Source: an uncultured Gammaproteobacteria bacterium (GTDB lineage: Bacteria > Patescibacteriota > Patescibacteriia > Patescibacteriales > GWC2-42-12). Taken from it: a stretch of DNA of 64,000 nt. This document shows, piece by piece, positions 1 to 64,000 of this stretch (the stretch's first letter is position 1; every line of letters starts with the position of its first letter). A program made the translations under genes and the position numbers. The stretch is from positions 12,201 to 76,200 of the forward strand of contig CAYSKV010000004.1 of the NCBI GenBank assembly GCA_964431805.1, written 5' to 3'. The notes under the pieces were generated by a model that was given only the letters and a program-made list of their open reading frames with translations, was not told where the DNA came from and did not search any database.

Positions 1-240
1 ATTTTCGTAATATATAATTACAAGTATGATGGTACAGGCATTGATTTGCCGGGTTATTTTTCTTTATATATAATTTTTATTGCGCCATTTTTATTTTTTA
101 TTCCATACAAATTGGCCAGTATAGAAAATATAGAGACAAAATTTTATTTTATTTTTTTTGGTCTTATACTGCCTTATTTGATGATTTATTTCCTTATTTA
201 TTTAGAATTTAGAAAAAATTTTAATCCTACTATTCTGTAG
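1..240 (+). CDS. C-terminal fragment of a hydrophobic membrane protein, truncated by the window edge
   Basis: Frame 1 is open from nt 1 to the TAG at 238-240. The product is Phe/Ile/Leu/Tyr-rich with TM-like stretches. No family recognised. Confidence 0.3.
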   Translation: MFVIYNYKYDGTGIDLPGYFSLYIIFIAPFLFFIPYKLASIENIETKFYFIFFGLILPYLMIYFLIYLEFRKNFNPTIL

Positions 241-251
241 TAATTTTGAGC

Positions 252-284
252 CAATACTTTTATATTTAAAGTATTGCTTTTATT
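252..284 (+). terminator. Rho-independent terminator candidate
   Basis: 9-bp stem CAATACTTT / AAAGTATTG with a 7-nt loop, followed by CTTTTATT. Confidence 0.55.
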
Positions 285-305
285 ATAGTATTTAATATCC
301 TATTT

Positions 306-334
306 TTGACTCCCAAACTCATATTTGCTATTAT
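306..334 (+). promoter_or_regulatory. sigma70-type promoter candidate
   Basis: TTGACT (306-311), 17-nt spacer, TATTAT (329-334); lies upstream of ATG 366. Confidence 0.5.
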
Positions 335-365
335 TAAATAATAATTAACTAATAACTAACTATTT

Positions 366-1340
366 ATGAATTTTAGAAACATTTTTAAGAAAGTTAAACC
401 CGTTACTAACGGCGGTAAAAAAATTGTCATAATAATCAGCGCGGTTTTAATTTTGCTTATAGTAATTGCTGCTGGTTTAGTCTTTTATTTAAAAAATGCT
501 AAAAAGGTTTTAAAGCCGGAAGAGGCTATGGTTGTGGCAGAAAAATTTATCAATGAAAATTTAGTATCGCCCAGCAATAAAGCTACGATTAAAAGCGCGG
601 TTTTAGAGGGTGATGTTTATAGTATTGTTTTAACCGTAGGTGGTAAAGATTATACTTCCTATATGACTAAAGATGGAGCCAAATTTTTTGAATCAGGAAT
701 TGATATGGCGAAATTTGCTGCAGAAAATAAAGCGCAACAAACTGCTTCAACTAATACCGCGCAACCTACTAATGTGCCGAAAAGTGATAAGCCAAAAGTA
801 GAATTGTTCGTTATGACCGAATGCCCTTATGGATTGCAAGCGGAAAAAGGCATTTTGCCGGCTTTCGCGGCGTTAGGCAATAAAATTGACGCCTCAATCA
901 AGTTTGTTCATTATTTTATGCATGGCGATAAAGAAGAAAAAGAAACTTATAATCAAGTTTGTATCAGAGATGAGCAACCTGCAAAATATGATAGTTATTT
1001 AAATTGCTATGTTATACAAGGCGATAATGCAAAATGCGTCGCGCAGGCTGGAATTGATAAAGCGAAAATGGACAGTTGCGTCGCCTCTAAAGCTAAAGAT
1101 ATTTATAAAGCGGATTCAGCTTTAAGCAATCAATATGGCGTAGAAGGTAGTCCGACTTTAATAATTAATGGAGCTCAGTCTAGCGCGGGTAGAGATGCGG
1201 CTAGTTATTTGGCCGGTATTTGCGCGGCTTTTAATACTGCTCCGGCAGAATGTTCAAATAAATTATCTAGTACGGCTCCGGCTGCTGGTTTTGGCGCCGG
1301 CGATGATGCTTCGGGCGGTGCAGCGGCTAGTTGCAATTAA
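366..1340 (+). CDS. Membrane-anchored thioredoxin-fold (DsbA-like) protein
   Basis: N-terminal TM helix (VIIISAVLILLIVIAAGLVFYL). The C-terminal half has DsbA/thioredoxin-like strings (VELFVMTECPYG, YGVEGSPTLIINGA). The active-site position reads CPYG, not CxxC. Confidence 0.55.
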   Translation: MNFRNIFKKVKPVTNGGKKIVIIISAVLILLIVIAAGLVFYLKNAKKVLKPEEAMVVAEKFINENLVSPSNKATIKSAVLEGDVYSIVLTVGGKDYTSYMTKDGAKFFESGIDMAKFAAENKAQQTASTNTAQPTNVPKSDKPKVELFVMTECPYGLQAEKGILPAFAALGNKIDASIKFVHYFMHGDKEEKETYNQVCIRDEQPAKYDSYLNCYVIQGDNAKCVAQAGIDKAKMDSCVASKAKDIYKADSALSNQYGVEGSPTLIINGAQSSAGRDAASYLAGICAAFNTAPAECSNKLSSTAPAAGFGAGDDASGGAAASCN

Positions 1341-1360
1341 TAGAATAATACAATTTTGTA

Positions 1361-1388
1361 AAAAGGGCGTTTAATACGCCCTTTTTTG
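1361..1388 (+). terminator. Rho-independent terminator
   Basis: GGGCGT-TTAAT-ACGCCC hairpin (1365-1381) followed by TTTTTT. Confidence 0.8.
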
Positions 1389-1398
1389 TTTCATAAAG

Positions 1399-1872
1399 AT
1401 GAGTTATAATAAAGTTATGTCAGCTATAGAAAAAAATTATACTATAAAAATTTTTATTTTGTTTTTAACAACTTGCATTAGTATTTTTGTTATTTGGTAT
1501 GCTTTAATGCGTCATGAAAGCGTTGATTGGTTAAGTTCGCAAATCGCTCATCAAATTTCACCTTATTTTATGGTTGAAACTGAGAATGGTTTTACTGTAC
1601 ACAATATGTTATTCGGTTATAATTTTAATTTGCCAGAAAATTTTAAAACAAATGGTTCAAAAAATTTGGTTTTATTTATTGATGAGGCTGATCAGAAAAA
1701 ATGTGAGATTAAACATTTTTTAATTAAAGCTAATAGTCTAGAGGTTAGCGAAACAAGATTAATTGTTCCGATGCGTCAGCAAGAATTAGTTTTTGAATTG
1801 GTAAATAAAGCCGAAAAAGATGCTTGCGCTAAATATTTAGAGGAGATAAAGAAAAGCGTGGTTAGTAATTAG
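1399..1872 (+). CDS. Hypothetical membrane-anchored protein
   Basis: 157-aa ORF with one N-terminal TM segment (IKIFILFLTTCISIFVIWYAL). No recognisable family. Confidence 0.5.
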   Translation: MSYNKVMSAIEKNYTIKIFILFLTTCISIFVIWYALMRHESVDWLSSQIAHQISPYFMVETENGFTVHNMLFGYNFNLPENFKTNGSKNLVLFIDEADQKKCEIKHFLIKANSLEVSETRLIVPMRQQELVFELVNKAEKDACAKYLEEIKKSVVSN

Positions 1873-1875
1873 GGC

Positions 1876-1903
1876 TTGCAATTTTCCTTAAATAATGTAT
1901 AAT
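1876..1903 (+). promoter_or_regulatory. sigma70-type promoter for the rpsA leader
   Basis: TTGCAA (1876-1881), 16-nt spacer, TATAAT (1898-1903). Confidence 0.6.
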
Positions 1904-1920
1904 ATATACATCAATTAAAT

Positions 1921-1997
1921 ACTCACCTTTTTATTAATCTCTTGGTTTAGGTGGCCAGGAGGCTTCTCTGTAAAGAGAGGTTATGAGTGTTTTTTTA
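1921..1997 (+). promoter_or_regulatory. Structured 5' leader segment of rpsA: two hairpins followed by a U-run
   Basis: Hairpin 1 is CTCTTGG (1939-1945) / CCAGGAG (1955-1961). Hairpin 2 is CTTCTCT (1963-1969) / AGAGAGG (1974-1980) with a GTAA (GNRA) loop. ACTCA (1921-1925) / TGAGT (1984-1988) closes them, then T-run 1990-1997. Confidence 0.45.
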
Positions 1998-2006
1998 TTT
2001 TATTTA

Positions 2007-2085
2007 CCCCGTTAGAAATTTCAACGAAAAAACTTAATTGGGTAATTATAAATAAAAGCAAATATTATGCAAATTTCTAACGGGG
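2007..2085 (+). promoter_or_regulatory. 15-bp perfect inverted repeat enclosing the rpsA start codon
   Basis: CCCCGTTAGAAATTT (2007-2021) is the exact reverse complement of AAATTTCTAACGGGG (2071-2085). ATG 2067 lies in the loop, 1 nt before the right arm. Confidence 0.6.
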
Positions 2086-3371
2086 CGAGCGAAGAAACTA
2101 AGAATAATGGCGCTAACATGCAGTTTGATCAAGCCAGCGATCAAGAATTTCAAAAATTGTTAGACGCGGAAAATGCTAAAATTCCTCAAGTCGGGGATAT
2201 TATAAAAGGTACGGTTTTGTCAGCTTCAAAAGCTGAAGTTAAACTTGATATTGATGGTATTGCTACCGGCGTGGTGCGCGGTCGCGAGCTTTATTTTGAA
2301 GCCGAAGAATATGCCAATTTAAAACCGGGCGATGAAGTTGAAGCTACTATAGTTGAGGAGGAAAATGAAAATGGAGATTTAGAGCTATCATTTAGAAGCG
2401 CCGGTCAACAAAAGGCTTGGAGCGCTTTGTTTGATGCTTATGAAAATAGAAAAATATTAAAATTCAGAGTTAACGACGCCAATAAGGGCGGCTTATTAGT
2501 AAGCTATGGCCAAATTCAAGGGTTTTTACCGGTTTCGCAGTTAGCGCCGGAAAACTATCCGCGAGTTAACGGTGGCGATAAGGGCAGAATTTTAGACAAA
2601 TTAAAATCTTTTGTCGGTACTGATTTTGAAGTTAAGATTATGACTTTAGATGAAAAGGATGAAAAATTGGTTGTTAGCGAAAAAGAGGCTTGGCAAGAAA
2701 AGCAAAAAGACATAATTTCAAAATATAAAGTTGGTAGCGTAGTCGAAGGTTCAATTACGGCTTTGACTGATTTTGGAATTTTTGTGAGCTTTGGTGAAAA
2801 TTTAGAAGGCTTAATCCATATTTCAGAATTAGCCTGGCAGCGCATTGATAATCCATCTGACTTATTTAAAGTTGGAGATACAATAAAAGCTGAAATAATT
2901 TCCATTGAAGGTTCAAAAATATTTTTGTCAGCTAAAAAACTTTTAACCGATCCTTGGCATGATGTAGAAAAGAAATATAAGGTCGGTCAAGTAGTTTCAG
3001 GCACTATTCTTAAAGTTAATCCTTTCGGTTTGTTTGTTGAGTTAGATGCAGACATACATGGTTTAGCCCATGTTAGTCAGATCGGATTAGCGGCAGGACA
3101 AAAAATTAGCGATACTTTTCACTCTGGAGAAAAAAGAGATTTCACTGTTGTTTCCATTGAGCCAAAAGATCATCGTTTAGGTTTATCTGTATCTGTTGAT
3201 GGTGAAAAGCCAGCTGCTAAAAGCAAAAAGAAAGAAGATAAAGACGATGAAGAAAAGAAAATAAAATCTAAAAAGGCCAAGAAAGAGAAAGATAGCGAAA
3301 AGGAAGAACCCTCCTCTGCTAAAGCTACGGAGGACAAGAAAAAAGAAAAGCCAGCTAAAAAGAAAAAATAA
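2067..3371 (+). CDS. rpsA: 30S ribosomal protein S1 (four S1/OB repeats) with a Lys/Glu-rich C-terminal tail
   Basis: Repeated S1-domain strings (GDIIKGTV, GGLLVSYGQIQGFLPVSQL, GSVVEGSITALTDFGIFVSF, GQVVSGTILKVNPFGLFVEL). The last ~55 aa are a K/E/D low-complexity tail. Confidence 0.9.
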   Translation: MQISNGASEETKNNGANMQFDQASDQEFQKLLDAENAKIPQVGDIIKGTVLSASKAEVKLDIDGIATGVVRGRELYFEAEEYANLKPGDEVEATIVEEENENGDLELSFRSAGQQKAWSALFDAYENRKILKFRVNDANKGGLLVSYGQIQGFLPVSQLAPENYPRVNGGDKGRILDKLKSFVGTDFEVKIMTLDEKDEKLVVSEKEAWQEKQKDIISKYKVGSVVEGSITALTDFGIFVSFGENLEGLIHISELAWQRIDNPSDLFKVGDTIKAEIISIEGSKIFLSAKKLLTDPWHDVEKKYKVGQVVSGTILKVNPFGLFVELDADIHGLAHVSQIGLAAGQKISDTFHSGEKRDFTVVSIEPKDHRLGLSVSVDGEKPAAKSKKKEDKDDEEKKIKSKKAKKEKDSEKEEPSSAKATEDKKKEKPAKKKK

Positions 3372-3393
3372 AAGTAAATTCAGATAAGATAAA

Positions 3394-3424
3394 AAACGCT
3401 CCTAAAAACTAGGAGCGTTTTTAT
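3394..3424 (+). terminator. Rho-independent terminator
   Basis: AACGCTCCT-AAAAACT-AGGAGCGTT hairpin followed by TTTTT. Confidence 0.85.
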
Positions 3425-3452
3425 TGCAAATATGCAAAGAAATGTTATAATG
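3425..3452 (+). promoter_or_regulatory. sigma70-type promoter for glyQS
   Basis: TTGCAA (3425-3430), 16-nt spacer, TATAAT (3447-3452). Confidence 0.6.
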
Positions 3453-3487
3453 AATTAAGCAAATTAAAGCCTAATTTTTATAAAAAT

Positions 3488-4894
3488 ATGAGTAATAAAA
3501 AGGATAATGCAGTCTTAGAAAAAATCGTTTCTTTATGTAAAAGGCGTGGTTTTGTGTATCCGTCTTCAGAAATTTATGGCGGCTTAGCCGCGATTTATGA
3601 CTATGGACATTATGGCACATTGTTAAAGAATAATATTCGCGATTCTTGGTGGAAAAGCATGATTCAGATGCGAGACGATGTCGTCGGTCTTGATAGCGCG
3701 ATTTTTATGCATCCAAAAACCTGGGTTGCCTCCGGACACGTTGGCGGTTTTAACGATCCGCAAATTGATTGCAAAGTTTGTAAAAATAGATTTAGAGCCG
3801 ATCATTTATTAAAAAGTTATGGCATTGAAGCTGATAAAGCTACCCTAGAAGAGATTAACAATCATCTAAATGAACTTCGCGCAAAAAAGAAATTAAAATG
3901 CCCTAACTGCGGTTCGACTAATTTAACGGACGCAAAAGTTTTTTCGTTAATGGTAAAATCAAATATCGGTTCTCCGACGGATGAGCTTAAAGAAGAAAAT
4001 GTTGTTTATTTAAGACCGGAAACTTGCGGCGGCATTTATTTAGAATATAAAAATACGGTTGATTCTTTGCATAAGAAATTACCTTTTGGTATCGCGCAAG
4101 TTGGTAAAGCTTTTAGAAATGAAATTGTGGCTAGGCAATTTATTTTTAGAACTCGCGAATTTGAACAAATGGAAATGCAATATTTTCTTCATCCGAGCAT
4201 GATGAAAGAAAAATATGATATGTGGAAAGAAATAAGATGGAATTGGTATTTAGCTAATGGCATACCGGCGGATAAAATAAAATGGTATAAACATGAAAAG
4301 TTGGCTCATTATGCCTCCGAAGCTTATGATATTTTATATGATTTTAAAATTTTTGGCGATTTTGATGAAGTGGAAGGAATTCATGCTCGAGGCAATTGGG
4401 ATTTAACTCAACATTCTAAATTTTCCGGCATAGAACTTAATTACACTGACGACAAAACCGGCGAAAAATTTATTCCGCATATTATGGAAACATCCGCCGG
4501 TCTTAATCGAATGCTTTTAATGTTCCTTGATTTCGCTTACTCAGAAGAAACGGTTAAAGACGAGACTAGAGTAGTAATGAAATTTCCTAAACATTTAGCG
4601 CCAATTAAAATCGCTGTTTTTCCTTTATTAAGAAATAAGCCGGAGTTGGTTAAAAAGGCTAAAGAATTATATTCAGAATTGGCAAAAAATTATATATGTG
4701 AGTTTGATGATAATGGCAATATCGGCAAGCGTTATCGCCGACAAGATGAAATTGGCACGCCATATTGCGTAACCGTTGACTTTGATACTTTAGAGGATAA
4801 TCAGGTCACAGTAAGAGACCGCGATACCATGGAACAAGCTAGAGTAAAGATATCTGAATTAGAAAATTTTTTTCAAGACAAGTTTTCTAAATGA
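3488..4894 (+). CDS. glyQS: Glycine--tRNA ligase (dimeric class II type)
   Basis: 468 aa. N-terminus KRRGFVYPSSEIYGG, LRPETCGGIYL, FRNEI..R.FIFRTREFEQMEMQYF, and a C-terminal anticodon-binding domain (KRYRRQDEIGTPYCVTVD). Confidence 0.93.
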   Translation: MSNKKDNAVLEKIVSLCKRRGFVYPSSEIYGGLAAIYDYGHYGTLLKNNIRDSWWKSMIQMRDDVVGLDSAIFMHPKTWVASGHVGGFNDPQIDCKVCKNRFRADHLLKSYGIEADKATLEEINNHLNELRAKKKLKCPNCGSTNLTDAKVFSLMVKSNIGSPTDELKEENVVYLRPETCGGIYLEYKNTVDSLHKKLPFGIAQVGKAFRNEIVARQFIFRTREFEQMEMQYFLHPSMMKEKYDMWKEIRWNWYLANGIPADKIKWYKHEKLAHYASEAYDILYDFKIFGDFDEVEGIHARGNWDLTQHSKFSGIELNYTDDKTGEKFIPHIMETSAGLNRMLLMFLDFAYSEETVKDETRVVMKFPKHLAPIKIAVFPLLRNKPELVKKAKELYSELAKNYICEFDDNGNIGKRYRRQDEIGTPYCVTVDFDTLEDNQVTVRDRDTMEQARVKISELENFFQDKFSK

Positions 4895-4923
4895 TTGCCA
4901 AAAATCAAAAAATGTAATATAAT
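4895..4923 (+). promoter_or_regulatory. sigma70-type promoter for ftsH
   Basis: TTGCCA (4895-4900), 17-nt spacer, TATAAT (4918-4923). Confidence 0.6.
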
Positions 4924-4957
4924 TTTATAATAATTAATAGTAAATTTACATAAATAA

Positions 4958-6787
4958 ATGAAAAATTTAATTAAAAACTTTTTAATATTTTTTACGGTAT
5001 TTTTGTTAATTGCCGCAATCTTTAGTTTTTTTGGCGGCACCGGACAAAAAACTGAACAAGTCGGAGTAGAAACTTTAATTGGGCAAATAAATAGCCAAAA
5101 CGTTAGTAAAATTGTTGTGGTGGGTAATGAAATAAGAGTAACTTTAAAAGATGGAAAAAGTGAAATAGTAAAAAAAGAAGCCGGTGATACTTTTTCGCAG
5201 ATTGTTAAAAATTATAACGTTGATCCAGCCCAATTAAGCGGCTTAACGGTTGAGGTTCAAGATAATCAGGGTATGGATTATTGGTTGGCGACAATTTTAC
5301 CATTTTTAATTCCGTTTCTCTTAATTAGTGTTTTTATTTATTTTATGATGCGTTCGGTTCAGGGCGCTAATTCTAAGGCTATGATGTTTGGTCAATCTCA
5401 GGCTAGAGAAACCGGTCGGGAATTTAAGGGTAAGGTAACTTTTAAAGATGTGGCCGGAGCTAAAGAGGCTAAAGAAGAATTATCAGAAGTAGTTGAATTT
5501 TTAAGAAATCCTTTAAAATTTTCTGATTTGGGAGCGCGCACACCGCGCGGAGTTTTGCTTTTAGGCAGTCCGGGTACGGGTAAAACATTATTAGCTCGAG
5601 CGGTTGCTGGCGAAGCTAGCGTGCCATTTTTTTCAATTTCCGGTTCCGAATTCGTTGAAATGTTTGTGGGCGTAGGCGCTTCGCGCGTTAGAGATTTATT
5701 TCGTAAAGCTAAAAAAAGCGCGCCTTGCATAATTTTTATTGATGAAATTGACGCGGTCGGTCGCCGACGCGGCGCAGGACTCGGCGGTTCTCACGATGAA
5801 CGCGAACAGACTTTAAATCAAATTTTAGTTGAAATGGATGGCTTTGATCCTAATACTAATGTTATAGTTATCGCGGCGACTAATCGCCCCGATGTTTTAG
5901 ATCCAGCCTTACTTCGACCAGGTCGTTTTGATCGCCGAGTTATTTTAGATGAACCAGATTTAGCCGATCGTGAAGCTATTTTAAAAGTTCATTCAAAGAA
6001 AAAACCATTAGGTAAGGACGTAAGCTTGAAGCGTGTTGCCGAAAGAACTCCTGGTTTTACCGGTGCTGATTTGGCTAATCTTTTAAATGAAGCCGCAATT
6101 TTAGCGGCCATGAAAAATAAAAAAATAATTGATTTAGAAGAAATTTTTTCTTCGATTGAAAAGGTAATGCTTGGTCCGGAAAGAAAATCAAGAATTTTAT
6201 CAGACAAAGAAAAAAAGATAACTGCTTATCATGAAGCTGGCCATGCTATTGTCGCGCATTTTCTACCGCATAGCGATCCAGTACAAAAAGTTTCTATTAT
6301 CGCTCGCGGCCAAGCCGGCGGTTATACTCTTAAAATACCTCTAGAAGATAAGCATATGTATTCTAAAACAGAGTATGTTGAAGAAATTGCTGTGCTACTT
6401 GCTGGTTATATTACTGAGCAGGAAATTTTTGGCGAAGTTACTACCGGCGCTACTTCTGATTTGCGCCGCGCTACTAATTTAGCTAGAAAATTAATTACTG
6501 ATTTTGGCATGAGTGAAAATTTGGGTCCGCGAACTTTTGGTGAAAAAGATGAGATGATCTTTTTAGGTAGAGAAATCCATGAACAGCGCGATTATAGTGA
6601 AAAAGTAGCTGAGCAAATTGATAAAGAAATATCTAATTTTATTGATAAGGCCGTGCATCAAGCCAAGGGTTTAATTAAATCCAAACATGAATTTTTAGAA
6701 AAAACCGTAGACGAACTTATGAAAAAAGAGACCTTAGAAAAAGAAGAATTTGAAAAGATTGTTGGCCCTAAACAAAAAGAAGAATAA
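4958..6787 (+). CDS. ftsH: ATP-dependent zinc metalloprotease FtsH
   Basis: Two N-terminal TM segments, Walker A GSPGTGKT, Walker [10 protein letters not shown], second region of homology [20 protein letters not shown], zinc motif HEAGHAIV. Confidence 0.97.
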
Positions 6788-6798
6788 TTATACTTAAG

Positions 6799-6937
6799 AT
6801 GTCATTGCGAGCGTTAGCGAAGCAATCCCACGAACAGTTAATTAAAATAAATCTTCATCGCAGAAACAATCTATTATTTTAATAAATAGTACGTGAGATT
6901 GCCGCGTCGCCTGGTCACAGGCTCCTCGCAATGACAT
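6799..6937. repeat. Extragenic palindromic element (GTCATTGCGAG...GCAATC family), two inverted units
   Basis: ATGTCATTGCGAG (6799-6811) is the exact reverse complement of CTCGCAATGACAT (6925-6937). Inner GCAATCCCACG (6822-6832) matches the reverse complement of CGTGAGATTGC (6892-6902) with one mismatch. A ~57-nt AT-rich spacer separates the units. Confidence 0.75.
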
Positions 6938-7011
6938 GAGATATTTTTTGTGGTATAATATAAATATTAATAATTAAACCTCGCTCCATAAAGCGAATGA
7001 AGGGGGAATTT

Positions 7012-7995
7012 ATGCCATTTTATAGAAATATTTTAAAACAAGCTTGGGACTTAACTCGGCGTAATAAATATCTCTGGTGGTTTGGTATTTTTGCCGCTTT
7101 AATTGGTAATGGCGGTGAATTTGAAATTTTATTTAATAATACCGGCGGTGATCCGGCGCAAGCGCTATTTCCTGCTTGGCAAAGAGTCGCTTCAACTGGA
7201 GTTTTTAGCGGTCATACTTTAAATAATATTGGAGCTTTATTAAGGCAAGATACCTTAAATATGATTCTTGTTTTTTTGGCTTGTTTAATTGTTTTAATTG
7301 TTGTGGTGCTGTTAGTTTGGCTGGTTATAGTTTCGCAAGCCGCGGTCGTTAATAATTCAGCCGCGATTATTAAACAAAAAAAACATAATCTTAAAGATGG
7401 TTTTGATTCTGGAATTTTGAATTTTTGGCCGGTTTTAACTTTGAATATTATAATCAAAGCTATAATTTATATATTGTTAGTGGCAATTAGTTTACCGGCA
7501 ATTTTTTTCAGAGGAAGTTTTGTCGCCAACACTTTTTATATTATTGCCTTAGTGATTGTTGTACTACTAGCTATAATTTTATCTTTTATAATGAAATATG
7601 CCGTGGCTTACGTGGTAGTTAATAAAAGTAAAGTTTTGTCTGCCATTAAACGCGGCTTTAAACTTTTTCAAAGAAATTGGTTAATAAGTTTTGAGATGGC
7701 TGTTATTCTATTCGCTGTAAATTTATTGATCGGTTTAGGTATAGTTTTAGCGATTTTGACTTTAGCCGTGCCATTTGCATTTTTAGCTTTAATTTTTTAC
7801 TATGCTTTTTCCGCAATTGGTTTTTGGTTAATAGCTATTTTAGCTTTTACTAGCTTTTTGTTTATTATTGTTTTAATTGGAGCGGCTTTAGCGGTTTTTC
7901 AGATTTCTTCCTGGACCGGGTTATTTTTAGAACTTGATAAAAAGAGTGGTTCCAGTAAATTAGTTAGAATGGTAAATAACATGGTAAAGGCGTAA
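7012..7995 (+). CDS. Polytopic integral membrane protein, function unknown
   Basis: About 6 or more TM segments. ATG 7012 is preferred over ATG 6997 because AAGGGGGA lies 4-12 nt upstream of it. No catalytic motif recognised. Confidence 0.6.
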   Translation: MPFYRNILKQAWDLTRRNKYLWWFGIFAALIGNGGEFEILFNNTGGDPAQALFPAWQRVASTGVFSGHTLNNIGALLRQDTLNMILVFLACLIVLIVVVLLVWLVIVSQAAVVNNSAAIIKQKKHNLKDGFDSGILNFWPVLTLNIIIKAIIYILLVAISLPAIFFRGSFVANTFYIIALVIVVLLAIILSFIMKYAVAYVVVNKSKVLSAIKRGFKLFQRNWLISFEMAVILFAVNLLIGLGIVLAILTLAVPFAFLALIFYYAFSAIGFWLIAILAFTSFLFIIVLIGAALAVFQISSWTGLFLELDKKSGSSKLVRMVNNMVKA

Positions 7996-8023
7996 AAAAC
8001 TTAAAATTATTTTTAGATAAAAA

Positions 8024-8051
8024 AGAGTATGACAGTAGTCATGCTCTTTTT
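8024..8051 (+). terminator. Rho-independent terminator
   Basis: AGAGTATGAC-AGTA-GTCATGCTCT (10-bp stem, one G.U pair) followed by TTTTT. Confidence 0.8.
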
Positions 8052-8080
8052 AAATTTAAATTTTCTAGGCTCGCCTTAAA

Positions 8081-8236
8081 ATATAATTTAAAATCACCAA
8101 AGGGGTTCGGGGAGTGGAGTTGGCGACAAGGCTTATAGAGATTAGATAAATCAATGTTCTAGCCAATCGGAACTCCCCGAGATTTTTTGCTTACTTTTTA
8201 GTCATAAAAAGTAAGTCCTAGCGAAGCGACACGGAT
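8081..8236 (+). ncRNA. Candidate structured RNA / repeat element, copy A (homolog of 27971-28136 on the minus strand)
   Basis: CGGGGAGT (8108-8115) pairs with ACTCCCCG (8172-8179). TTGGC (8120-8124) pairs with GCCAA (8162-8166). The 3' hairpin is CTTACTTTTT (8190-8199) / AAAAAGTAAG (8206-8215). Copy B keeps the same architecture with compensatory changes. Confidence 0.5.
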
Positions 8237-8320
8237 GTTAAATTCAGAAAAAAGTATACTATAACATTTGAATTCTTATGAATTGCTTATTTGTTAAATT
8301 TATGTAAAAATAAGAGTATT

Positions 8321-8899
8321 ATGATCTCATATTTAAAAGGAAAAATTAGGAATAAAGGTAACGGTTTTGTAATATTAGAAGTAAATAATATTGGCTATCA
8401 AGTTTTTATTTCGCCTTTGTTTTATGCTGATTTAAGCCTTAATCAAGAAGTTGAATTCTATATTTATCAGCAGGTGCGTGAAGACGCTTTGGATTTGTAT
8501 GGTTTTAGAAATATGGAAGAATTAGAATTATTTGAATTGTTGCTTTCTATTTCCGGCATCGGGCCAAAATCGGCTCTAGGAGTTATGTCAATCGCTAGCG
8601 TCGCCGATATTAAAGAATCAATTTTTAGAGGTGATCCGGCGCTACTAACTAAAGTTTCTGGTATCGGTCGGAAAACCGCCGAAAGAGTAGTTTTAGAATT
8701 AAAAGAAAAAATTGGCAAATTGGTTATTGAAGATGGCGGAATAAGTAAAAGCAGTCTTGGTTCAAGCGACGAGATTGACGCTTTAATGGCACTCGGCTAT
8801 TCGCTTTCACAAGCACGAGACGCGTTAAATAGTATTGACGGGAAAATAAAGGATAGTGGCGAAAGAATCAGACAAGCTTTAAAAATGTTGGGAAAATAA
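8321..8899 (+). CDS. ruvA: Holliday junction branch migration complex subunit RuvA
   Basis: MISYLKGKI start at ATG 8321 (the track ORF begins at an upstream TTG). Helix-hairpin-helix strings ISGIGPKSA and VSGIGRKTAERV. C-terminal domain III. Confidence 0.9.
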   Translation: MISYLKGKIRNKGNGFVILEVNNIGYQVFISPLFYADLSLNQEVEFYIYQQVREDALDLYGFRNMEELELFELLLSISGIGPKSALGVMSIASVADIKESIFRGDPALLTKVSGIGRKTAERVVLELKEKIGKLVIEDGGISKSSLGSSDEIDALMALGYSLSQARDALNSIDGKIKDSGERIRQALKMLGK

Positions 8900-8947
8900 A
8901 TCTTTAAAATTTTTTTAAGGATTTTTCTCTAAAGGGTTAAATATAAT

Positions 8948-9928
8948 ATGCAAATAATTAAGATAACGGATAAAAAACAGCTAAATGATTTTGTTGGCTC
9001 ACAAACTAAGAGCCAATTTTTGCAATCATGGCAATGGGGGGAATTTCAAAAAGAAGTTAGCGGTACTATTTGGCGAATTGGTGTCGTAGAAGATGATGGA
9101 CGGCTATTAGCTTCGGCTAAATTAGTTAAAAAACAATTACCCATGGGGCGAAGTTATTTTTATTGCGGACGCGGTCCGGCTATAGGAGATATAAAAAGAA
9201 GCGCGGTAATTATGAATGAATTATTTAAGACCATTAAAGATTTAGCCACGGATGAAGGCGCTATGTTTTTAAGGTTTGAACCGGTTAATGAATTTAAAAT
9301 TTCTGATTTTAATTTTTCGATTTCTCAGACCATTGATGTCCAGCCAAGCCAAACATTAATTTTAGATTTAACTAAATCTGAAGAAGAAATTTTGCAAGGC
9401 ATGCATCAAAAAACTCGTTATAATATTCGTTTGGCAGAAAAGAAAGGCGTTAAAATTATTGAGGCAGGCGCTGATCGCTTTGAAGAATTTTGGCAACTCT
9501 TAGCTTCTACTGGCGATCGGGATGATTTTAATTTGCATGGTCGTAGTTATTATCAGGCTATGCTAAAAATGGATAATAGTTTTGTAAAATTATTATTTGC
9601 TGAATATAAAGGTAAATTATTAGCTGGAAATTTAGTAGTTTTTTTCGGCGACACGGTTACTTATATTCATGGCGGTTCTTCTAATGATAATCGAGAGGTA
9701 ATGGCGCCATACGCTTTGCAGTGGCATACTATTAAATTAGCTAAACAAGCAGGATTTAAATATTATGATTTTCATGGTATTGATGAAGTTAAATGGCCAG
9801 GAGTAACTCGTTTTAAAATGGGTTACGGCGGACAGATTGTAAAATATCCTGGTACTTTTGATTTAGTATATGATGACGCTTGGTATAATATTTATAAAAT
9901 GATTAGAAAAGTAAGAAGAACATTTTAA
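8948..9928 (+). CDS. FemAB-family peptidoglycan interpeptide-bridge aminoacyltransferase
   Basis: FLQSWQWGEF near the N-terminus, KTRYNIRLAEKKGV, YIHGGSS...APYALQW; typical of lipid II:aminoacyl transferases. Confidence 0.8.
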   Translation: MQIIKITDKKQLNDFVGSQTKSQFLQSWQWGEFQKEVSGTIWRIGVVEDDGRLLASAKLVKKQLPMGRSYFYCGRGPAIGDIKRSAVIMNELFKTIKDLATDEGAMFLRFEPVNEFKISDFNFSISQTIDVQPSQTLILDLTKSEEEILQGMHQKTRYNIRLAEKKGVKIIEAGADRFEEFWQLLASTGDRDDFNLHGRSYYQAMLKMDNSFVKLLFAEYKGKLLAGNLVVFFGDTVTYIHGGSSNDNREVMAPYALQWHTIKLAKQAGFKYYDFHGIDEVKWPGVTRFKMGYGGQIVKYPGTFDLVYDDAWYNIYKMIRKVRRTF

Positions 9929-9940
9929 ATATAATTAGTT

Positions 9941-11344
9941 ATGGAAAAATTTTTGCATATAATAAAACGATATATTCCCATTAAAATATTTAATGCTTTA
10001 CAACCAATTTATCATTGGTTGTTTTCTGCTTTAGCTTCGGCTTGGTATGGTTGGCCGTCAAATAAACTTATAGTTATAGGCATAACTGGCACAACCGGTA
10101 AAACTACCAGTGTTTATTTAATTTCTAAAATGCTAACTTCGGCTGGCTATAAAACTGGCTTTACTTCAACGGCTATGTTTAATGACGGCGACAAAGAGTG
10201 GTTGAATAATAAAAAAATGACCATGTCCGGCAGATTTTTTACCCAGAAAATGTTAAAAAAAATGGTAAAAAATAAATGCCAATATGCGATCGTGGAAACT
10301 ACTTCCCAAGGTATAGAGCAATATCGCCATAAATTTATAAATTATGATGTTGTAATTTTTACCGGTCTTTATCCAGAGCATATTGAGGCGCATGGCAGTT
10401 TCGAGAAGTATAAAGAAGCTAAAGCTAAATTGTTCGCGCATCTTAAAAAATGCAAAACAAAATATGCGGATGATAAAAAGAAAATAATAAAAACCGATAG
10501 CGGTTTAAAAAAAATTGAAGCTAACCGGGTGAAAAAAACCATTATCGCTAATGGCGATGACGCATATGCTAATTTCTTTTTGTCTTTTTGGGCTGAAGAA
10601 AAATTAATTTATACTAAAAATAATGGAATAAGCGATAAATTAAAGAGCGATAAAACTCATATTGTAAATTATGGCGATATTAAATCAAATCAGTCGGGTA
10701 TTAGCTTCAAGGCTGAAAAAACAGAAATAAAATTAAATTTATTAGGCGAATATAATGCGGCTAACGCTATGAATGCGGTTTGTTTAGGTTTAAGCCAAGA
10801 TATAAAATTAGAAAAAATAAGAATTGGTTTAGAAAAAATAAAAGGCGTTCCTGGTAGAATGGAAATAATTAAGAGTGCAGAGCCGGTTTTTACGGTTATA
10901 ATTGATTACGCTTTTGAACCAGAAGCTTTAAAAAAAATATATAGTACTATTTTAAATTTAGAACATAATAAAATAATTCATGTTTTAGGTTCAGCTGGCG
11001 GCGGGCGAGATATAGCTAGGCGGTCTAAACTCGGAGCTCTTTCTAGCATGACCGCTGATATAGTAATTGTAACCAATGAAGACCCTTACGATGATGATCC
11101 AAAATTAATTATTGATCAAGTTGCCATGGGCGCTAAAAATGGCGGCAAAGTTTTAGAAAAAGATTTATTTAAAATTGAAGATCGGCGAGAAGCTATTAAA
11201 AAAGCTCTAACTGAAGCTAGTGAAGGCGATATAGTTTTAATAACCGGTAAGGGTTGCGAGCAGGCGATTTGCGTAGCCGGAGGTGTAAAAATTCCGTGGG
11301 ACGATAGAAAAGTGGTAGAGGAGGAATTGAAAAAATTGAAATAA
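9941..11344 (+). CDS. Mur ligase family protein (MurE-like)
   Basis: ATP-binding P-loop GITGTTGKTTS, central-domain strings, and C-terminal domain (VLGSAGGGRD, TNEDPYDDDP). Substrate specificity cannot be read from the sequence. Confidence 0.75.
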   Translation: MEKFLHIIKRYIPIKIFNALQPIYHWLFSALASAWYGWPSNKLIVIGITGTTGKTTSVYLISKMLTSAGYKTGFTSTAMFNDGDKEWLNNKKMTMSGRFFTQKMLKKMVKNKCQYAIVETTSQGIEQYRHKFINYDVVIFTGLYPEHIEAHGSFEKYKEAKAKLFAHLKKCKTKYADDKKKIIKTDSGLKKIEANRVKKTIIANGDDAYANFFLSFWAEEKLIYTKNNGISDKLKSDKTHIVNYGDIKSNQSGISFKAEKTEIKLNLLGEYNAANAMNAVCLGLSQDIKLEKIRIGLEKIKGVPGRMEIIKSAEPVFTVIIDYAFEPEALKKIYSTILNLEHNKIIHVLGSAGGGRDIARRSKLGALSSMTADIVIVTNEDPYDDDPKLIIDQVAMGAKNGGKVLEKDLFKIEDRREAIKKALTEASEGDIVLITGKGCEQAICVAGGVKIPWDDRKVVEEELKKLK

Positions 11345-11553
11345 ATTTTTATGTTAAAAATAACATACTTCGTGCATGGCACAATAAAGGATAATAAAAA
11401 AGGCATTGCTGCGGACTGGAAATATCAGTGCTCTATTTGTGGATAACAATATCTATTGTTATGTAAAAATAATATTAAAATTATATATTATCGCTAATAT
11501 TAAATAAAATTAATTAATCTTCTGTATTTTTTGAAAATTTAAGCTAAAAACCC

Positions 11554-11582
11554 TTGACAAGCCCAATGATTGTTGTTAATAT
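11554..11582 (+). promoter_or_regulatory. Consensus sigma70-type promoter
   Basis: TTGACA (11554-11559), 17-nt spacer, TAATAT (11577-11582). Confidence 0.65.
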
Positions 11583-11588
11583 TTAAGA

Positions 11589-11731
11589 AGTTTTCAACAG
11601 GTAAAAAATTTGTAAATAAAATAGAATTCTTTCTGAGTCTCCGTTTTAACGGGGAAGGCAGAATAAAAATCCAAACGGCTCCGTAAAGACAGAACTCTAA
11701 CGGAAAGGAAATAGCATTGGCCGTTTTTTTG
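11589..11731 (+). ncRNA. Candidate small RNA bounded by a promoter and a terminator, upstream of rpoB
   Basis: Starts just after the 11554 promoter. AAACGGC (11673-11679) pairs with GCCGTTT (11720-11726), enclosing TCCGT (11680-11684) / ACGGA (11700-11704), then a T-run to 11730. No family recognised. Confidence 0.4.
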
Positions 11732-11822
11732 TTATCTTCGTTATTCATTTTTAAAATCCCCTTGCATATTTTTAAATCTTAAATAAGTGAAGACTTGTCT
11801 CATTAATTAAATATTTCGCGTT

Positions 11823-11857
11823 AACTCACAGCTATTAAAAACTGGTTGAGTTTTTTT
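11823..11857 (+). terminator. Terminator/attenuator-like hairpin immediately upstream of rpoB
   Basis: AACTCACAG (11823-11831) pairs with CTG..TGAGTT (11842-11852), followed by TTTTTTT (11851-11857), 31 nt before ATG 11888. Confidence 0.5.
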
Positions 11858-11887
11858 GTTTTTAAATAAATTTATTAAAAATATATT

Positions 11888-14800
11888 ATGACTACGAAAT
11901 TAAAAACTGATAGCCGAAGATTTTTTACCGAAACTAAAGCGGCTATTGATTTACCAGATTTAATTGAAATTCAAAAAGATTCTTATAATTGGTTTTTGCG
12001 CGAAGGACTAAAGGATCTATTTGAGGAAATTTCTCCGATAACTGATTTTATCGGTCGTAATCTTGAATTATCTTTAGAAGATTATTATTTAGACGAACCT
12101 AAATTTGATGAAAGCGAAAGTAAGGCTAAAAATATTACTTATGAAGCTTCTTTACGAGTTAAAGCGAAATTATCAAATAAAAAAACCGGCCAAAGCGTTA
12201 CTCAAGAAGTATTTTTAGGCGACTTTCCTTTAATGACTAAAAACGGCACTTTTATAGTTAACGGCATTGAAAGAGTTGTGGTCTCGCAGTTAATTAGAAG
12301 CGCCGGCGTTATCTTTACTTCAGAATTTATAAAAGGAAAAAAATATTACGGTGCTAAAGTTATACCTAACCGAGGCGCTTGGCTTGAAATTGAAACCGAC
12401 ATGAACGACGTAATCTGGGTTAGAATTGATAGAAAAAGAAAAGTTGCTATTACTTCTTTATTTAGAGCTTTTGGTTATTCAACCGATGAAGAAATAAAAC
12501 AATTATTTGCCGGTGAAGAAGAAATAACCTCAGGCATTGACGGTGAAAAGAGTTTGCTTGGTTTTATTGAAGCTACTATAGCTAAAGATGCGGCTAAAAA
12601 TGAAGCCGAAGGATTAAAAGAAGTATATAAAAGAATCAGGCCAGGCGATTTAGCCACAACTGATAATGCCAGACAATTAATTCACTCCATGTTTTTTAGA
12701 TTTGATCGCTATGATTTTGATCGCGTCGGCCGCTACAAGATGAATAAACGATTTAATCAGAATGTCGTCAATAATAAAGAAAATAGAGTTTTAAGAAGAG
12801 AAGATTTGGTCGCGATTGTTAAAGAAGTTGTCAGATTAAATATTACTCAAGAAAAAGAAGATGATATAGATCATTTAGGCAATCGCCGCGTTAGAGCGAT
12901 TGGCGAATTAATTCAAAATAAATTTAGAGTTGGTCTCGCCAGAATGGAAAGAATTGTTAGGGACAGAATGAGTATTATGGATATTGATAGTTTAACGCCG
13001 AATAAATTAATTAATGCTCGTCCGGTGATTAGCGTAGTTAAGGAATTTTTCATGTCTTCGCAATTATCGCAATTTATGGATCAGACAAATCCTTTAGCCG
13101 AACTTGAACATAAACGTAGATTATCAGCTATGGGCCCAGGCGGTTTAACTCGCGAACGCGCTGGTTTCGAAGTGCGCGATGTGCACACCACTCATTACAG
13201 TCGTATTTGTCCGATTGCCACGCCAGAAGGTCCAAATATTGGTTTGGTTGGCCATTTAGCTAGTTATGCCAGACTTAATAGTTATGGTTTTATTGAAGCG
13301 CCTTATCGCGTAGTTTTACATGACATAGAAAATGACCCGGCTAAAACTGTTAATAAAATTGCTCGTGAAGATATTTATGAAATTAAAGGCGATAAAAAAG
13401 GCAAATTGATTATTAAAGCCGGTCAGGTAATTGATAAGAAAGTTGCAGTTGAATTAAAAGAAAAAATGGGGCATGTTACTATTCCGATAGTACCTGTTTT
13501 AGGCGACGAGATTGTTTACCTTGATGCTTTTGAAGAAGAAAAATATATTTCCACGCCGGCGACCACCCCGGTTGATGCTAACGGATATTTTAAGGTTCAA
13601 AAAGCTGAAGCTCGTAAGTATGGTCAACCTTCGCTTGAACCAGTTGAAAAAATAGATTTAATTGGCGTAGCGCCGAATCAAATTGTTTCTGTGGCCACTT
13701 CTTTAATTCCATTTTTGGAACATGATGATGGTATCAGAGCTTTAATGGGAACTAACATGCAACGCCAAGCTGTACCATTAATAACGGCTGAAGCGCCTAT
13801 TGTCGGTACGGGCATGGAAGCTAGAGCCGCTACTGATTGCGGACATGTAATTTTAGCTCCTGACGACGGAGAAATTGTTAAAGTTGATGGCGGCACAATT
13901 GAGTTTAAAGATAAAAAAGGCAAAACGACTAAGTATGTTTTAAATAAATTTTTACGTTCTAATGCTTCAACCTGCATAAATCAACGTCCGATCGTTGATC
14001 GAGGAGATAAAGTAAAGAAAGGCGATGTTTTAACTAACAGCTCAGCCGTAGATAATGGCGAATTGTCGTTAGGACGAAATGTTTTTGTAGCTTTTATGAC
14101 CTGGGAAGGTTTTAACTATGAAGACGCGGTAATTATTTCTGAACGTTTAATTAAGGAAGATGTTTATTCTTCAATTCATATAGAAAATTATACGATTGAC
14201 GTACGCGATACTAAGCTCGGACCGGAATTAATAACTAACGACATTCCTAATATCAGCGAAGAAAAATTAAAAGATTTAGATGAACGCGGTATTGTTCGTA
14301 TCAGCGCCGAAGTTTCTTCAGGTGATATTTTAGTCGGTAAAATTACGCCGAAAGGTGAGACCGAATTATCGGCGGAAGAAAAATTATTGCGCGCGATTTT
14401 TGGTGAAAAAGCCAAAGATGTTAGAGATTCTTCATTATATTTAGAGCATGGTGAACACGGTAAAGTGGTTGATGTTAAAATATTCTCTAGAGAAGACGGC
14501 GATAAATTAGCGGCTGGAGTAATTCAATCAATTCAGGTAACCGTAGCTAACTTAAGAAAGATTCAAATTGGAGATAAAATGGCTGGCCGTCATGGTAACA
14601 AAGGTGTTATTTCTAAAGTTGTGCCAGTTGAAGACATGCCTTACTTAGCCGATGGTACGCCGATTGAAATAATTTTGTCGCCTTTAGGTGTTGTTTCAAG
14701 AATGAACTTGGGACAGATTTTAGAAACTCATTTAGGTTATGCCGCGAAAAAATTAAATTATAAAATAGCCGTACCTCCATTAAACGGCATTGCTGAAAAA

Positions 14801-15343
14801 CAAATTAAAGAAGAATTGGCGAAAGCTGATTTACCAACTAACGGTAAAGTAACTCTTTATGACGGTAAGACCGGTGAGGCTTATGATAATCAAGTGGTTA
14901 TTGGTTATAAATACATGTTGAAATTAAATCACATGGTTGAAGATAAGATGCACCAACGTTCTATTGGTCCATACTCATTAATTACACAACAGCCTTTAGG
15001 CGGTAAAGCCCAATTCGGCGGACAACGTTTCGGAGAAATGGAAGTCTGGGCGCTTGAAGCTTACGGCGCAGCTCATTGCTTGCAAGAAATCTTAACCATT
15101 AAATCAGACGATGTGCCAGGCAGAAGTAAGGCTTATGAGTCAATTATTAAAGGTGAGCCGATTAGAAAATTAAATGTCCCAGAATCATTTAACGTTTTAG
15201 TTAGAGAATTAAAAGGTTTATGCTTAGACGTTGAATTAATGCAAGGTGATCAAGTAATAAGTTTAGAACGCCAAGGAGATGATAAACCGGCAGAAGAAGG
15301 GGAAAGAAGAAGCAATTTTGGAGAAAAAGTTGAAATAATATAA
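11888..15343 (+). CDS. rpoB: DNA-directed RNA polymerase subunit beta
   Basis: 1151 aa with universal beta motifs (GDKMAGRHGNKGVISK, GQRFGEMEVWALEAYGA, SQLSQFMDQTNPL). Confidence 0.98.
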   Translation: MTTKLKTDSRRFFTETKAAIDLPDLIEIQKDSYNWFLREGLKDLFEEISPITDFIGRNLELSLEDYYLDEPKFDESESKAKNITYEASLRVKAKLSNKKTGQSVTQEVFLGDFPLMTKNGTFIVNGIERVVVSQLIRSAGVIFTSEFIKGKKYYGAKVIPNRGAWLEIETDMNDVIWVRIDRKRKVAITSLFRAFGYSTDEEIKQLFAGEEEITSGIDGEKSLLGFIEATIAKDAAKNEAEGLKEVYKRIRPGDLATTDNARQLIHSMFFRFDRYDFDRVGRYKMNKRFNQNVVNNKENRVLRREDLVAIVKEVVRLNITQEKEDDIDHLGNRRVRAIGELIQNKFRVGLARMERIVRDRMSIMDIDSLTPNKLINARPVISVVKEFFMSSQLSQFMDQTNPLAELEHKRRLSAMGPGGLTRERAGFEVRDVHTTHYSRICPIATPEGPNIGLVGHLASYARLNSYGFIEAPYRVVLHDIENDPAKTVNKIAREDIYEIKGDKKGKLIIKAGQVIDKKVAVELKEKMGHVTIPIVPVLGDEIVYLDAFEEEKYISTPATTPVDANGYFKVQKAEARKYGQPSLEPVEKIDLIGVAPNQIVSVATSLIPFLEHDDGIRALMGTNMQRQAVPLITAEAPIVGTGMEARAATDCGHVILAPDDGEIVKVDGGTIEFKDKKGKTTKYVLNKFLRSNASTCINQRPIVDRGDKVKKGDVLTNSSAVDNGELSLGRNVFVAFMTWEGFNYEDAVIISERLIKEDVYSSIHIENYTIDVRDTKLGPELITNDIPNISEEKLKDLDERGIVRISAEVSSGDILVGKITPKGETELSAEEKLLRAIFGEKAKDVRDSSLYLEHGEHGKVVDVKIFSREDGDKLAAGVIQSIQVTVANLRKIQIGDKMAGRHGNKGVISKVVPVEDMPYLADGTPIEIILSPLGVVSRMNLGQILETHLGYAAKKLNYKIAVPPLNGIAEKQIKEELAKADLPTNGKVTLYDGKTGEAYDNQVVIGYKYMLKLNHMVEDKMHQRSIGPYSLITQQPLGGKAQFGGQRFGEMEVWALEAYGAAHCLQEILTIKSDDVPGRSKAYESIIKGEPIRKLNVPESFNVLVRELKGLCLDVELMQGDQVISLERQGDDKPAEEGERRSNFGEKVEII

Positions 15344-15381
15344 ACAGTAATTATAAATTAAATTTAAAATACTATAATATT

Positions 15382-18300
15382 ATGCTTAATCCAATAAAAA
15401 CAACTGATTTTGACGCCATTAAATTAAAATTAGCTTCACCAGAAGAAGTTTTAAATTGGTCTCATGGCGAAGTCACTCGCCCAGAAACCATTAATTATCG
15501 TACGCAAAAACCGGAAAAAGATGGGTTGTTTTGCGAACGAATTTTTGGGCCGTCAAAAGATTGGGAATGCTATTGCGGAAAATATAAAAAAATTCGCTAT
15601 AAAGGCATAATTTGCGATAAGTGTGGCGTAGAAGTAACTAGAAGTTTAGTTAGACGCGAACGCATGGGCCATATAAAACTTGAAGCGCCAGTTTCGCATA
15701 TTTGGTTTTTGCGCGGCACTTCTTCAAAAATTGGTTTAATTTTAGATTTACCGATGCAGGCTCTAGAAAAGGTTGTTTACTTCGCTAGTTTTATTATTTC
15801 TGATGTTAATGAAGAATTGCATTTAGCCACTATTGAACAAATTAAGCAAGAATATAAAAATAAGAGAAAATCCATTGAAGCTGATTGGCAAAAACAAGTT
15901 AATGAAATTAAAAATAAAAAAGGCAAATTATTAACTCAGGGTAAAAGTGAATTTGAAATTGAAACTTTGTTAAGCCAGGAAATTGAAGCTTTGGAAAAAA
16001 TAAAAAATGATAAGCTTAATAATTTAGAGCAAGCTTTTGATCAAGCGCAAAAAGAACTAAAAGATTTAAAACCTCTAACTATAATTTCTGAAAGCGTTTA
16101 TCAAAATTTAAGTTTAAAATACGGCCATATTTTTACCGCCGATATTGGCGCTAGCGCTATTAGAAAACTTTTAGAAAAAATTGATTTAGATAAAACCATT
16201 GAACAAATAGATAAAGAACTTTTAGTAGCGATTGATTCAAAAAAGGATAAAATGATTCGACGCTTAAAATTATTAAAGAGCTTAAGAGCTAATAATTTAA
16301 GGCCGGAATGGATGATTTTAAATGTAGTGCCGGTTATACCGCCAGATTTAAGGCCGATGGTACCGCTTGATGGCGGACGTTTTGCCACTTCTGATTTAAA
16401 TGATTTATATCGCAGAATTATTAATCGTAATAATCGTTTAAAACAATTGATTGAACTTAACGCGCCGGAAGTTATTTGCCGCAATGAAAAGAGAATGCTT
16501 CAGGAAGCGGTTGACGCTTTAATTGATAATTCTATTAGACATGGCAAAACTGTTGTGGCGTCTACCGGCCAAAAAAGAATGCTAAAGTCACTCGCTGATT
16601 CCTTAAAAGGCAAACAAGGCAGATTCAGACAGAATTTACTTGGTAAAAGAATTGATTATTCAGGTAGAAGCGTTATCGTAGTTAATCCAAATTTGAATTT
16701 AGATCAATGCGGTTTACCGAAGCGCATGGCTTTAGAATTATTTAAACCTTTTATTATTAGCCAATTAATTAATAAAGAGATTGTTCATAATGTTAGAAGC
16801 GCTTCTCGCTATATTGAATCAGGCAAAGATGAAGTTTGGGATATTTTAGAAAATATTGTTAAGAAATCATTCGTTATGTTAAATCGCGCGCCGACTTTGC
16901 ATCGTTTAGGTATTCAAGCTTTTAGGCCAATTTTAATTGAAGGTTTAGCGATTCAAGTTAATCCTTTGGTTTGTACGGCTTTTAACGCTGACTTTGACGG
17001 CGACCAAATGGCGGTTCATGTGCCTTTGACCGAAGAAGCGATTGCCGAAGCTCGCGATATTATGTTAGCCAGTCATAATTTATTAAAGCCGGCTACCGGC
17101 GATCCAGTAGTCGCGCCCAACCAAGATATAGTTTGGGGAGCTTTTTATATCACTAATGTTGATCAGGCCTATGCAGACGCTGATGAGAAAAAATTAAAGA
17201 ATTTTTGCTCACCCGAAGATGCTAAATTATCCTATAGCATGAAGAATATAAAATTACAGCAGAAAATTAGAGTAATGATAGATGATAAATTAATTATTAC
17301 TACCGTGGGCAGAATTATTTTTAATGAAGTTTTACCTCCAAAATTACGTTTTGTTAATGAAACTGTAGGCAAAGGTAAATTAAAAAATTTAGTTAAAGAA
17401 TGTTTAAGACATTACGGCGAACAACCGACGATTGATCTATTGGATAATTTAAAGAAGACCAGTTTTAAATATATTACTAAAAGCGGATTGTCTTGGGGCA
17501 TGGACGATATACCTCATCTTTATGAAAAAGATGAAATGTTGGTTCAAGCTTCAAAGCAGGCTGAAGAAATTAGCGAACAATATCGAGATGGTCTTTTAAC
17601 TGATAGTGAAAGATATAGTAAAATTATTGAGCTTTGGACTACGGTTAAAGAAAAAGTAACAGAAATTTGCCGTCACCATCTACCGAAAGATGGGCCGGTT
17701 TATTCTATGATTGAATCAGGCGCTCGCGGTTCTTGGGCTCAGTTAACTCAAATTTTAGGCATGAAAGGCTTAGTAACTTCACCTTCGGGCGATATTATTG
17801 AATTGCCGGTTAAAGGAAATTTTAAACAAGGCTTTTCGGTTCTTGAATATTTTATTGCTACGCACGGTGTGCGTAAAGGTTTGTCCGATACAGCTCTTCG
17901 TACTTCTAATGCCGGTTATTTAACTAGACGCTTAGTTGATGTTTCACAAGATATTATTATAGTTAAAGATGATTGCGGAGATGATGAAGGCTTGTTAATT
18001 ACTAAAAAGGAAAGTGAAGAAATGAGCGAGAGTTTAGTTAAGCGCATGACCGGTAGATTTTTAGCGGCTGATTTAAAAAATAAAACCGGGAAAGTTTTAA
18101 TAAAAGCCGGTGAATTAGTTACTGAAGATTTGGCGGAAAAAATTGCTAAAGAAGATATTTTAGAAGCGAAAATTAGATCGGTTTTAACTTGTAAAATTCA
18201 TCGCGGTATTTGCTCTAAATGTTATGGTTATGATTTAGCTTATAATAAAACGGTTAAAATGGGCACGGCTGTAGGTATTATTGCGGCTCAATCAATTGGT

Positions 18301-19326
18301 GAACCAGGAACTCAGCTTACTATGAGAACCTTTCATACTGGAGGTGTGGCTGGTCAAGAAGATATTACTCAGGGCTTACCAAGAGTAGAAGAAATTTTCG
18401 AAGGACGACCGCCAAAAAAGAAAGCTTTTATCGCTGATGTTGCCGGTAAGGTTAAAATTGAAACCGCCCAAAGAACTATTGCTCATGAAACTGGCGAAAT
18501 GATTATTTCTAATCCGCAATCAAAAATTTTAAAGATATATTATCAGGGCGCGGAAAGCGATAAATATTATTTTGCTGAAGCGATTAAAGAAGCTAGAGCA
18601 GAAGATAAAGATAATAAAAATAAAGAAGTAAAAATATTAGTTAAGGACGGAGCAGAAGTCGTTAAAAATAGCGAACTATTTTCCGTTGGTAAAAAGGTTT
18701 TTAAAGCTAGAAAAGCTGGCGTAATAAAATTAGACGAAAAGTTAATTAAAATTGTTAGCGACGTAGAAAAAGTTAAAGAATATATTGTGCCGAAAGGTTT
18801 TGGTATTTGGGTTAAAGATGGCGAAGAAGTTAAAATTGGCGATCAATTAACTGAAGGTTCGTTTGATCTACATCAATTATTTCAATTACGCGGTAAATTA
18901 GAAGCGCAAAAATATATTATTAAAGAAATTCAATATGTTTATTCATCTCAAGGTCAGCCTTTAAATGATAAACATATAGAAATAATCGCTCGCCAGATGT
19001 TTGCTCGTGTTTACGTTAATGATGCCGGTGATACAGAATTATTACCAGGAGAAATTGTGGAAAAAGCGATTTTTGACCGAACTAATGAAGAGACTAAATC
19101 TAGTGGAAAAAAAGTAGCCAAAGGCGATCAGTTATTATTAGGCATAACTAAATCATCTTTAACCACTAATAGCTTTTTGTCAGCGGCTTCATTTCAAGAA
19201 ACCGCCAGAGTTTTAATTGACGCAGCTGTTACCGGCAAAGTTGATCATCTTGAAGGTTTAAAAGAAAATGTTATTATTGGTCGGCCAATTCCAGCTGGCA
19301 CGGGTTATCGGGCGAAAGCAGATTAA
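15382..19326 (+). CDS. rpoC: DNA-directed RNA polymerase subunit beta'
   Basis: 1314 aa. Zinc-binding [21 protein letters not shown], catalytic NADFDGDQM, bridge-helix and trigger-loop regions. Confidence 0.98.
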   Translation: [1314 protein letters not shown]

Positions 19327-19360
19327 ATTGTTATTTGTTCTTTTTTATATAAAACAAAAA

Positions 19361-19394
19361 AGGCATTACGGTGAAAACCATAATGCCTTTTTTG
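19361..19394. terminator. Bidirectional terminator between convergent rpoC and porB
   Basis: AGGCATTA (19361-19368) / TAATGCCT (19381-19388), flanked by an A-run upstream and a T-run downstream. Confidence 0.8.
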
Positions 19395-19403
19395 TTTGAG
19401 TAA

Positions 19404-20309
19404 TTATTTCAAATTATATTTTTTTACATTTTCATCGGCCAGTTTTTGAATATAAGCGATTTGTTTTTTTCCTGAACCATTTTTAAATAGATGTTTAAAT
19501 CTGCCTTGCGGTTTTAAATAATTTTCAACTGGCGGACGCTGAGCTGGTACTTTTATTACTTCGCTAAGTTGACCATTTACATATTCGACTGCTGGATAAA
19601 TGCCAGTCTGTACGGCTAATTTAGCTAAATTTATAGTTTGGTTGGGTTCAATTTTCCAGCCTGGTATGCAAGGCACTAAAATTTGTAGATATGAAGGGCC
19701 CGGAGTGGCTATAGCCTTTTTAACTTTTTTAATTATATCTAATGGGTAAGCGACCGTAGTTTGCGCTACATATTTTAAGCCGTGCGCTAAAGCGATAGCT
19801 AGCATGTCTTTTTTTATAAAATGTGAACCAATACCGTTGATATCGGGTGAAGTTCCGGCCGGAGTAGTCGTAGTGTTAGCGGCCCAGGGAGTAGCTGCGC
19901 TAGCTTGTGCACCTGTGTTCATATAGCCTTCGTTATCGTAACAAACATAAAGAATATTTTCACCGCGTTCCCACATGCCGCTAATTAAGCCAAAACCGAT
20001 ATCAAAAGTGCCACCATCGCCGCCTTGGGCAACAACTTTAATTTTTTTGTCTTTACCTTGCGTTTTTAAGGCAGCTTGAATGCCCGAAGCAACGGCCGTG
20101 GCATTTTCAAATAAAGAATGAATCCAGGGCATGCCCCAACTTGATTCTGGGTAAGGCGTGGTGACAACTTCTAAACAACCGGTGGCGTTAGCGATAATAG
20201 TATCCGGGCCTAAACTGTCGGCCACTAATCGGGCCGCAATCATCTGGCCGCAACCAGCGCAACCGCGATGACCTGGAGAAAAAAGAGTTTTTCTTGTATT
20301 ATTTTTCAT
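19404..20309 (-). CDS. porB: Pyruvate (2-oxoacid):ferredoxin oxidoreductase beta subunit (TPP-binding)
   Basis: N-terminal GHRGCAGCG cysteine motif and TPP-binding GGDGGTFDIG. Confidence 0.9.
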   Translation of the reverse strand: MKNNTRKTLFSPGHRGCAGCGQMIAARLVADSLGPDTIIANATGCLEVVTTPYPESSWGMPWIHSLFENATAVASGIQAALKTQGKDKKIKVVAQGGDGGTFDIGFGLISGMWERGENILYVCYDNEGYMNTGAQASAATPWAANTTTTPAGTSPDINGIGSHFIKKDMLAIALAHGLKYVAQTTVAYPLDIIKKVKKAIATPGPSYLQILVPCIPGWKIEPNQTINLAKLAVQTGIYPAVEYVNGQLSEVIKVPAQRPPVENYLKPQGRFKHLFKNGSGKKQIAYIQKLADENVKKYNLK

Positions 20310-20321
20310 GTTTTTATAATT

Positions 20322-20534
20322 TTAATTGGCTTCAGCAATTTGTTTTTTAAAATTTTTAATTTCTTTTGCTTTATATATTTGACCAATAAATTTAGACGCA
20401 TTAAGTATTTCAATTAAAACAGGTTTTTTGGATTTTGATAAATGAATAATAAAATTACCAAGTTCAATCGCGTTTTTAATTGGATCTTTAGTAATTTCCC
20501 AGCTTATAATATTAGCTTCAATATCGTATTGCAT
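20322..20534 (-). CDS. DUF2283-like small protein (putative antitoxin partner)
   Basis: 70 aa. MQYDIEANIISWEI...PVLIEILNASKF matches my recollection of the DUF2283/YuzE pattern (YD.EAD..Y......GIEIL.AS). Confidence 0.5.
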   Translation of the reverse strand: MQYDIEANIISWEITKDPIKNAIELGNFIIHLSKSKKPVLIEILNASKFIGQIYKAKEIKNFKKQIAEAN

Positions 20535-20538
20535 AATT

Positions 20539-20754
20539 TTATTTAATAGGAAAAAAAGTTATAATTTTTATTATTTCAGCCTCTTTTTTATAAATAACTT
20601 TTATATTTTCTTTTTGCGCCGTCAAAAGTTTATCTTTTTTTCCGGCTTTGTCAGGCGCGCTAACCGTATCTTCAATTTGCTCGCGCGTAAAAAAGATTTT
20701 ATGTTTATTTAATAAATCAAATTTTTGTTCGGCGTATTTAGTAAAGTAAAACAT
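20539..20754 (-). CDS. DUF4258-like small protein (putative toxin partner)
   Basis: 71 aa. FTKYAEQKF...FTREQIEDTV...IKVIYKKEAEIIKIITFFP resembles the DUF4258 pattern. A 4-nt gap separates it from the DUF2283-like ORF. Confidence 0.45.
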   Translation of the reverse strand: MFYFTKYAEQKFDLLNKHKIFFTREQIEDTVSAPDKAGKKDKLLTAQKENIKVIYKKEAEIIKIITFFPIK

Positions 20755-20755
20755 A

Positions 20756-21190
20756 TTATTTGGGGAAAGCCGTGCTATTTGGGCAAAAACTTAAGCCGTA
20801 ATTAATATCTTGTAATTTAAACATATCAATAATTCCTCCCAATGGTCTTAGGTCAATAGTTAGTTTACAAGCATCTTCTTTTTTTATTTCTAAAATTTTA
20901 ATAAATTTTTTTTCTGCATTTTCGCGAGCTACTTGAATGTCAGGGCTACTAATAATGATAGAAAAACGATTAGTTTTTTTATCATACGTAAAAAAATAAT
21001 TCTGATTTTTATTATAGTAGAAAGTTCCATTGATATTTTCAAAATTTTTATTAGTTTCTGGGTCAACAATTTTAATAATACCAGAAGGGGATTCTAGATA
21101 AACCTTTTTACTTTGAAGAGAATAAAATATAATAATACTGATAAGTAAAATTATAATAAAGAATAGTATTAAAAAGTATTTTTTTTTCAT
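20756..21190 (-). CDS. Hypothetical membrane-anchored/exported protein
   Basis: ATG at 21190 (MKKKYFLILFFIIILLISIIIF) is preferred over the overlapping GTG at 21220. One N-terminal TM segment. No family recognised. Confidence 0.55.
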   Translation of the reverse strand: MKKKYFLILFFIIILLISIIIFYSLQSKKVYLESPSGIIKIVDPETNKNFENINGTFYYNKNQNYFFTYDKKTNRFSIIISSPDIQVARENAEKKFIKILEIKKEDACKLTIDLRPLGGIIDMFKLQDINYGLSFCPNSTAFPK

Positions 21191-21210
21191 ATTTTTAATT
21201 ATTAAATTTA

Positions 21211-22542
21211 TTATTTGCACTTATTATAGCTAGTTGTCCATGGATCCCATCTTCTTGCAGTATACAAATTACAAGCAAGCTTTATATTGTTCGCTGGCGT
21301 TAATAAATAATTTGAGCAAGTAGCGTAAAGACTAGAATCTTTTTTGTAGCAATTTCTTGCTTTGCATATAGTTGTTCCTGGCCAATATTCAAGACAACAT
21401 CCTATCGATGAATTACTATTTAAGCATGTTCTACCACTAGCATATGGATTACTTGCTGGTGTATTACCTGCGACAGCGATGCCGCCAGTGCCACCAGCTC
21501 CGCCGCACTCATTTGCACCCCCATGAGAATCAATCATGTTTATTTGCCACATACCCATTGAAAAAGCACTACCATCAGCGCATAAGTCAGTAGTGCTTGG
21601 TATGGATCTACCTTGGCTTTCCCTTTGACAGACGCAAGATGCTGTTGCTGCGTCTGCTGCCATACAGGTGCCGTTAAAATTTGCTTCTACACAGTTTCCT
21701 GTACCAGTAGCAATTTTTGAGCAGCAACAATGATAGACAACGTTGCCTGAGTCAGCGGTAGTTTGTGTTCCGCATTTACTTGTTTCAGTAGATATTATTT
21801 TATTTGTGTCGCCTCCGCATATAGTATCGCCTACGCCGCCCTCAGTGCCAATAGTATCTGGGATCCAAGTGCATGCGCCAGAAATAGCCGTTTCTATTTT
21901 TTTTACTTGAGTAATTTGCAGTGGGTTAAAAACAGTTAAGGCTGGGTTTATTTGATATAGAATTAAGTAAGAACATAAAGCAATAACCAAGCCGGTTAGA
22001 GAGGCGCCAACCCAGGATTTAGCTTCACCAATCATGGTTGCGCTACCGCCGGCCACAATCCACATTACGCCGCCGATCATTAAAACCACGGCTGCTAAAA
22101 TACCAACGATGCCGATTGCATATTGATATATTCCGGCAACATATTCGCCGATCCAATTTACAGAACAGACATTTTCACCTTTATCATTAGTTTTACAAGT
22201 ACTAGGAGAAAAAGTTAAATTAGGGATTGGTATTTGCAGTTTAGGCATGGTAGTATTTAGACCAGTAGCTTTAGGTGTTGTGGTTGGAGCTGCAGTGCAA
22301 GTTGTCGACGTATCACAGCAACATTCACAATTACTTGCGCTAGTACACATAACAGGTTTTTGGGGGTTACCAGGGCAATTGTCAAAACTACATGAAATTT
22401 GTCCATAATTACTACAATGTTTATCGCCCTGTATTACAGAATAATTGCAAGCCGCTTGAGCTATAGTTGGAAAATAAAAAAGACTAAATATTAAAAATAA
22501 TAATGGTAAATAGAATATAATTTTTGTTTTTTTGGATTTCAT
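21211..22542 (-). CDS. Cys-rich exported protein: TrbC/VirB2-like pilin hairpin fused to a C-terminal lysozyme-like domain
   Basis: Signal peptide ending AQA. Two-TM hairpin AIGIVGILAAVVLMIGGVMWIVAGG...AKSWVGASLTGLVIALCSYLIL. The C-terminal domain has CQRES (E308-S309) and SMGMWQIN (aa 328-335), like the catalytic Glu-Ser and GLMQ(IN) of SLT/lysozyme folds. Confidence 0.6.
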   Translation of the reverse strand: MKSKKTKIIFYLPLLFLIFSLFYFPTIAQAACNYSVIQGDKHCSNYGQISCSFDNCPGNPQKPVMCTSASNCECCCDTSTTCTAAPTTTPKATGLNTTMPKLQIPIPNLTFSPSTCKTNDKGENVCSVNWIGEYVAGIYQYAIGIVGILAAVVLMIGGVMWIVAGGSATMIGEAKSWVGASLTGLVIALCSYLILYQINPALTVFNPLQITQVKKIETAISGACTWIPDTIGTEGGVGDTICGGDTNKIISTETSKCGTQTTADSGNVVYHCCCSKIATGTGNCVEANFNGTCMAADAATASCVCQRESQGRSIPSTTDLCADGSAFSMGMWQINMIDSHGGANECGGAGGTGGIAVAGNTPASNPYASGRTCLNSNSSIGCCLEYWPGTTICKARNCYKKDSSLYATCSNYLLTPANNIKLACNLYTARRWDPWTTSYNKCK

Positions 22543-22552
22543 AACTTAATTT

Positions 22553-23446
22553 TTAAAAAGATGCACCTCCACTTGCTTTATAACAAGAATATAGCGTTGA
22601 TGAACATGGTCTTCCTCCAGAAATTAATGCAGGTTTAGGATTAAGAGTTTGAAGAGTTGTCGCAGAATAGCATTGACCTGAACCATCACCGCACCATTCA
22701 TTCTCATTAGCTTTTCCAAAGCAATTTCCAACGCCATCACACCATCCTGATCCACTATTACAACTGTCTCCAATTTTTGATCCCGCTGTACAAACACCAA
22801 TAGAACCTATTGCTGTAATATCCGTTGTGACCGTTTGTACTGTTGTAGTTTTAAAATTCACTAACGCCGGGTTTACTGTAGCTAAAATAAAGTAAGAGCA
22901 TAAAGCTAAAAGTAAACCGGTTAAAGAGGCGCCAATCCAAGATTTGGCTTCGCCGATAGCTGTAGCATTACCGCCAGCCACAATCCACATTACGCCGCCG
23001 ATCATTAAAACTACGGCTGCTAAAATACCGACGATGCCGATAGCGTATTTATAAATTGCTCTAATGTATTGACCTATCATGGTGGTTGAGCCGTCTGGAG
23101 TATATGCTTTTCCTTTCTGGAAATCAGTACCTATCCCGACTTGGGGAGTAAAAGAAGCTTTTTTCCCGTCAGTAGATGCTGCGGCCGTAGGTGCAGCAGT
23201 AGGAGTGGTTACGTTTTCACAACAACATTCACAGTTACTTGTATCAGTACACATTGTAGGCTTAGTTTGGCTAGCGCAACTAGAAAAATCACTTAAAGTT
23301 TGTCCATAGTCACTACAGTGTTTGCTAGCTTGTATTACAGAATAATTACAAGCCGCTTGTGTTATAATAGGGAAATAAAAAATATTAATTATAAATAACA
23401 ATATTAAGGGTAAATATAGTATAATTTTTATTTTTTTTGGATTCAT
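22553..23446 (-). CDS. Cys-rich exported TrbC/VirB2-like pilin-hairpin protein (paralog of 21211-22542)
   Basis: The signal peptide and first ~50 aa, and the two-TM hairpin (AIGIVGILAAVVLMIGGVMWIVAGG...AKSWIGASLTGLLLALCSYFIL), are nearly identical to the neighbour. The Cys/Gly-rich C-terminus is different. Confidence 0.65.
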   Translation of the reverse strand: MNPKKIKIILYLPLILLFIINIFYFPIITQAACNYSVIQASKHCSDYGQTLSDFSSCASQTKPTMCTDTSNCECCCENVTTPTAAPTAAASTDGKKASFTPQVGIGTDFQKGKAYTPDGSTTMIGQYIRAIYKYAIGIVGILAAVVLMIGGVMWIVAGGNATAIGEAKSWIGASLTGLLLALCSYFILATVNPALVNFKTTTVQTVTTDITAIGSIGVCTAGSKIGDSCNSGSGWCDGVGNCFGKANENEWCGDGSGQCYSATTLQTLNPKPALISGGRPCSSTLYSCYKASGGASF

Positions 23447-23458
23447 ATTATTATATTA

Positions 23459-24628
23459 TTATTTTCCAATAAATTGAGCTTTGTCGGATTTTTTATTGGC
23501 TTGTTTAATTATTTTTTTAATAATTTCTTTAGTAATATCGCGTCCACCTAAACCAACAACAAAACTAGCAATGTTGGCGTTAGTTTTTCCCTGGGCGAAA
23601 GCTTTAATTTCTGAAGCTAATATGCCCGTAGCTCCTAGCGAAATAGATTTATCTATAATCGCGATATTTTTAGCCGGTTTAATTATTTTTAAAATTTCAT
23701 CAGTTGGAAATGGTCTAAAACATTTAATTTTTAAAATGCCAATTTTATTTGATTTACCAATGGTTTCTTTAATAGTGCCGATAACCGAACCCATGGCCAC
23801 AACTATAGTATTAGGCTTTTTCGGACCAGAATATTCTATTAAACCATTATTTATAGATTTTTGATTTTTTAAATCAGGAAAAGTTTTGTTAAATTTTTTA
23901 TATTCTTGGTCTATAGTTTTTAAACTGGCGGTTAAATCTTCATGCAATTCCTGCCTGATTTCCATATAATAGGCTGGCGTGGCTAAGGCGCCTAAAGTCG
24001 TCGGATTAGCTGGGTCTAGGAATTGCCCTGATGCAGGTTTATAATTAGGTAAATATTTTTTTATTTGTTGCTCAGTTGGGATAATGACCGGTTCATAAGT
24101 ATGGGTCATAACAAAGCCGTCAACATTTATCATAACAGGCAATTTTAACTGCTCGGCGATTTTAAAAGCCATAATATGCTGATTAACCGCTTCTTGATGA
24201 TTTTCTGCGAACAGTAAAATCCAACCGGCATCTCTAACCGCCATTACATCTTGCTGATCATTCCAAATATTAATCGGCGCGCTTACCGCTCGATTAGCGC
24301 AAGTCATAACTATTGGTAATCTCATGCCAGCGATATTATAAATTACTTCGGCCATAAGAAGTAAGCCCTGTGAACTTGTAGCGCTATAAGCTCGTACGCC
24401 GGTAGCGCTAGCGCCTAAAACTATGGAAGCGGCTGCAAATTCTGATTCAGCGCGCACATATTCATAATCGGCTTGGCCGTCAGCTTTAAATTTGGCAAGA
24501 TCTTCAACAATATGAGTTTGGGGAGTAATTGGGTAAGCGGAAACGACGGCTGGACGGATATTTTTAACGGTTAAAGCAATTGCGCGAGAACCTTCTAAAA
24601 TTTGTTGTTTATTATTTTTATTTGTCAT
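23459..24628 (-). CDS. porA: Pyruvate:ferredoxin oxidoreductase alpha subunit
   Basis: 389 aa. GSRAIALTVKNIRPAVVSAYPITPQT, and the architecture typical of PorA/VorA alpha subunits. Confidence 0.9.
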   Translation of the reverse strand: MTNKNNKQQILEGSRAIALTVKNIRPAVVSAYPITPQTHIVEDLAKFKADGQADYEYVRAESEFAAASIVLGASATGVRAYSATSSQGLLLMAEVIYNIAGMRLPIVMTCANRAVSAPINIWNDQQDVMAVRDAGWILLFAENHQEAVNQHIMAFKIAEQLKLPVMINVDGFVMTHTYEPVIIPTEQQIKKYLPNYKPASGQFLDPANPTTLGALATPAYYMEIRQELHEDLTASLKTIDQEYKKFNKTFPDLKNQKSINNGLIEYSGPKKPNTIVVAMGSVIGTIKETIGKSNKIGILKIKCFRPFPTDEILKIIKPAKNIAIIDKSISLGATGILASEIKAFAQGKTNANIASFVVGLGGRDITKEIIKKIIKQANKKSDKAQFIGK

Positions 24629-24629
24629 A

Positions 24630-24920
24630 TTATTTTTCTTGTCTTTCCATTTTTATGGCTTTAAATGGGCACTCAACTGCGCATAAGCCACAACCCTTAC
24701 AATACAATAAATCACATTCAAAATATTTTTTACCGCTAGCGTTAGTTTTTTCGGTTTGATTAATTATGCCTTCAGGACAAATTCGTTGGCAAATGCCGCA
24801 AGCCGTGCATGCGTCATGTAAAAAATTTGGCCGGTTAGTGCGCCAGGCGCCGGTTTTATTTATTAATGTTGTGTTTGGTGAAACTGAAATATTATTTTTT
24901 ACCCCGTTAGATAGTCTCAT
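24630..24920 (-). CDS. porD: Pyruvate:ferredoxin oxidoreductase delta subunit (2x[4Fe-4S] ferredoxin)
   Basis: Two CxxCxxCxxxCP motifs: CTACGICQRICP and CKGCGLCAVECP. Confidence 0.9.
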   Translation of the reverse strand: MRLSNGVKNNISVSPNTTLINKTGAWRTNRPNFLHDACTACGICQRICPEGIINQTEKTNASGKKYFECDLLYCKGCGLCAVECPFKAIKMERQEK

Positions 24921-24961
24921 GTTTTTTAGTTATACCCCGTAAAATAATTATCTAACGGGGT
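24901..24961 (-). promoter_or_regulatory. 13-bp perfect inverted repeat enclosing the porD start codon (porG-porD junction)
   Basis: ACCCCGTTAGATA (24901-24913) is the exact reverse complement of TATCTAACGGGGT (24949-24961). A third partial copy, ACCCCGT, sits at 24934-24940. The porD ATG (24920-24918) lies inside. Confidence 0.6.
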
Positions 24962-25500
24962 GAATATTTGTATGCCTGTTCAATTGCTTTTATATTTTTT
25001 TCTATTAAATCATTATGGCCGGCAAATTTTTCTTCAATGGCTTGTTTTAAAGCAGCTAAACTTATTAAGCCAGTTGCTTTAGCAAAAGCGCCCAAAATAA
25101 CCGTATTAACAATATTTTTACCGATTATTTCTAAGGCGATTTTAGTGGCGTCAATCGTATAAATATTGGCTTGTGGCAGATTAATTTTTAAATCACGCTT
25201 AGCTTTAGACGTGTTAATAATGGCGATAGTTTTTTTGTCCGCGCCTTTAGTCATGTCAAAATTATCAAGCAGACTAGCGTCTTGAATAATTAAAATGTTT
25301 GGTTGATAAATTTGTTCTCTGGTTATTATTGGTTTATCGTCTATGCGGGCATAAGCTTCTACTGGAGCGCCGGTTCTTTCTACGCCGAAAGAGGGGAAAG
25401 CTTGCGCTTGCTCGCCGTTTTTAAAAGCGGCGATGGCGATTAGTTCAGCAGCCGTTACTACGCCTTGGCCGCCGCGGCCATGAATTCTAATTTGTATCAT
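24952..25500 (-). CDS. porG: Pyruvate:ferredoxin oxidoreductase gamma subunit
   Basis: MIQIRIHGRGGQGVVTAAELIA N-terminus, typical of PorG/PorC. Confidence 0.9.
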   Translation of the reverse strand: MIQIRIHGRGGQGVVTAAELIAIAAFKNGEQAQAFPSFGVERTGAPVEAYARIDDKPIITREQIYQPNILIIQDASLLDNFDMTKGADKKTIAIINTSKAKRDLKINLPQANIYTIDATKIALEIIGKNIVNTVILGAFAKATGLISLAALKQAIEEKFAGHNDLIEKNIKAIEQAYKYSPR

Positions 25501-25508
25501 AAATAAAA

Positions 25509-26177
25509 TTATTTTTTAAGTTCCTCTATGATTTTAATAAAAGTGCCAAGCGGTATATTACCTTCAATTTTATAGCCGTTAATAAAATAAGTTGGCGTGC
25601 CGCTAATTCCGAATTCTTGTCCGTCTGTTAAATCTTTTTTTATTTGTGTTAGATATTTTTGTTGGTTTAGACAATCATTAAATCTTGTTGTGTCGGCGCC
25701 TATTTGGTTAGCCAGAGCTGAAAGTTGATTGACCGAACTTATGCCTTGATTTTGAAATAATTTATCGTGCATGGGCCAAAATAAACCTTGTTCGCCCGCG
25801 CACCTACCGCCTAAGGCCAATAACGCAGAATAATCAGCGACTATCGGGTAGTCACGCCAAATATATTTTATATCGTTTTTATATTTTAAACTAATTTCTC
25901 TAATAGTTGGAAAGGCTTGTTCGCAGTTCGTGCAAGCAAAATCTCCAAATTCAACAATAGTTATTGGTGCTTTAGTTGAGCCTAGCCAATAATGATCGTC
26001 ATCTGCCGCATTATATTGTTGTCCGCTTAATTTAACGCCAGAGCTTTTTTGGGCAGTTTTAACGCTTTCATAAATATAAAAACCAATTGCTACTAAAAAA
26101 ATTAAGGCTATAGTTAAAAAAATAATAACTAATATGCCCCACCAGGCTTTAAACCAAGGTTTATCGGTGTATTCCAT
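25509..26177 (-). CDS. Membrane-anchored DsbA-like thiol:disulfide oxidoreductase
   Basis: N-terminal TM helix. CxxC active site in FGDFACTNCEQAF. C-terminal GISGTPTYFING, typical of DsbA-family thioredoxin folds. Confidence 0.8.
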   Translation of the reverse strand: MEYTDKPWFKAWWGILVIIFLTIALIFLVAIGFYIYESVKTAQKSSGVKLSGQQYNAADDDHYWLGSTKAPITIVEFGDFACTNCEQAFPTIREISLKYKNDIKYIWRDYPIVADYSALLALGGRCAGEQGLFWPMHDKLFQNQGISSVNQLSALANQIGADTTRFNDCLNQQKYLTQIKKDLTDGQEFGISGTPTYFINGYKIEGNIPLGTFIKIIEELKK

Positions 26178-26217
26178 TGATATTTTTACTTAACTGTTTT
26201 ATTATAAAGTTATAAAT

Positions 26218-26245
26218 ATTATAACATTTATTTATGAATAAACAA
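26218..26245 (-). promoter_or_regulatory. Promoter candidate for the dsbA-like/por operon
   Basis: On the minus strand: TTGTTT (26245-26240), 16-nt spacer, TG-extended TATAAT (26223-26218). Confidence 0.4.
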
Positions 26246-26371
26246 AATTTATATAAGTTAGAACAAGAATTAGAAAAACGGCAAAAAATCAAGGAAAAAC
26301 GGAAAAGAAAGCTCATGGTAGTAAGCGGCGGCTCGGTTAAGAAGCTACAAAGGATTATTATTGCAAAATAA
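26234..26371 (+). CDS. Possible 45-aa Lys/Arg-rich small protein
   Basis: ATG 26234 to TAA 26369-26371. MNKQNLYKLEQELEKRQKIKEKRKRKLMVVSGGSVKKLQRIIIAK. Below the ORF-track cutoff, no SD, no family recognised. Confidence 0.25.
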   Translation: MNKQNLYKLEQELEKRQKIKEKRKRKLMVVSGGSVKKLQRIIIAK

Positions 26372-26388
26372 TTTGACTGATGTATAAT
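26361..26388 (+). promoter_or_regulatory. sigma70-type promoter for the decarboxylase gene
   Basis: TTGCAA (26361-26366), 16-nt spacer, TATAAT (26383-26388). Confidence 0.55.
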
Positions 26389-26472
26389 TAAACCACGCTG
26401 CTTTGGCGGCTCTTAATTTTTAATAATAAGAAATTTCAAAGGCTTAAAACCAGAAAAATTTTCAGAAGCCAT

Positions 26473-27843
26473 ATGACAAAATATAAAAAGTTTTCTAATT
26501 TTTGGAAATTAGGCGAAGAGCAGTTTAATACTGAATCTTTTGGTATTTCTAATGACGGTGAATTAGTAGTGCGAGAAGGGAATTATCAATACAATATTTT
26601 TGATTTGGTAAAAAAATTTGGCGCGCCGTTAGAAATTGCTTTTCCCTTTATCGTAGAAAAGCGTTATTTAGAATTGGTGCAGACTTTTAATTTTTATATT
26701 AAAAAACATAATTATAAAGGCAGATTTTTTTACCATTATCCAATGAAGGTTAATCAGAATAAGGAATTTGTTTTGCCATTGATTTCAGAAGGTGCGAATC
26801 TTGAAACCGCTTCATATAATGAATTATGGTTAGTCAGAAAACTTTGGGAGCAGGATCAATTTCATTCACGCATCCGCGTTATTTGTAATGGTCCAAAAAC
26901 CGATAAATATTTAGCTTTAATCCAGGAATTAAAAGAAAAAGGTTTGTTTATTATTCCTATTATAGAAGATGTAACCGAATATGAAGCTTTAAGAAAATTC
27001 AAAGGCGATGTTGGCATTAGAATGAAAATGGAAATAAAAACTAAATCACATTGGAATAAAAAAAATGACCGCTATGGCTTGTCGCCGGAAGAAATTTTTG
27101 ATTTGGGTCGAGTGCGCAATTTGAAAATTTTACATTATCATATGGGTTCGCAAAGCATGAGTCAAGACGGTATTATCGAAGCTGTAAAAACTGCGGCAAA
27201 AGTTTATGCTAAGTTGAAAAAGAATAATCCTACACTTGATACTTTAAATATTGGCGGTGGCATGGCCATTCCATATGAAAAAAGGAAACATTACAGCACG
27301 GCTAACGTAGTTAATAGAATAATTACCACTATTAAAAAAGTTTGCACAGATCAGGAAATTTCTCATCCAAATATTATTGCTGAATGGGGTAGATATATTA
27401 TGGCTCCAGCGCAAATAACCATTTTTAAAGTTTTATGTCAGAAGCCAATTGCTAAAGCCATGGCTAAAAAATGGTATGTTATTGATGGTAGTTTTATGAA
27501 TGATTTAATTGATACTTGGGCGATTCATCAAAAATGGCATATTGTTCCGGTTAATAATATGACGGCGGAAAAATTATCTAGAGTTTGGTTAGCTGGCGCT
27601 TCTTGCGATTCAGATGATTGTTATACTGCAGGCGGCGGACAAATTCTTTTGCCGCGCCTAGAGGATGCTAATGGAGATTATCAATATATAGCTTTATTTG
27701 ATTCAGGAGCCTATCAAGACGCTTTAGCTTCGCACCATTGTCTTCTATCTTCACCGGCTAAAGTTATTGCTCAAAACGGTATTTTAACCATAGCTAGACG
27801 TCGTGAATCAGCTGATGAAGTTGGCAAGTTATTTGGTTGGTAA
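26473..27843 (+). CDS. PLP-dependent Orn/DAP/Arg decarboxylase-fold enzyme, short arginine decarboxylase (SpeA)-like
   Basis: The N-terminal region resembles SpeA (FGAPLEIAFPFIVEKRY..., YHYPMKVNQNKEFV with the PLP lysine). GGGMAIPY glycine-rich loop. 456 aa is shorter than classical SpeA. Confidence 0.6.
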   Translation: MTKYKKFSNFWKLGEEQFNTESFGISNDGELVVREGNYQYNIFDLVKKFGAPLEIAFPFIVEKRYLELVQTFNFYIKKHNYKGRFFYHYPMKVNQNKEFVLPLISEGANLETASYNELWLVRKLWEQDQFHSRIRVICNGPKTDKYLALIQELKEKGLFIIPIIEDVTEYEALRKFKGDVGIRMKMEIKTKSHWNKKNDRYGLSPEEIFDLGRVRNLKILHYHMGSQSMSQDGIIEAVKTAAKVYAKLKKNNPTLDTLNIGGGMAIPYEKRKHYSTANVVNRIITTIKKVCTDQEISHPNIIAEWGRYIMAPAQITIFKVLCQKPIAKAMAKKWYVIDGSFMNDLIDTWAIHQKWHIVPVNNMTAEKLSRVWLAGASCDSDDCYTAGGGQILLPRLEDANGDYQYIALFDSGAYQDALASHHCLLSSPAKVIAQNGILTIARRRESADEVGKLFGW

Positions 27844-27855
27844 AATTAGTTTTTC

Positions 27856-27885
27856 TGTCATTCCGGCCGCCGAGCCGGAATCTAG
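27856..27885. repeat. GTCATT-type palindromic hairpin unit
   Basis: CTGTCATTCCGGC-CGCCGA-GCCGGAATC with an 8-bp stem at 27860-27867 / 27874-27881. It shares the TGTCATT...AATC frame with the element at 6799-6937. Confidence 0.6.
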
Positions 27886-27970
27886 AGTTCGGTGAAACAA
27901 GTTTGGTGTTATCTATTTTCTAAGTAGACAGTCTAATGAGTTTATTATACTTTTTATTAATATAATTATT

Positions 27971-28136
27971 CGTGCCGCTCCGCTAGGGGTTACTTTCTTA
28001 TAATTAAGAAAGTAACCAAAGAACTTTTGGGGTGCCTCAATGCGCTATCACTTTGATTAATTTTTTTATGCTCACACCTTGGCGCTTATTCGTCACCCCA
28101 AACCCCGGGGTGATTTTAAATATATAGTTTTATTTT
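27971..28136 (-). ncRNA. Candidate structured RNA / repeat element, copy B (homolog of 8081-8236)
   Basis: The reverse complement aligns end to end with copy A. Shared features are the 5' TTTAAAATCACC, an outer stem (GGGGTG/CACCCC versus GGGGAGT/ACTCCCC), a 3' hairpin (GTTACTTTCTT/AAGAAAGTAAC versus CTTACTTTTT/AAAAAGTAAG) and the tail CCTAGCG(G/A)AGCG(G/A)CACG. Confidence 0.5.
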
Positions 28137-28142
28137 TTGTAT

Positions 28143-28910
28143 ATGAAAATAATTTCTTGGAATGTAAATGGTATACGAGCAGTAGTTAAAAAAGGCTTTA
28201 CTAATTTTTTAAAAAAACAAAAGCCGGATATTTTGTGTTTGCAGGAAATTAAAATAAATGACGAGGCTAGAATGAAAGAGCAATTTGATTTTAGAGATTA
28301 TCAAGAATATTGGCATCCGGCCGAGAAACCTGGTTATAGCGGTACAGCGGTGCTTGTTAAAAATAATTTACCTGTTGTAAGTATAAAAAATGGTATAGGA
28401 AATAAAAAATTTGATCGTGAGGGTAGGGTGCAAACTTTGGAATTTAAAAATTTTTATTTAATTAACGCTTATTTTCCTAATAGTAACCATGAGTTAACTC
28501 GGCTTGATTTTAAATTGGAGTTTAATAAAGCATTTCATAAATATGCAAATAAACTGGCGAAGAAAAAGCCGCTGATTATGGGCGGTGATTTTAATGTGGC
28601 ACACGAAGAAATTGATTTGGCGCGTCCAAAAGATAATATTGGCAATCCGGGATTTACCGATCAAGAACGGACTTGGATGACAAAATTTTTAAATTCCGGC
28701 TACATTGACACCTATAGATATTTAAATAAAAATAAAGTTCAATATTCTTGGTGGGGCTACCGTTTTAACTCGCGCGCTAGAAACATCGGCTGGCGCATTG
28801 ATTATTTTTGTGTCCCCGAGAAAATGAAGGAACAAATTAAAAATGCTTTTATTTTGGATAAAATAATGGGGTCTGACCATTGTCCGATTGGTATCGAAAT
28901 AAAATTTTAA
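28143..28910 (+). CDS. xth: Exodeoxyribonuclease III (AP endonuclease)
   Basis: MKIISWNVNGIRA start at ATG 28143, CLQEIK, and C-terminal GSDHCPI. Confidence 0.93.
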   Translation: MKIISWNVNGIRAVVKKGFTNFLKKQKPDILCLQEIKINDEARMKEQFDFRDYQEYWHPAEKPGYSGTAVLVKNNLPVVSIKNGIGNKKFDREGRVQTLEFKNFYLINAYFPNSNHELTRLDFKLEFNKAFHKYANKLAKKKPLIMGGDFNVAHEEIDLARPKDNIGNPGFTDQERTWMTKFLNSGYIDTYRYLNKNKVQYSWWGYRFNSRARNIGWRIDYFCVPEKMKEQIKNAFILDKIMGSDHCPIGIEIKF

Positions 28911-28954
28911 TTTAGCTTGCCTTTTAGCCAATTTTAGTATAAAATTAGTGTATT

Positions 28955-31822
28955 ATGGAAAAATATAATCATAAAAAAATAGAAGATAAATGGCGGGAAA
29001 AATGGGAAAAAGAGAAATTATATAAAACCGGCGAAGATAAAGCCAAGCCCAAATTTTATATTTTGGATATGTTTCCTTATCCTTCGGGCGCTGGCCTTCA
29101 TGTTGGCCATCCCAAAGGTTATATTGCTACGGATATTTTTGCTCGCGCTAAAATGATGCAAGGGTACAACGTGCTTCATCCTATGGGTTGGGATGCTTTT
29201 GGTTTGCCGGCAGAAAATTATGCTATTCAAAATAAAATTCATCCAAGAGTTGCCACAGAAAAAAATGTAGAAACTTTTAAAAGTCAGTTAAAAAAATTAG
29301 GTTTTACTTATGATTGGGATCGAGAGATAAACACCACCGATCCGGGATTTTATAAATGGACACAATGGGCATTTATAAAAATGTTTGAGCGTGGCCTAGC
29401 TTATGAATCAAACGAGCCGGTTAATTGGTGTCCGAGCTGTAAAACGGTTTTATCTAACGAAGATTTAGAAAATGGCAAATGTGAACGCTGCGGTTCTGAG
29501 ATTGAAAGAAAGCCGATGCGACAATGGGTTTTAAAAATTACTGATTACGCCGAAAGAATGTTAAATGATTTAGAAAAATTGCCATATTGGGAAGAGTCAA
29601 TTAAAGAAATGCAAAAAAATTGGATCGGCCGATCAGAAGGCGCGGAAGTTGATTTTGAAATTAACGGCGAAAAAGTAACGGTGTTTACTACGCGACCGGA
29701 TACTTTGTTCGGCGCGACGTTTTTTGTTATGGCGCCTGAACATCCATTAGTTAAAAAAATAACTACTGCTGAACAAAAATCACAAGTAGAAAAATATATT
29801 AAAGAAGCAGCTAGCAAGTCCGACATGGAAAGAACGGAATTAGCTAAAGAAAAAACCGGTGTATTTACTGGAGCTTATGCGATTAATCCAGTTAATCAAG
29901 AAAAAATTCCGGTTTACATTGCTGATTATGTGATGATGGGATATGGCACGGGCGCAATTATGGCCGTGCCGGCGCACGATGAAAGAGATTGGGAGTTTGC
30001 CAAAAAATATGACATACCGATTAAACAAGTTGTGGCGCCATATTTTTCAATTAATGATGGTCCGGACGCCGTACGTTCTGATAAAAAAACCGTAAAACGA
30101 TATACCGCTTATTCTCTCGTAAAACATTGTAAAAAAGATGAATATTTATGTTTAGATTGGGAAAAATTTGGTTGGCATTCAGGAATTATCGGCGGCATTG
30201 ACGAAGGTGAAGATTCTATAGAATCAGCCAAGCGAGAAATTATTGAAGAAACTGGCTATAAAAATATTCGCTTAGTAAAAGATCTGGGCATGGAAACTCA
30301 TAATAATTTTTACGCTGCCCATAAAAATGAAAATCGTTATGCTTTTGGTCCGGCCTTTTTGTTTGAATTAATAGATGAAGAGCAAGAACCGACTAGCGAA
30401 GAGCATACGAAAAATCATAAGGCTGTTTGGGTTAAAAAAGAAGACATGTCGACATTTTTAAATTTAGCTAATTTTGTTTATTTTTGGAAAATTTTGCAAG
30501 GTCAGGAAAGTTTTTGTTTTGCTGATAATGGCGTCGCGACTAATTCAGGTTTTTTAAATGATTTAGAAACTAAAACTGCCAAAGAAAAAATTATTAAATG
30601 GCTAGAAGAAAAAAAATTAGGTAAACGAGCGATAAATTATAAAATAAAAGATTGGGTGTTTTCTAGACAAAGATATTGGGGCGAGCCGATTCCGATTGTG
30701 CATTGCGAAAAGTGCGGTAATGTAGCCGTACCGGAAAATGAGTTACCATTAAAATTGCCGGAAGTAAAAAATTATGAACCGACCGGAACTGGCGAGTCGC
30801 CGCTAGCTAATATAAAAGAATGGGTAAATACAAAATGTCCGAAATGCGGCGGACCGGCTAAAAGAGAAACTAATACTATGCCGCAATGGGCTGGGTCAAG
30901 CTGGTATTATTTAAGATATATTGATCCGCATAATGATAAAGCTTTAATTGAAAAGGGGAAAGATAAATATTGGTCGCCGGTTGATTTTTATGTAGGCGGC
31001 GCTGAGCATGCCACGCGCCATTTAATTTACGCGCGTTTCTGGCATAAATTTTTGTTTGATATTGGCGTGGTAAATTACGACGAACCATTTACTCGTTTAC
31101 AACATGTCGGTTTAATTTTAGCCGAAGACGGACGTAAAATGAGTAAGCGCTGGATGAATGTTATTAATCCGGACGAGGTCGTAGAAAAATACGGCGCTGA
31201 TGCTATGCGCGTTTATGAAATGTTTATGGGGCCATTTTCCCAACCTTGCGCTTGGAGCACTAACGGACTAATCGGCGCTAGAAGATTTTTAGAAAATGTT
31301 TATAAATTAAAAGATAAACAATTATATGATTGCCAAGCAGATAGTTATATAAAAGAATTAGGCATGCCGCAAATGATTCATAAAACTATAAAAAAAGTTA
31401 GCGAAGATATTGAAAATTTTCGTTATAATACAGCTATTGCCCAGATGATGATTTTTGTAAATTTTGCTGTTAAGTTTGATGAACTACCGCGCGAAGTTTT
31501 TGAGAATTTTTTAAAGCTTTTAGCTCCGTTTGCGCCGCATTTAGCTGAAGAATTATGGGCTGAAATTGGCAATAAAGAATCTATTTTTAAACAAGCCTGG
31601 CCAAAATATAATCCGGCCTTAGTTAAAGATGAAACTATAAATTTAGTTATTCAAATTAATGGGAAGATTCGTGATACTATCGAAGTTTCGGCTGATATTA
31701 GCGAAGAAGAAGCAAAAAAAATAGCTCTAGAAAGCGAAAAAGTTAAAAAATGGCTTGAAGGTAAAGAGACAATAAAAGTTATTTTTGTGAAAGGGAAATT
31801 AGTTAATATAGTTATTAAATAA
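28955..31822 (+). CDS. leuS: Leucine--tRNA ligase with an inserted NUDIX-hydrolase-like domain
   Basis: HIGH motif (HVGHPKGY), KMSKS motif (KMSKRW), editing-domain end [16 protein letters not shown]. At 955 aa it is about 100-150 aa longer than typical bacterial LeuRS. NUDIX box at aa 413-435. Confidence 0.95.
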
Positions 31823-31832
31823 ATAAAAATTT

Positions 31833-32258
31833 ATGCTTTGGTTATTATTTTTAGGATTTACAATTGTTGCTTGGACTGTAAATGATGTTTTTTTTAAACT
31901 TCTAGGCAATCAAATGAATTATTTTTTAGCGTTATTTATTATAGCATTAAGCCAACTTGTAGTAGCTATTCCTTTTTTAGTTTATGCGATGTCTAGAGGT
32001 GAATTGGATTATTCAGCTAAAGGTTTTTATATTTCTGGTTTAATCGGTGTTTCTTTAGCCTTAGGAACTATTTTTTTCTTTTATACTTTTAAGTTTGGCG
32101 CGCCTCTTTCGGTTGCCATGTCAGTATATGGTATTGGTAGTATCATAGTGGGTGCTTTAGCGGGAGTTTTTATTTTTAAAGAAGTTATTAGTCCAACTGT
32201 TCTAGTGGGTATGGTTTTAGGGGCTGTTAGCATAATTTTATTAACGGTAAAATTATAG
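31833..32258 (+). CDS. Small EamA/DMT-like membrane protein
   Basis: 141 aa with 4-5 TM segments; resembles a single EamA domain. Confidence 0.5.
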   Translation: MLWLLFLGFTIVAWTVNDVFFKLLGNQMNYFLALFIIALSQLVVAIPFLVYAMSRGELDYSAKGFYISGLIGVSLALGTIFFFYTFKFGAPLSVAMSVYGIGSIIVGALAGVFIFKEVISPTVLVGMVLGAVSIILLTVKL

Positions 32259-32264
32259 AATATT

Positions 32265-32301
32265 AAAAAACACACTTCTTATAACGAGAAGTGTGTTTTT
32301 A
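32265..32301. terminator. Bidirectional terminator
   Basis: ACACACTTCT (32270-32279) / AGAAGTGTGT (32287-32296), with an A-run before and a T-run after; lies between convergent genes. Confidence 0.85.
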
Positions 32302-32314
32302 TTTAAATTATTTT

Positions 32315-33301
32315 TTATAAATTCGTCATTAACCAAGTTCCGTCGGACTGTTTTTTAACGTAATATTTTATTTCGATTTTTTCACCCTGAAAATAAACGT
32401 AATTATGATAAATTTTCTCTGTTGCGGTGGCAGTTAATAAACTTGAACCAGTAAGCATTTCGCTCCAAACTAATTTATTTTCTGAACTAAGAAAGTTCAT
32501 AGTGTATTTAATGGTTGATGCGAGATTAGAAGTGAAATAAGCTGCAACTTTATCAGTTTCATTGCTTCTTATAGCTTCGCCGGCTTTATAGATTGTTTGG
32601 TCAGTATCCGTATTAACCGTGTTAGTTTGGCTTGTGTTATTAGAAGAAGATGATGAAGTAGCGGCAGTAGTTTGTTGATTATTAAAATAGCCAGTAATAA
32701 TTTTATTTATATCATTATTACTAATACCCAGGCCCAATTTTTTCATTATTATAAAAGTTTCATCGGGCGAACCTAAATAATAGCGTTTACTATCGGAGGG
32801 GTTTATATACCAAGCTTGTCCGCGGTTTTCTACTTGTAAAAAAATTTTTCCTAGATTATTTTTAATTATTTTTTCGTCAGGTATAATTTTTTCTGAACCG
32901 ATTGGGTTATAAAAATTGATAATTTCTGTTTTATCGTCAAAACCATCGTCATCAGAATCTTTTTTATTAGAGTCAGTTCCTATTGCTAATTCTAAATTAT
33001 TCGGCAGTCCGTCGCTATCATCGTCAACGCCAGAGTAGTCGGTTAAACCAACAGAAATTTTATTTAAATTATTATTAGTTATTCCAATGCCAAAAGCTCG
33101 TAGTAAATTAAATGCGTCTTTTGGTCCGCCAAGAAAATATTTTTTTAAATCAATTGGGTTTAAATACCAGGCTTCGCCGTGAGATTGAACTTGAAGTAAA
33201 ATTTTACCGGTTATTTTTTGAATAAAACTAGTATAAGCCTTTGCGGGTAAGGTTAATATAATAAAAAAAATAAAGATGGTAATTATATATTTTTTGAGCA
33301 T
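32315..33301 (-). CDS. Secreted repeat protein with Asp-rich calcium-binding-like linkers
   Basis: Signal peptide. Two copies of a ~55-aa module (GKILLQVQSHGEAWYLNP...GIGITNNNLNKI and GKIFLQVENRGQAWYINP...GLGISNNDINKI), each followed by a DxDxDG-type stretch. Confidence 0.6.
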   Translation of the reverse strand: MLKKYIITIFIFFIILTLPAKAYTSFIQKITGKILLQVQSHGEAWYLNPIDLKKYFLGGPKDAFNLLRAFGIGITNNNLNKISVGLTDYSGVDDDSDGLPNNLELAIGTDSNKKDSDDDGFDDKTEIINFYNPIGSEKIIPDEKIIKNNLGKIFLQVENRGQAWYINPSDSKRYYLGSPDETFIIMKKLGLGISNNDINKIITGYFNNQQTTAATSSSSSNNTSQTNTVNTDTDQTIYKAGEAIRSNETDKVAAYFTSNLASTIKYTMNFLSSENKLVWSEMLTGSSLLTATATEKIYHNYVYFQGEKIEIKYYVKKQSDGTWLMTNL

Positions 33302-33347
33302 TTTAAATAATTATGGTATAATATAGTTAATAAATTAATAAAAAATT

Positions 33348-33851
33348 ATGTCTAAAAGGCGTAAAATACAATTAATAAGCTTACTAGTTATAATTTTGTT
33401 AGCGATTTTTTTAACTCCGAGGGTGGTAGATTATTTTCAATATAGAAATGTAGTTGCCGAAGCGGCTGGTTCAAGCTATCCTTGGCAATGCGGCGCATAT
33501 CAAGTGGCAGCAGTTGTAAGTACGTGCGCGGTTGTTAATGGAGTTTGTACTTGCGCTTCTTGCACTGCTGATGCTTGTAATAATTATAGTATGATGACTT
33601 TTACTGGTCAGCAAAATTGCGGGGCTACTTATGCGTGTATTAGTAATTTGGTTCAAGTAAAAGGTGGCGCTACAACTTTAATGGAGTGCGCGGGTAAGCA
33701 AGCTATACTCGCCGGTACTACCAATATTAATATGATGGCTCCTAATGCTTTAGTGGCTTGCCCAGGTTCTGTTGCAGCTAACAATATGGATAAATTTGTA
33801 AATTGGTTTGATAAATATATTATAGCAGGTTTCAAAGATAAAATTAAATAA
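33348..33851 (+). CDS. Hypothetical Cys-rich membrane-anchored/exported protein
   Basis: 167 aa with an N-terminal TM helix and many cysteines (TCAVVNGVCTCASCTADAC). No family recognised. Confidence 0.55.
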   Translation: MSKRRKIQLISLLVIILLAIFLTPRVVDYFQYRNVVAEAAGSSYPWQCGAYQVAAVVSTCAVVNGVCTCASCTADACNNYSMMTFTGQQNCGATYACISNLVQVKGGATTLMECAGKQAILAGTTNINMMAPNALVACPGSVAANNMDKFVNWFDKYIIAGFKDKIK

Positions 33852-33853
33852 GG

Positions 33854-34684
33854 ATGAATTTATTTGAACAAACTAAAGAGCTTTGTCGTCTCTACAATAT
33901 TAAACCTGCTCGTTCAAAAGGGCAGAATTTTTTAATTGAAGAAGAAATTTATGATCAGATGGCAAACGCGGCAGATTTACAAAATAATGATGTAATATTA
34001 GAAGTTGGTCCGGGTTTAGGTTTTTTAACGGCCAAGTTGGCGAAAAAGGTTAGCCGTGTAATTGCAGTAGAACTTGATGATAAATTGGCGAAGGTTTTAA
34101 AAACGGGGTTGTTAGCTAAAGAAATTAAGAATGTGGAAGTAATAAACGAAGATATATTAAAATTTTCACCAGCAAATTATAAATTACAAAATTATAAAAT
34201 TGTAGCGAATTTACCATACAATATTACTTCTATCTTTTTGCGTAAATTTCTAGAGTCTGAAAAGAAACCAGAATTTATGACCTTAATGCTGCAGAAAGAA
34301 GTAGCTGAAAGAATTTGCGCGCAACCAGGAAAGATGAGTTTGCTTTCCGTGTCGGTTCAATTTTATGCCAAACCGGAAATAATACAAATTGTACCTAAAG
34401 AAGATTTTTGGCCAAGTCCGGAAGTCGATAGCGCTATTATTAAAATTATATCTCATCCTAAACTTCTTCTTAACAAGGAAAAGGAGGAAAAAGATTTTTT
34501 TCGGTTAGTTAAATTCGGTTTTAGCGCTAAAAGAAAAATGTTAAAAAATAATTTAGCCGCCGGTTTTAAAATTGATCAAACCGAAGTTGAAAATAAAATA
34601 GTAAAAGCCGGACTTAATTCTAAAATTAGAGCTCAAGAATTATTGATTAATGATTGGTTAAAGTTATTAGATAATTTTAGTTAG
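33854..34684 (+). CDS. rsmA: 16S rRNA (adenine1518/1519-N6)-dimethyltransferase
   Basis: KGQNFL, SAM motif LEVGPGLGFLT, NLPYNITS. Confidence 0.93.
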   Translation: MNLFEQTKELCRLYNIKPARSKGQNFLIEEEIYDQMANAADLQNNDVILEVGPGLGFLTAKLAKKVSRVIAVELDDKLAKVLKTGLLAKEIKNVEVINEDILKFSPANYKLQNYKIVANLPYNITSIFLRKFLESEKKPEFMTLMLQKEVAERICAQPGKMSLLSVSVQFYAKPEIIQIVPKEDFWPSPEVDSAIIKIISHPKLLLNKEKEEKDFFRLVKFGFSAKRKMLKNNLAAGFKIDQTEVENKIVKAGLNSKIRAQELLINDWLKLLDNFS

Positions 34685-34758
34685 TTTTCTTTTTTTATCG
34701 CTATTTTATTATATTATTATTTTTTTATATCAGAATGAAATATTTAGGGTAATTTTTT

Positions 34759-37224
34759 ATGAATTTTACTATAATATTACCATTAATCAGCGCGATCTTA
34801 GCTATTAGCATAGGCATTTTTGTATTTAAGCAAAATAGAAAAAGTTTGATAAATCAAACTTTTTTTCTTTTTACTCTTGGTATAACGGAATGGTTTATTT
34901 GCACTTTCATGATGTTTTTATATAAAGATGATGTGGCGGGGGTAATTTTTTGGGATAGATTAGTCTATGCTGGTGTAGCATTTATGCCGGTTTTTACTTA
35001 TAAATTTTATTTAGCCTTAATTGGTAAAAAATCTGACAAAATTCTTTATGTCGGTTATTTATTATCAATAAGTTTTGCGATCCTTACACGTTCAAAATAT
35101 TTTATTGATGGTATTTATGTTTATAGCTGGGGCGTCCATACACAAGCTAGAATTCTGCACCATATATTTTTGGTGTATTTTGTAGTATTTATATTATTAT
35201 GGTTCTTCGCTACTTTAAAATTTTATAAAAGCCTTAAACCGTCATTAATTAAAGAACAAACTAAATATATATTTATATCTTTTGGCGTATTTTATTTAAT
35301 TGCGCCTCTCGGTTTTTTAGCGGCTTATAATGTAGGAGTTTATCCTGTAACATATTTTTCTGGATTAATTTTTACTATCATGATGGCTTATTGTATAGCG
35401 ATTTATCGCGTTATGGACATTAAATTAGTAATTAGAAAATCCTCCGTCTATCTCTTTTCCCTGGCCACAGTTTTAATTTTTATGACGACCGTTAAATTGA
35501 TTTCTGCTCAATTATTTACTGCTCCTCCAATTTGGATTGATTTATTGGTTCTATTAATTGCTGTTTATATTTTTTCGCCTATTAAGCATTATTACTATCG
35601 TTTAGCTAATAAATATTTCTTCTCCTCTTTGTATGATAGCCGCGAACTAATTGCTGATTTAAGCGATAAACTCCGCTCTACCATTGAAATCGGTAAAATC
35701 TATGAATATGTTTCAGAAATTTTAGTTAATGCTTTGCACGTGACCGCTTTTGGCGTTGTGTCTTTTGATGAAAAAAAACAAGTTTATATAACCCAGTATG
35801 GTCAAGGCTTAAACATCGGCCAACAAGAAATATTCCCAGGCAGTAAAGAAATATATAAAATTTTTACTAAAAGAAATCAGCCGATCATTGTTGAAGAAAT
35901 AAAATTTAGTAATTTTAAAATTAATAAGTCAATTTTAAATTTACTCACTAAAGCAAACGTCGCCCTGTTATCTCCTCTAAACATGAAAGATAAAACAGTC
36001 GGCATGATGGTATTTGGCCCTAAAGAATCCAAAGACCCTTTTAACGAAGAAGATTTAAAAGTTCTAGAAATTTTAGGCACGCAAATCGCTTTTGCCATGG
36101 AGAACGCTTTGCTCTACGCAGAATCGGTAAAATTTAATATCCAATTGAATGAAGAAAAAAATAAAATTGCGGCTATTATCGCTAACTTTATCGACCCGAT
36201 TATCTTTGTTGACCGCTATAATAATATTAACCTCATAAACCCGGCCGCTAAAAACATCCTCGGTTTAACAGAAAAAAGCTTGGGCGTAAGCATAGATACT
36301 AGCAATAATTGCCCGATGTCTAACTTCCGTACCGTCATCAAAAAAGAGTTTCAGATTAAAGAAATTGGCAATTTAAAATCAACTGATCATCATAGCGAAG
36401 AAATGTCTATTTTAGTTAATAACCAAGAATTAATTTATAAAATTACAACCATCAGGGTTTTTGATGATCAAACAAACCACCTAGGCCTCATGAAAATTTT
36501 CGTCAATCTCACCCGCGAAAAAGGCATTGATAAAATGAAATCAGAATTTATCTCTATCGCCGCCCATCAGCTAAGAACCCCATTATCAGCCATTAAATGG
36601 GTAATTAAGATGATATTAGACGGGGATGCTGGAGAACTTAATGTTGAGCAAAAAGATTTATTAAGGAAGGGCTATATTAGCAACGAAAGAATTATCAGAT
36701 TAGTTAATGATTTATTAAACGTTTCTCGTATTGAAGAAGGTAAGTTTGGATTTAATTTTGAAAAAACCGATTTTCAAGAAATTTTGACTACGACCAAAAG
36801 CAACTTAGAAGGTTTAATAGCAAAAAATCACCAAGAATTAATAGTGCAAAAACCAGAGAAACTACCTAAAGTATATCTGGACAAAGAAAGAATGGTTATG
36901 GTTTTGCAAAATTTACTTGATAATGCCATAAAATATACTCCAGAATATGGAAAAATAGAAATAATTGTTACTACCGACAAAAAATTTCTGCATGTTAAAG
37001 TTAAAGATCAAGGGGTAGGCATAAGCAAAAATGATCAAGCTAAATTATTTTCTAAATTTTTCCGAGCCTCTAATGCGCTTAAACTAGAAACCGAAGGCAG
37101 CGGATTAGGATTGTTTATAGTAAAAAATATTATTGAAAAACATAATGGTTCAATTGAATTAAAAAGCGAAGAAGGTCGAGGAACCGAAATAAGTTTTTCT
37201 TTGCCAATTGAGCAAAAACTTTAG
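34759..37224 (+). CDS. Sensor histidine kinase 1 (multi-TM sensor, GAF-like, PAS-like, HisKA, HATPase_c)
   Basis: H-box SIAAHQLRTPL, N-box LLDNAIKYTP, G-boxes DQGVGI and GSGLGL, and an N-terminal domain of about 7 TM segments. Confidence 0.9.
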   Translation: MNFTIILPLISAILAISIGIFVFKQNRKSLINQTFFLFTLGITEWFICTFMMFLYKDDVAGVIFWDRLVYAGVAFMPVFTYKFYLALIGKKSDKILYVGYLLSISFAILTRSKYFIDGIYVYSWGVHTQARILHHIFLVYFVVFILLWFFATLKFYKSLKPSLIKEQTKYIFISFGVFYLIAPLGFLAAYNVGVYPVTYFSGLIFTIMMAYCIAIYRVMDIKLVIRKSSVYLFSLATVLIFMTTVKLISAQLFTAPPIWIDLLVLLIAVYIFSPIKHYYYRLANKYFFSSLYDSRELIADLSDKLRSTIEIGKIYEYVSEILVNALHVTAFGVVSFDEKKQVYITQYGQGLNIGQQEIFPGSKEIYKIFTKRNQPIIVEEIKFSNFKINKSILNLLTKANVALLSPLNMKDKTVGMMVFGPKESKDPFNEEDLKVLEILGTQIAFAMENALLYAESVKFNIQLNEEKNKIAAIIANFIDPIIFVDRYNNINLINPAAKNILGLTEKSLGVSIDTSNNCPMSNFRTVIKKEFQIKEIGNLKSTDHHSEEMSILVNNQELIYKITTIRVFDDQTNHLGLMKIFVNLTREKGIDKMKSEFISIAAHQLRTPLSAIKWVIKMILDGDAGELNVEQKDLLRKGYISNERIIRLVNDLLNVSRIEEGKFGFNFEKTDFQEILTTTKSNLEGLIAKNHQELIVQKPEKLPKVYLDKERMVMVLQNLLDNAIKYTPEYGKIEIIVTTDKKFLHVKVKDQGVGISKNDQAKLFSKFFRASNALKLETEGSGLGLFIVKNIIEKHNGSIELKSEEGRGTEISFSLPIEQKL
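35438..36636 (+). repeat. Identical segment shared by the two kinase genes (copy 1)
   Basis: 35438-36582 is identical base for base to 37956-39100 (offset 2518; I compared every line). There are two mismatches at 36583 and 36585, then identity to 36636. Confidence 0.95.
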
Positions 37225-37255
37225 ATTGATTTTTATTTGAGAATAAAGGTATTTT

Positions 37256-39748
37256 ATGAATTTACAAAATTTTTTATCACTAAATGGTCTTTTAACCGGA
37301 ATCATAGCCGCTGTTTTTGGTTTCATGGTTATTTTTAAAGATCGAAAAAATATTATTAATCAAACCCTTTTTGGCCTAACTATGACTACCGCTCTTTGGC
37401 AACTTGGTTATTGGCGTTGGTTAATGATTTATGATAATCAAGATTTAGCTTTATTTTGGTGTCGAGTTTTATCAGTCGGTTCTCATTTTCTCGCAGTTTT
37501 TTATTTTCATTGGATTGTTTCTTTGTTGGGTTTGAATAAACAGAAAAAAAAGCTTATTTTTGTTTCTTATTTTGTAGCTGGTATTTTTTTGTTTTTTATT
37601 TTTTCCCCTTGGTTTGTCAGTAGTGTTGAGCCCGTCGGAAATTATTTTGCTTTTTGGCCTAAAGCCGGTTTTTTATATTCTATTTACATAGTTTTAATGT
37701 TTTTGGGTTTAGCTCCTTATGCTCTTTTTTTACTTTTCAGACATTATAAAAAATCTGTTGGTCAAAAAAGAAATCAAATAAAATATGTTATTATTGCCAC
37801 AATTCTCGCTTTTGGTGGGGGAGAAACTAATTTTCCTCTTTGGTATGATATTCCTATATTGCCCATAGGAAATGTATTAGTCGTGTTATATCCAATTCTT
37901 TTTTCTTATGCAATTATTAGACATCGTTTAATGGATATAAAGTTTGTTTTACGCCAATCCTCCGTCTATCTCTTTTCCCTGGCCACAGTTTTAATTTTTA
38001 TGACGACCGTTAAATTGATTTCTGCTCAATTATTTACTGCTCCTCCAATTTGGATTGATTTATTGGTTCTATTAATTGCTGTTTATATTTTTTCGCCTAT
38101 TAAGCATTATTACTATCGTTTAGCTAATAAATATTTCTTCTCCTCTTTGTATGATAGCCGCGAACTAATTGCTGATTTAAGCGATAAACTCCGCTCTACC
38201 ATTGAAATCGGTAAAATCTATGAATATGTTTCAGAAATTTTAGTTAATGCTTTGCACGTGACCGCTTTTGGCGTTGTGTCTTTTGATGAAAAAAAACAAG
38301 TTTATATAACCCAGTATGGTCAAGGCTTAAACATCGGCCAACAAGAAATATTCCCAGGCAGTAAAGAAATATATAAAATTTTTACTAAAAGAAATCAGCC
38401 GATCATTGTTGAAGAAATAAAATTTAGTAATTTTAAAATTAATAAGTCAATTTTAAATTTACTCACTAAAGCAAACGTCGCCCTGTTATCTCCTCTAAAC
38501 ATGAAAGATAAAACAGTCGGCATGATGGTATTTGGCCCTAAAGAATCCAAAGACCCTTTTAACGAAGAAGATTTAAAAGTTCTAGAAATTTTAGGCACGC
38601 AAATCGCTTTTGCCATGGAGAACGCTTTGCTCTACGCAGAATCGGTAAAATTTAATATCCAATTGAATGAAGAAAAAAATAAAATTGCGGCTATTATCGC
38701 TAACTTTATCGACCCGATTATCTTTGTTGACCGCTATAATAATATTAACCTCATAAACCCGGCCGCTAAAAACATCCTCGGTTTAACAGAAAAAAGCTTG
38801 GGCGTAAGCATAGATACTAGCAATAATTGCCCGATGTCTAACTTCCGTACCGTCATCAAAAAAGAGTTTCAGATTAAAGAAATTGGCAATTTAAAATCAA
38901 CTGATCATCATAGCGAAGAAATGTCTATTTTAGTTAATAACCAAGAATTAATTTATAAAATTACAACCATCAGGGTTTTTGATGATCAAACAAACCACCT
39001 AGGCCTCATGAAAATTTTCGTCAATCTCACCCGCGAAAAAGGCATTGATAAAATGAAATCAGAATTTATCTCTATCGCCGCCCATCAGCTAAGAACCCCA
39101 CTCTCAGCCATTAAATGGGTAATTAAGATGATATTAGACGGGGATGCTGGAGAATTGTCTCTGGAACAACAAGAACTATTAAACAAAGGTTATCTAAGCA
39201 ACGAACGAGTTATTAGGTTAGTTAACGACCTATTGAACGTTTCTCGTATTGAAGAAGGCAAATTTGGGTTTAATTTTGAGAGCACTGATTTTAAAGAAGT
39301 TCTAGACACTTCCATTAGTAATATTGATAGTTTAATTGATAAAAGCCATCAAGAGCTCAAGATTGAAATCCCGCCAAAACTACCCAAGATATATTTAGAT
39401 AAAGAAAGAATCATTATGGTAATACAAAATTTATTAAGTAATGCCATCAAATATACTCCAGAATATGGTAAGATTGAAGTAATTATTAAAGTTGACAAGC
39501 AGTACCTGAATGTTAAAATTAAAGACCAGGGGGTAGGCATACCGGCCGAAGATCAGCCAAAAATATTTTCTAAATTTTTCCGAGCGGCTAATGTGGTTAA
39601 ATTAGAAACCGAAGGCAGCGGACTAGGCCTCTTTATGGTTAAAAACATCATCGAAAAACATAAGGGCCAAGTCAGTTTAAAAAGCGAAGAAGGCAAAGGC
39701 ACGGAAGTTAGTTTTACTTTGCCGATAAATGGAATGATTAGTTTATAA
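37256..39748 (+). CDS. Sensor histidine kinase 2 (paralog of 34759-37224)
   Basis: Same domain order as kinase 1. The N-terminal TM sensor is only weakly similar, the core is identical, and the catalytic domain is moderately diverged. Confidence 0.9.
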   Translation: MNLQNFLSLNGLLTGIIAAVFGFMVIFKDRKNIINQTLFGLTMTTALWQLGYWRWLMIYDNQDLALFWCRVLSVGSHFLAVFYFHWIVSLLGLNKQKKKLIFVSYFVAGIFLFFIFSPWFVSSVEPVGNYFAFWPKAGFLYSIYIVLMFLGLAPYALFLLFRHYKKSVGQKRNQIKYVIIATILAFGGGETNFPLWYDIPILPIGNVLVVLYPILFSYAIIRHRLMDIKFVLRQSSVYLFSLATVLIFMTTVKLISAQLFTAPPIWIDLLVLLIAVYIFSPIKHYYYRLANKYFFSSLYDSRELIADLSDKLRSTIEIGKIYEYVSEILVNALHVTAFGVVSFDEKKQVYITQYGQGLNIGQQEIFPGSKEIYKIFTKRNQPIIVEEIKFSNFKINKSILNLLTKANVALLSPLNMKDKTVGMMVFGPKESKDPFNEEDLKVLEILGTQIAFAMENALLYAESVKFNIQLNEEKNKIAAIIANFIDPIIFVDRYNNINLINPAAKNILGLTEKSLGVSIDTSNNCPMSNFRTVIKKEFQIKEIGNLKSTDHHSEEMSILVNNQELIYKITTIRVFDDQTNHLGLMKIFVNLTREKGIDKMKSEFISIAAHQLRTPLSAIKWVIKMILDGDAGELSLEQQELLNKGYLSNERVIRLVNDLLNVSRIEEGKFGFNFESTDFKEVLDTSISNIDSLIDKSHQELKIEIPPKLPKIYLDKERIIMVIQNLLSNAIKYTPEYGKIEVIIKVDKQYLNVKIKDQGVGIPAEDQPKIFSKFFRAANVVKLETEGSGLGLFMVKNIIEKHKGQVSLKSEEGKGTEVSFTLPINGMISL
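37956..39154 (+). repeat. Identical segment shared by the two kinase genes (copy 2)
   Basis: See 35438-36636. Even the antisense 73-aa track ORFs (35877-36098 and 38395-38616) are identical. Confidence 0.95.
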
Positions 39749-39787
39749 TTTTATATTTATATATTAATTAAATTTAAACAAAATTAT

Positions 39788-40603
39788 ATGGCAACTAAAA
39801 AAAATGAAATTTTAAATGGAGGGAGCAACAAAATTTTAATTATTGAAGACGAGGATGCTTTAGCTAGCGTTTTATTAGCAAAATTCAAATTAGAAAAATT
39901 CGCAGTAGATATTGCTAATAACGGTGAAGAAGGTTTAAGTAAAATTGAATCTTGGCAACCAGATTTAATTTTACTTGATATTATTATGCCGAAAATGAAT
40001 GGTTATGAAGTTTTAGAAAATTTACAAAAAAAGGGCAATAAAATTCCGGTGATAGTAATTTCTAATTCTGGTCAAGACGTTGAATTAGAAAAAATAAAAA
40101 AGTTGGGAGCTCTTGACTATATAATTAAAACTCAAATTAATCCGGAAGAGGTTATAGAAAAAGCGATAAATGTTTTAAGCGGTCGCGTTGTGGTTAGCAG
40201 TAAAAAGGAAGATAATACGAAAACTGGCGTTAAGGTTTTATTAGTTGAAGACGATTCTTTTTTAAGAGATATCTGTTTTAAAAAGTTAAATAAAGAAGGT
40301 TTTAATGTTGATGTAGCGCTTAACGGAGAAGAGGCTGTAAAAAAAGTTAATGAATTTATACCAGCTATTGTTTTATTAGATATTATTTTACCCGCCATGG
40401 ATGGTTTCGAAGTTTTAAAGGCGATTCGTTCAAGTAAAAATAATGCTATTAAAAATGTGCCGGTTATTATGTTAACAAATTTAGGACAAGAGGAAGATAA
40501 CAGAAAAGCCTTAGCCTTAGGAGCTAATGATTATTTAGTTAAGGCGCATTTTACAACCGAGGAAATTGTTAAAAAAATTAAGAGTAAATTGGGTTTAGAA
40601 TAA
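39788..40603 (+). CDS. Response regulator with two receiver domains and no output domain
   Basis: REC1: ILIIEDEDAL...DLILLDIIMPKMNG...DYIIK. REC2: VLLVEDDSFL...IVLLDIILPAMDG...DYLVK. Confidence 0.88.
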   Translation: MATKKNEILNGGSNKILIIEDEDALASVLLAKFKLEKFAVDIANNGEEGLSKIESWQPDLILLDIIMPKMNGYEVLENLQKKGNKIPVIVISNSGQDVELEKIKKLGALDYIIKTQINPEEVIEKAINVLSGRVVVSSKKEDNTKTGVKVLLVEDDSFLRDICFKKLNKEGFNVDVALNGEEAVKKVNEFIPAIVLLDIILPAMDGFEVLKAIRSSKNNAIKNVPVIMLTNLGQEEDNRKALALGANDYLVKAHFTTEEIVKKIKSKLGLE

Positions 40604-40656
40604 ATTTGTGTTATAATAAAATAGAAATTAGTTTATAAATTTATACAAACATTATT

Positions 40657-41025
40657 ATGCAAATTAAAGAAATAAAAAACATTAATAAAGTATCATTAGC
40701 TAAATTAATAGCTTTGATTTATGGTTTTGTTGGTTTTTTCACAGCTTTAATAGTGGCCATATCAACTATGGCTAATATTATCATGCAAAAAGATTTTGCC
40801 GGTTCAGTTATTTTAGTAACTCTATTTAATATTGGCGCCGGGTTACTTTTAGGGGTTTTAGTTTCTTTAGTTACAGCTTTAATTGGTTTTATTATCGGTT
40901 ATATTTCCGCTGCAGTTTATAATTGGTTTAGTAAAAAAGTCGGCGGGATTAAACTAGAATTAGTAGATATCGCTGAAGTAAAAAAGGAGAGCAATATAAC
41001 AGAAGATCAAAATAATTTAATTTAA
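40657..41025 (+). CDS. Hypothetical small membrane protein
   Basis: 122 aa with 3 predicted TM segments. No family recognised. Confidence 0.5.
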   Translation: MQIKEIKNINKVSLAKLIALIYGFVGFFTALIVAISTMANIIMQKDFAGSVILVTLFNIGAGLLLGVLVSLVTALIGFIIGYISAAVYNWFSKKVGGIKLELVDIAEVKKESNITEDQNNLI

Positions 41026-41055
41026 TTTTGCCCCCGTTCGGGGATAAATAATTTT

Positions 41056-41349
41056 ATGCCTTTAATTAATGATAGTCATGATTTATTAAATATAGTTATT
41101 GCTTTATCAGTTCTATTATTTACTATATTTTCTTGCTGGGCGATTTATTATTTAGCTAGGATTTTACAGCAGATGTTTAAAGTTATTAAAGAAACACGCG
41201 ATCGGCTTAATAAATTTGATGAATTGGTAAAAATGATAAAAGAAAAAATTGAACATAGCGCTTCATATCTGCCGTTAATTGTTGACGGTGTAAAAAAATT
41301 GGTTGATCTTATGAAAAGTCGGGCGGAGAAAAAGAAAAAAAGTAAATAG
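41056..41349 (+). CDS. Hypothetical small membrane-anchored coiled-coil protein
   Basis: 97 aa with one TM segment, then a charged helical region and a KKKKSK tail. Confidence 0.5.
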   Translation: MPLINDSHDLLNIVIALSVLLFTIFSCWAIYYLARILQQMFKVIKETRDRLNKFDELVKMIKEKIEHSASYLPLIVDGVKKLVDLMKSRAEKKKKSK

Positions 41350-41371
41350 AATAATAAAACTTATACAAAAA

Positions 41372-41398
41372 AAGAGGTTAAAATGACCTTCTTTTTTT
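41372..41398 (+). terminator. Rho-independent terminator candidate
   Basis: AAGAGGT / ACCTTCTT imperfect hairpin followed by TTTTTTT. Confidence 0.6.
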
Positions 41399-41402
41399 AT
41401 AA

Positions 41403-41435
41403 ATAAAAAAAGAGACCTTTGTTATATCGGTCTCT
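41403..41435 (-). terminator. Rho-independent terminator for the minus-strand gene 41468-41719
   Basis: AGAGACC (41411-41417) / GGTCTCT (41429-41435). The A-run at 41403-41410 gives a U-run on the minus strand. Confidence 0.7.
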
Positions 41436-41467
41436 TGCGCAGATGTTTTATTCCGTTAGGAGTTGCT

Positions 41468-41719
41468 TTAAATTAGGTTTGAGTAGGATTTATTTTTTTT
41501 GCGTTTAAACTCACAATGAAAAATAAAAGTCGAGATACCAGCGAGCATCGTCATCAAAGAGACGACAGACACAAAAGAGAAAATGTCATAATAATTCGCT
41601 GGCTGGTTAGAAAAAATTATTTTTTGGAACAGTTCTTCTGCTGTCGGCCATAATAAAAATGATATAGCCGTAGCGCTGGCAACAAACAAGAAAAGTAAAT
41701 AAGTTGTTCGATTTTTCAT
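41468..41719 (-). CDS. Hypothetical small membrane protein
   Basis: 83 aa with two TM segments. Confidence 0.45.
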   Translation of the reverse strand: MKNRTTYLLFLFVASATAISFLLWPTAEELFQKIIFSNQPANYYDIFSFVSVVSLMTMLAGISTFIFHCEFKRKKNKSYSNLI

Positions 41720-41759
41720 TTTTTCCCCTCCCTGTCTTTTTTTTATTTTTTTAATAATG

Positions 41760-43988
41760 CTATTTTATATATCCACAATCTTTATTAGAGCATTTAACTT
41801 CGCCTTTTTTCGCGTCTTCTATTAATAAGCTATCGCAGTCCGGGCATTTTTCTCCAGTTGGCTTACCCCAAAAAGCGGTTTTGCAATCCGGATATTGATT
41901 ACAGGCGTAGAAAATTCCTCGTTTACTGCGTTTCTGTACGACCTCGCCTTTACCGCAAACCGGACAGGTTATGCCAGTGCCATTATTTCCGCCGCCAATA
42001 TTTTTTAAATTTTTACATTTCGGATAGCCGGTGCAAGCTAAAAATGGCCCGAATTTTCCAACTTTAATCGCCATAGCTGAACCACACTTTTCGCAAACCT
42101 CGTCTTTATATTTTTCTTTTAATTCTTTAATTTCTTCGTTATCGGTTTGGCCGTTGCCGTTTTTGTCTGCGCCAGGCATTGATTTTATATTTTTACATTC
42201 AGGAAAAGCGCTGCAGGCTAAAAATTTTCCATAGCGGCCGGTTTTAATAATCATAGGCGCGCCGCATTTATCGCAAACTTCAGTTGATTTTTCTTCAGGC
42301 ATAATATCATTTTTATTTATAACTTCGTATTTATTTTCTAAATTAGTGTGAAAAGGCTCGTAAAATTCTTTAATTATCGGTTGCCATTTAGCCTCGCCCT
42401 CAGCGATTAAATCCAAATCATTTTCTAATTTAGCGGTAAACTGGTAATCCACAATTTTAGGGAAATGCTCAACTAATAAATCGTTAACTACAAAAGCGAT
42501 ATCAGTCGGCGCTAAGCGTTTATTTTCGTCGCGTTGCACATAATTTCTGTCAACGATTGTGGCTATAGTCGGAGCATAAGTTGATGGTCGGCCAATACCA
42601 TATTTTTCTAATTCTTTTACTAGGCCAGCGTCAGAATATCTGGCTGGTGGTTTTGTAAAATGTTGTTCTTTTTTTATTTCTTCTAAATCAAGTTTTTCTT
42701 TTATTTCTAATTCCGGGAGTTCTATTTCCTGACTTTTTTCCGGATAAATTTTTAAATAGCCGTCGAATTTTAAAATTTGGCCGTTAGCTCTAAATTGATA
42801 AGGCGTGTTTTTAGCTTCAACATCAACGGCCGTGGCGTCAACTATGGCTTCGCTCATCTGCGAGGCTACAGCTCTTTGCCAAATTAATTTATATAATTTA
42901 TTTTGATTAGGATTTAATTCGCTTTCTACGGATTCCGGGGTGCGCGAGGCTTCGGATGGGCGAATAGCTTCATGAGCTTCTTGCGCGCCTTTAGATTTAG
43001 TTTTAAAGCGGCGCGGCGAGGAAAGTGCGTAATTAGCGCCTAAATTAGAAGTTAAATATTCGGTCGCTTCGTTTAAAAATTTATCAGCTAAATTTAGCGA
43101 ATCGGTTCTCATATAGGTTATAAAACCTACTTCATAAAGTTGCTGGGCTACCATCATAGTTTGCTTGGCCGAAAAGCCGAGCCAGCGGTTAGCGGTTTGC
43201 TGTAAACTTGAAGTGGTAAAAGGTTTTGGCGGTTGTTTTTTAGTTTGTTTTTTTTCTAAGTTGGTTACAAAATATTCAGCATGATCAAGATCGTTTAAAA
43301 TTTTTGAAGCTTCCTGCTCATTTTTAATTTCTAGTTTATCAATCGTTTTATTGTTGATTTTATTTAATCTGACTAAAAATGGCAGTTGCTTTTTATTTTT
43401 TAAAATTGCCGAAATAGACCAGTATTCTTGCGTGATAAATTTTTTTATTTCTTGTTCACGTTCAACAATTAAACGAACTGCCACCGATTGGACTCGTCCA
43501 GCAGACAAACCTTTAGCTACTTTTTTCCATAAGAAAGGGGATAGTTCATAACCGACTAAGCGATCAAGAATTCTTCTGGCTTGTTGGGCATTAACCAATT
43601 TCATATCAATTTTTCTCGGGTGTTCTAAAGCTTCCATAATCGCTGGTTTAGTAATTTCATGAAAGACGATGCGGTCAGTATCTTTCGGGTCAACTTTTAG
43701 AGCTTCGGCCAAATGCCAAGCGATTGCTTCTCCTTCGCGGTCTTCGTCGGTTGCCAGAACAATTTTATCTGATTTTTTAGCTAATTCCTGAAGTTTTTTA
43801 AGATTTTTTTTAGCTTTTACTGGCACAACATATTTAGGTTCAAAATCATGTTCAATATCAATACCCATTTTACTGACCGGTAAATCGCGTACATGGCCGA
43901 AAGAAGATTCAATATTAAAATCAGAGCCTAAAAATTTAGCTATAGTTTTTGCTTTAGTTGGAGATTCGACAATGACTAATTTTTTCAT
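41760..43988 (-). CDS. topA: DNA topoisomerase I
   Basis: TOPRIM N-terminus MKKLVIVESPTKAKTI, EGEAIAWH, YITYMRTDS active-site Tyr region, and four C-terminal CxxC...CxxC zinc ribbons. Confidence 0.96.
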   Translation of the reverse strand: MKKLVIVESPTKAKTIAKFLGSDFNIESSFGHVRDLPVSKMGIDIEHDFEPKYVVPVKAKKNLKKLQELAKKSDKIVLATDEDREGEAIAWHLAEALKVDPKDTDRIVFHEITKPAIMEALEHPRKIDMKLVNAQQARRILDRLVGYELSPFLWKKVAKGLSAGRVQSVAVRLIVEREQEIKKFITQEYWSISAILKNKKQLPFLVRLNKINNKTIDKLEIKNEQEASKILNDLDHAEYFVTNLEKKQTKKQPPKPFTTSSLQQTANRWLGFSAKQTMMVAQQLYEVGFITYMRTDSLNLADKFLNEATEYLTSNLGANYALSSPRRFKTKSKGAQEAHEAIRPSEASRTPESVESELNPNQNKLYKLIWQRAVASQMSEAIVDATAVDVEAKNTPYQFRANGQILKFDGYLKIYPEKSQEIELPELEIKEKLDLEEIKKEQHFTKPPARYSDAGLVKELEKYGIGRPSTYAPTIATIVDRNYVQRDENKRLAPTDIAFVVNDLLVEHFPKIVDYQFTAKLENDLDLIAEGEAKWQPIIKEFYEPFHTNLENKYEVINKNDIMPEEKSTEVCDKCGAPMIIKTGRYGKFLACSAFPECKNIKSMPGADKNGNGQTDNEEIKELKEKYKDEVCEKCGSAMAIKVGKFGPFLACTGYPKCKNLKNIGGGNNGTGITCPVCGKGEVVQKRSKRGIFYACNQYPDCKTAFWGKPTGEKCPDCDSLLIEDAKKGEVKCSNKDCGYIK

Positions 43989-44027
43989 AAAAAATAAATG
44001 TCATTTTAGTGACAAATTAAATAATAC

Positions 44028-45119
44028 TTATCTGGCCAATACGTATTGCATACTGCCTAAATTTTTTACCATTCCTTTCATTTCCATGATAGTAAGTGTA
44101 CTATTTATAATTGATGTGTCAAGTTTTGTCAACTGTTTAAGCTCGTCAATATGAATTGGCTCATAAGATAATCCCGCGAGAATTATTTTTTCTTCATTTG
44201 TATCAGGAATTACTTTTTTGTTTTCAATGTAAGAAGCCGCTTCGGCTAAATTAAGAGTTTCTATAATATCTTTAGCGCTGGTTACTAATTTTGCTCCCAT
44301 AGCAATTAAGCGATTAGTGCCTTCCGAAGAACCGGAATAAATACTGCCGGGCACGGCAAAAACTTCTCGATTTTGCTCTAAAGCATGAAAAGCCGTAATT
44401 AGCGCGCCGGATTTTTCAGCGGCTTCTACAACTAAAGTAGCGTTAGATAGGCCGGAAATTATTCGGTTTCTTTGGGGAAAGTGATGCTTTAAAGGCATAG
44501 TGCCGATTGGGTATTCTGATAAAATTAATCCGCCGTGAGTCTGAATTTTATCCGCTAAATAGCGATTTTGTGAAGGGTAAATATTTTGTTGGTCAAGTCC
44601 GGAGCCTAAAACCGCTACGGTTTTTCCGCCAGCTTCAATCGCGGCTGAATGAGCTAGAGTATCTATGCCTAAAGCTAAGCCGCTCGTAATAGTTAAATTA
44701 TTTAAACTTAACTCTCTGGTTAATTTTTCCGTAGCTTGCGCTCCGTAAGGGCTATATTTTCTGGCGCCGACCACGGCTAGTAAAAAACCGTTCAAAGCTT
44801 CTAAATCTCCGCGGTAATATAAGATAAAGGGCGGATCATAAATTTGTTTTAAAAGTTTTGGGTAAGCTGGATCTTCTATGGTTAAAGCTTTTAATTTTTC
44901 TTTGTTCAAATTTTCCAATAATTTTTCCGGTTCAACTTTATGTTTAAAAATTATGAATTCTTCAGCGATCTTTTCTTCAATGCCAGCGTGAATATAATCT
45001 TTTATCGTGGCTTTATAGGCGTTTTCAATATTAGAAAAATAATTTTTTAACTTTTTAAATTTTATTGGGCCGAATTTATAAAACTGGCTTAGCGCCAGCC
45101 AATATTTAAGATCATTCAT
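44028..45119 (-). CDS. dprA: DNA processing protein DprA (Smf)
   Basis: VVGARKYSPYG, GLALGIDTLAHSAA, FPQRNRIISGLS, VVEAAEKSGALITA; adjacent to topA, as in many bacteria. Confidence 0.92.
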   Translation of the reverse strand: MNDLKYWLALSQFYKFGPIKFKKLKNYFSNIENAYKATIKDYIHAGIEEKIAEEFIIFKHKVEPEKLLENLNKEKLKALTIEDPAYPKLLKQIYDPPFILYYRGDLEALNGFLLAVVGARKYSPYGAQATEKLTRELSLNNLTITSGLALGIDTLAHSAAIEAGGKTVAVLGSGLDQQNIYPSQNRYLADKIQTHGGLILSEYPIGTMPLKHHFPQRNRIISGLSNATLVVEAAEKSGALITAFHALEQNREVFAVPGSIYSGSSEGTNRLIAMGAKLVTSAKDIIETLNLAEAASYIENKKVIPDTNEEKIILAGLSYEPIHIDELKQLTKLDTSIINSTLTIMEMKGMVKNLGSMQYVLAR

Positions 45120-45168
45120 GTTTAATTTTTATTTTATATTAGCGATAATTATCTAGATTATTTAAGTC

Positions 45169-45197
45169 TTGACAGGATGGTTTAGTTATGTTAATAT
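45169..45197 (+). promoter_or_regulatory. Consensus sigma70-type promoter for candidate sRNA 1
   Basis: TTGACA (45169-45174), 17-nt spacer, TAATAT (45192-45197). Confidence 0.65.
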
Positions 45198-45203
45198 ACT
45201 ATG

Positions 45204-45332
45204 ATATTTAATTTTATAGCGTTCAGTTTGTTACTTGCTTAAGGGCATAATTTATAAATAGTTTTCCTCCTTAATTATTTATAAATTTTGAATCCCTTTT
45301 AAAGCAAGTAGCACATTGAGCGTTATTTTTTT
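45204..45332 (+). ncRNA. Candidate sRNA 1: ~110-nt extended hairpin with a CCUCCU apical loop and U7 terminator
   Basis: 45216-45245 pairs with 45294-45326 (one mismatch, four G.U pairs, a small internal loop). A 12-bp apical stem joins 45249-45260 and 45276-45287. The 15-nt loop is GTTTTCCTCCTTAAT. T-run 45326-45332. Confidence 0.55.
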
Positions 45333-45360
45333 GACAATTATCTTTTTTCATAATAACATA
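45331..45360 (+). promoter_or_regulatory. sigma70-type promoter candidate for element 2 / orphan ORF leader
   Basis: TTGACA (45331-45336) overlaps the preceding U-run. The best -10 candidates are TAATAA (45351-45356) or TAACAT (45355-45360). Confidence 0.45.
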
Positions 45361-45361
45361 T

Positions 45362-45505
45362 TTAGACGTAACCACAAATAGTATTTAGAATTTTGTCTAG
45401 GAGTGGTGAAAGTTAAACCTCCCTCCTGGTTTGGCTGGAGCCTTAAATCGGGGTTATCCCTATGCTTCTAGACAGAATTGTAAATAGTATTTGTTGTTTT
45501 TATTT
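45362..45505 (+). ncRNA. Candidate structured RNA 2 or 5' leader of ORF 45551 (27-bp closing stem, anti-SD box)
   Basis: 45374-45400 pairs with 45468-45494 (two G-G mismatches, one G.U pair), followed by TGTTTTTATTTATT. The internal CCTCCCTCCT (45418-45427) contains CCCTCCT, complementary to AGGAGGG (45540-45546). Confidence 0.45.
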
Positions 45506-45550
45506 ATTGGTCATTATAACTAATTATTTAAAGAGATTGAGGAGGGTATA

Positions 45551-45871
45551 ATGAATGCTATAGAAATGACGGTTAAAGTTGTTGACAGGAAAAACGAAGG
45601 AGATATTCATAATGATGATTTTATTTACGGCGGCTGGAAAGATGAAGATGAGAAAAAAGAATTCGTCCAGTATTTAAGGCTTGGGCGCTTCTTTCAAGCC
45701 CAACACGAACACTTAAAACAGCTGACAGTATTAAAGAATGACAAAGAAATAGTGCGAGCAGTTATTGCTGGAGAAACTAATAATGAAAATATTCTGCGCG
45801 ATGCTCGCAACGAATACCTCTACTTTTTTAAAGCAAAACATGGTAAACTCCCCAGCTTTAAGAAACAATAA
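45551..45871 (+). CDS. Hypothetical 106-aa cytoplasmic protein (orphan)
   Basis: Strong SD GAGGAGGG sits 4 nt before ATG 45551. No TM segment and no recognisable family. Confidence 0.6.
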   Translation: MNAIEMTVKVVDRKNEGDIHNDDFIYGGWKDEDEKKEFVQYLRLGRFFQAQHEHLKQLTVLKNDKEIVRAVIAGETNNENILRDARNEYLYFFKAKHGKLPSFKKQ

Positions 45872-45889
45872 TTAACAAAAAATACAAAA

Positions 45890-45918
45890 ACGGCCACTTA
45901 TATTGGCCGTCTTTTTTT
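45890..45918. terminator. Bidirectional terminator
   Basis: ACGGCCA (45890-45896) / TGGCCGT (45904-45910), flanked by an A-run and a T-run; lies between convergent genes. Confidence 0.85.
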
Positions 45919-45928
45919 ATTTAAAAAA

Positions 45929-46432
45929 TTAATTTTTTTTTGTTATTTCAGATATTGTAGAGTTGATTTTTTTTAATTCTTCCGGCTTGAATTTTTGCAA
46001 AACGAATTTTTCCGCAGGAATTTTTTCTAACTCTAGCGTTTTAATACCGATTCTTAGGCGTTTAAAGTTTTTAGTGTTTAGCCGATCAATTATAGATTGA
46101 ACTCCATTATGTCCGGCGCTTCTTGAGTCCACAGAAATTTTATATTTGCCGAGTTCTATATCTAAATCATCATGAATAACGGTTAAATTTTCCGGCGATA
46201 ATTTATAATAAGCTAAAGTTAATACTACGGCCGAGCCGGATTCATTCATAAAAGTAAGCGGTTTTACTAAAATAACATCATCGCCTTTAGCTATGTCGGC
46301 TTTAAATTTTTTATTATTTTTCCATTTTAAATCTAATTTTTTAGCTAAAGCGTCAACCGCCATAAAACCAGCGTTATGACGAGTTGTTTTATATTGTTCG
46401 CCTGGATTGCCCAGACCGACGATAATATTCAT
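45929..46432 (-). CDS. pth: Peptidyl-tRNA hydrolase
   Basis: MNIIVGLGNPG...TRHNAGF start at ATG 46432. The track ORF extends 19 codons upstream into the der 3' end. Confidence 0.92.
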   Translation of the reverse strand: MNIIVGLGNPGEQYKTTRHNAGFMAVDALAKKLDLKWKNNKKFKADIAKGDDVILVKPLTFMNESGSAVVLTLAYYKLSPENLTVIHDDLDIELGKYKISVDSRSAGHNGVQSIIDRLNTKNFKRLRIGIKTLELEKIPAEKFVLQKFKPEELKKINSTISEITKKN

Positions 46433-46442
46433 ATAATTAATT

Positions 46443-47879
46443 TTAGTAATCACCATGCTGCCCATGGACTTTTTTAGTTTTTGCCACATTAACCGAAAGC
46501 GGAGTACCTAAAAAACCATAAGTTTCGCGTAAGCGATTTTCAATAAAGCGCAGATAAGAAAAATGTAAATCTTCTTTAGCGCCGATTTTCATTTCAAATT
46601 TCGGCGGGTTGGCTTGGGTTTGCGTGAATTCGCGAATGCGCGGATGCCTAACGCCTTTACCTTTGGCCGGACGATGGATTTTTACGATACGAGATAGAAA
46701 ATGCGATAATTGAGAATCGCTAAGCTGTAATTTTCTTTCGTCAGAGATTTGCAAAGCTAAGTCTAGAATTTTTTTTATTTTTTCTCCGGTTTTCGCTGAA
46801 GTAAACTGCACGGGGGCGTATTGAGCAAAAGGTAATTTTCCATAAAGATAATCAGTATATTTTTTTGTGTCTCGTTTTTCAATTTTATCCCATTTATTAG
46901 CGATAAAAATAAAACTTTTTTGAGCTTCAACAATTTCTTCAATTAATTTAGCGTCTTGATGAGTTATGTCTTCGCTAATATCAAGCGTCATTAGAGCAAC
47001 ATCGCTTTTAGATAGGGCGTTTAACGATTTAGCGATGCCGAATTTTTCTAAACCTTTAGTTTTCGCTCCTCTTTTACTTATACCGGCCGTATCAATTAAT
47101 AATATCGGTCGGCCTCTATAAATTATTTTTGTATGTTGGGGTTCGCGCGTGGTATGAGGTTCTGGGCTGACAATAACTCGGTTATAACCTAAAATTGAAT
47201 TTAACAGGCTCGATTTTCCGACGTTTGGTTTTCCAATAATGCAGATTTTAACTAAATTTTCTGCCGCTGATTTAACGGCTAGCATCTTAGTTTCTTTTTC
47301 ATCTTCGTCTTCATCTAATTCGTCTTTAATTTTTAACTTTTTAATTATAATATCAAGTAAATCTCCGGTGCCAGAACCGTTAGCCGCGGAAATCGGATAA
47401 GGTTCGCCAAGCGATAGTTTATAGAATTCAGAAACTTTTAAACGGTCCTTAGGCGCATCAACTTTATTAACCGTTAAAAGAACTTTACTAGCATTAACAT
47501 TTTTTTTAATTAAAAGCGCCATTTCTCTATCATGAGGCAGTAAGCCAGTTTTATTATCAACTAAAAATATAACTAGATCGGCTTGCTTTAAATATTGTTT
47601 AGCTTGTTTTTGAACTTGATCATCAATATCGTTAGTGCCAATTTTTTTGCTAGTTAAATGTTTTAAATTCATAATCCCGCCAGTGTCGACGACTTCTAAA
47701 TGATGGCCGCGCCAAAAAATTTGTCCTAAATTACTATCGCGAGTTGTGCCGGCGATATCAGAAATTAAGGCTTGTCGTTTTTCGGTTAAACAATTAAATA
47801 GAGTTGATTTACCAACGTTAGTTCGACCGAAAATAACGATAAGGGGTAGAGGATTACTATTTTTTTCTATAGCTTGCAT
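46443..47879 (-). CDS. der: Ribosome-associated GTPase Der (EngA)
   Basis: Two G domains (GRTNVGKST...DTGG and GKPNVGKSS...DTAG) plus a KH-like C-terminal domain. Confidence 0.93.
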   Translation of the reverse strand: MQAIEKNSNPLPLIVIFGRTNVGKSTLFNCLTEKRQALISDIAGTTRDSNLGQIFWRGHHLEVVDTGGIMNLKHLTSKKIGTNDIDDQVQKQAKQYLKQADLVIFLVDNKTGLLPHDREMALLIKKNVNASKVLLTVNKVDAPKDRLKVSEFYKLSLGEPYPISAANGSGTGDLLDIIIKKLKIKDELDEDEDEKETKMLAVKSAAENLVKICIIGKPNVGKSSLLNSILGYNRVIVSPEPHTTREPQHTKIIYRGRPILLIDTAGISKRGAKTKGLEKFGIAKSLNALSKSDVALMTLDISEDITHQDAKLIEEIVEAQKSFIFIANKWDKIEKRDTKKYTDYLYGKLPFAQYAPVQFTSAKTGEKIKKILDLALQISDERKLQLSDSQLSHFLSRIVKIHRPAKGKGVRHPRIREFTQTQANPPKFEMKIGAKEDLHFSYLRFIENRLRETYGFLGTPLSVNVAKTKKVHGQHGDY

Positions 47880-47890
47880 AAATTTATTTT

Positions 47891-49384
47891 TTATTGCCCT
47901 GTATTTTCCGTTCCCGAATTTGTTTTATCAGCGTCTTGACCGATAATTAAAATAAAATCAGGTTGTGTTAAATTAGTTTGGTTAGAATTTTGTTTGGCTA
48001 CTTCATCTATTAACCATTGTGGCATGCCTAAAGCGACATTAGCATTGGTTCTATTTTTTAGTACGGTTAAGGCCTGAAGTTTTTCCCCGTAAGTTAAATC
48101 ATAGATAACCGTTTTTTCAAAATTTTTCTGGCTAGTGTTGCCAATGCGCACTATATCAAAACCGTATTTTTCTAAATCTAAAGCCATAGAGTTAGCTAAC
48201 CCGTTTATCCAAGTGCCATTTCTAATTTCAATCGTGGCTTTTTCTTCTTTTACTTTTTCTTTGTCGGTTGCCGGCGCATCGGCAAAAACATTGTTAACTA
48301 AATATTGTATTTCTGAAAAGTCGCCGCTTCTGGGTTGGAGTAAATAAGCCCCGTCTAAGCCAACGGTATCAACTAAAAGTCCGCTCGGGCTATTATCTAA
48401 AACACGGCTACTAATATTTTCGCTTTTTATATCTTTGGCTAAATTCCATAATTTTACCATCTCCCAGATTTTTAAATTTGAACTGTAATTTTCGGTAATA
48501 TCGGAAATTATATTAGAAATCATGGTTGGTTTAAATAAAACATTAAGCGATAAAACTTTTTCCTTAACCGCTTCTAAGACTTTTTGCTGGCGGCGCGAGC
48601 GCGCGAAATCAGAACCCTCAACGCCTAAAGCATGGCGAGATCGGACATATTTTAAAGCTAATTCGCCGTTCATAACTTGCTCGCCTTTTTCAATATGCAA
48701 ATGCTCCCATCTTTGATCCCAGGCAGCATCTTCATTACCTAGTATAGGATACTTATAGTCATCAAAAGTATTTTCTACATTAACTTTTATACCGCCTAAA
48801 TCGTCAATAATTTTTATAAAACCGGCAAAATCAACGGTTAAATAATAGTCAATCGGAATTTGAAAAATGTCGCTTATAGTTTGGCTTATGGCTAAGCCAC
48901 CCGAGCCGGGAGTTTCCATTTCGGCGTAAGCGTTAACGCTATTAATTTTCCGCCAGCCCATATTTTCAATCGGTACGGCTAAATCGCGTGGGATAGAAAT
49001 TAAAGATACTTTTTTTTCGCTTGGCTTTAAACTAGCTAACATTATAGTATCAGTTAAAAGTCCGCCGTCATGATTTTTCCCGCCGATACCTAACAGCAAA
49101 ATATTTATTCGATCATCGCTTTCACCCTTTAATTTAGTCTCCGCGCTTTCTACTAGATGTTTAATTTGGCTTATAACGGGAATTTTATCAAACCAGGAAG
49201 CCGTAGGTTCACTCGTCGATTTATTAAAAGAAAAAATTAGATACACGGCCAAGAGAAAAATTAAAATAAACCCAATGGGTTTAAGTTGTCTGGCGTTAGA
49301 ATTTTTACTTGATTTTATTGTTATCGGCCTCTTAATTTCCGATTGAGCGAGATTTGAATTTAGTAAATCTATTTTTCTATTCAT
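47891..49384 (-). CDS. LytR-CpsA-Psr (LCP) family cell-envelope phosphotransferase
   Basis: N-terminal TM anchor. LCP core (RINILLLGIGG...LTDTIMLASL...SIPRDL...KINSVNAY). C-terminal LytR_C-like domain. Confidence 0.85.
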   Translation of the reverse strand: MNRKIDLLNSNLAQSEIKRPITIKSSKNSNARQLKPIGFILIFLLAVYLIFSFNKSTSEPTASWFDKIPVISQIKHLVESAETKLKGESDDRINILLLGIGGKNHDGGLLTDTIMLASLKPSEKKVSLISIPRDLAVPIENMGWRKINSVNAYAEMETPGSGGLAISQTISDIFQIPIDYYLTVDFAGFIKIIDDLGGIKVNVENTFDDYKYPILGNEDAAWDQRWEHLHIEKGEQVMNGELALKYVRSRHALGVEGSDFARSRRQQKVLEAVKEKVLSLNVLFKPTMISNIISDITENYSSNLKIWEMVKLWNLAKDIKSENISSRVLDNSPSGLLVDTVGLDGAYLLQPRSGDFSEIQYLVNNVFADAPATDKEKVKEEKATIEIRNGTWINGLANSMALDLEKYGFDIVRIGNTSQKNFEKTVIYDLTYGEKLQALTVLKNRTNANVALGMPQWLIDEVAKQNSNQTNLTQPDFILIIGQDADKTNSGTENTGQ

Positions 49385-49478
49385 AATATAATAAATATAT
49401 AATAATTATATGATTTTGACAACCGCGTTAATTTATTGTCCCGTTTATTATTAACTGTTTATTGTAATTATGTCAACT

Positions 49479-49507
49479 TTGTCTTTTTAATAACAAGCTG
49501 TTATAAT
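49479..49507 (+). promoter_or_regulatory. sigma70-type promoter for lepB
   Basis: TTGTCT (49479-49484), 17-nt spacer, TATAAT (49502-49507). Confidence 0.55.
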
Positions 49508-49527
49508 AGTGATTAGACAAAATACTA

Positions 49528-50151
49528 ATGAGGCCAAAAGCTTATTTATTCTTATTAAATAAGGTTTTTTGTCTTTTAACTTTTTTTATGGTAAAGAATT
49601 TTTTTATTTATGTTTTTGAATTAGTTAAAGTAGTGGCGATTTCTTTAGCCATTATTATTCCTGTTAGATATTTTTTAATCCAGCCGTTTTATGTTAAGGG
49701 TGCTTCAATGGAACCGAGTTTTTATGATAAAGAATATTTAATAATTGATGAAATAAGTTATCGTTTTAATACGCCGGAGCGAGGCGATATTATTGTTTTT
49801 CGCTATCCGAGAAATCCAGAAGAGTATTTTATAAAAAGAATTATTGGTTTACCTGGAGAAAAGGTAGAAATTCAGGATGGTTCGGTTTATGTATATAATA
49901 AGGAAAATCCTTTAGGTTTAAAATTAGAAGAACCATATTTAGCAGCCGATCAAAAAACCTATTCCTTAAGCGAAGAACCAATAGCTTTAAGCGATAGCGA
50001 ATATTATGTGTTAGGCGATAACAGAAATGCTTCTAAGGATTCGCGCAGTTTCGGGCCGGTTGATAAAAAGTTAATTACCGGCAGGGTTTTACTAAGAGGC
50101 TGGCCGTTTAACAGAGTTGATGTTTTTTCGGCGCCGCAATATAATTATTAA
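49528..50151 (+). CDS. lepB: Signal peptidase I
   Basis: Ser box GASMEPSF, Lys box YFIKRIIGLPGE, GDNRNASKDSR. The start could instead be ATG 49588. Confidence 0.9.
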   Translation: MRPKAYLFLLNKVFCLLTFFMVKNFFIYVFELVKVVAISLAIIIPVRYFLIQPFYVKGASMEPSFYDKEYLIIDEISYRFNTPERGDIIVFRYPRNPEEYFIKRIIGLPGEKVEIQDGSVYVYNKENPLGLKLEEPYLAADQKTYSLSEEPIALSDSEYYVLGDNRNASKDSRSFGPVDKKLITGRVLLRGWPFNRVDVFSAPQYNY

Positions 50152-50165
50152 TAAAATTATAATAT

Positions 50166-51536
50166 ATGCCAAAACTTTTTAAGAAAAAAGACAATAAAGA
50201 AGTTGATGAAAAAGTTTCTAAAGCCAGAAAGGCTAGATTCATTTCGCGTCTAAGAGGCACTAAAGATATTTTGCCGGATGAATATAAATATTGGAATTTA
50301 GTTTTTAAAAAAGCTTCAGAACTTTCAAAATCTTATAGCTTTAAGCGTATGGATACGCCGGTTTTAGAAAATGCGGAATTGTATGAACGTTCAACCGGTC
50401 GTCATTCAGACGTCGTTACTAAAGAGATGTTTTCTTTTATTGATAAGAACGGAGAAAAAATTGCGCTTCGCCCGGAAGCAACTCCAGGTATTGTAAGATC
50501 GTATATTGAGCATGGCATGTTTAATATGCCCCAGCCGGTAAAATTGTTTTGGCTCGGTCCGGTTTTTAGGCATGAAAAACCTCAGGCCGGCCGTTTTCGC
50601 CAATTTACCCAATTTAATTTAGAAAGTATCGGAGACACTAGCCCGGTAGCGGACGCCGAACTTATCGCTATATCGCATTATTTTTTTAGCGAGTTGCAGC
50701 TTGATGTTGTAACGCAAATTAATAGCGTTGGTTGCCCGGTCTGCCGCAAGGATTATTTAACTAAGCTGGAAAATTTTTATAAAGAACGCGGACGCCGCAC
50801 AAAATTATGTAATGACTGTAAAAAGAGATTAGTAAAAAACCCTTTGCGCTTATTAGATTGTAAAGAAAAGCAATGTCAGGAAATCGCCGTTGAAGCGCCC
50901 CAGATAGTTGATAGCTTATGCGAAGATTGTAAAAATCATTTTATAAAAGTTCTTGAATATTTAGACGAATTAAATATTCCATATAACTTAAATTCAAATT
51001 TAGTCAGAGGTTTAGATTATTATAACCGAACCGTGTTTGAAGTTTGGCCCTCCTATGCGGAAGGCCAAGAGGGCAAGCCGGCTGATGAACCGTCGCGGCA
51101 GAATGCTTTAGGCGGCGGCGGTCGTTATGACGGCTTAGTAGAATATATGGGCGGTCGACCGACTCCGGCTTGCGGCTTCGGTATTGGCATTGAAAGAGTA
51201 ATTTTAAAAATAAAAGAAAAAAATATTCCTTTGCAGGATGAAGAAAAAGGCGATGTCTTTTTAGCTCATTTAGGCGATCCGGCCAGAAGAAAAATAATGG
51301 TCTTATTTGAAGAGTTAAGAAAAAATGGCATTAAAGTCCGCCAGGCTTTTACTAAAGATAATTTAAAGAGTCAACTAGAAACCGCTAATCAGGCCGGAGT
51401 AAAATACACTTTAATTTTAGGCCAAAAAGAAATAATGGACGGCACGATTTTAATTAGAGATATGGAATCAGGCATTCAGGAAATAGTTGATTATAAAAAG
51501 GTGGTAACAGAGGTTAAAAAGAGGTTGACCGTTTAG
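50166..51536 (+). CDS. hisS: Histidine--tRNA ligase
   Basis: RGTKDILP near the N-terminus, motif 2 FRHEKPQAGRFRQFTQ, motif 3 GGGGRYDGL, and a C-terminal anticodon-binding domain. The insertion domain is Cys-rich. Confidence 0.94.
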   Translation: MPKLFKKKDNKEVDEKVSKARKARFISRLRGTKDILPDEYKYWNLVFKKASELSKSYSFKRMDTPVLENAELYERSTGRHSDVVTKEMFSFIDKNGEKIALRPEATPGIVRSYIEHGMFNMPQPVKLFWLGPVFRHEKPQAGRFRQFTQFNLESIGDTSPVADAELIAISHYFFSELQLDVVTQINSVGCPVCRKDYLTKLENFYKERGRRTKLCNDCKKRLVKNPLRLLDCKEKQCQEIAVEAPQIVDSLCEDCKNHFIKVLEYLDELNIPYNLNSNLVRGLDYYNRTVFEVWPSYAEGQEGKPADEPSRQNALGGGGRYDGLVEYMGGRPTPACGFGIGIERVILKIKEKNIPLQDEEKGDVFLAHLGDPARRKIMVLFEELRKNGIKVRQAFTKDNLKSQLETANQAGVKYTLILGQKEIMDGTILIRDMESGIQEIVDYKKVVTEVKKRLTV

Positions 51537-51538
51537 GG

Positions 51539-51567
51539 TTTACAAATTATAAATAATTGTTTAATAT
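51539..51567 (+). promoter_or_regulatory. sigma70-type promoter for rpsU
   Basis: TTTACA (51539-51544), 17-nt spacer, TAATAT (51562-51567). SD GGAGGTG lies before ATG 51619. Confidence 0.55.
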
Positions 51568-51618
51568 AAGGTTTACGCTTATTAAGCGATTTAGCAATAT
51601 TGGATTGGAGGTGCATTT

Positions 51619-51855
51619 ATGGCAGAATTCAAAAGAAAAAAAGGCGAAAGTTTTGAGAGCTTCTTAAGAAGATTCAATAAAAAACTTCAGCAAAGCGGCA
51701 AATTATATTTAGCCCGCCAGGTTCAACATGTTCAGCCGAAAATCAATAAAACGCAGCAGAAAAAGCGCGCTTTAGTTGGCATGAAACTTAAATCAAAAAG
51801 AGAATATTTAAAGAAAATCGGTAAACTAGAAGAAGAAACCAGAAAGAGATGGTAA
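51619..51855 (+). CDS. rpsU: 30S ribosomal protein S21
   Basis: MAEFKRKKGESFESFLRRFNKK...; basic, 78 aa. Confidence 0.88.
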   Translation: MAEFKRKKGESFESFLRRFNKKLQQSGKLYLARQVQHVQPKINKTQQKKRALVGMKLKSKREYLKKIGKLEEETRKRW

Positions 51856-51863
51856 ATAAAAAT

Positions 51864-52313
51864 ATGTCAAAATTACTAGAACAAATTAATCAAGATTTAA
51901 AAGAAGCCATGAAAAGCAAAGAGGCGGACTTAACGTCTGTCTTAAGAATGCTAATTTCCGCGATACGCAATAAAGAAATAACTTTAAGAAAAGACGGCCA
52001 GGCCGAATTATCCGACGAGCAAGTTTTAGAAGTTATAAGTTCGGAAGTTAAAAAACGTCGTGATTCAATCGAAGCTTATATTTCTGGCGGACGCCAGGAA
52101 TTAGCGGATAAAGAAAATTCTGAAATAAAAATTTTAGAAAAATATTTACCCGAGCAGATGTCGGATGAAGAATTAGAAAAAGTCGTTAAAGAAGTTATCG
52201 GCGCTGGAGATGAAAATTTCGGAAAAGTAATGGGGCAAGTTATGGCGAAAGTAAAAGGCAAAGCCGATGGCGGAAAAGTAGGGGAAATGGTAAAAAAATT
52301 ATTAGTGAAATAA
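51864..52313 (+). CDS. yqeY: GatB/YqeY domain protein
   Basis: LKEAMKSKEADLTSVLRMLISAIRNKEI. The ATG at 51864 avoids overlap with rpsU; the track start is 51849. Confidence 0.85.
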   Translation: MSKLLEQINQDLKEAMKSKEADLTSVLRMLISAIRNKEITLRKDGQAELSDEQVLEVISSEVKKRRDSIEAYISGGRQELADKENSEIKILEKYLPEQMSDEELEKVVKEVIGAGDENFGKVMGQVMAKVKGKADGGKVGEMVKKLLVK

Positions 52314-52328
52314 AATTAGATATAAAAA

Positions 52329-52358
52329 ACACCTCCGAATTTTCGGAGGTGTTTTTTA
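52329..52358. terminator. Bidirectional terminator
   Basis: ACACCTCCGA-ATTT-TCGGAGGTGT perfect 10-bp stem, flanked by an A-run and a T-run. Confidence 0.9.
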
Positions 52359-52368
52359 AATAATCTTT

Positions 52369-53829
52369 TTATATCTTCGGTATAAACTTTTTAAGGTTAT
52401 CTATCATTGTAGAGTTTAAATTTTGTTTAATTTTATTTCTGGCCGTAGCGGTTTTAACGAACTTAAGCCAGTCGCGATTCGGGCCTTTTCTCTTTTTTTC
52501 CGTAATGATTTCTACTAAGTCGCCGTTTTTTAATTCTTTATCAAGCGTTGAAATATTATCGTTTATTCTAGCGCCGGTCGCGCGATTGCCAATATCCGAA
52601 TGAACATAATAAGCAAAATCAATCGGCGTTGAACCTTCGGGCAAATCAAAAACGTCGCCTTTGGGCGTAAAGACAAAAATACGGTCATGAAATACATCAA
52701 ATTTTATTTGTTTAATAAAATCAGAAGTATTTTCGGTTTCCTTTTGAATGTTTAAAACTTCTTTTACCCAAGCCGGTTGTTTTTTTAGATCGCTACCACT
52801 ACCCATTTTGTATGACCAGTGGGCGGCGATGCCGTATTTAGCGCCTTCATCCATCTCTTTAGTTCTGATTTGAAATTCAGTAGATTTACCTTCTGGACCA
52901 TAAACCGTGGTATGAAGAGCTTGGTAACCATTAGGTTTTGGTACGGCGATATAATCTTTAAGTCGGCCTGGGTTAGGTCGCCAAAGCGAATGAATAATGC
53001 CTAAAGTTTTATAGCAGTCAGCGATATCGGGCACGGTAATTCTTAAAGCGAAAACATCATAAATTTCATCAAATTTTCTGTCTTTTTTTTGCAGTTTTAA
53101 ATAAATACTATAAAGATGTTTAAAACGGCTCGTTATATGATAAGCAATTTTTGCTTCTCGCAGTTTCGCGCCAAGTATATTTTTTACTTTTTGAATGTAT
53201 TGGTTATGCTCAAGTTTTTTTTCAACTTCGTATTTATAGGCTAGTTTTTTATAGTCTTCAGGGTAAAGATGTTTAAAGCAAATATCTTCCATTTGCCATT
53301 TTAATCTAGCGATACCTAAAAGTCCGGCGATTGGCGCGTAAATTTCTAAAGTTTCACGGGCAATGCGCTGGCGTTTTTCTAAGGGTAGAGATTCAAGCGT
53401 TCTTAAATTATGTAAACGGTCGGCAAATTTAATTAAGATAACTCTTATGTCTTGCGCCATGGCTAAAAACATTTTACGCAGACTTTCTCTGTATCGTTCA
53501 ATGCCGCGATATTTTATTTTACTTAATTTAGTTATGCCTTCAACTAAATCAGCGACTTCTTTACCAAAATTTTTTTCAATGTCCGATAAAGTGTATTCGG
53601 TATCTTCCGGAACGTCATGGAGTAGGCCGGCGATAACGGTCGCTAGGTCGGCTTTAATTTGAGTTAAAACAAAAGCCGTGTGTAAACTATGTTGAATATA
53701 AGGTTCGCCACTTTTTCTTTTTTGACCAGAATGAGCTTTAACCGCGAAATCATAAGCCAGCTGAATCATAGTGGTATCAGCCCCAGGATTATTATCCTTA
53801 AAGTTGTTTATGATTTGATTTATGGTCAT
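52369..53829 (-). CDS. rel: RelA/SpoT homolog, (p)ppGpp synthetase/hydrolase (HD + synthetase + TGS; no ACT region evident)
   Basis: HD domain (HSLHTA...LLHDVPEDT), synthetase region (YQALHTTV, EFQIRTKEM), TGS (IFVFTPKGDVFDLPEGSTPIDFAY). At 486 aa it is shorter than long RSH enzymes. Confidence 0.88.
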   Translation of the reverse strand: MTINQIINNFKDNNPGADTTMIQLAYDFAVKAHSGQKRKSGEPYIQHSLHTAFVLTQIKADLATVIAGLLHDVPEDTEYTLSDIEKNFGKEVADLVEGITKLSKIKYRGIERYRESLRKMFLAMAQDIRVILIKFADRLHNLRTLESLPLEKRQRIARETLEIYAPIAGLLGIARLKWQMEDICFKHLYPEDYKKLAYKYEVEKKLEHNQYIQKVKNILGAKLREAKIAYHITSRFKHLYSIYLKLQKKDRKFDEIYDVFALRITVPDIADCYKTLGIIHSLWRPNPGRLKDYIAVPKPNGYQALHTTVYGPEGKSTEFQIRTKEMDEGAKYGIAAHWSYKMGSGSDLKKQPAWVKEVLNIQKETENTSDFIKQIKFDVFHDRIFVFTPKGDVFDLPEGSTPIDFAYYVHSDIGNRATGARINDNISTLDKELKNGDLVEIITEKKRKGPNRDWLKFVKTATARNKIKQNLNSTMIDNLKKFIPKI

Positions 53830-53911
53830 TGTTTGCTTTTGTTATTTTGTTTATGTTATAATATTATTATAAAATTGTGCAAAAGTCAAAGTACTTAATT
53901 TCTCTTTTCCC

Positions 53912-55642
53912 ATGCTAAAAATCGGAAAATTAAACAGGTTTTATAAAATAGCCGGCGTTTTTTTATTTACGCTGTTGGCTGTTTTTTTATTAGGCAATTT
54001 TGTTTTAGCCGCGACTGGTCCTGACGTTGGCATTACTTACGCCGAAGGTACGGGCTTAAGTAATTCTCAGGATATTAGAGTAATCATCGCAAAAATCATT
54101 AGAGTAGTTATTGGATTTTTAGGCATCATCGCGGTTGGCTTAATAATTTATGCCGGCTGGCTTTGGATGACGAGCGGCGGCAATGAAGAAAAAGTTGAGC
54201 AAGCTAAAAAAACTTTAACTAATGCGGTTATCGGTTTAATCATTATTATAGCCTCGTTCGCTATCGCCAGCTTTATTCTTAATAAGTTGATTGCGGCAAC
54301 TAGCGGCGATATGATTAACGCTCCGGGCGGCGGTACTGGCGGCGGCGTGGCGGCTTTAGGCTCGGGCATAATCGAATCTCATTATCCGGAACGCAACCAG
54401 AAAGATATTCCGAGAAATACTAAAATCGCTATTACTTTTAAAGAAGCGATTGATCCGACTACGATTATAACCGACGGTAAAATTAATAAAGATAATATTA
54501 AAATTTATAAAACTAAAGATGGCGTAGCCGGCGCGGTTACTTTTGATGTTATTGCCATGAAAACCGAAGATAATAAAACTTTTGTTTTTAAGCCGACGGA
54601 ATATTTAGGCTCGCCGACTGAAAAAATTTGGTATTCGGTTGCCTTAGGTAAAAATATAAAAAAGGCTACCGGCGATTTGGCTTTTGGCGCGATTGTTGGC
54701 GCTATTGCTTATGACTGGATGTTTGAAGTCGGTACGTTTATTGATACTACGCCGCCAAAAGTTGAAAGCGTAATTCCTCAACCGAGCTCTACCGAACCGA
54801 GAAATGTTGTGGTGCAAATTAATTTTTCCGAAGCGGTAGACCCGATTGCGGCTAGCGGCGCCTTTAAGGGTGGTAGCGGCTTTAACAATATTAAAATTAT
54901 TGATAATGCCACTCAAGGTTTAATTGAAGGTAATTTTTATGTTTCTAACCAGTATAAAACTGTAGAATTTTTAACTTTTGACGCTTGCGGAACTAATTCT
55001 TGCGGTCAGACGATTTATTGTTTGCCGGGCGATAAGCAGATTAAAGCTTTTATTAACGCCGCGACTTTTGACCCTAATACAGCTTCGGCTATTTTTCCAT
55101 ATGACGGCGTAGTTGATATGGCTGATAATTCTTTTGACGGCAACGCTAACGGTACGGCTCAAGGTCCTCAGGCGCAAAGTTCTTTACCGCCTTTTAATGC
55201 TAATAGCCAAACTCACGAGGGAGAAGGCGATGATTATTTTTGGCTATTTAATACTAATAATACGATTGATACCACCCCGCCAAAAATAGATTTAGTTAGC
55301 CCGATGGTTGGCGGTAGCGGCGTTGATTTATTGGCTATTCCGGAAGCTACTTTTTCTAAATTATTAATGAGTTCGTCTTTAAATAGCTCTAGTATAAATT
55401 TTAAAAGCAGCGGCGCGGCTTATAATTACTGGATAACTAAAACCGATAATTTTAGCGATAAAAAAACTACCGCCCATGTTAATCATGATCAGTTTAATGA
55501 AAATAGTAATTATTTTGTTCAGTTTAATGCCGGCGTTAAAGATATTTACCAAAATTGTTATACGCCTTGCTCCGGTTTAGGTATAACCGGCACGCCGTCT
55601 TGCTGTAATGGTCAGGCGAGCGGTCAGGCGAGCTGCCAGTAG
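53912..55642 (+). CDS. Surface protein: TrbC/VirB2-like pilin hairpin plus Ig-like (SbsA-type) repeats and a Cys-containing C-terminus
   Basis: N-terminal anchor and hairpin (VIGFLGIIAVGLIIYAGWLWMTSGGNEEKVEQAKKTL...IIIIASFAIASFILN), a Gly-rich linker, and three repeats of the TTPPKV/PRN...F(S/K)EA(V/I)DP type. Confidence 0.65.
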   Translation: MLKIGKLNRFYKIAGVFLFTLLAVFLLGNFVLAATGPDVGITYAEGTGLSNSQDIRVIIAKIIRVVIGFLGIIAVGLIIYAGWLWMTSGGNEEKVEQAKKTLTNAVIGLIIIIASFAIASFILNKLIAATSGDMINAPGGGTGGGVAALGSGIIESHYPERNQKDIPRNTKIAITFKEAIDPTTIITDGKINKDNIKIYKTKDGVAGAVTFDVIAMKTEDNKTFVFKPTEYLGSPTEKIWYSVALGKNIKKATGDLAFGAIVGAIAYDWMFEVGTFIDTTPPKVESVIPQPSSTEPRNVVVQINFSEAVDPIAASGAFKGGSGFNNIKIIDNATQGLIEGNFYVSNQYKTVEFLTFDACGTNSCGQTIYCLPGDKQIKAFINAATFDPNTASAIFPYDGVVDMADNSFDGNANGTAQGPQAQSSLPPFNANSQTHEGEGDDYFWLFNTNNTIDTTPPKIDLVSPMVGGSGVDLLAIPEATFSKLLMSSSLNSSSINFKSSGAAYNYWITKTDNFSDKKTTAHVNHDQFNENSNYFVQFNAGVKDIYQNCYTPCSGLGITGTPSCCNGQASGQASCQ

Positions 55643-55767
55643 AAAAATTTTTATAATTTCTAATTTTTAATTTCTAAATAATATATTAATTTTTAAATTG
55701 GAAATTAATTAATTGAAAATTGTTTGAAAATTTGAAATTGAGAATTGAAAATTATTAAGTGTTTTTC

Positions 55768-58700
55768 ATGAATAAAATTAGAATAAAAAAAGTATTGTTT
55801 ATTTTTTGTTTATTAGTTGCAGTTTTTGCTGTGGCTCATTTTGCTTTAGCCGCTGACCTTAATGTTGGTTTAGATAAGGCGGCTGGCACTGGATTAGGGG
55901 ATACTGATCCGAGGATTATTGCGGCTAGAATTATCCGAATATTTTTAGGCTTTTTAGGAATTATCGCGGTTAGTTTAGTAATGTATGCTGGCTGGATGTA
56001 TATGACGGCCGAAGGCGATTCGGAAAAAGTTGAAAAAGCTAAAAAAATATTAATTGGCGCTTTAATTGGTTTAGTAATTTGTCTGGCTTCGTTCGCGATC
56101 GCCAGTTTTATTTTAAATAGTTTATTAGACGCGACCGGCGCGCAGGATAATACTGGCGGTGGCGGTGGCGGCACAATAACGCCAGGTGGCGGTATTCCAA
56201 ATTTACCAGGAGAAGGCGAGCCATGTTTAACTAATCCTTTAGATACCCAATGCGCCGCCGGACAATGCGCCGCCGGTTTAAATTGCTCTCAGAGCGATTG
56301 TTTATGTAAAAAAACTAACCAACCAGGAGAAGGAGAAAGTTGCGACGGCGATACTAAGGTCGACGGTTGTCAAGCGATTGACTGCGCTAATAATTTAATT
56401 TGTTCATCATCAGATAATTGTACTTGCATTAAAACTCCTTTGATTGCTTGGGTAAGCCCGATGGACGCTTCAAGCACGCCTAATGGAGCAGTTGGTAATT
56501 TTATAACCATCGGCGGCAGATATTTTGGCACGACGACCGGCCAGGTAGTTTTTATGGGTGATCCTAATAATGCTAATGATGATAAAGTTGCGACTTTTCC
56601 AAATTTAATTAATCCATTATGTTTAAGTTTTTGGCAGGATGATCAGATTATAGTTGTTGTGCCAGACGGAGCGGTTAATGGTCCGATTAAAGTGATTGAT
56701 AGTAAAAATCGTTACGACACCACGGATGATAATCGCGGCGCGCGCATTAATGATTTTGTGGTAAATAGTATTAAGCGCCCTGGCCTTTGCCAAGTCGATC
56801 CATCAAGCGGCGGTTTAGCCGATCCATTTAACTTACAAGGTAATTCTTTTAATCTCACGCCTCATTCGGTTTTGTTTGGTAAAGAGACTAGCGCCATAGA
56901 AGCTAATAATATAAAAAATTGGACTAATACTTCGGTTGATGCTGTTGTGCCAAACATTGTTGATGGAAGAAACTCTATATTTGTTAAAACCGGTGATGTT
57001 TATTCTAATTCCTTGTCTTTTTCAGTTGTCAATAAAACTGATACTAATCCGGTGATTGAATATATTGAACCGGATAAAGGTCCTTCAGGACAATACATAA
57101 CAATTTACGGCCGTAATTTTCAAATTTATAACGCGCAGAAAAGCGCAGTGAAATTTTATTTGCCGGCCGATCCGAATAATAAAATTAATGCGGACATTGA
57201 TTTTCCCGCAGCTTGTAAAAGTACTTGGTGGCACGATACTTATATTGTCGTTAAAGTGCCTAAGGTAAATAGTTTAGGAGATTATAAAGTTGAAGTTACT
57301 AATTCTTACGATAAAACTAGTTTGCCGGCTGATTTTGTAATTAATAATGAAACGCCAACCCCAGGCCTTTGCGCCCTAGATCCTAATAATGGTCCGATCG
57401 GTTGGCCGATGTCGGCTTATGGCGAAAGATTTGGCGCTACCCAAGGCAGCGGGCGCGCTCAATATTTTAATAATAAAGATGCAACCGCTAGTAGTTGGGC
57501 TGATGGAAAAGTTAATACTAATGTGCCGGCTCAGTCGGTTAGCGGTCCATTTAGAATAATTGATAACCAAGGTTATATTAGTAATTCGTTGCCTTTTAGA
57601 GTTGGTAAATGTTCTTCTAATGCTGATTGTGATAGTAGCGAGGAATGTTGTGGTGGCGGAACTTATTGGTCAGGCATCTGCCGTCCAGCCGGGACTTGTA
57701 ATCAAGGTGCGCCTTTAGGTTGCGGTTTTGGTTGGACCTTTTCTACTAAAGCTGGTGATTGCGCCATCACTCAACAAAAGTGCGACATTCCTAATCCGCC
57801 CGCCGGCAGTACAATAACTTTTAATTGTTGCGCGCCCGGACAATGCAATGCTTATACTGGGCAATGCGATAGCTGTCCGGTTAATAAACCTGATATGTGC
57901 GATGGCGATTTAAAATGTTGTTCGACTGGCGGTTGTATAGATCTAGATAATGATGGTAAGACTGAATGTTCTGACGGCGAAGCTTGCTCGCAATATGGTT
58001 TAAGTCAATGTTCAAGCAGTTATTTCTGTCCGAACTCTCCAGGAAAATGTTCGACTTATGGCGGCGGCGGCACGATTGAAACCGGCGATTGCGATTTTAG
58101 CTGTAATAATTTTAGCGCTTGCAAAACTGATTTGTGCGAATATAGATCAGGTATAAATAAATGTATTAAAAAGAGTCAGACTTGCAGTTTATCTAAAACT
58201 GTTAGTTATAATGTTGGTTTAACTCCAGCTACGGCTACGGCCGAATGCTCGGCTTACGACGGTGGCAATCGTTGGATTATGAAAATCAGCACTTCTTGCC
58301 CGGCTGGTTGGACTAGCATAAGCGGCGGTCGTTGCGTAGAAAATAATACAACTTGTTCAATTTGCGATACTGGCTTTAAATGTTTAAAAGAAACGGCCAG
58401 CGCGGTTGATGGCGGTTGTTTTATCGATCAAAATGTTTGCCAAGTTGGTTCAGCCTGCAGTAGCAGCAATAAATGTATTAAAAGCGATAGCGCTAGCTGC
58501 GAATGTTGCTGCCGTATTGGTCATGATAGCGAGGACTGCTGTTCACCTTTAAAATGCGAAGGCAAATGCGGTAGCGATATAACCGCTAATACTAATACTT
58601 ACGGACGTTGTTCTGGTTGCGCCAGCGTTGGCACAACCCAAGCCGACCATAATGAAGCTTGCAACTGCTCCGGCACTAGCGGTAAATTTTGTTTAGTTGA

Positions 58701-61170
58701 TGCGGCTAACCCGAGCGGCGTTTGCCAAGACTGCGCGCAGATAAGCGACGCGGCGCTTTGCAGTAATCAAGGCGTTGGCACTTGCTGCGTTGATGCTAAA
58801 AATAAAAATGCTTGCCGCGGCGGTACAGCTCCATACGCTAGCGGCAGCCCATCTTATAATTATTGCGGTTATTATGAATGTAATAATGGTAGCTGTTCCG
58901 GCACGCCAGTAGCCACTTCGACAGTTTTAAGTTATAAAACTTTAACTGAATGCAGTAATAAGTGTACGACTCCGCCTCAATTTGGCAATACCTGTTTTAG
59001 TAGCGCCACCACAACGCAAAGCTGTGATATTAATAAGTGTACCGGCTTTGCTTGTATTAACGCAGATGGCACAGGCCCAGCGGCTCCAAATTGCGGTACC
59101 TGCTGCTGCGATCCTTTTGCTACTATTGATAATTGTAAAAATTTAAATCCTAACTTAACTTGTAAACCTAACCAAGCGCCTTGTAGCGGTAGTAGCCGCG
59201 GCCTTTGCTGCGGTTGTTCCGCGGATAGCGATTGCGGTAGCGTAACTGGTTGCGGGACTGATACTTGCTGTCATGCCAGGCCGACCGTGATTGAAACTGT
59301 GCCGGCGGATGGAGCTACTAATGTTTGCCGCAATGGTTTAATTAAAGCTACATTTGACCAAGCCATGCAAACCGATACTTTTAAAGAAAATGTGATTGTG
59401 GTTGGGGATTACGGGCTTGATAAATGTCCGACCGGAACTAAATATTTAACTGAAGCTTATAAACCGGGTTTGTTTGAAAAATTAACTTATTGGTTAGCGA
59501 GGCTGCCTTTATTAGATAAGATTTTTATAAATCAAGCGAAAGCTTTAACTGGAAATTTCTGCGCGGTTACCGGATCGATTAGCGGTTATGCGGCAGGCAA
59601 CACAACTGTCATGGAATTTAAAACGAAAAAAGCTTTAGAGGCCGGTAGAAAATATTATGTTATTATAAAAGGCGATAGTAATTTAAATGATGCGGTTGCC
59701 GTCGGAGTTTTAAGCGAATCGGGCGTTGGCCTAGGCCAGTCATCCACCGAGTCATTTAACGGTGTTAATTTCACCGGTAAAATTTGGTCGTTTACTACTA
59801 AAGAAAGTACGGCCACTGATAACGGCATTTGTTTAGTTTCTTCGGTCGCGATTGATCCTTCAAGTTATTTATTTAATACTGCTACTAATGATTCGGCCGA
59901 TGATAATGTCGGAACAAATTATGATACGATTAGGGACAGCGATAAAGTTTTTTATTCAACGGCTTATTCTTCGGAAAAACAACCGATCATTCCAATTGAA
60001 AGTCTTTATAATTGGCAGTGGAATTGGAATATAGATAATAAAGCAGTTGTGAAATTTAAAAATGGCGAGAATGCGCTGGATAATAGTTCAACTCAGACTT
60101 TAGTTGCGCAAAATGTTAAAGAAGCTAATACTTTGCTTCATGCCAAACTTACTATTACTCAAGATGAAGTTAATAAAATATCAACTATCGGCCAATCTAA
60201 AGAAAAAACTGCTCCGGTTTATGTTTTCTTATGTTCTAATCCTTGGCCGTCGTTTAAAACTGATGGCACCTGGGAGCCTTGGCAAGATGCTGCTGGAAAT
60301 TGCATATCTGCATCCGGTGATTGTTCGGCTACTAATTTTGAATTATATTATTGCCGTGACGCTGGGGCTGAAGGCACAGCTGATGATTTACCGGCTATTA
60401 TAAGTGATAAAGCAGTAATCAGGGGCCAAAATTTGAAATGCGATGACGGAACTGGTAGTTGTTTGGGTAAAGCTAAAAATGACACATGTAATGATGGTAG
60501 TGGAAAATGTCAAGTGGATATAGTAAAAGAATTTTATTTCTTTAGAGAAAATATGCCTAACGTAGCGGGCGTGAATTTAACTACTAGAGTTAACGATGAA
60601 GTGCAGCAGGGCGGTAAAGCCGGGTTAGTTTGGCAGGCAGTTACTATACCAGCGGGCGAAGAATTAGATAAATATTTAATTTATTATGGCACTAGGTCAG
60701 GAAATTATGAACAGTCAATTTTTACGGCTGAGCCAGGTTCAATTAATAACCCGGCGATCGTTAATAATTTAACTAACGGAGTAAAATATTATTTTGCCGT
60801 GACCGCTAGATATAAAAGCGGAGCCGAAAGCATTTATTCAAATGAAACTAGTTTCACTCCGGCCGATAATTGGGCGCCATTAACTCCAGTAGATTTTATT
60901 GGCGAAGCCGATCAGGGGCAAGCTAAACTTGAATGGCTTGCCAATCAAGACGATACGACAATTTATAAAGTTTATTATGGTGCTACTAGCGGTTCTTTGG
61001 CTGCGTCGGTTAATTTAGAAAAAAAGAAATGTTCTGCCGCTAGCGGAAAATGTACTCTTACTATAGATGAGTTATCCGCCGGCACTACTTATTATTTTGC
61101 CGTGACCGCTCTAGACCTTAAAGGCAATGAGAGCAATAAATCAGCTGAAATTAATTTATTAATTTTATAA
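55768..61170 (+). CDS. Giant (~1800 aa) Cys-rich surface protein with an N-terminal pilin hairpin, IPT/TIG-like, Ig-like and FN3-like domains
   Basis: ATG 55768 (MNKIRIKK) is preferred over GTG 55759. Hairpin FLGFLGIIAVSLVMYAGWMYMTAEGDSEKVEKAKKIL. Two tandem Cys-knot-like repeats (GEGEPC... and GEGESC...). Four IPT-like repeats. A ~560-aa Cys-dense region at nt ~57600-59280. Two C-terminal FN3-like repeats (YYFAVTA twice). Confidence 0.7.
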   Translation: MNKIRIKKVLFIFCLLVAVFAVAHFALAADLNVGLDKAAGTGLGDTDPRIIAARIIRIFLGFLGIIAVSLVMYAGWMYMTAEGDSEKVEKAKKILIGALIGLVICLASFAIASFILNSLLDATGAQDNTGGGGGGTITPGGGIPNLPGEGEPCLTNPLDTQCAAGQCAAGLNCSQSDCLCKKTNQPGEGESCDGDTKVDGCQAIDCANNLICSSSDNCTCIKTPLIAWVSPMDASSTPNGAVGNFITIGGRYFGTTTGQVVFMGDPNNANDDKVATFPNLINPLCLSFWQDDQIIVVVPDGAVNGPIKVIDSKNRYDTTDDNRGARINDFVVNSIKRPGLCQVDPSSGGLADPFNLQGNSFNLTPHSVLFGKETSAIEANNIKNWTNTSVDAVVPNIVDGRNSIFVKTGDVYSNSLSFSVVNKTDTNPVIEYIEPDKGPSGQYITIYGRNFQIYNAQKSAVKFYLPADPNNKINADIDFPAACKSTWWHDTYIVVKVPKVNSLGDYKVEVTNSYDKTSLPADFVINNETPTPGLCALDPNNGPIGWPMSAYGERFGATQGSGRAQYFNNKDATASSWADGKVNTNVPAQSVSGPFRIIDNQGYISNSLPFRVGKCSSNADCDSSEECCGGGTYWSGICRPAGTCNQGAPLGCGFGWTFSTKAGDCAITQQKCDIPNPPAGSTITFNCCAPGQCNAYTGQCDSCPVNKPDMCDGDLKCCSTGGCIDLDNDGKTECSDGEACSQYGLSQCSSSYFCPNSPGKCSTYGGGGTIETGDCDFSCNNFSACKTDLCEYRSGINKCIKKSQTCSLSKTVSYNVGLTPATATAECSAYDGGNRWIMKISTSCPAGWTSISGGRCVENNTTCSICDTGFKCLKETASAVDGGCFIDQNVCQVGSACSSSNKCIKSDSASCECCCRIGHDSEDCCSPLKCEGKCGSDITANTNTYGRCSGCASVGTTQADHNEACNCSGTSGKFCLVDAANPSGVCQDCAQISDAALCSNQGVGTCCVDAKNKNACRGGTAPYASGSPSYNYCGYYECNNGSCSGTPVATSTVLSYKTLTECSNKCTTPPQFGNTCFSSATTTQSCDINKCTGFACINADGTGPAAPNCGTCCCDPFATIDNCKNLNPNLTCKPNQAPCSGSSRGLCCGCSADSDCGSVTGCGTDTCCHARPTVIETVPADGATNVCRNGLIKATFDQAMQTDTFKENVIVVGDYGLDKCPTGTKYLTEAYKPGLFEKLTYWLARLPLLDKIFINQAKALTGNFCAVTGSISGYAAGNTTVMEFKTKKALEAGRKYYVIIKGDSNLNDAVAVGVLSESGVGLGQSSTESFNGVNFTGKIWSFTTKESTATDNGICLVSSVAIDPSSYLFNTATNDSADDNVGTNYDTIRDSDKVFYSTAYSSEKQPIIPIESLYNWQWNWNIDNKAVVKFKNGENALDNSSTQTLVAQNVKEANTLLHAKLTITQDEVNKISTIGQSKEKTAPVYVFLCSNPWPSFKTDGTWEPWQDAAGNCISASGDCSATNFELYYCRDAGAEGTADDLPAIISDKAVIRGQNLKCDDGTGSCLGKAKNDTCNDGSGKCQVDIVKEFYFFRENMPNVAGVNLTTRVNDEVQQGGKAGLVWQAVTIPAGEELDKYLIYYGTRSGNYEQSIFTAEPGSINNPAIVNNLTNGVKYYFAVTARYKSGAESIYSNETSFTPADNWAPLTPVDFIGEADQGQAKLEWLANQDDTTIYKVYYGATSGSLAASVNLEKKKCSAASGKCTLTIDELSAGTTYYFAVTALDLKGNESNKSAEINLLIL

Positions 61171-61184
61171 TTTAATAAAATTTT

Positions 61185-61838
61185 ATGTTTGACGAATTAG
61201 ATAAAAACAATCCGGTTCCGACCGGAAATTTTAAACCAGCCGGACCAGCGCCAGCAAAAGCCGAAGATATTTTTTCCGAAGTTGATAATTCTGTTAAACC
61301 AGAAGTCTTTAGGCCAAAAATTAACGATCCGATGGCTATACCGGATACAGTAATACCAGCGGAAACCACTTGGTTAAAAAACAAAGGTTTGATTTTTGGT
61401 TTAGTTATTGGCGGCTTAATTATTATTTTTGGCGGTTTTATTATTTTAAAATTAATGATTAAAGATGATGCGACGGTTGCGCCAGTTAAAGAAGAAGCAC
61501 AAAATACTCAAACCCAAACCCCAACTCAAGAAGTTACCGAACCGATGGAAGAAGAAGTTGCTACTTCCACTAATCAATTAACTCAGCCGATAGTTACTGA
61601 GCCGCTTGATACTGATTTAGATGGTTTAACCGATGAAGAAGAAGGCAGTCTTAGAACTGATATTAATAGTTCGGATACTGATCAAGATGGTTTAACTGAT
61701 CGCGAGGAAGTAAAAGTTTATAGCACAGATCCTTTACAAGCTGATACTGACGGCGATGGTTATTCGGACGGTGAAGAAGTTAAAAACGGTTTTAACCCAA
61801 GTGGCGAGGGCAAACTCTTAGATATTAATAATCAATAA
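61185..61838 (+). CDS. Membrane-anchored protein with thrombospondin type-3-like Asp-rich Ca-binding repeats
   Basis: One central TM segment. DTDLDGLTDEEE, DTDQDGLTDREE, DTDGDGYSDGEE. Confidence 0.65.
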   Translation: MFDELDKNNPVPTGNFKPAGPAPAKAEDIFSEVDNSVKPEVFRPKINDPMAIPDTVIPAETTWLKNKGLIFGLVIGGLIIIFGGFIILKLMIKDDATVAPVKEEAQNTQTQTPTQEVTEPMEEEVATSTNQLTQPIVTEPLDTDLDGLTDEEEGSLRTDINSSDTDQDGLTDREEVKVYSTDPLQADTDGDGYSDGEEVKNGFNPSGEGKLLDINNQ

Positions 61839-61844
61839 AATAAT

Positions 61845-62843
61845 ATGTTTGGTTTTTTTAAAAAAGAAAAAATAGAAAAGATTGAAACTATCGGTGAAAA
61901 AAAATCCGCGGCTGCTTTAAAAGAGCAAGTTAATGTTGATAATATAGATGTTCATGTTATGCCAGATCGTTTTCGCAATCAACCAATTAAGCAGCATAGC
62001 GCTAAAACTACTGGTCTAATAATAATTATTGGCGGCGGGGTATTTTTAGTAGTGCTTTCGGCGGTTTTATATTATTTTCTGTTTAAAAAACCAAGCGTAA
62101 CTATTAATCAGGAACCGTCTATAATTAAAGAAGAAAATAAACCCACTCAAGAGAATAATCAAATCAATCAAAATTTAGCTGCAACCGGAACCGAATCAAC
62201 GCTTTTACCGATAAGTTCTGAAGCGGCGACCACAACCGTTGCTACTACAACCGAAGAAATTATGGAAGAGACAGATAATCTTGCTTTAAGTTTTGGGCAA
62301 GATAGCGACAATGATGGTTTAACTGATATGGAAGAAACTATTTTAAGCAGTAGCACTTCCACGCCTGACACTGACGGCGATGGTTATCTCGACGGTTCAG
62401 AATTAGGAAATTTATACAATCCAGCCGGCGAAGGTAAAATAACCGCTAATTCAAACATCGTGCTTTATGAAAATAAAACTTTTTCTTACGATTTGTTTTA
62501 TCCGGCGATTTGGCAAACTAGCGTTAACGGCGGGGATGATTCGTTGATGTTTAAAACCAGCGATAACCAATTTGTGCAAATAATCGTTCAGCCTAACGTT
62601 AATAAACAAACGCTTGATGACTGGTATATAGAACAGCTTGGCGTTATCGCTATTAACGAAGCTGATAGAATGAGCGGCGGAAATTGGCAGGGCATTAAAA
62701 GCCCGGATGGTTTAAACATTTATTTAATGAATGAAAAACAGAGTTATATATTTAATTTAACTTATAGTCCGGGCGAAAATAAAATTTTACAATATTTTAA
62801 TATTTTTCAGATGATGGTTAAATCGTTTAATTTAAAAAATTAA
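61845..62843 (+). CDS. Membrane-anchored protein with Asp-rich Ca-binding repeats and a C-terminal globular domain
   Basis: One TM segment. DSDNDGLTDMEE and DTDGDGYLDGSE. C-terminal domain of ~140 aa with no recognised family. Confidence 0.6.
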   Translation: MFGFFKKEKIEKIETIGEKKSAAALKEQVNVDNIDVHVMPDRFRNQPIKQHSAKTTGLIIIIGGGVFLVVLSAVLYYFLFKKPSVTINQEPSIIKEENKPTQENNQINQNLAATGTESTLLPISSEAATTTVATTTEEIMEETDNLALSFGQDSDNDGLTDMEETILSSSTSTPDTDGDGYLDGSELGNLYNPAGEGKITANSNIVLYENKTFSYDLFYPAIWQTSVNGGDDSLMFKTSDNQFVQIIVQPNVNKQTLDDWYIEQLGVIAINEADRMSGGNWQGIKSPDGLNIYLMNEKQSYIFNLTYSPGENKILQYFNIFQMMVKSFNLKN

Positions 62844-62852
62844 GGTAATGAA

Positions 62853-62953
62853 CCCCAGTTAGAAATTAATTAATGGTTTAATTATTCTGGTTATATTAAG
62901 TAAAAATAAAATAATTACTGCGATGAAAAAACAAAAAAGAAATTCTAACGGGG
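62853..62953 (+). promoter_or_regulatory. Imperfect inverted repeat of the CCCCGTTAGA family spanning the ybeY start codon
   Basis: CCCCAGTTAGAAATT (62853-62867) versus AATTCTAACGGGG (62941-62953): 4 + 7 bp with one bulged A. ATG 62923 lies between the arms. Confidence 0.5.
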
Positions 62954-63360
62954 TAAAGCTAGAAATTAATAATCAAACCAAACATAAAATTGACTCGAAA
63001 TTAATAGAAAAAGTTATTAAAGTTTTCGGCCGAGTTTATAAAATAAATAAAAATAAAGAGATCTCTTTAGCTTTTGTAAGCGATAATGAAATAAAGAAAT
63101 TAAATAAATCATATCGCGGTTTTAATAAGCCGACCGATATTTTATCTTTTCCTGGCGAAGGCGATTTTTTAGGAGAAATTATTATTGATTACGATCAAAT
63201 TAAGCGCCAAGCGGTTAATTTTAAAAATAGCGCTAAGCAAGAGTTAATTTTTATTTTGATCCACGGCCTACTGCATTTAGTCGGCTACGATGATAAAACC
63301 GATAAGGCCAGAGAAAAGATGATAAAGCTAGGCGAGAAATTTATAAAAAATTATTTATGA
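62923..63360 (+). CDS. ybeY: rRNA maturation endoribonuclease YbeY
   Basis: Zinc motif HGLLHLVGYDD, and TDILSFP. Confidence 0.92.
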   Translation: MKKQKRNSNGVKLEINNQTKHKIDSKLIEKVIKVFGRVYKINKNKEISLAFVSDNEIKKLNKSYRGFNKPTDILSFPGEGDFLGEIIIDYDQIKRQAVNFKNSAKQELIFILIHGLLHLVGYDDKTDKAREKMIKLGEKFIKNYL

Positions 63361-63728
63361 TAAGAATTAGTAGATTATTAAAAAGTTATAGTTATGCTAT
63401 TAGGGGGTTATTTAAAACTTTTCGCGAAGAGCAAAATTTAAAAATTCAGACTATCGCTAGTTTAGTTGTTTTAATTTTAGGAATTTATTTTTCTATTAGC
63501 CGGATTGAATGGGCAATTTTAGTATTAGTGGTTTGTTTAGTTTTGACCGCTGAAATTGCTAATAGCGCGATTGAACGAGTAACTGATGTTTTAAAACCAA
63601 GAATCAATACTTATATAAAAGAAATAAAAGACATAATGGCGGCGGCGGTTTTACTTTCGTCAATCGCGGCCATAATTATTGGCGTGATTATATTTTTTCC
63701 TTACCTGTATAAGTTTTTTGGACATTAA
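63357..63728 (+). CDS. dgkA: Diacylglycerol/undecaprenol kinase (DgkA family)
   Basis: 123 aa, three TM segments, EIANSAIERVTD and KDIMAAAVLL. Overlaps the ybeY stop by 4 nt. Confidence 0.88.
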   Translation: MIRISRLLKSYSYAIRGLFKTFREEQNLKIQTIASLVVLILGIYFSISRIEWAILVLVVCLVLTAEIANSAIERVTDVLKPRINTYIKEIKDIMAAAVLLSSIAAIIIGVIIFFPYLYKFFGH

Positions 63729-63747
63729 GATAATTATTTAGTATAAT
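63718..63747 (+). promoter_or_regulatory. sigma70-type promoter firing into the ftsA-upstream structured element
   Basis: TTGGAC (63718-63723), 18-nt spacer, TATAAT (63742-63747). Confidence 0.55.
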
Positions 63748-63749
63748 AA

Positions 63750-63926
63750 AGAGATAGTTACAAAACTATTTTGTAACGAAATTTAGATATTTTTTGCCAA
63801 GACGAGGAAGGCCAGCAAAATGATTGAGTCGTAGCAATAGCTACGGCGAAATAACTTTGCGCCAGCTTGACGAAGTATTGATAGAAAATAGCAAATTGCA
63901 GTAAAAATAATTTTGTAACTATCTCT
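63750..63926 (+). ncRNA. Candidate structured leader/sRNA or MITE-like element closed by a 23-nt inverted repeat
   Basis: AGAGATAGTTACAAAACTATTTT (63750-63772) versus AAAATAATTTTGTAACTATCTCT (63904-63926), 22/23 complementary. A competing local hairpin is GTTACAAAA-CTA-TTTTGTAAC (63757-63777). An inner hairpin is CGTAGC-AATA-GCTACG. Confidence 0.45.
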
Positions 63927-63934
63927 AACGATAT

Positions 63935-64000
63935 ATGAAAGATAACATTATTGCCGGACTTGATATCGGCTCAACTTCCATTAGACTTGTAGCCGGTCAA
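63935..64000 (+). CDS. ftsA: Cell division protein FtsA, N-terminal fragment (runs off the window)
   Basis: MKDNIIAGLDIGSTSIRLVAGQ is the actin-like ATPase phosphate-1 motif typical of FtsA. Confidence 0.75.
   Translation, partial: MKDNIIAGLDIGSTSIRLVAGQ

Follow-up and report, generated by a model that had tools for sequence, protein, structure and literature searches.

A hairpin enclosing the rpsA start codon in a Patescibacteria genome is probably one copy of a very short palindromic transposable element family

In the 64,000-nucleotide stretch of DNA analysed here (hereafter the window), the host of which is Candidatus Falkowbacteria (Patescibacteria) recovered from metagenomes, the start codon of rpsA is enclosed by a perfect inverted repeat, which is probably one copy of a family of very short, non-autonomous, palindromic transposable elements of the MITE-like type. 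Insertions and the corresponding empty sites are found in relatives, target sites are duplicated, the anatomy of the copies is defined, their lengths are compatible with in-frame translation and the family is spread across phyla. As for the RNA hairpin that the arms can form, it appears to be a by-product rather than the reason for the existence of the element.

Inverted repeats at gene starts in the window

The two arms at rpsA, namely CCCCGTTAGAAATTT (2007-2021) and AAATTTCTAACGGGG (2071-2085), are exact reverse complements of 15 nt each, located 49 nt apart, as described in an earlier note made from the sequence alone. The rpsA ATG (2067-2069) lies one base 5' of the right arm, which translation confirms to code for QISNGA, the N-terminus of the protein, MQISNGA, being element-derived. 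When at most one mismatch is allowed, the 10-mer core occurs 9 times in the 64-kb window against 1.7 expected, a count that none of 100 shuffles reaches, and it makes exactly three inverted pairs, i.e., 2007/2085, 24902/24960 and 62853/62953; the recurrence at porD and ybeY reported earlier is thus genuine. These copies have total lengths of 79, 59 and 101 nt, respectively, and unrelated interiors, the left arm at ybeY carrying a 1-nt insertion (CCCCAGTTAGA). The genes concerned encode a 434-aa S1-domain protein (rpsA), a 4Fe-4S delta subunit (porD) and a protein matching PF02130 (ybeY), and in all three the coding-side arm does yield the S-N-G tripeptide (MQISNGA, MRLSNGV and MKKQKRNSNGV, respectively), which the earlier note rightly attributed to selection at the nucleotide rather than the protein level. 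Four independent assemblies contain the same rpsA element, which rules out an artefact of assembly. The features of the three loci are as follows.

1876-1903, plus strand: sigma-70-like promoter of the rpsA leader, TTGCAA-16-TATAAT, with hexamers conserved in relatives
1930-2002, plus strand: rpsA 5' leader, host sequence outside the element, with a hairpin (1963-1979) and then a U-rich run
2003-2006, no strand: left flank TTTA, taken as the degenerate left copy of the target-site duplication, the old ATG being destroyed
2007-2021, plus strand: left terminal inverted repeat of the rpsA element, CCCCGTTAGAAATTT
2022-2070, plus strand: AT-rich interior of the rpsA element, holding the new start ATG 2067-2069
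2071-2085, plus strand: right terminal inverted repeat of the rpsA element, AAATTTCTAACGGGG, read as (Q)ISNG(A)
2067-3371, plus strand: rpsA (ribosomal protein S1)
24902-24960, minus strand: second copy, 59 nt, between porG and porD, with arms at 24901-24913 and 24949-24961
24952-24954, minus strand: TAG stop of the gene for the PFOR gamma subunit (ORF 24952-25500), provided by the element arm (CCC CGT TAG)
24630-24920, minus strand: porD, with its start ATG (24920-24918) within the element and MRLSNGV element-derived
62842-62850, plus strand: ancestral AAGG motif and old ATG (62848-62850) of ybeY, just left of the element
62853-62953, plus strand: third copy, 101 nt, with left arm at 62853-62867, right arm at 62939-62953 and flanks TGAA / TAAA
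62923-63360, plus strand: ybeY, with its start ATG (62923) within the element and MKKQKRNSNGV element-derived

The second copy contains an additional inner partial arm (24935-24940, plus strand), and at the third the old ybeY ATG now begins a 4-codon dead-end ORF. The absence of a Shine-Dalgarno sequence at rpsA, pointed out in the earlier note, is true yet ordinary here, as even a weak motif resembling it is present in just 4 of the 41 window genes, upstream regions being AT-rich.

A transcript from the promoter at 1876-1903 would span both rpsA arms. The leader is kept in empty as well as filled relatives, with compensatory changes in its stem (CTTCTCT/AGAGAG versus CTTTCCT/AGGAAG), and gives no Rfam match; it may act in S1 autoregulation or as a translational enhancer and be particular to these Patescibacteria. 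A CACC...GGTG pairing can also be drawn in the region 1930-2006, the U-rich run of which stops at the ancestral ATG. Elsewhere in the window, two adjacent paralogues of 821 and 830 aa (34759-37224 and 37256-39748) have identical stretches, e.g., TAAGATGATATTAGACGGGGATGCT at 36606 and 39124, which looks like the outcome of a recent tandem duplication.

Empty and filled sites in relatives

RpsA homologues fall into two classes, those beginning with MQ[IT]SNG[VA]xEETK and, in large majority, those beginning plainly with MTEETK or MNDDTQ. At the DNA level, the empty site of locus L012 reads ...TTTTTTTGTTTTATGAACGATG, whereas in L011, a strain-level relative of L012 (rpsA 99.7% identical), about 80 nt, ACCCCGTTAGAAGTT...AACTTCTAATGGGGT, are inserted into the ATG; comparison of the empty L012 and L009 with the filled L011 and window places the insert on the old rpsA ATG. 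The two strains differ in their leaders despite nearly identical rpsA genes, so the filled allele of L011 has probably moved by recombination. Carry-over without duplication, to which the flanks in this pair of strains (TTTA/TGAA) had pointed, was dropped, as true duplications are found in L143 as well as in L119 and L125. The rpsA start of L143 reads TTTTA-TGAA[element, CCCC...GGGG]TGAA-TGATGAA, i.e., a perfect 4-bp duplication of the old start-codon site.

The same picture holds for the other two genes. Most YbeY homologues begin with MKIEINN and filled alleles with M...SNGVKIEINN, the empty DNA AAGGGAATGAAAATTGAA corresponding in the window to AAGGTAATGAA[element]TAAAGCTAGAA. Relatives of PorD begin with MKNNISV, porG and porD overlapping as ATGAAAAATAA, and in the window the element lies between these two genes. 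In each window copy the insertion point coincides exactly with A|TGAA of the former ATGAA start, and the empty-site DNA thus indicates that all three are insertions at a TGAA overlapping the start codon. As ATGAA opens 17 of the 41 larger ORFs of the window, the apparent attraction of the element to start codons is explained. Among the options listed in the earlier note was a small mobile palindrome supplying start codons; it is supported by the empty and filled orthologous starts at all three genes and also by the perfect 4-bp duplication in L143, by identical elements with duplications of their own and by at least 120 related copies, described below.

The duplications of the three window copies are degenerate, none of them being perfect. 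After insertion, the left flank has changed from TGAA to TTTA at rpsA and to TTCA at porD; judging from these sequences, the old ATG seems prone to be lost from the left duplication copy once a start has been hit. At rpsA, the TTTA at 2003-2006 is taken as derived from the ancestral TGAA of an ATGAA-type start, which is kept in L143, the closest empty rpsA allele reading ATGAC. In L144, both rpsA arms have decayed with the gene intact, and probably likewise in L005.

Several further inserts were noticed around these genes. In L005 (9900-10000; closest relative, P0002), the rpsA start carries a different insert of about 68 nt with ends CCCTCATA...TGTGATGG, which appears flanked by TTTA/TTTA one position upstream and leaves the ATG intact; it is either a decayed copy or a related or degenerate element that inserted independently, and in both cases the site resembles a hot spot. 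A palindromic element with variant arms ACCCCGTTAAATAGCG...TTATTTCACGGGGT is present upstream of the rpsA leader in L007 (9748-9804) and L005 (about 9790-9850) and absent from the window. Also just upstream of this leader, in one strain of the P0053 lineage (L013:393-1261), is an IS5-family element with DUF4096 and DDE_Tnp_1_2 ORFs, which was rejected as the source of the hairpin since its ends are unrelated to the motif. Another pair of variant arms, CCCCGTTAAA/TTTAACGGGG, exists, and the YbeY homologues P0173, P0185, P0188 and P0193 have internal in-frame inserts, YPVK...FNGV, located mid-protein and matching these arms; as such, one small gene has been hit at two places in different lineages.

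Anatomy and distribution of the family

The family was searched for in one genome per species using perfect 10-mers in the arrangement CCCCGTTAGA-N30-60-TCTAACGGGG, which returned at least 120 loci, against about 17 matches expected by chance as estimated for uniform base composition. With the taxonomy of metagenome-assembled genomes (MAGs) as deposited, the matches listed include Patescibacteria (many classes), Omnitrophota, Cloacimonadota, Bacteroidales (Bacteroidota), Nitrospirota, Nitrospinota, Pirellulales, Phycisphaerae and Brocadiaceae (Planctomycetota), Desulfobacteria, KSB1 and others, with a locus G+C of 27 to 61%. Judged by eye, the base composition of the interiors seems to follow that of the locus, AT-rich where G+C is low and GC-rich where it is high. 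Carriage by phages is slight, with 6 matches in 2.9 million viral contigs.

Copies among the matches listed are 47-106 nt long, with 3 in the 64 kb of the window and several per MAG elsewhere. Their terminal repeat amounts to 13 bp, composed of CCCCGTTAGA and three covarying bp, around an interior that is unrelated even within one genome; the stem runs on for exactly 3 covarying bp in 65 of the 127 copies listed. On both sides the flanks read T-N-N-A, with G favoured at -5 and C at +5 (127 copies listed), and the flanking 4-mers are identical in 59 of these 127 copies against 8.7 with shuffled partners. A length of 2 mod 3 is found in 72 of the 127 (57%), so that the element and its 4-bp duplication together make a whole number of codons. 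In one case, a 50-nt element is 100% identical at different loci of a Saccharibacteria MAG (L119:244-293) and a Giovannonibacteria MAG (L125:5680-5729), each copy being flanked by a perfect duplication of its own, TCAA in the former and TGAA in the latter. Such identical elements with different duplications are a classical signature of transposition and indicate recent horizontal spread.

Respective to genes, 114 copies could be classified, the classification from ORFs being approximate. Inside long ORFs, 23 copies are read through in-frame, all of them of length 2 mod 3, and the start codon of the downstream ORF is held by 22 others (about 20%), 6 more having this start just upstream; 18 contain the stop of the upstream ORF and 49 touch no long ORF. 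The encoded peptides are of the form [N/H/Y/D]PVR...xSNG|[V/A] or, in the other open frame, TPLE...LTG, and inside ProB, HolB, UvrA, FolD and others they constitute insertions relative to homologues. The commonest neighbours, at 12 of the 120 loci listed, are GspE/PilB ATPase genes (type IV pilus/T2SS), and prepilin leader peptides (...LTG|FTL[IV]E) are a recurrent landing site. In L026 (2942-3105 and 6121-6200), L102, L113 and L128, elements, some of them tandem dimers, immediately precede the G|FTL[IV]E cleavage motif; extra residues at this place would be removed by the prepilin peptidase.

Some copies depart from the simple arrangement. The 65-nt copies of L028, L047, L051, L062, L066, L067, L073, L078, L098 and L110, as well as L046, L072, L081 and L085, form subfamilies whose interiors fold as two hairpins or as a nested four-stem shape, with many compensatory changes across phyla and, in one orientation, tetraloops of the UUCG and GNRA types, which suggests that the interior may be under structural selection, as RNA or single-stranded DNA, in some lineages. 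Nested or serial arms (L-R-R, L-L-R) are seen in the window (24935-24960), L007 (9908-10030), L145, L017, L061 and L077, with, among these loci, minimal hairpins of about 26-32 nt that comprise barely more than the two arms; this suggests insertions into existing copies or one-ended events.

A proposed mechanism

Four typical features of MITEs are present, namely terminal inverted repeats, a duplication of fixed length, small non-coding units in multiple copies and empty sites in relatives. An element would thus consist of two 13-bp terminal inverted repeats around almost any interior sequence, the ends being recognised by a DDE transposase that would act in trans, make 4-bp staggered cuts and, by cut-and-paste or copy-paste, insert the element at T-N-N-A (wider consensus G|TNNA|C) with duplication of those 4 bp. 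In this AT-rich genome, three insertions fell on the TGAA overlapping the starts of rpsA, porD and ybeY, and each gene would have remained functional through an in-frame ATG that the AT-rich interior offered as new start codon. Such a takeover by an ATG in an AT-rich loop is plausible in a genome nearly devoid of Shine-Dalgarno sequences. Translation of the right repeat would then give S-N-G, with V or A next to it where the old Met stood, and at porD the other repeat would give the upstream gene its TAG stop. Only copies preserving function would persist, i.e., those of in-frame length within tolerant protein regions or cleaved leader peptides, and those at the very 5' or 3' terminus of a gene, with an ATG from the interior or a TAG from the arm.

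The CCC ends, the 13-bp repeat and the 4-bp T..A duplication make a piggyBac/IS1380-like enzyme the foremost candidate, this resemblance of end features being a lead and not a test. Across about 1 Mb of loci, a search for an autonomous copy in the form of arm pairs 300-4000 nt apart returned only neighbouring short elements; none of these long-range pairs encloses a transposase, one relaxed match enclosing a threonyl-tRNA synthetase. Among the loci listed, no transposase was found near the arms, the recurrent neighbours being housekeeping and type IV pilus genes. Further points against a transposon are that about half of the copies listed, including all three in the window, are without a perfect duplication, and that interiors unrelated within one genome are unusual for MITE families.

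Alternative explanations

The arms could instead control translation by pairing within the mRNA, so that the start codon is sequestered or positioned, in a thermometer-like manner or bound by a protein or RNase, the recurrence of the motif then defining a regulon. The predicted stems of the three copies are indeed stable (-22.2, -21.3 and -19.4 kcal/mol, with z-scores of -3.5, -4.7 and -2.2), the upstream promoter would have both rpsA arms transcribed, and in situ conservation of the arms far exceeds that of neutral sites, with one double change at arm position 12. The start-sequestering hairpin considered in the earlier note nevertheless finds no support as the origin or general role of the element, which is absent from most orthologues, has lost both arms in L144 and probably L005 with the gene retained, and occurs within coding regions, at stop codons and in intergenic DNA of many phyla, most copies being away from starts (of 114, 23 lie within coding regions and 49 touch no long ORF). 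Moreover, what is invariant is the sequence itself over 10 nt, not just the pairing, and the flanks carry target-site duplications. On the sense strand of 56 genic copies, G:U pairs do not exceed A:C mismatches, either in the arms (28 versus 35) or in the flanks (22 versus 26); this, with stems predicted and the element missing from most orthologues, favours a terminal repeat acting at the DNA level. At gathering score, the window and 19 element-bearing loci match only tRNAs in Rfam. Regulation by an RNA hairpin is accordingly quite improbable as an explanation of the motif. Comparison of orthologues, which the earlier note had proposed as a refuting test, went against a conserved regulatory hairpin, the motif being absent from most of them; where it is present, its arms are conserved in sequence, with a single compensatory pair.

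The main alternative as to mechanism, in itself unlikely, is that the element moves as single-stranded hairpin DNA through an HUH/Y1 transposase of the REP/REPIN-RAYT or TIRYT-like kind, the flanking TNNA then marking the tetranucleotides at which cleavage occurs, with no duplication involved. In its favour, REPINs likewise combine conserved arms with a free interior, REPs too are found within genes and provide TAG stops, and about half of the copies listed have non-identical flanks that still fit TNNA. The flanking 4-mers TTTA, TCAA, TTGA and TTCA resemble IS200/IS605 target tetranucleotides. RAYT-like genes flanked by terminal inverted repeats with a common GGGGWSAS motif have also been described (PMC3733652). 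Against this, identical elements carry different perfect repeats (TCAA/TCAA versus TGAA/TGAA) and the host TGAA is duplicated in L143, true duplications of this type arguing against such a mechanism; furthermore, neither a GTAG or CGTC tag nor a Y1 transposase is found near any copy listed, and by eye no arm position covaries with the flanking tetranucleotide.

A sequence-invariant 10-bp inverted motif is also what a sequence-specific protein would recognise, and the arms might be paired operators of a DNA-binding regulator flanking promoters or starts; given a site spacing from about 6 to more than 80 nt, locations mostly unrelated to promoters, insertion polymorphism with duplications and occurrence in phyla with no specific regulator in common, this is very unlikely. 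Scarcely credible is an invertible, phase-variable segment, or an element skipped by ribosome hopping as in T4 gene 60 or the mitochondrial 'byp', in spite of the inverted repeats bracketing the start codon and of short direct repeats flanking the hairpin as in bypass elements. A single orientation is found in four independent assemblies, and with 39-80 nt the segments lack the length needed for recombinase synapsis; the excess of in-frame lengths and the stop-free reading imply that the elements are translated, not bypassed. Integron attC sites have the core order R'' (RYYYAAC) ... R' (GTTRRRY). They were rejected as an identity because the order here, GTTAGA...TCTAAC on both strands, is the reverse, and the 77-bp inverted repeat of Porphyromonas gingivalis was judged unrelated.

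Relation to known systems

Rickettsia palindromic elements (RPEs) measure about 100-150 bp, are restricted to Rickettsia and have conserved interiors without a clear terminal inverted repeat or duplication. The MITE-like family described here has in common with them that short palindromic selfish DNA lies in-frame in functional genes and is translated as extra segments (for RPE in-frame insertion, see PMC3733652), but differs by a length of 47-106 nt, 13-bp terminal repeats, a 4-bp TNNA duplication, a free interior, occurrence in many phyla and frequent replacement of start or stop codons; hosts and lengths being different, only the behaviour is common. Bacterial MITEs, e.g., the Correia elements of Neisseria, are likewise non-coding, below 300 bp, bordered by terminal inverted repeats and target-site duplications, present in multiple copies, polymorphic for insertion and active on neighbouring genes; yet classical MITE families have a common interior and can be linked to a parent IS, whereas only 13 terminal bp are common here, with ends identical across phyla. 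The family is closest to RPEs in behaviour and to MITEs in anatomy. The classical piggyBac terminal repeat, CCCTAGAAAGATA, is also of 13 bp. Like piggyBac/IS1380, the element has a 4-bp T..A duplication and a terminal repeat starting with CCC, but its target is TNNA rather than strictly TTAA, and the likeness comes from end features alone; for piggyBac, the duplication variants TAAA and TCAA have been reported, and IS1380 is the prokaryotic outgroup for piggyBac transposases (PMC10813416).

REP/REPIN sequences and their RAYT also combine conserved inverted arms around a variable spacer with intragenic copies and TAG stops (PMC3733652), but the present arms begin with CCCCGTTAGA and are not self-complementary, the defining GTAG/CGTC tag (PMC3733652) is missing, target duplications are real and, among the loci listed, no RAYT is nearby. 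As with mRNA hairpins sequestering starts, i.e., RNA thermometers and translational operators, a stable stem covers the first ORF codons; the stem here, though, is not conserved at orthologues, is found in non-start contexts too and is invariant in sequence rather than pairing. The traits that make the family unusual are that only the termini are common, that it spreads across phyla, that starts and stops are frequently replaced and that the arms persist in situ. In 8 million full texts, the arm sequences gave only chance matches to primers; nothing specific was found in the literature on MITEs or palindromic in-frame elements in CPR, Planctomycetes or Omnitrophica, and no matching terminal repeat in the data of the REP/TIRYT paper. 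A published description of these ends was hence not found in the literature searched, which is not proof of absence.

Conservation of the arms in place

Seven orthologous filled rpsA alleles have recognisable interiors in common. In deep-clade comparisons of rpsA, the two 10-mers are identical at 19-20 of 20 positions, against 57-65% for the interior and 39-47% for rpsA fourfold sites (synonymous sites being saturated), the recognition of filled alleles through the SNG motif biasing the right arm and not the left. The double change at arm position 12 mentioned above, A:T to G:C, separates clades. Such conservation should not be seen in a dead selfish insertion or simple junk DNA, and a constraint on the arms in place is possible, which could include a secondary effect of the element on translation. 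Filled alleles are, however, scattered over the RpsA tree and at least one has moved by recombination, so repeated replacement may contribute to the conservation of the arms.

Significance

For annotation, the element generates false or shifted starts, N-terminal extensions, split genes and inserts of 16-28 residues in conserved enzymes; better gene calls and protein alignments would follow from its recognition, in CPR as well as in other phyla known only from MAGs. It provides a clear bacterial case, outside Rickettsia, of selfish DNA tolerated inside coding sequence, and of a transposon providing genes with their start and stop codons in organisms that initiate translation largely without Shine-Dalgarno sequences. 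The ends are the same from one phylum to another and one element is 100% identical in two CPR classes, both of which speak for a transposition system that is active and moves horizontally; if of the piggyBac/IS1380 type, it could excise seamlessly. More tentatively, and with less than even confidence, these elements could represent an undescribed superfamily of ultra-short hairpin transposons that spreads horizontally, settles in-frame within coding sequences, rewires gene starts and stops across Patescibacteria, Omnitrophota, Planctomycetota and other uncultivated phyla and keeps its 10-13-bp ends intact in place for very long. If so, this would mean continuing activity of a piggyBac/IS1380-like or HUH transposase in all these lineages, or co-option by the host, e.g., for the control of mRNA or translation at starts lacking a Shine-Dalgarno sequence.

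Follow-up and report, generated by a model that had tools for sequence, protein, structure and literature searches.

The two intergenic elements A and B found in the window (the whole 64,000-nt stretch of DNA that was analysed) are members of an undescribed family of conserved elements that form a pseudoknot. Copy A spans 8085-8237(+) and copy B 27967-28122(-). The original prediction described two related intergenic elements that align from end to end and have both ends in common. Both are present at the places named, the alignment was reproduced, and each copy starts with TTTAAAATCACC and ends with the sequence CCTAGCGRAGCGRCACG, here termed the 3′ tag (8217-8233(+) in A, 27971-27987(-) in B; other coordinates are given in Table 1). 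The tag occurs twice in the window, where 0.11 matches would be expected by chance. A covariance model of the family, run with filters off on the 64 kb, recovers exactly copies A and B with 173 and 142 bits, and the next match scores 15 bits. The two are thus the sole full copies in the window, which holds no further A/B or C-type copy besides a 15-18-nt remnant of the C-type (described below). As paralogues within one genome, A and B are about 70% identical.

The helices assigned earlier are those that we observe. The outer stem (P1) is CGGGGAGT/ACTCCCCG in A and GGGGTG/CACCCC in B, the second stem (P2) is TTGGC/GCCAA in A and GCGC/GCGC in B, and the 3′ hairpin (P3) is CTTACTTTTT/AAAAAGTAAG in A and GGTTACTTTCTT/AAGAAAGTAACC in B, including the T-A to C-G swap. 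The core of the element was correctly outlined and its boundaries were drawn slightly short: the promoter-like block after the tag also belongs to the repeated unit, as do a further ~95 nt in copy B.

That no known RNA class matches the element also holds. Searches with the Rfam 15 families (tRNA, tmRNA, SRP, 6S, RNase P, riboswitches, ribozymes and HEARO included) at gathering thresholds give no match in the window, and in 15 related loci they pick up tRNAs alone. With the cutoff relaxed to E≤10, no credible match overlaps copies A or B, and ARAGORN finds no tRNA or tmRNA. A blastn search against phage and plasmid records gave no match to the element, and tag matches in viral contigs were dismissed as chance occurrences in GC-rich coding DNA. 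Our search of the literature found no described CPR RNA of this kind.

Table 1. Features of copies A and B and of the modules beside them.
Feature	Position	Strand	Copy	Remarks
C-type 5′-strand remnant, GGCGAGCCTAGAAAATTT on minus strand	8058-8075	-		Beside copy A
Leader TTTAAAATCACC	8087-8098	+	A	-10-like TAAAAT, then C-rich CACC; end 3 nt before first G-run
G-run 1, GGGG	8102-8105	+	A	UUC joins it to P1; mirror repeat with P1 G-run
P1 5′ strand TCGGGGAGT	8107-8115	+	A	Partner 8172-8180
P2	8120-8166	+	A	TTGGC 8120-8124 / GCCAA 8162-8166; variable central loop inside
P1 3′ strand ACTCCCCGA	8172-8180	+	A
Linker	8181-8189	+	A	Pseudoknot strand S1a GATT 8181-8184; U-rich L1 TTTTG 8185-8189
P3 hairpin CTTACTTTTT/AAAAAGTAAG	8190-8215	+	A	Loop AGTCAT holds S1b AGTC 8200-8203
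3′ tag T-CCTAGCG-A-AGCG-A-CACG	8216-8233	+	A	T8216 pairs with A8224
Promoter-like block GTATAC-TATAAC-ATTTGAAT	8254-8273	+	A	20 nt past tag, upstream of ruvA (ATG 8321)
Leader TTTAAAATCACC	28109-28120	-	B	End 22 nt from divergent xth start codon (ATG 28143, +)
G-run 1, P1 and P2 region	28026-28106	-	B	Variable loop included
G-run 1	28103-28106	-	B
P1	28094-28101 / 28027-28034	-	B
P2	28082-28087 / 28039-28045	-	B
Linker and P3	27988-28025	-	B	S1a AGTT 28022-28025; L1 CTTT 28018-28021
P3 GGTTACTTTCTT/AAGAAAGTAACC	within 27988-28025	-	B	Loop AATTAT
3′ tag C-CCTAGCG-G-AGCG-G-CACG	27971-27988	-	B	C27988 pairs with G27980
Downstream companion module	27856-27950	-	B	Abuts stop of convergent gene (27843)
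Companion promoter-like block	27931-27950	-	B
Companion hairpin ending AAUAGAUAA	27909-27929	-	B
dRS3/REP-like hairpin GATTCCGGC..GCCGGAATGACA	27856-27882	-	B

Consensus fold

Because the single-sequence folds of copies A and B only modestly surpass those of shuffled sequences (z of -2.3 and -2.4), the two copies alone are not proof of structure. Pattern scans yielded about 55 distinct relatives, every one of them in Patescibacteria MAGs or metagenomes, and across these each of the helices named earlier shows compensatory changes. The pseudoknot and a tag base pair, which had gone unseen, also show compensatory changes. In an alignment of 43 sequences, paired cells make up 92.6%, as opposed to 33-50% in controls with slid partners. 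The covariation score of 0.209 compares with 0.102 for shuffles, none of 500 of which reaches the observed value.

Covariation establishes that the outer stem P1 closes a variable central domain (P2), with three covarying pairs in the family at 25:98 (CG/UA), 30:93 (GC/UA/AU) and 31:92 (UA/GC). It also demonstrates a 4-bp H-type pseudoknot, in which the linker between P1 and P3 (GACU) pairs with the P3 loop (AGUC); its pair 100:124 alternates between AU and GC (23 and 19 sequences) with one exception. The base after P3 likewise pairs with a variable base within the tag, CCUAGCG-N′-AGCG-N-CACG, as revealed by covariation of the N:N′ tag pair, which is UA in 23, CG in 15 and GC in 5 of the 43 sequences and is never broken. 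At least seven concerted changes of this pair can be placed on an NJ tree, and all are Watson-Crick. In the pseudoknot and in P2, G:U pairs outnumber A·C on the forward strand.

Relatives carry hairpin insertions only in L3, in the middle of L1 or in the central domain, and these spare the pseudoknot strands. The GC-rich hairpins inserted in the P3 loop always lie after S1b, and the closest relatives at the ruvA site (L142 and L175) carry two GC-rich hairpins in place of the central domain.

Wherever the P3 tract has an additional C:G pair, and only there, the linker L1 is one nucleotide longer and has acquired a C; this association represents only two haplotypes of one linked segment. This tracking of the P3 A-tract by the U-rich linker suggests a major-groove triplex. 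The length of G-run 1 and the base preceding it track the G-run of P1 and the base following that run, as a GGGG-UUY-GGGG mirror, which suggests that G-run 1 may serve as a base-triple strand on P1.

Several other pairings were considered and rejected. An alternative P1 built with G-run 1 has unsuitable polarity and flanking bases. Pairing of the variable spacer after the tag with the variable central loop is no better within a copy than between mismatched copies (-4.34 versus -4.31 kcal/mol, p=0.47), and pairings of the tail CACG with a central CGUG and of the leader UCACC with GGUGA are not conserved across types and give no MI signal. Look-alikes of a kink-turn and of group II domain V proved to have unsuitable sequences on inspection.

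Transcription signals and strand

Throughout the family, a leader with a -10-like TAAAAT stands at a fixed distance from the invariant G start. The leader TTTAAAATCACC is nearly invariant, and conservation begins about 14 nt before the G-run. Upstream of the copies there is no conserved -35, and terminator scans detected none within the element and no intrinsic terminator after the tag. P3 has a U-run on the 5′ side of its stem and none on the 3′ side, and a 7-bp GC hairpin with UUUU behind it occurs only in B-type copies, on the reverse strand at the leader. Once the leader is taken off, folding of the forward strand is better by about 2.7 kcal/mol, and in consensus folding energy the reverse complement is as good or slightly better. 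Folding energy and the inserted GC hairpins are both nearly symmetric between the strands and give no strand assignment. A sigma-54 reading of GGCACG in copy B was discarded, as a -12 element is missing and the sequence in most copies is GCGUCACG.

Family, insertion and selection

A genome scan returned 118 tag matches, mostly chance occurrences in GC-rich genomes, and the element itself only in Patescibacteria MAGs. Some of these element-carrying MAGs are mislabelled as Gammaproteobacteria. RuvA homologues carry the name Falkowbacteria, and the family is, as far as sampled, confined to Falkowbacteria-like Patescibacteria. The relatives that were scanned hold zero or one copy per 14-20-kb locus. 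Among them are chimeras that join an A-type 5′ domain to a B-type 3′ domain and otherwise intact copies with a degenerate tag (L063+, L178). A further family, the C-type, has another 5′ body and shares with the A/B types the 3′ module of U-run, hairpin and tag. Full C-type copies lie head to head with A-type copies in L016, L072, L165 and L168, and the pair is inverted relative to one flanking gene between L016 and L072.

Orthologous copies are under purifying selection. Their cores are 90-92% identical, and third codon positions in the two flanking genes reach 69-81%. Paralogues in one genome are ~70% identical and orthologues cluster by locus. Together with the covariation of the family, this slow evolution of orthologues supports the original prediction that the structure is functional, as RNA or ssDNA, and not a decaying repeat. 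The plain MITE against which that reading had been set, with many copies, terminal inverted repeats and target-site duplications and without covariation, is not what we find. Instead of the many near-identical copies per genome seen in MITEs, there are two in 64 kb that differ at about 30% of positions; the ends TTNAAAATCACC and ..AGCGNCACG are not complementary, and no clear target-site duplication was apparent at the two sites where filled and empty states were compared.

Some orthologous sites are empty in relatives: the ruvA site lacks the element in L179, L181, L178, L180 and L183, and L178 alone has the element at the S1-gene site, as an insert of about 157 nt that precisely fills the gap from a stop codon to the following -35. 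The unit therefore inserts on evolutionary timescales. GC skew is uniformly positive across the window and A and B lie on opposite strands, so that no strict replication-strand rule applies.

Genomic context and companion modules

Copies reside in unrelated housekeeping intergenic regions, with neighbours that include ruvA, prfA, xth, secA, groEL and tRNA genes. No protein family recurs among 131 flanking ORFs; the neighbours represent 143 Pfam families, none of which recurs beyond orthologues. Of about 43 copies, 24 are antisense to both neighbours, and in 31-33 the gene on the tag side converges on the element. About 10, copy A included, are oriented otherwise and precede ruvA, prfA, secA or other genes.

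In many non-orthologous copies a promoter-like block lies 21-22 nt after the tag; that of copy A falls within the segment absent from the empty ruvA site of L179. The ~13-17 nt that follow the tag are constant in length and variable in sequence, apart from a semi-conserved RATG after the tag. The companion module downstream of copy B is kept with compensatory changes in L008, L106, L167, L083, L117, L072 and others, and its orthologues are 85% identical, versus 69-81% at third codon positions. Hairpins with the exact dRS3 consensus ATTCCC-N8-GGGAAT adjoin copies in 13 Patescibacteria loci among those scanned with the element model. They stand on both sides in L166 and on one side or neither of most copies, and no arrays were seen. 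Mini-palindromes are also among the modules that accompany the copies.

Proposed function and alternatives

We tentatively propose, at what we judge to be slightly less than an even chance, that the family consists of independently transcribed small structured RNAs that spread by occasional insertion. Each copy would be a small gene-like unit for a stable, structured non-coding RNA of about 135 nt. Transcription would start at the first G-run, driven by the -10-like TAAAAT and the C-rich discriminator CACC. The U-rich linker may then occupy the major groove along the A:U tract of P3 through U·A-U triples (C+·G-C in the B-type), to give a compact pseudoknot/triplex 3′ domain. This domain, which the C-type has in common, might stabilise or define the 3′ end of the RNA and might display the invariant tag to a protein or nucleic-acid partner encoded elsewhere. 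As the clade evolved, the unit itself reached new intergenic sites by copying, in many cases along with its outward promoter-like block, and afterwards came under purifying selection. Several observations count against an RNA gene: there is no conserved -35 and no intrinsic terminator after the tag, the reverse complement folds as well or better, and about three-quarters of the copies are antisense to the gene on their 3′ side. The GGGG-UUY-GGGG mirror is moreover more natural as C+·G-C and U·A-U triples on the reverse strand, and selfish repeats typically show empty orthologous sites and mosaic company such as these dRS3/REP-like hairpins and mini-palindromes.

A rival explanation, which we consider unlikely while granting it appreciable weight, is a mobile or mosaic DNA module, itself non-autonomous and akin to neisserial RS units between dRS3 repeats, to REP/BIME or to PATEs derived from IS200/IS605. 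A recombinase or transposase encoded elsewhere would recognise folded ssDNA, and the structure would serve mobilisation and not RNA function. The sites empty in close relatives (ruvA, and the S1-gene site filled only in L178), the scatter among unrelated housekeeping regions, the A/B chimeras, the inverted A/C pairs of L016 and L072 and the dRS3-consensus hairpins in 13 scanned loci all agree with it; the lack of terminal inverted repeats and target duplications fits ssDNA (HUH/Y1) transposition, and DNA is well known to adopt GCGAAGC mini-hairpins and both of the triplex motifs. However, the copy number is low (two in 64 kb, zero or one per relative locus of 14-20 kb), A and B lie on opposite strands under one GC skew, and neither a transposase nor a reverse transcriptase nor TnpB is among the 25 most frequent neighbouring families listed. 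The paralogues are also old and diverged, and the orthologues show purifying selection and compensatory change, unlike recently active MITEs. Somewhat less probable still is that the reverse complement is the functional strand, as a structured 3′-UTR or inter-cistronic RNA domain of the upstream gene that stabilises the mRNA 3′ end or acts as an unconventional terminator. Its 3′-proximal C-run would fold onto the G:C pairs of P1 through C+·G-C and U·A-U triples, and the RNA would end at GGUGAUUUU. Since the tag-side gene converges on 31-33 of the roughly 43 copies, these elements, read on the opposite strand, trail a stop codon by 35-175 nt, and in L178 the element begins directly after the stop codon and finishes just before the -35 of the next promoter. 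On that strand the mirror-like covariation of G with G and of A with A would correspond to canonical pyrimidine-motif triples; it is also the strand on which B-type copies have the GC hairpin with UUUU and on which the consensus folding energy is slightly better. Against this stand about 10 copies, including A, in the other orientation ahead of ruvA, prfA, secA and others, and the A-type copies, which have no terminator-like hairpin. In addition, the change of U to C in L1 together with U:A to C:G in P3 suits a triplex on the forward strand only, G:U wobbles of the pseudoknot become C·A mismatches on the reverse strand, and the promoter-like block and -10-like leader read as promoters on the forward strand only.

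Other roles for an RNA from the forward strand appear less probable. The element could be a scaffold, like TnpB reRNA/ωRNA, for an RNA-guided protein encoded elsewhere, with the ~13-17 nt after the tag as a 3′ guide. The architecture resembles the ISDra2 TnpB reRNA (PMC11844463) in that a pseudoknot/triplex domain and conserved tail precede a stretch of constant length and variable sequence, and insertion at new sites occurs without inverted repeats or target duplication; we nevertheless regard this as improbable, given that no tnpB, iscB or cas gene lies in the window or beside about 55 copies (among the 25 most frequent families listed), that a conserved block follows the variable stretch at a fixed distance, which is unexpected for a transposon flank, and that several copies (L178, L063+) have no variable stretch with this block behind it. 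It is more doubtful again that the 3′ domain is a self-cleaving ribozyme freeing the RNA at or near the tag. Many invariant unpaired nucleotides beside a pseudoknot, dispersed multiple copies without gene association and the absence of a terminator between tag and next promoter would suit a ribozyme, but no Rfam ribozyme model matches, and the tag is degenerate in the otherwise intact L063+ and L178. A cis-regulatory leader or riboswitch of the downstream gene, at which copy A and some relatives might hint by preceding ruvA or prfA in the same orientation, is largely refuted by orientation and context and has only the slightest chance of being correct: most copies have no same-strand gene downstream, such genes where present are functionally unrelated, and the promoter-like block intervenes between element and gene.

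Beyond the small-RNA interpretation favoured here, we also entertain a bolder version, which we hold to be rather unlikely. In this family CPR bacteria might possess a novel class of mobile small-RNA genes. The ~135-nt RNA would be clamped by two triple helices, one formed by a G- or C-run on P1 and the other by the U-rich linker on P3 within the pseudoknot. Its invariant tail would be common to at least two RNA families, and the RNA would work with an unlinked protein, acting for instance as guide or scaffold or being mobilised as a retro- or ssDNA unit. If true, it would be the first such system described in Patescibacteria.

Patescibacteria genomes are tiny and tightly packed, and to our knowledge they have almost no characterised non-coding RNAs beyond the universal ones. 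Here a selected family has nonetheless repeatedly entered new intergenic sites beside essential genes (ruvA, prfA, xth, secA, groEL, tRNA), which points either to an unrecognised RNA-based function or to a new route for the spread and domestication of structured modules in reduced genomes. A direct handle for metatranscriptome mapping, pull-downs and structure probing is given by the covariance model. A reusable principle would emerge if the 3′ module that the C-type also carries turned out to be a cassette for stability or recognition.

Comparison with known systems

The reRNA of ISDra2 TnpB consists of a ~116-nt 5′ scaffold with stems, triplex and pseudoknot, followed by a 3′ variable region (PMC11844463). 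Our element similarly has a scaffold of ~115-150 nt with stems, a pseudoknot and a putative triplex ahead of a variable stretch, and its carrier DNA inserts without inverted repeats or target duplications. Unlike reRNA/ωRNA, which is encoded at the right end of an IS200/IS605/IS607 element, next to or overlapping tnpB, it has no tnpB or tnpA beside its copies (again among the 25 most frequent families listed) and no sequence or Rfam match, its variable stretch is bounded by a conserved promoter-like block, and its orthologues are stably inherited. In the neisserial NIME, RS units of 50-150 bp lie between dRS3 repeats, ATTCCC-N8-GGGAAT (PMC1797815). The element resembles these intergenic mosaics of recurrent modules in unit size, in a presence that varies between relatives and in the exact dRS3-consensus hairpins adjoining many copies, but it occurs as single units of low copy number and not in the long arrays usual for NIME, and it is not regularly flanked by hairpins on both sides. 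We know of no report of covariation-supported pseudoknots in RS units. REP/BIME and MITE-type repeats (Correia, ERIC, RPE) are also short, structured and dispersed between genes, some with promoters; the element differs in having no terminal inverted repeats and no clear target-site duplication, few and diverged copies per genome, and compensatory evolution of a non-palindromic fold. PATEs derived from IS200/IS605 have subterminal hairpins, insert next to a fixed tetra- or pentanucleotide without inverted repeats or target duplication, and show an orientation bias relative to replication. In the element the absence of inverted repeats and of a clear duplication would fit this pattern, P3 lies 18 nt from the end of the tag, the RATG behind the tag is semi-conserved, and copies A and B have opposite orientations under one GC skew.

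H-type pseudoknots with major-groove U·A-U triples are known from the telomerase RNA core and the SAM-II and preQ1-II riboswitches, and the ENE triple helices of MALAT1 and PAN are further examples of such triples. The element, whose triplex is predicted and which has no sequence or model similarity to these RNAs and a non-riboswitch context, is comparable in its U-rich strand 5′ of a helix with an A-tract 3′ strand, in the pairing of loop and linker, and in the replacement of U by C together with U:A by C:G, as isosteric triples would lead one to expect. Finally, in contrast to paralogous families of bacterial sRNAs, its 3′ module is not a Rho-independent terminator and its units are gained at new loci; with these families it shares several diverged paralogues per genome and different 5′ bodies (A/B versus C) attached to a common 3′ module.

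Distribution of the element family

The two ~150-nt intergenic elements of the window, copies A and B, were found where the original prediction had placed them and can be aligned end to end; their common ends and three stems were confirmed as described, including the replacement of T-A by C-G. The invariant 17-nt 3′ end, CCUAGCG-N-AGCG-N-CACG (the tag), is found at two places in the window, where chance predicts 0.11. Because the single-sequence folds of the two copies surpass those of shuffled sequences only modestly (z about -2.3), the structural case had to rest on relatives.

A tag scan of a genome collection gave mostly chance matches in GC-rich genomes, together with full-length relatives in five Patescibacteria MAGs, and a more specific metagenome scan gave 55 loci, 54 of them genuine. 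Homologues of the RuvA protein of the window carry the names Candidatus Falkowbacteria or Patescibacteria. The scans covered loci of at most about 20 kb. All relatives were collected via the exact tag, so the range and diversity of the family are underestimated. A covariance model built from the family (R1, with rough E-values) returns copies A and B and no weaker match in the window. It also recovers copies that the tag pattern misses, L063 (+) and L178 (-), whose tags are degenerate.

The element had been said to match no known RNA class, and this view held. Rfam 15 at gathering thresholds gave no match in the 64 kb (no tRNA, rRNA or other Rfam RNA) and only tRNAs over 15 related loci, and at E ≤ 10 no credible match overlapped the element. 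ARAGORN found no tRNA or tmRNA, and blastn against phage and plasmid records found no match. A MITE identity was rejected on all three defining features tested.

Covariation-supported fold

RNAalifold and a mutual-information scan, applied to a structural alignment of 43 standard-length members, were in agreement. The outer stem P1 (UUCGGGGAGU/ACUCCCCGAG) covaries at alignment columns 25:98 (CG/UA), 30:93 (GC/UA/AU) and 31:92 (UA/GC); stem P2, which surrounds a variable loop, and the 3′ hairpin P3 were likewise recovered. Two signals go beyond the original prediction. In the strongest pair of the alignment, the nucleotide that directly follows P3 partners the first of the tag's variable bases (UA 23, CG 15, GC 5, without exception). 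Column 100, in the linker between P1 and P3, and column 124, in the P3 loop, also covary (AU 23, GC 19, one exception), and this pairing extends to a 4-bp pseudoknot of GACU with AGUC. Under the full model the paired fraction of cells is 92.6%, versus 33-50% when it is slid, and its covariation score exceeds that of all 500 shuffles. A neighbour-joining tree implies at least seven switches of the tag pair, always in concert, seven to eight of pairs 30:93 and 31:92, and three of the pseudoknot pair.

Additional GC-rich hairpins are confined to three sites: the P3 loop after the pseudoknot strand, the middle of the linker, and the central domain, which they replace. Mini GC-rich palindromes (CCTGCCTGCSSCAGGCAGG, CCCGCCCGTACCGAACGGTACGTTCGGGCGGG and CCCGCCCGCCTCGCAAGCGAAGCGTTGCGGGCGCGG) recur in the loops of distinct AT-rich modules, both the element and REP-like hairpins, which suggests tiny loop-targeting hairpin insertions.

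Triplexes may complete the fold. Past the pseudoknot strand, on its 3′ side, the linker reads UUUU alongside the P3 tract UUUUU/AAAAAG and UCUUU alongside UUUCUU/AAGAAAG; with the linker parallel to the purine strand, C falls opposite G, the register that U.A-U and C+.G-C triples in the major groove of an H-type pseudoknot should give. This is suggestive only, since the signal comes from just two haplotypes of a linked segment. On the 5′ side, GGGG-UUY-GGGG forms a mirror repeat, in which the first G-run lengthens to five Gs together with the P1 run, and an A stands before it in every member where A follows the P1 run (13/13). No alternative helix explains this covariation; a third strand on P1 would, in the purine motif if read forward, or as canonical C+.G-C/U.A-U on the reverse strand.

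Extent, companion modules and a second family

Conservation begins ~14 nt ahead of the first G-run, at TTNAAAATCACC, with a -10-like hexamer and then C-rich sequence; upstream of this leader a conserved -35 is lacking. After the tag come RAUG and AT-rich sequence of fixed length, and in many non-orthologous copies the block GTATAC-TAnAAT-RTTYRAAT stands 21-22 nt past the tag. Downstream of copy B and many relatives comes a hairpin ending AAUAGAUAA, then one to three hairpins GGATTCC..GGAATGACA or GAGATTGC..GCAATGACA. The promoter-like block and the AAUAGAUAA-ending hairpin form a companion module, with compensatory changes between loci, that could be a separate small transcript. The REP-like hairpins lie directly past stop codons, and many conform exactly to the neisserial dRS3 consensus, ATTCCC-N8-GGGAAT (PMC1797815); hairpins with such a fit occur in 13-14 Patescibacteria-type loci. 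Some contain, in reverse complement, AGCGAAGCGAC, an 11-mer identical to that of the tag.

C-type elements constitute a second family with a different body, a long P1 (outer stem of ~20 bp) and internal CCCGAGCGAAGC motifs. The logic of their 3′ part is that of the A- and B-types: AUUUUUG, a hairpin with U and A tracts, and C-CCGAGCG-G-AGCG. They stand head to head with A-type elements in L016, L072, L165 and L168.

Coordinates of the elements and other features (window positions unless a related locus, L, is named)
Feature	Position	Strand	Remarks
Copy A	8081-8236	+	
Copy B	27971-28136	-	
Companion module	27909-27950	-	Equivalents in about 20 loci
REP-like hairpin	6800-6830	-	
REP-like hairpin	6897-6936	+	
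REP-like hairpin	27856-27882	-	
REP-like hairpins	L124, L134, L139, L147, L164, L169, L171, L173 and others		
C-type	L001 1410-1650	-	
C-type	L016 19-375	-	
C-type	L072 4411-4620	+	
C-type	L162 5095-5203	-	
C-type	L165 673-816	+	
C-type	L168 13598-13738	+	
C-type remnant	8058-8075		
Mini-palindromes in loops	L129, L142, L143, L145, L147, L151, L166, L167, L173, L174		
Element	L173 1870-2053	-	
tRNA gene	L173 2078-2148	+	Back to back with element
Tandem paralogous genes	34759-37224, 37256-39748		~820 aa
Shared 300-nt segment	35405-35704, 37923-38222		96% identical
Neighbouring paralogous ORFs	21211-22542, 22553-23446	-	Several segments 70-80% identical
1803-aa ORF	55759-62843		Span takes in the ORF and the genes after it; GC around the ORF raised (0.40-0.43 vs about 0.34)

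Genomic context, selection and movement

Neighbours could be resolved for ~43 copies. Of these, 24 run antisense to the genes on either side, 7 sit between two converging genes and about 10 stand ahead of a gene on their own strand; no copy has divergent genes on its two sides. The 5′ end is usually 15-50 nt from the start of the divergent gene; in L173 a tRNA gene starts ~25 nt away, so that its promoter must overlap the leader. The neighbours are mutually unrelated housekeeping genes, and no family recurs beyond orthologues (143 Pfam families over 131 flanking ORFs). This orientation and these unrelated, non-recurring neighbours rule out a riboswitch-like role and a linked partner gene.

GC skew is positive over the window (1-64000), minus-strand gene stretches included, which places copies A and B on opposite strands relative to replication. 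The remaining window proteins are ordinary. Outside their shared segment, which may reflect gene conversion, the tandem paralogues are 80% identical or less; the 442-aa ORF of the other paralogous pair has no Pfam domain. The genes past the 1803-aa ORF contain repeated GATACTGAT..GATGGT units, which are Asp-rich and resemble calcium-binding repeats.

In copy B and its orthologues (L106, L167 and L008) the core is 90-92% identical, above the third codon positions of the flanking genes (69-81%; first and second positions, 93-99.6%), which indicates purifying selection. Paralogues within one genome are ~70% identical, and orthologues cluster by locus. The ruvA site is empty in L179, L181, L178, L180 and L183 (RuvA 73-84% identical). 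The site between a small gene and an S1-domain gene holds an element in L178 alone. That insert, of ~157 nt, runs exactly from the stop codon to the -35 of the next promoter; it shows neither inverted repeats nor a clear duplication. The A/C pairs of L016 and L072 have opposite orientations relative to the same sugar-transferase gene. Empty sites, insert and inverted pairs together show that the unit was occasionally moved or exchanged, and then kept.

Nature of the element

We tentatively favour a small, independently transcribed structured RNA whose functional core is the pseudoknot/triplex 3′ domain with the invariant tag. Its helices, pseudoknot and tag pair, the selection on it and its insertions are demonstrated; a transcription start, the triplexes, a role for the 3′ end and an unlinked partner are inferred. 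The forward strand is supported by an excess of G:U wobbles over A.C in the pseudoknot and P2, by a linker/P3 triple logic valid on that strand only, by a minimum free energy ~2.7 kcal/mol better without the leader, and by two promoter-like features that read as promoters only in this direction. Opposed to these are the orientation bias of the copies, a mirror repeat readable as pyrimidine-motif triples, a terminator-like hairpin in B-types and a slightly better consensus energy, all of which support the reverse strand, where a 3′-UTR element is an unlikely reading. A NIME/REP/PATE-like DNA module folded as single-stranded DNA is also unlikely, if a little less so. An omegaRNA-like guide scaffold is improbable, the defining linkage to tnpB being absent; a self-cleaving ribozyme is very improbable, and a cis leader deserves hardly any credence.

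The closest architectural analogue is the TnpB reRNA, a scaffold with triplex and pseudoknot plus a variable 3′ region (PMC11844463), from which the element differs in lacking the linkage to tnpB. Among genomic arrangements the neisserial mosaic, with its RS units and dRS3 hairpins, comes closest; unlike it, the element family has no arrays and no regular flanking. We see it as a variant within a kind already known, that of dispersed structured intergenic elements or orphan ncRNAs, made unusual by its covariation-supported pseudoknot, its probable triplexes, a 3′ module common to two families and its presence in CPR genomes.

Follow-up and report, generated by a model that had tools for sequence, protein, structure and literature searches.

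Organization of the locus

Within the window, here meaning the whole 64,000-nt stretch of DNA that was analysed, the genes of a four-subunit PFOR (pyruvate:ferredoxin oxidoreductase), a core enzyme, lie on the minus strand in two parts. A dsbA-like gene, porG, porD and porA are followed by five co-directional genes and then by porB. The genes and features of the string are, in the direction of reading:

26218..26226, minus strand: candidate promoter, extended -10 TGTTATAAT, its 3' end 41 nt and its 5' end 49 nt before the dsbA start codon
25509..26177, minus strand: dsbA-like, membrane-anchored thiol:disulfide oxidoreductase, 222 aa, CxxC = C-T-N-C
24952..25500, minus strand: porG, PFOR gamma subunit, 182 aa
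24630..24920, minus strand: porD, PFOR delta subunit, 2x[4Fe-4S] ferredoxin-like, 96 aa
23459..24628, minus strand: porA, PFOR alpha subunit, 389 aa
22553..23446, minus strand: pil1, VirB2-like (T4SS_pilin) Cys-rich membrane protein, 297 aa, 17 Cys
21211..22542, minus strand: pil2, VirB2-like pilin hairpin with C-terminal lysozyme/SLT_3-like domain, 443 aa, 33 Cys
20756..21190, minus strand: tm144, 144-aa protein with N-terminal TM anchor; ATG start as in the JGI assemblies
20539..20754, minus strand: s71, small protein of predicted RelE/BECR fold, DUF4258-related, 71 aa
20322..20534, minus strand: s70, DUF2283-family small protein, partner of s71, 70 aa
19404..20309, minus strand: porB, PFOR beta subunit, TPP and [4Fe-4S] cluster binding, 301 aa
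19355..19394, no strand assigned: intrinsic terminator (inverted repeat I6), perfect 18-bp stem flanked by A/T runs, -24.2 kcal/mol plus U-run

All ten ORFs checked lie at these coordinates, and porB is displaced from porA by 3.15 kb and five genes, as a preliminary description of this DNA had proposed. The gaps within the interval measure 12, 10, 20, 1, 4 and 12 nt, and the longest gap of the whole string (31 nt, porG-porD) falls outside it. The tight packing noted earlier therefore stands; the accompanying limit of 12 nt holds only if tm144 is read from the GTG start chosen there, which turns the 20-nt gap into a -10 overlap.

Both junctions of the interval are identical in assemblies made independently from two SRA runs and three JGI samples (L001-L006), five assemblies of different samples besides this one, and a chimeric assembly is excluded by this recurrence. 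The split between the alpha and beta genes is real and inherited. GC content does vary along the string, from ~0.22 in tm144 to ~0.45 in the pilin genes, as might be expected of an artefact or of a recent mobile-element or horizontal insertion in this genome only. Such an origin is refuted by the comparative data and its probability is negligible: orthologous arrangements are shared by over 30 related genomes, the tree described below favours a single ancient gain, and a search of the locus for terminal or flanking repeats, integrase, transposase, other mobile-element genes and tRNA found none.

PFOR subunits and the DsbA-like protein

The four por products match their families throughout. PorG matches PF01558 (E 4e-44) and NF006321 (236.8 bits, exceeding the cutoff of 225), PorD matches TIGR02179 (83.4 bits, exceeding the cutoff of 60) and Fer4_7 (E 1e-10), and PorA matches POR_N (E 1.6e-72), PFOR_II (E 1.3e-21) and NF040682 (446 bits). 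The displaced gene had been assigned to the beta/TPP-binding family from its letters, and the assignment is upheld: PorB matches TPP_enzyme_C (E 1.1e-20) and NF008819 PorB (354 bits), and its alignment to 9bt4_C, the beta chain of a solved PFOR structure, runs from end to end (E 2e-98) and preserves the GDG..N motifs as well as the CxxC and two other Cys, every cluster Cys and the TPP motif being conserved. These matches mark porB as a genuine and intact gene for the PFOR beta subunit. The product of the leading gene, also correctly described as DsbA-like, has a TM segment at its N-terminus and matches PF13462 (Thioredoxin_4, E 4e-27) and PF01323 (E 7e-16).

The inserted genes

The products of pil1 and pil2 each have a signal/TM segment and a TM hairpin. 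Both match T4SS_pilin at a level under the Pfam cutoff (E 1.8e-4 and 2e-4, respectively), and the family is matched by 21 of 23 positional orthologs of pil1, the best at 4e-9. Orthologs of pil1 at the same position are mutual best hits. They conserve the TM hairpin; their Cys-rich C-terminal region is hypervariable. Pil2 additionally matches SLT_3 (E 3e-3), with E308-S309 invariant and a GxxQIN motif conserved; its full-length homologs carry PF18896, and its orthologs bear 3D, SLT, VanY or NlpC/P60 domains. Together these features support a surface module (VirB2-like pilins) and a muralytic module in the insert, in keeping with the surface and cell-wall-degrading content first suggested for it. 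Across the pilins 12-40 Cys lie outside the membrane hairpin, and the Cys-rich parts are predicted to be extracytoplasmic.

That Cys-rich membrane proteins are encoded beside a redox enzyme and a thioredoxin-fold protein could suggest direct biochemical coupling, in which, for instance, the pilin-like proteins anchor PFOR at the membrane or provide a relay of cysteines that links the extracytoplasmic DsbA-like protein to PFOR/ferredoxin. This conserved neighbourhood is the only point in its favour, and the idea is very improbable. Neither a conserved CxxC nor a conserved Cys in the TM helices was found among the pil1 orthologs, the Cys-rich parts are those that vary most, and the strongly conserved part is only a generic pilin hairpin, also present in unrelated surface proteins of the same window. 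Moreover, dsbA-porGDAB occurs with no pilin at all in the sister clade. By this argument from absence, no biochemical link between PFOR and the pilins would be implied.

Of the small genes, tm144 (TM segment at residue 1) has no significant Pfam or NCBIfam match and a counterpart, of 143 aa, at its position in L091 only; it is a sporadic addition. The adjacent pair had been called DUF4258-like and DUF2283-like. The second half of this assignment is borne out by s70, which matches DUF2283 under the cutoff (E 5e-4), as do 6 of 6 orthologs (best 1.2e-5). For s71 a direct Pfam match, DUF4258 included, was sought and not found; fold and transitive homology nonetheless point to a DUF4258 relationship. 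The AF2 model of s71 has a pLDDT of 94.9, every one of its best 30 Foldseek hits in the PDB is a RelE/YoeB/YafQ/ParE toxin (E 6e-3 to 5e-2, probability 0.94-1.0), and among 26 remote relatives recovered by profile search nine match DUF4258 and others PBECR or BrnT. A Tyr stands where the consensus of the wider family is His, so that nuclease activity is uncertain. The s70 gene is always directly upstream of porB, and s71 adjoins s70 and porB wherever the context was examined (~12 loci, including the three most distant members), with a bAvd-like gene between s71 and s70 in some genomes.

Distribution and history of the arrangement

Species genomes fetched with PorA provided 50 non-CPR loci and 27 informative Patescibacteria (CPR) loci. 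In agreement with the adjacency first cited as the rule, porA and porB are adjacent (gap <=202 nt) in 49 of the 50 non-CPR loci, the sole exception (L065) appearing frameshifted. A Cys-rich VirB2-like pilin gene directly follows porA in 23 of the 27 CPR loci. The proposed synteny comparison finds the split fixed in a whole Patescibacteria clade. Where porB is on the contig of such a locus it lies 862-2516 nt downstream (16/16), and in 11 of these loci a second pilin follows porB. The window-type order recurs in eight further relatives with PorA identities of 69-97%.

In a neighbour-joining (NJ) tree of PorA plus PorB the split genomes are monophyletic in 100% of 200 bootstraps, and their sister clade (100%) consists of three CPR genomes with adjacent porA-porB. 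The tree supports a single ancient gain of the insertion. Best-hit analysis resolves pil1 and pil2 as two orthologous lineages and makes the pil2 of the window orthologous to the post-porB pilin of the other subclade. The ancestral order of the split clade is reconstructed as dsbA-porGDA-pil1-porB-pil2. The five genes are not a cassette dropped into the operon, as initially proposed, but a lineage-specific elaboration of an ancient one-gene (pil1) insertion, with pil2 originally downstream of porB. The dsbA-like gene adjoins the upstream side of porG in nearly all CPR loci, sister-clade genomes without the insertion included; since dsbA and por are linked without pilins in L029 and L030, this linkage is older than the pilins and dsbA was not recruited for them.

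Later rearrangements bear on whether the string is held together by selection, the cells benefiting from a fermentative energy enzyme and a host-contact/cell-wall-attack surface apparatus as one regulon, with the RelE-fold/DUF2283 pair as a post-transcriptional control or locking (addiction) element. In L033 an inversion detached dsbA-porG-porD, and porA-pil1-porB-pil2 stayed together; pil2 and porB have swapped order, yet both remained in the string. Start/stop overlaps of -4, suited to translational coupling, occur at porA/pil1 and porB/pil2 in many genomes. The constant company of s71, s70 and porB points the same way, as does the conservation of the s71 family, equal to that of PorA (mean column identity 72% vs 73%) and unusual for a roaming toxin-antitoxin pair. 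However, such rearrangements are too few for statistical power, the replaced His leaves s71 a doubtful nuclease, and L020 has lost porB and the pilins from the site with no obvious replacement within 10 kb. Genes flanking the string are also syntenic across the clade; with so strong a background conservation alone is no proof of functional coupling, and persistence of the block could be inertia that requires no selection. Selected co-regulation is thus a possible but rather doubtful explanation.

Transcription signals

On the minus strand from 26226 to 19404 the candidate promoter before dsbA is the only TGnTATAAT. In an alignment of eight relatives this motif is essentially invariant, only the spacer base after TG varying, even where its flanks have diverged; 18 of 21 related loci have a TGnTATAAT 38-74 nt before dsbA, and L089 has it farther upstream. 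Along the 7-kb string the terminator directly after porB is the only strong hairpin with U-tract. The convergent rpoC shares it, and the A/T runs on both sides of its stem allow it to act in both directions. No terminator-like hairpin was found in the gaps, that before porB included, and no TGnTATAAT on the coding strand inside the string, as the preliminary description had observed for terminators and consensus promoters, although weak promoters of other form are conceivable in an AT-rich genome.

The pilin and small genes might instead have promoters of their own that escape recognition, with porB re-initiated separately and the interleaving of no regulatory meaning. Promoter-like hexamer pairs are frequent in the string, though not in excess of shuffled sequence (33 vs 27.6 expected), and some relatives have an internal TGnTATAAT (L089 before porA, L091 before porB, L015 inside pil1) or gaps of 100-290 nt at porA/pil1 or before porB (L009, L011, L014, L091-L093). 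Insulation of this kind is unlikely given that the interval gaps of the window are so short, that codon overlaps are common in relatives, that porB is preceded by no terminator, and that the string lacks internal TGnTATAAT while 7 of the 11 copies in the window lie <=60 nt upstream of a gene start. In L091, where an enlarged gap of 123 nt precedes porB, a new TGnTATAAT stands 81 nt upstream of that gene; this fits a reliance of porB on upstream transcription in the other genomes. The transcriptional coupling proposed earlier is well supported by the single promoter and single terminator, and from these signals we infer that the string is probably one transcript.

Comparison with known systems

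The locus shares its four families and their order (gamma, delta, alpha, beta) with the four-subunit PFOR operons (porCDAB/porGDAB) of Pyrococcus, Thermotoga, Helicobacter and methanogens (structure 9bt4), but differs in the leading dsbA-like gene and in the distance between alpha and beta (five genes in the window, 0.86-2.5 kb in the wider clade). The pilins belong to the same family as those of the Patescibacteria VirB2-like pilin arrays (PF18895 T4SS_pilin; bioRxiv 10.1101/2025.01.22.634366 / PMC12102498), a description that does not mention por genes. In contrast to those arrays, the genes that interrupt and flank here encode subunits of an enzyme of central metabolism, the arrangement is fixed at a single locus throughout the clade, and no VirB4 or other T4SS gene was found nearby within the window. 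The s71/s70 pair resembles the DUF4258 (RelE/ParE superfamily, BECR fold) type II toxin-antitoxin modules (PMC11980606) in the RelE-like fold of s71, in its DUF4258/PBECR/BrnT relatives and in the small DUF2283 partner; it differs in the missing direct Pfam match, the Tyr for His, the intervening bAvd-like gene of some genomes, and the fixed position, vertical inheritance and PorA-level conservation. A literature search found no published description of this por/pilin arrangement, in line with the novelty first claimed for it.

DsbA-type oxidoreductases are needed for pilin biogenesis, for example TcpG/DsbA for the Vibrio TCP pilus and BdbD for Bacillus ComGC. The likeness, seen here at the level of the genes, is a membrane-anchored thioredoxin-fold CxxC protein encoded with exported Cys-containing pilin-like proteins; the difference is that the dsbA-por linkage came first.

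A probable composite operon

Taken as a whole, the locus is probably a single composite operon, inherited vertically in a Falkowbacteria-like clade of tiny symbiotic Patescibacteria, and most likely a DsbA-led housekeeping operon took up disulfide-rich surface genes. An ancestor with dsbA-porG-porD-porA-porB would have fixed, at the base of the clade, pil1 between porA and porB and pil2, fused to interchangeable peptidoglycan-hydrolase domains, after porB. In the subclade of the window pil2 would then have come to lie ahead of porB, the RelE-fold/DUF2283 pair would have been fixed directly upstream of porB, and small genes (tm144, bAvd-like) would have been gained and lost. Transcription would run from the extended -10 promoter before dsbA to the single strong terminator after porB, so that all four PFOR subunits would still come from one mRNA and PFOR assembly would be normal despite the split. 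The surface genes would use a constitutive housekeeping promoter, and the pilins, which Cys counts and topology suggest as DsbA clients, would be expressed together with the DsbA-like oxidase, which their numerous cysteines outside the cytoplasm would require.

The PFOR genes and the porA-porB interval

All four subunit families of PFOR (gamma, delta, alpha and beta) are represented in the window, with E values between 1e-20 and 1e-72, and the open reading frames lie exactly where the preliminary description placed them, all on the minus strand. They are headed by a gene for a DsbA-like protein, a predicted thiol:disulfide oxidoreductase with a thioredoxin-family match, the CxxC motif C-T-N-C and a TM segment at the N-terminus.

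Genes of the dsbA-por string and the profiles they match.
25509-26177, minus strand, dsbA-like: Thioredoxin_4 PF13462 (E 4e-27, 95.8 bits), PF01323 (59 bits)
24952-25500, minus strand, porG: PF01558 (E 4e-44), NCBIfam cutoff exceeded
24630-24920, minus strand, porD: TIGR02179 above cutoff, two [4Fe-4S]
23459-24628, minus strand, porA: POR_N and PFOR_II
19404-20309, minus strand, porB: TPP_enzyme_C (E 1e-20), NF008819 (354 bits)

On the substrate (pyruvate versus 2-ketoisovalerate, oxalate etc.), the best NCBIfam models are those of PorA, PorB and PorC; equivalog cutoffs are missed by PorA (446 vs 550 bits) and by PorB (354 vs 405). The identification of 19404-20309 as the PFOR beta (TPP-binding) gene holds, since beyond its TPP_enzyme_C match PorB aligns end to end with 9bt4_C, the beta chain of a solved four-subunit PFOR (E 2e-98). 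Residue by residue, this alignment keeps the cofactor motifs GHRGCAGC, TGCLEV, GGDG..DNE.YMNTG and PC..GW, with the cluster CxxC, two further cysteines and the GDG...N thiamine-diphosphate motif all retained. Decay of porB is ruled out by the intact full-length alignment and the kept motifs.

The canonical alpha-beta adjacency is absent in the window. porA and porB stand 3152 nt apart, and the five co-directional genes previously noted between them are present: pil1 and pil2, tm144, s71 and s70. Gaps across the interval are 12, 10, 20, 1, 4 and 12 nt, that of 20 nt becoming an overlap with a GTG start. Lost adjacency of this kind is a trait of operon layout, not a criterion of enzyme family. 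A chimeric assembly is excluded, as both junctions of the interval recur in five other independent assemblies, being identical in contigs from three JGI metagenomes and two SRA runs (L001-L006). A recent mobile insertion is likewise ruled out: terminal repeats, tRNA, integrase and Rfam matches are all absent, and orthologous loci occur throughout the clade. An Rfam scan of the whole 64 kb gave no family at the gathering threshold, hence no tRNA by that route.

Distribution and history of the split

A scan with a PorA alignment, limited to a single genome for each species, yielded 80 loci. Those from outside the Patescibacteria (CPR) come from Omnitrophota, Planctomycetota, Desulfobacterota, Zixibacteria, methanogens and others, and 50 of them have porB. 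In 49 of these 50, porB starts no more than 202 nt after porA, which bears out the earlier statement that alpha and beta genes are neighbours in characterised loci; in the fiftieth, an Altiarchaeota locus (L065), porB looks frameshifted. In one Omnitrophota locus (L047) the porB match falls in two pieces, 10107-10481 and 12066-12677, about 1.6 kb apart, and could reflect an insertion inside porB.

The picture in the Patescibacteria, with 29 loci of which 27 are informative, is of another kind. A Cys-rich pilin-like gene lies immediately 3' of porA in 23 of the 27, and wherever such a locus has porB on the contig (16/16) porB follows porA at 862-2516 nt. Eleven of those 16 have a second pilin-like gene after porB. 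In three Patescibacteria genomes (L028-L030) porA and porB are direct neighbours. Stop/start overlaps of 4 nt occur at the junctions in many genomes, and eight further relatives, with PorA identities of 69-97%, share the window-type order.

In a neighbour-joining tree of PorA plus PorB, all insertion-bearing genomes form one clade (200/200 bootstraps) and the three adjacent-gene genomes are its sister clade (200/200). Because the split genomes are monophyletic with the adjacent ones as sister, a single ancient gain is the parsimonious history. Linkage of dsbA to the por genes is older than the pilins, as two of the adjacent-gene genomes (L029, L030) have dsbA-porGDAB. Best-hit analysis separates two orthologous pilin lineages, in which genes lying between porA and porB match one another and genes after porB match one another; the second pilin of the window's clade (pil2, also pilB443), with its counterparts in L087, L089 and L090, goes by best hits with the post-porB lineage. 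The predicted ancestral order is dsbA-porG-porD-porA-pil1-porB-pil2. In the window's subclade (86% bootstrap), where convergent rpoC is the downstream neighbour, the order is porA-pil1-(pil2)-(tm~144)-s71-(bAvd-like)-s70-porB.

Some relatives have small 23S_rRNA_IVP or bAvd-like four-helix-bundle genes in their por string, placed directly behind porA or separating s71 from s70; the string seems prone to picking up small genes. Proteins of the bAvd-like type also serve diversity-generating retroelements as accessory factors.

bAvd-like genes in related por strings (locus:coordinates).
L089:11404-11781, bAvd-like gene, by Pfam
L093:9278-9652, bAvd-like gene, by Pfam
L009:3043-3432, bAvd-like gene, by Pfam
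L009:4500-4877, candidate open reading frame, by same position
L010:12344-12595, candidate open reading frame, by same position

Two relatives carry an inversion (L033, ~7000-14742; L025, 5827-9444) that flips dsbA, porG and, in L025, porD to the other strand; an exonuclease-III-like gene adjoins the flipped genes and now precedes porA. In a third, the Patescibacteria genome L020 (9998-16754; PorA 63% identical), the genes next to dsbA-porG-porD-porA, starting 9 nt on, are those for glycogen synthase, a GH57 enzyme and others. Since no pilin and no porB are found within 10 kb there, L020 represents a different loss of alpha-beta adjacency.

These rearrangements bear on whether co-regulation of fermentation with a host-contact apparatus has been selected, a reading that is less likely than not but by no means negligible. 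It draws on the survival of porA-pil1-porB-pil2, intact in L033 despite an inversion detaching dsbA-porG-porD (the L025 contig, with the same inversion, ends just past porA), and on pil2 and porB having stayed together through the change of order. Against it, porB and the pilins are gone from the site in L020, and the flanking genes are also syntenic clade-wide. With flanks syntenic as well, conservation of the block was rejected as sufficient proof of selection.

The inserted pilin genes

pil1 (297 aa, 17 Cys) and pil2 (443 aa, 33 Cys) each encode a signal/TM segment, a two-helix membrane hairpin (residues 128-188 and 134-195, respectively) and Cys-rich extramembrane regions. Against PF18895 (T4SS_pilin) the window's proteins reach 21.9 and 21.7 bits (E 2e-4), below the cutoff of 26.6. 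The profile is matched by 21 of 23 pil1 orthologs (best 4e-9), which are without an enzymatic domain, and by all 16 pil2 orthologs (best 9e-8), which bear 3D, SLT_3, SLT, VanY or NlpC/P60 domains. Homologs of both form a large Patescibacteria family, the close ones named 'pilin' by NCBI, and many members have C-terminal peptidoglycan-acting domains (SLT, 3D, SLT_3, amidase, glucosaminidase, VanY, NlpC). By segment plan and profile, pil1 and pil2 are assigned to the VirB2-like T4SS pilin family. No T4SS component (VirB4, VirB6 etc.) was found among the inspected or scanned open reading frames of the 64-kb window.

Full-length homologs of pil2 are annotated with PF18896 (SLT_3), the profile against which pil2 itself scores 18.3 bits (cutoff 27). 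Among 20 aligned sequences Glu308-Ser309 is invariant and G-[LM]-[FW]-Q-I-N conserved, together the signature of SLT-type lytic transglycosylases, in which a catalytic Glu(-Ser) is followed by a G-L-x-Q-type motif. The AF2 model of pil2 is poor (mean pLDDT 59), and neither a Foldseek search of the PDB with it nor a profile-versus-PDB search returned anything significant; Foldseek gave only helical hairpins at E>1, an archaeal conjugation pilin (8dfu) among them at rank 18, not significant. As the structural route is uninformative, the muralytic assignment rests on motifs and family context.

The 5' halves of pil1 and pil2 share 70-79% DNA identity (22851-23078/21926-22153, 23273-23403/22372-22502 and 23187-23263/22283-22359). 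The N-terminal Cys-rich module of the window's pil1 (...KP.MCT..SNCECCC) is typical of pil2 and missing from the pil1 orthologs of L087, L089 and L090. Together these suggest partial gene conversion from pil2 to pil1 in the window's lineage.

Two further surface proteins encoded in the window, of 576 aa (53912-55642, plus strand) and 1803 aa (55759-61170, plus strand), start with the same VirB2-like hairpin. The former protein scores 33.5 bits against T4SS_pilin, above the cutoff, and has Big_5 Ig-like domains after the hairpin; in the latter, long Cys-rich regions follow. This reuse, with the large C-terminal domains, suggests that the hairpin serves as a membrane anchor, and in the window's genome it looks like a general one for surface proteins.

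Nothing points to a biochemical link between the pilins and PFOR, given that the aligned pil1 orthologs have neither a conserved CxxC nor a conserved TM cysteine, that the generic hairpin alone is conserved while the Cys-rich parts are hypervariable, and that the hairpin recurs in the two unrelated giant surface proteins. A role for pil1 as redox relay or PFOR anchor was rejected on the same absence of conserved cysteines. DsbA homologs are required for several pilins. The inserted pilin proteins are exported and have 12-40 Cys each, which makes them plausible clients of the DsbA-like oxidase.

The s71/s70 pair and tm144

tm144 encodes a 144-aa protein with a TM segment at its N-terminus. The two small genes before porB had been described as a DUF4258-like/DUF2283-like pair. 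The DUF2283 half stands for the 70-aa s70 (E 5e-4 in the window, 6/6 orthologs matching). For the 71-aa s71 the direct Pfam test fails: neither it nor five positional orthologs match any family, DUF4258 included, and none of 110 homologs carries a precomputed Pfam domain. A putative relationship of s71 to DUF4258 comes instead by fold and transitive homology. Its confident model (pLDDT 94.9) has solely RelE/YoeB/YafQ/ParE toxins among the top 30 Foldseek PDB matches (probability ~1, E 6e-3 or weaker), and an exhaustive profile search leads to relatives of about 80-90 aa, of which 9 of 26 sampled match DUF4258 and some others PBECR2, PBECR3 or BrnT. DUF4258 is listed among BECR-fold putative toxin families of the RelE/ParE superfamily (PMC11980606). 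Tyr7 of s71 is invariant, at a position where the wider family's consensus is His.

s71 adjoins s70 and porB at every locus examined, the three most distant members among them, as well as one whose downstream flank differs. The two are adjacent in the window; in L089, L093, L009 and L010 a bAvd-like or candidate bAvd-like gene lies between them. Mean column identity of the s71 family is 72%, vs 73% for PorA. The pair appears to be a fixed operon component, unlike a roaming TA cassette; the patchy, mobile distribution of a type II toxin-antitoxin module was not seen, the porB-adjacent position being fixed in all loci examined.

Transcription signals

The sole strong hairpin with a U-tract in the 7-kb string lies after porB (19355-19394, -24.2 kcal/mol). 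At the other end, an extended -10 element, TGTTATAAT at 26218-26226, is essentially invariant upstream of dsbA in an alignment of eight relatives. A generic sigma-70 hexamer scan was uninformative in this AT-rich DNA (33 found vs 27.6 expected), and the conserved TGnTATAAT motif was used in its place. The window has 11 copies, 7 of them within 60 nt upstream of the start of a co-directional gene, and none on the minus strand between dsbA and porB. In 18 of 21 related loci the motif precedes dsbA by 38-74 nt, and in L089 by more; inside the related strings it occurs five times only. In one of these (L091:11159) the s70-porB gap is widened to 123 nt; the new TGnTATAAT there stands 81 nt ahead of porB and might compensate as a promoter within the string. 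No Shine-Dalgarno-like motif was seen in the 15 nt or so before any of the string's ten start codons (19404-26177). The signals fit a single predicted dsbA-to-porB transcript in the window.

A basic 45-aa open reading frame (26234-26371, plus strand) diverges from dsbA and has a 56-nt promoter region in common with it; a gene of 44-46 aa is called at the same spot in L002, L005, L087, L089, L095 and L096.

The layout is probably owed to two steps. Genes for surface proteins would have been drawn into a constitutively expressed housekeeping operon with dsbA at its head, and tight packing under one promoter would then have made the arrangement difficult to reverse, so that it persisted. A more elaborate reading, for which the odds appear poor, is a selected one-promoter regulon of PFOR, the DsbA-like oxidase, VirB2-like pilins including the muralytic fusion, and a domesticated RelE-fold/DUF2283 pair, which, lying only next to porB, would tune or lock the distal transcript (porB vs pilins). 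Were it true, energy metabolism and host-attack surface display would be obligatorily co-expressed.

Other features of the window

A Nudix-box-like sequence lies in a segment inserted into the 955-aa leucyl-tRNA synthetase (28955-31822, plus strand). PF00293 NUDIX is annotated inside the 952-964-aa orthologs of L089, L091 and L092; those of L087 and L090 (800 aa) are without the insert. Tandem paralogous 7TM-GAF-PAS histidine kinases of 821 and 830 aa (34759-37224 and 37256-39748, plus strand) are followed by a gene (39788-40603, plus strand) for a protein that matches the receiver domain twice and lacks any recognised output domain.

Novelty and significance

Four-subunit PFOR operons are textbook knowledge. 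The present locus is an interrupted por operon and an interrupted pilin array at once, conserved across a clade. Within the limits of the searchable library, the literature describes no pilin genes interleaved with por, no dsbA-por-pilin string, and no por-pilin or DsbA-pilin linkage in CPR, in agreement with the initial impression that the arrangement is undescribed. As comparative genomics the result is robust and tidy, and it is so far a fact of gene order.

OFOR alpha and beta genes are adjacent almost everywhere; the split is a clear exception that defines a clade, and a handy synteny marker for the lineage. A multi-subunit core enzyme evidently tolerates genes for unrelated exported proteins among its subunit genes over long evolutionary time. 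For CPR biology it offers a locus, conserved and probably highly expressed, that encodes VirB2-like surface proteins and pilin-muralytic fusions as candidates for host interaction, together with a possible DsbA-client relationship and a RelE-fold/DUF2283 pair that appears to act as a fixed operon part and not as a mobile toxin-antitoxin. If the co-regulation is real, fermentation would be tied to host contact in organisms not yet grown alone.
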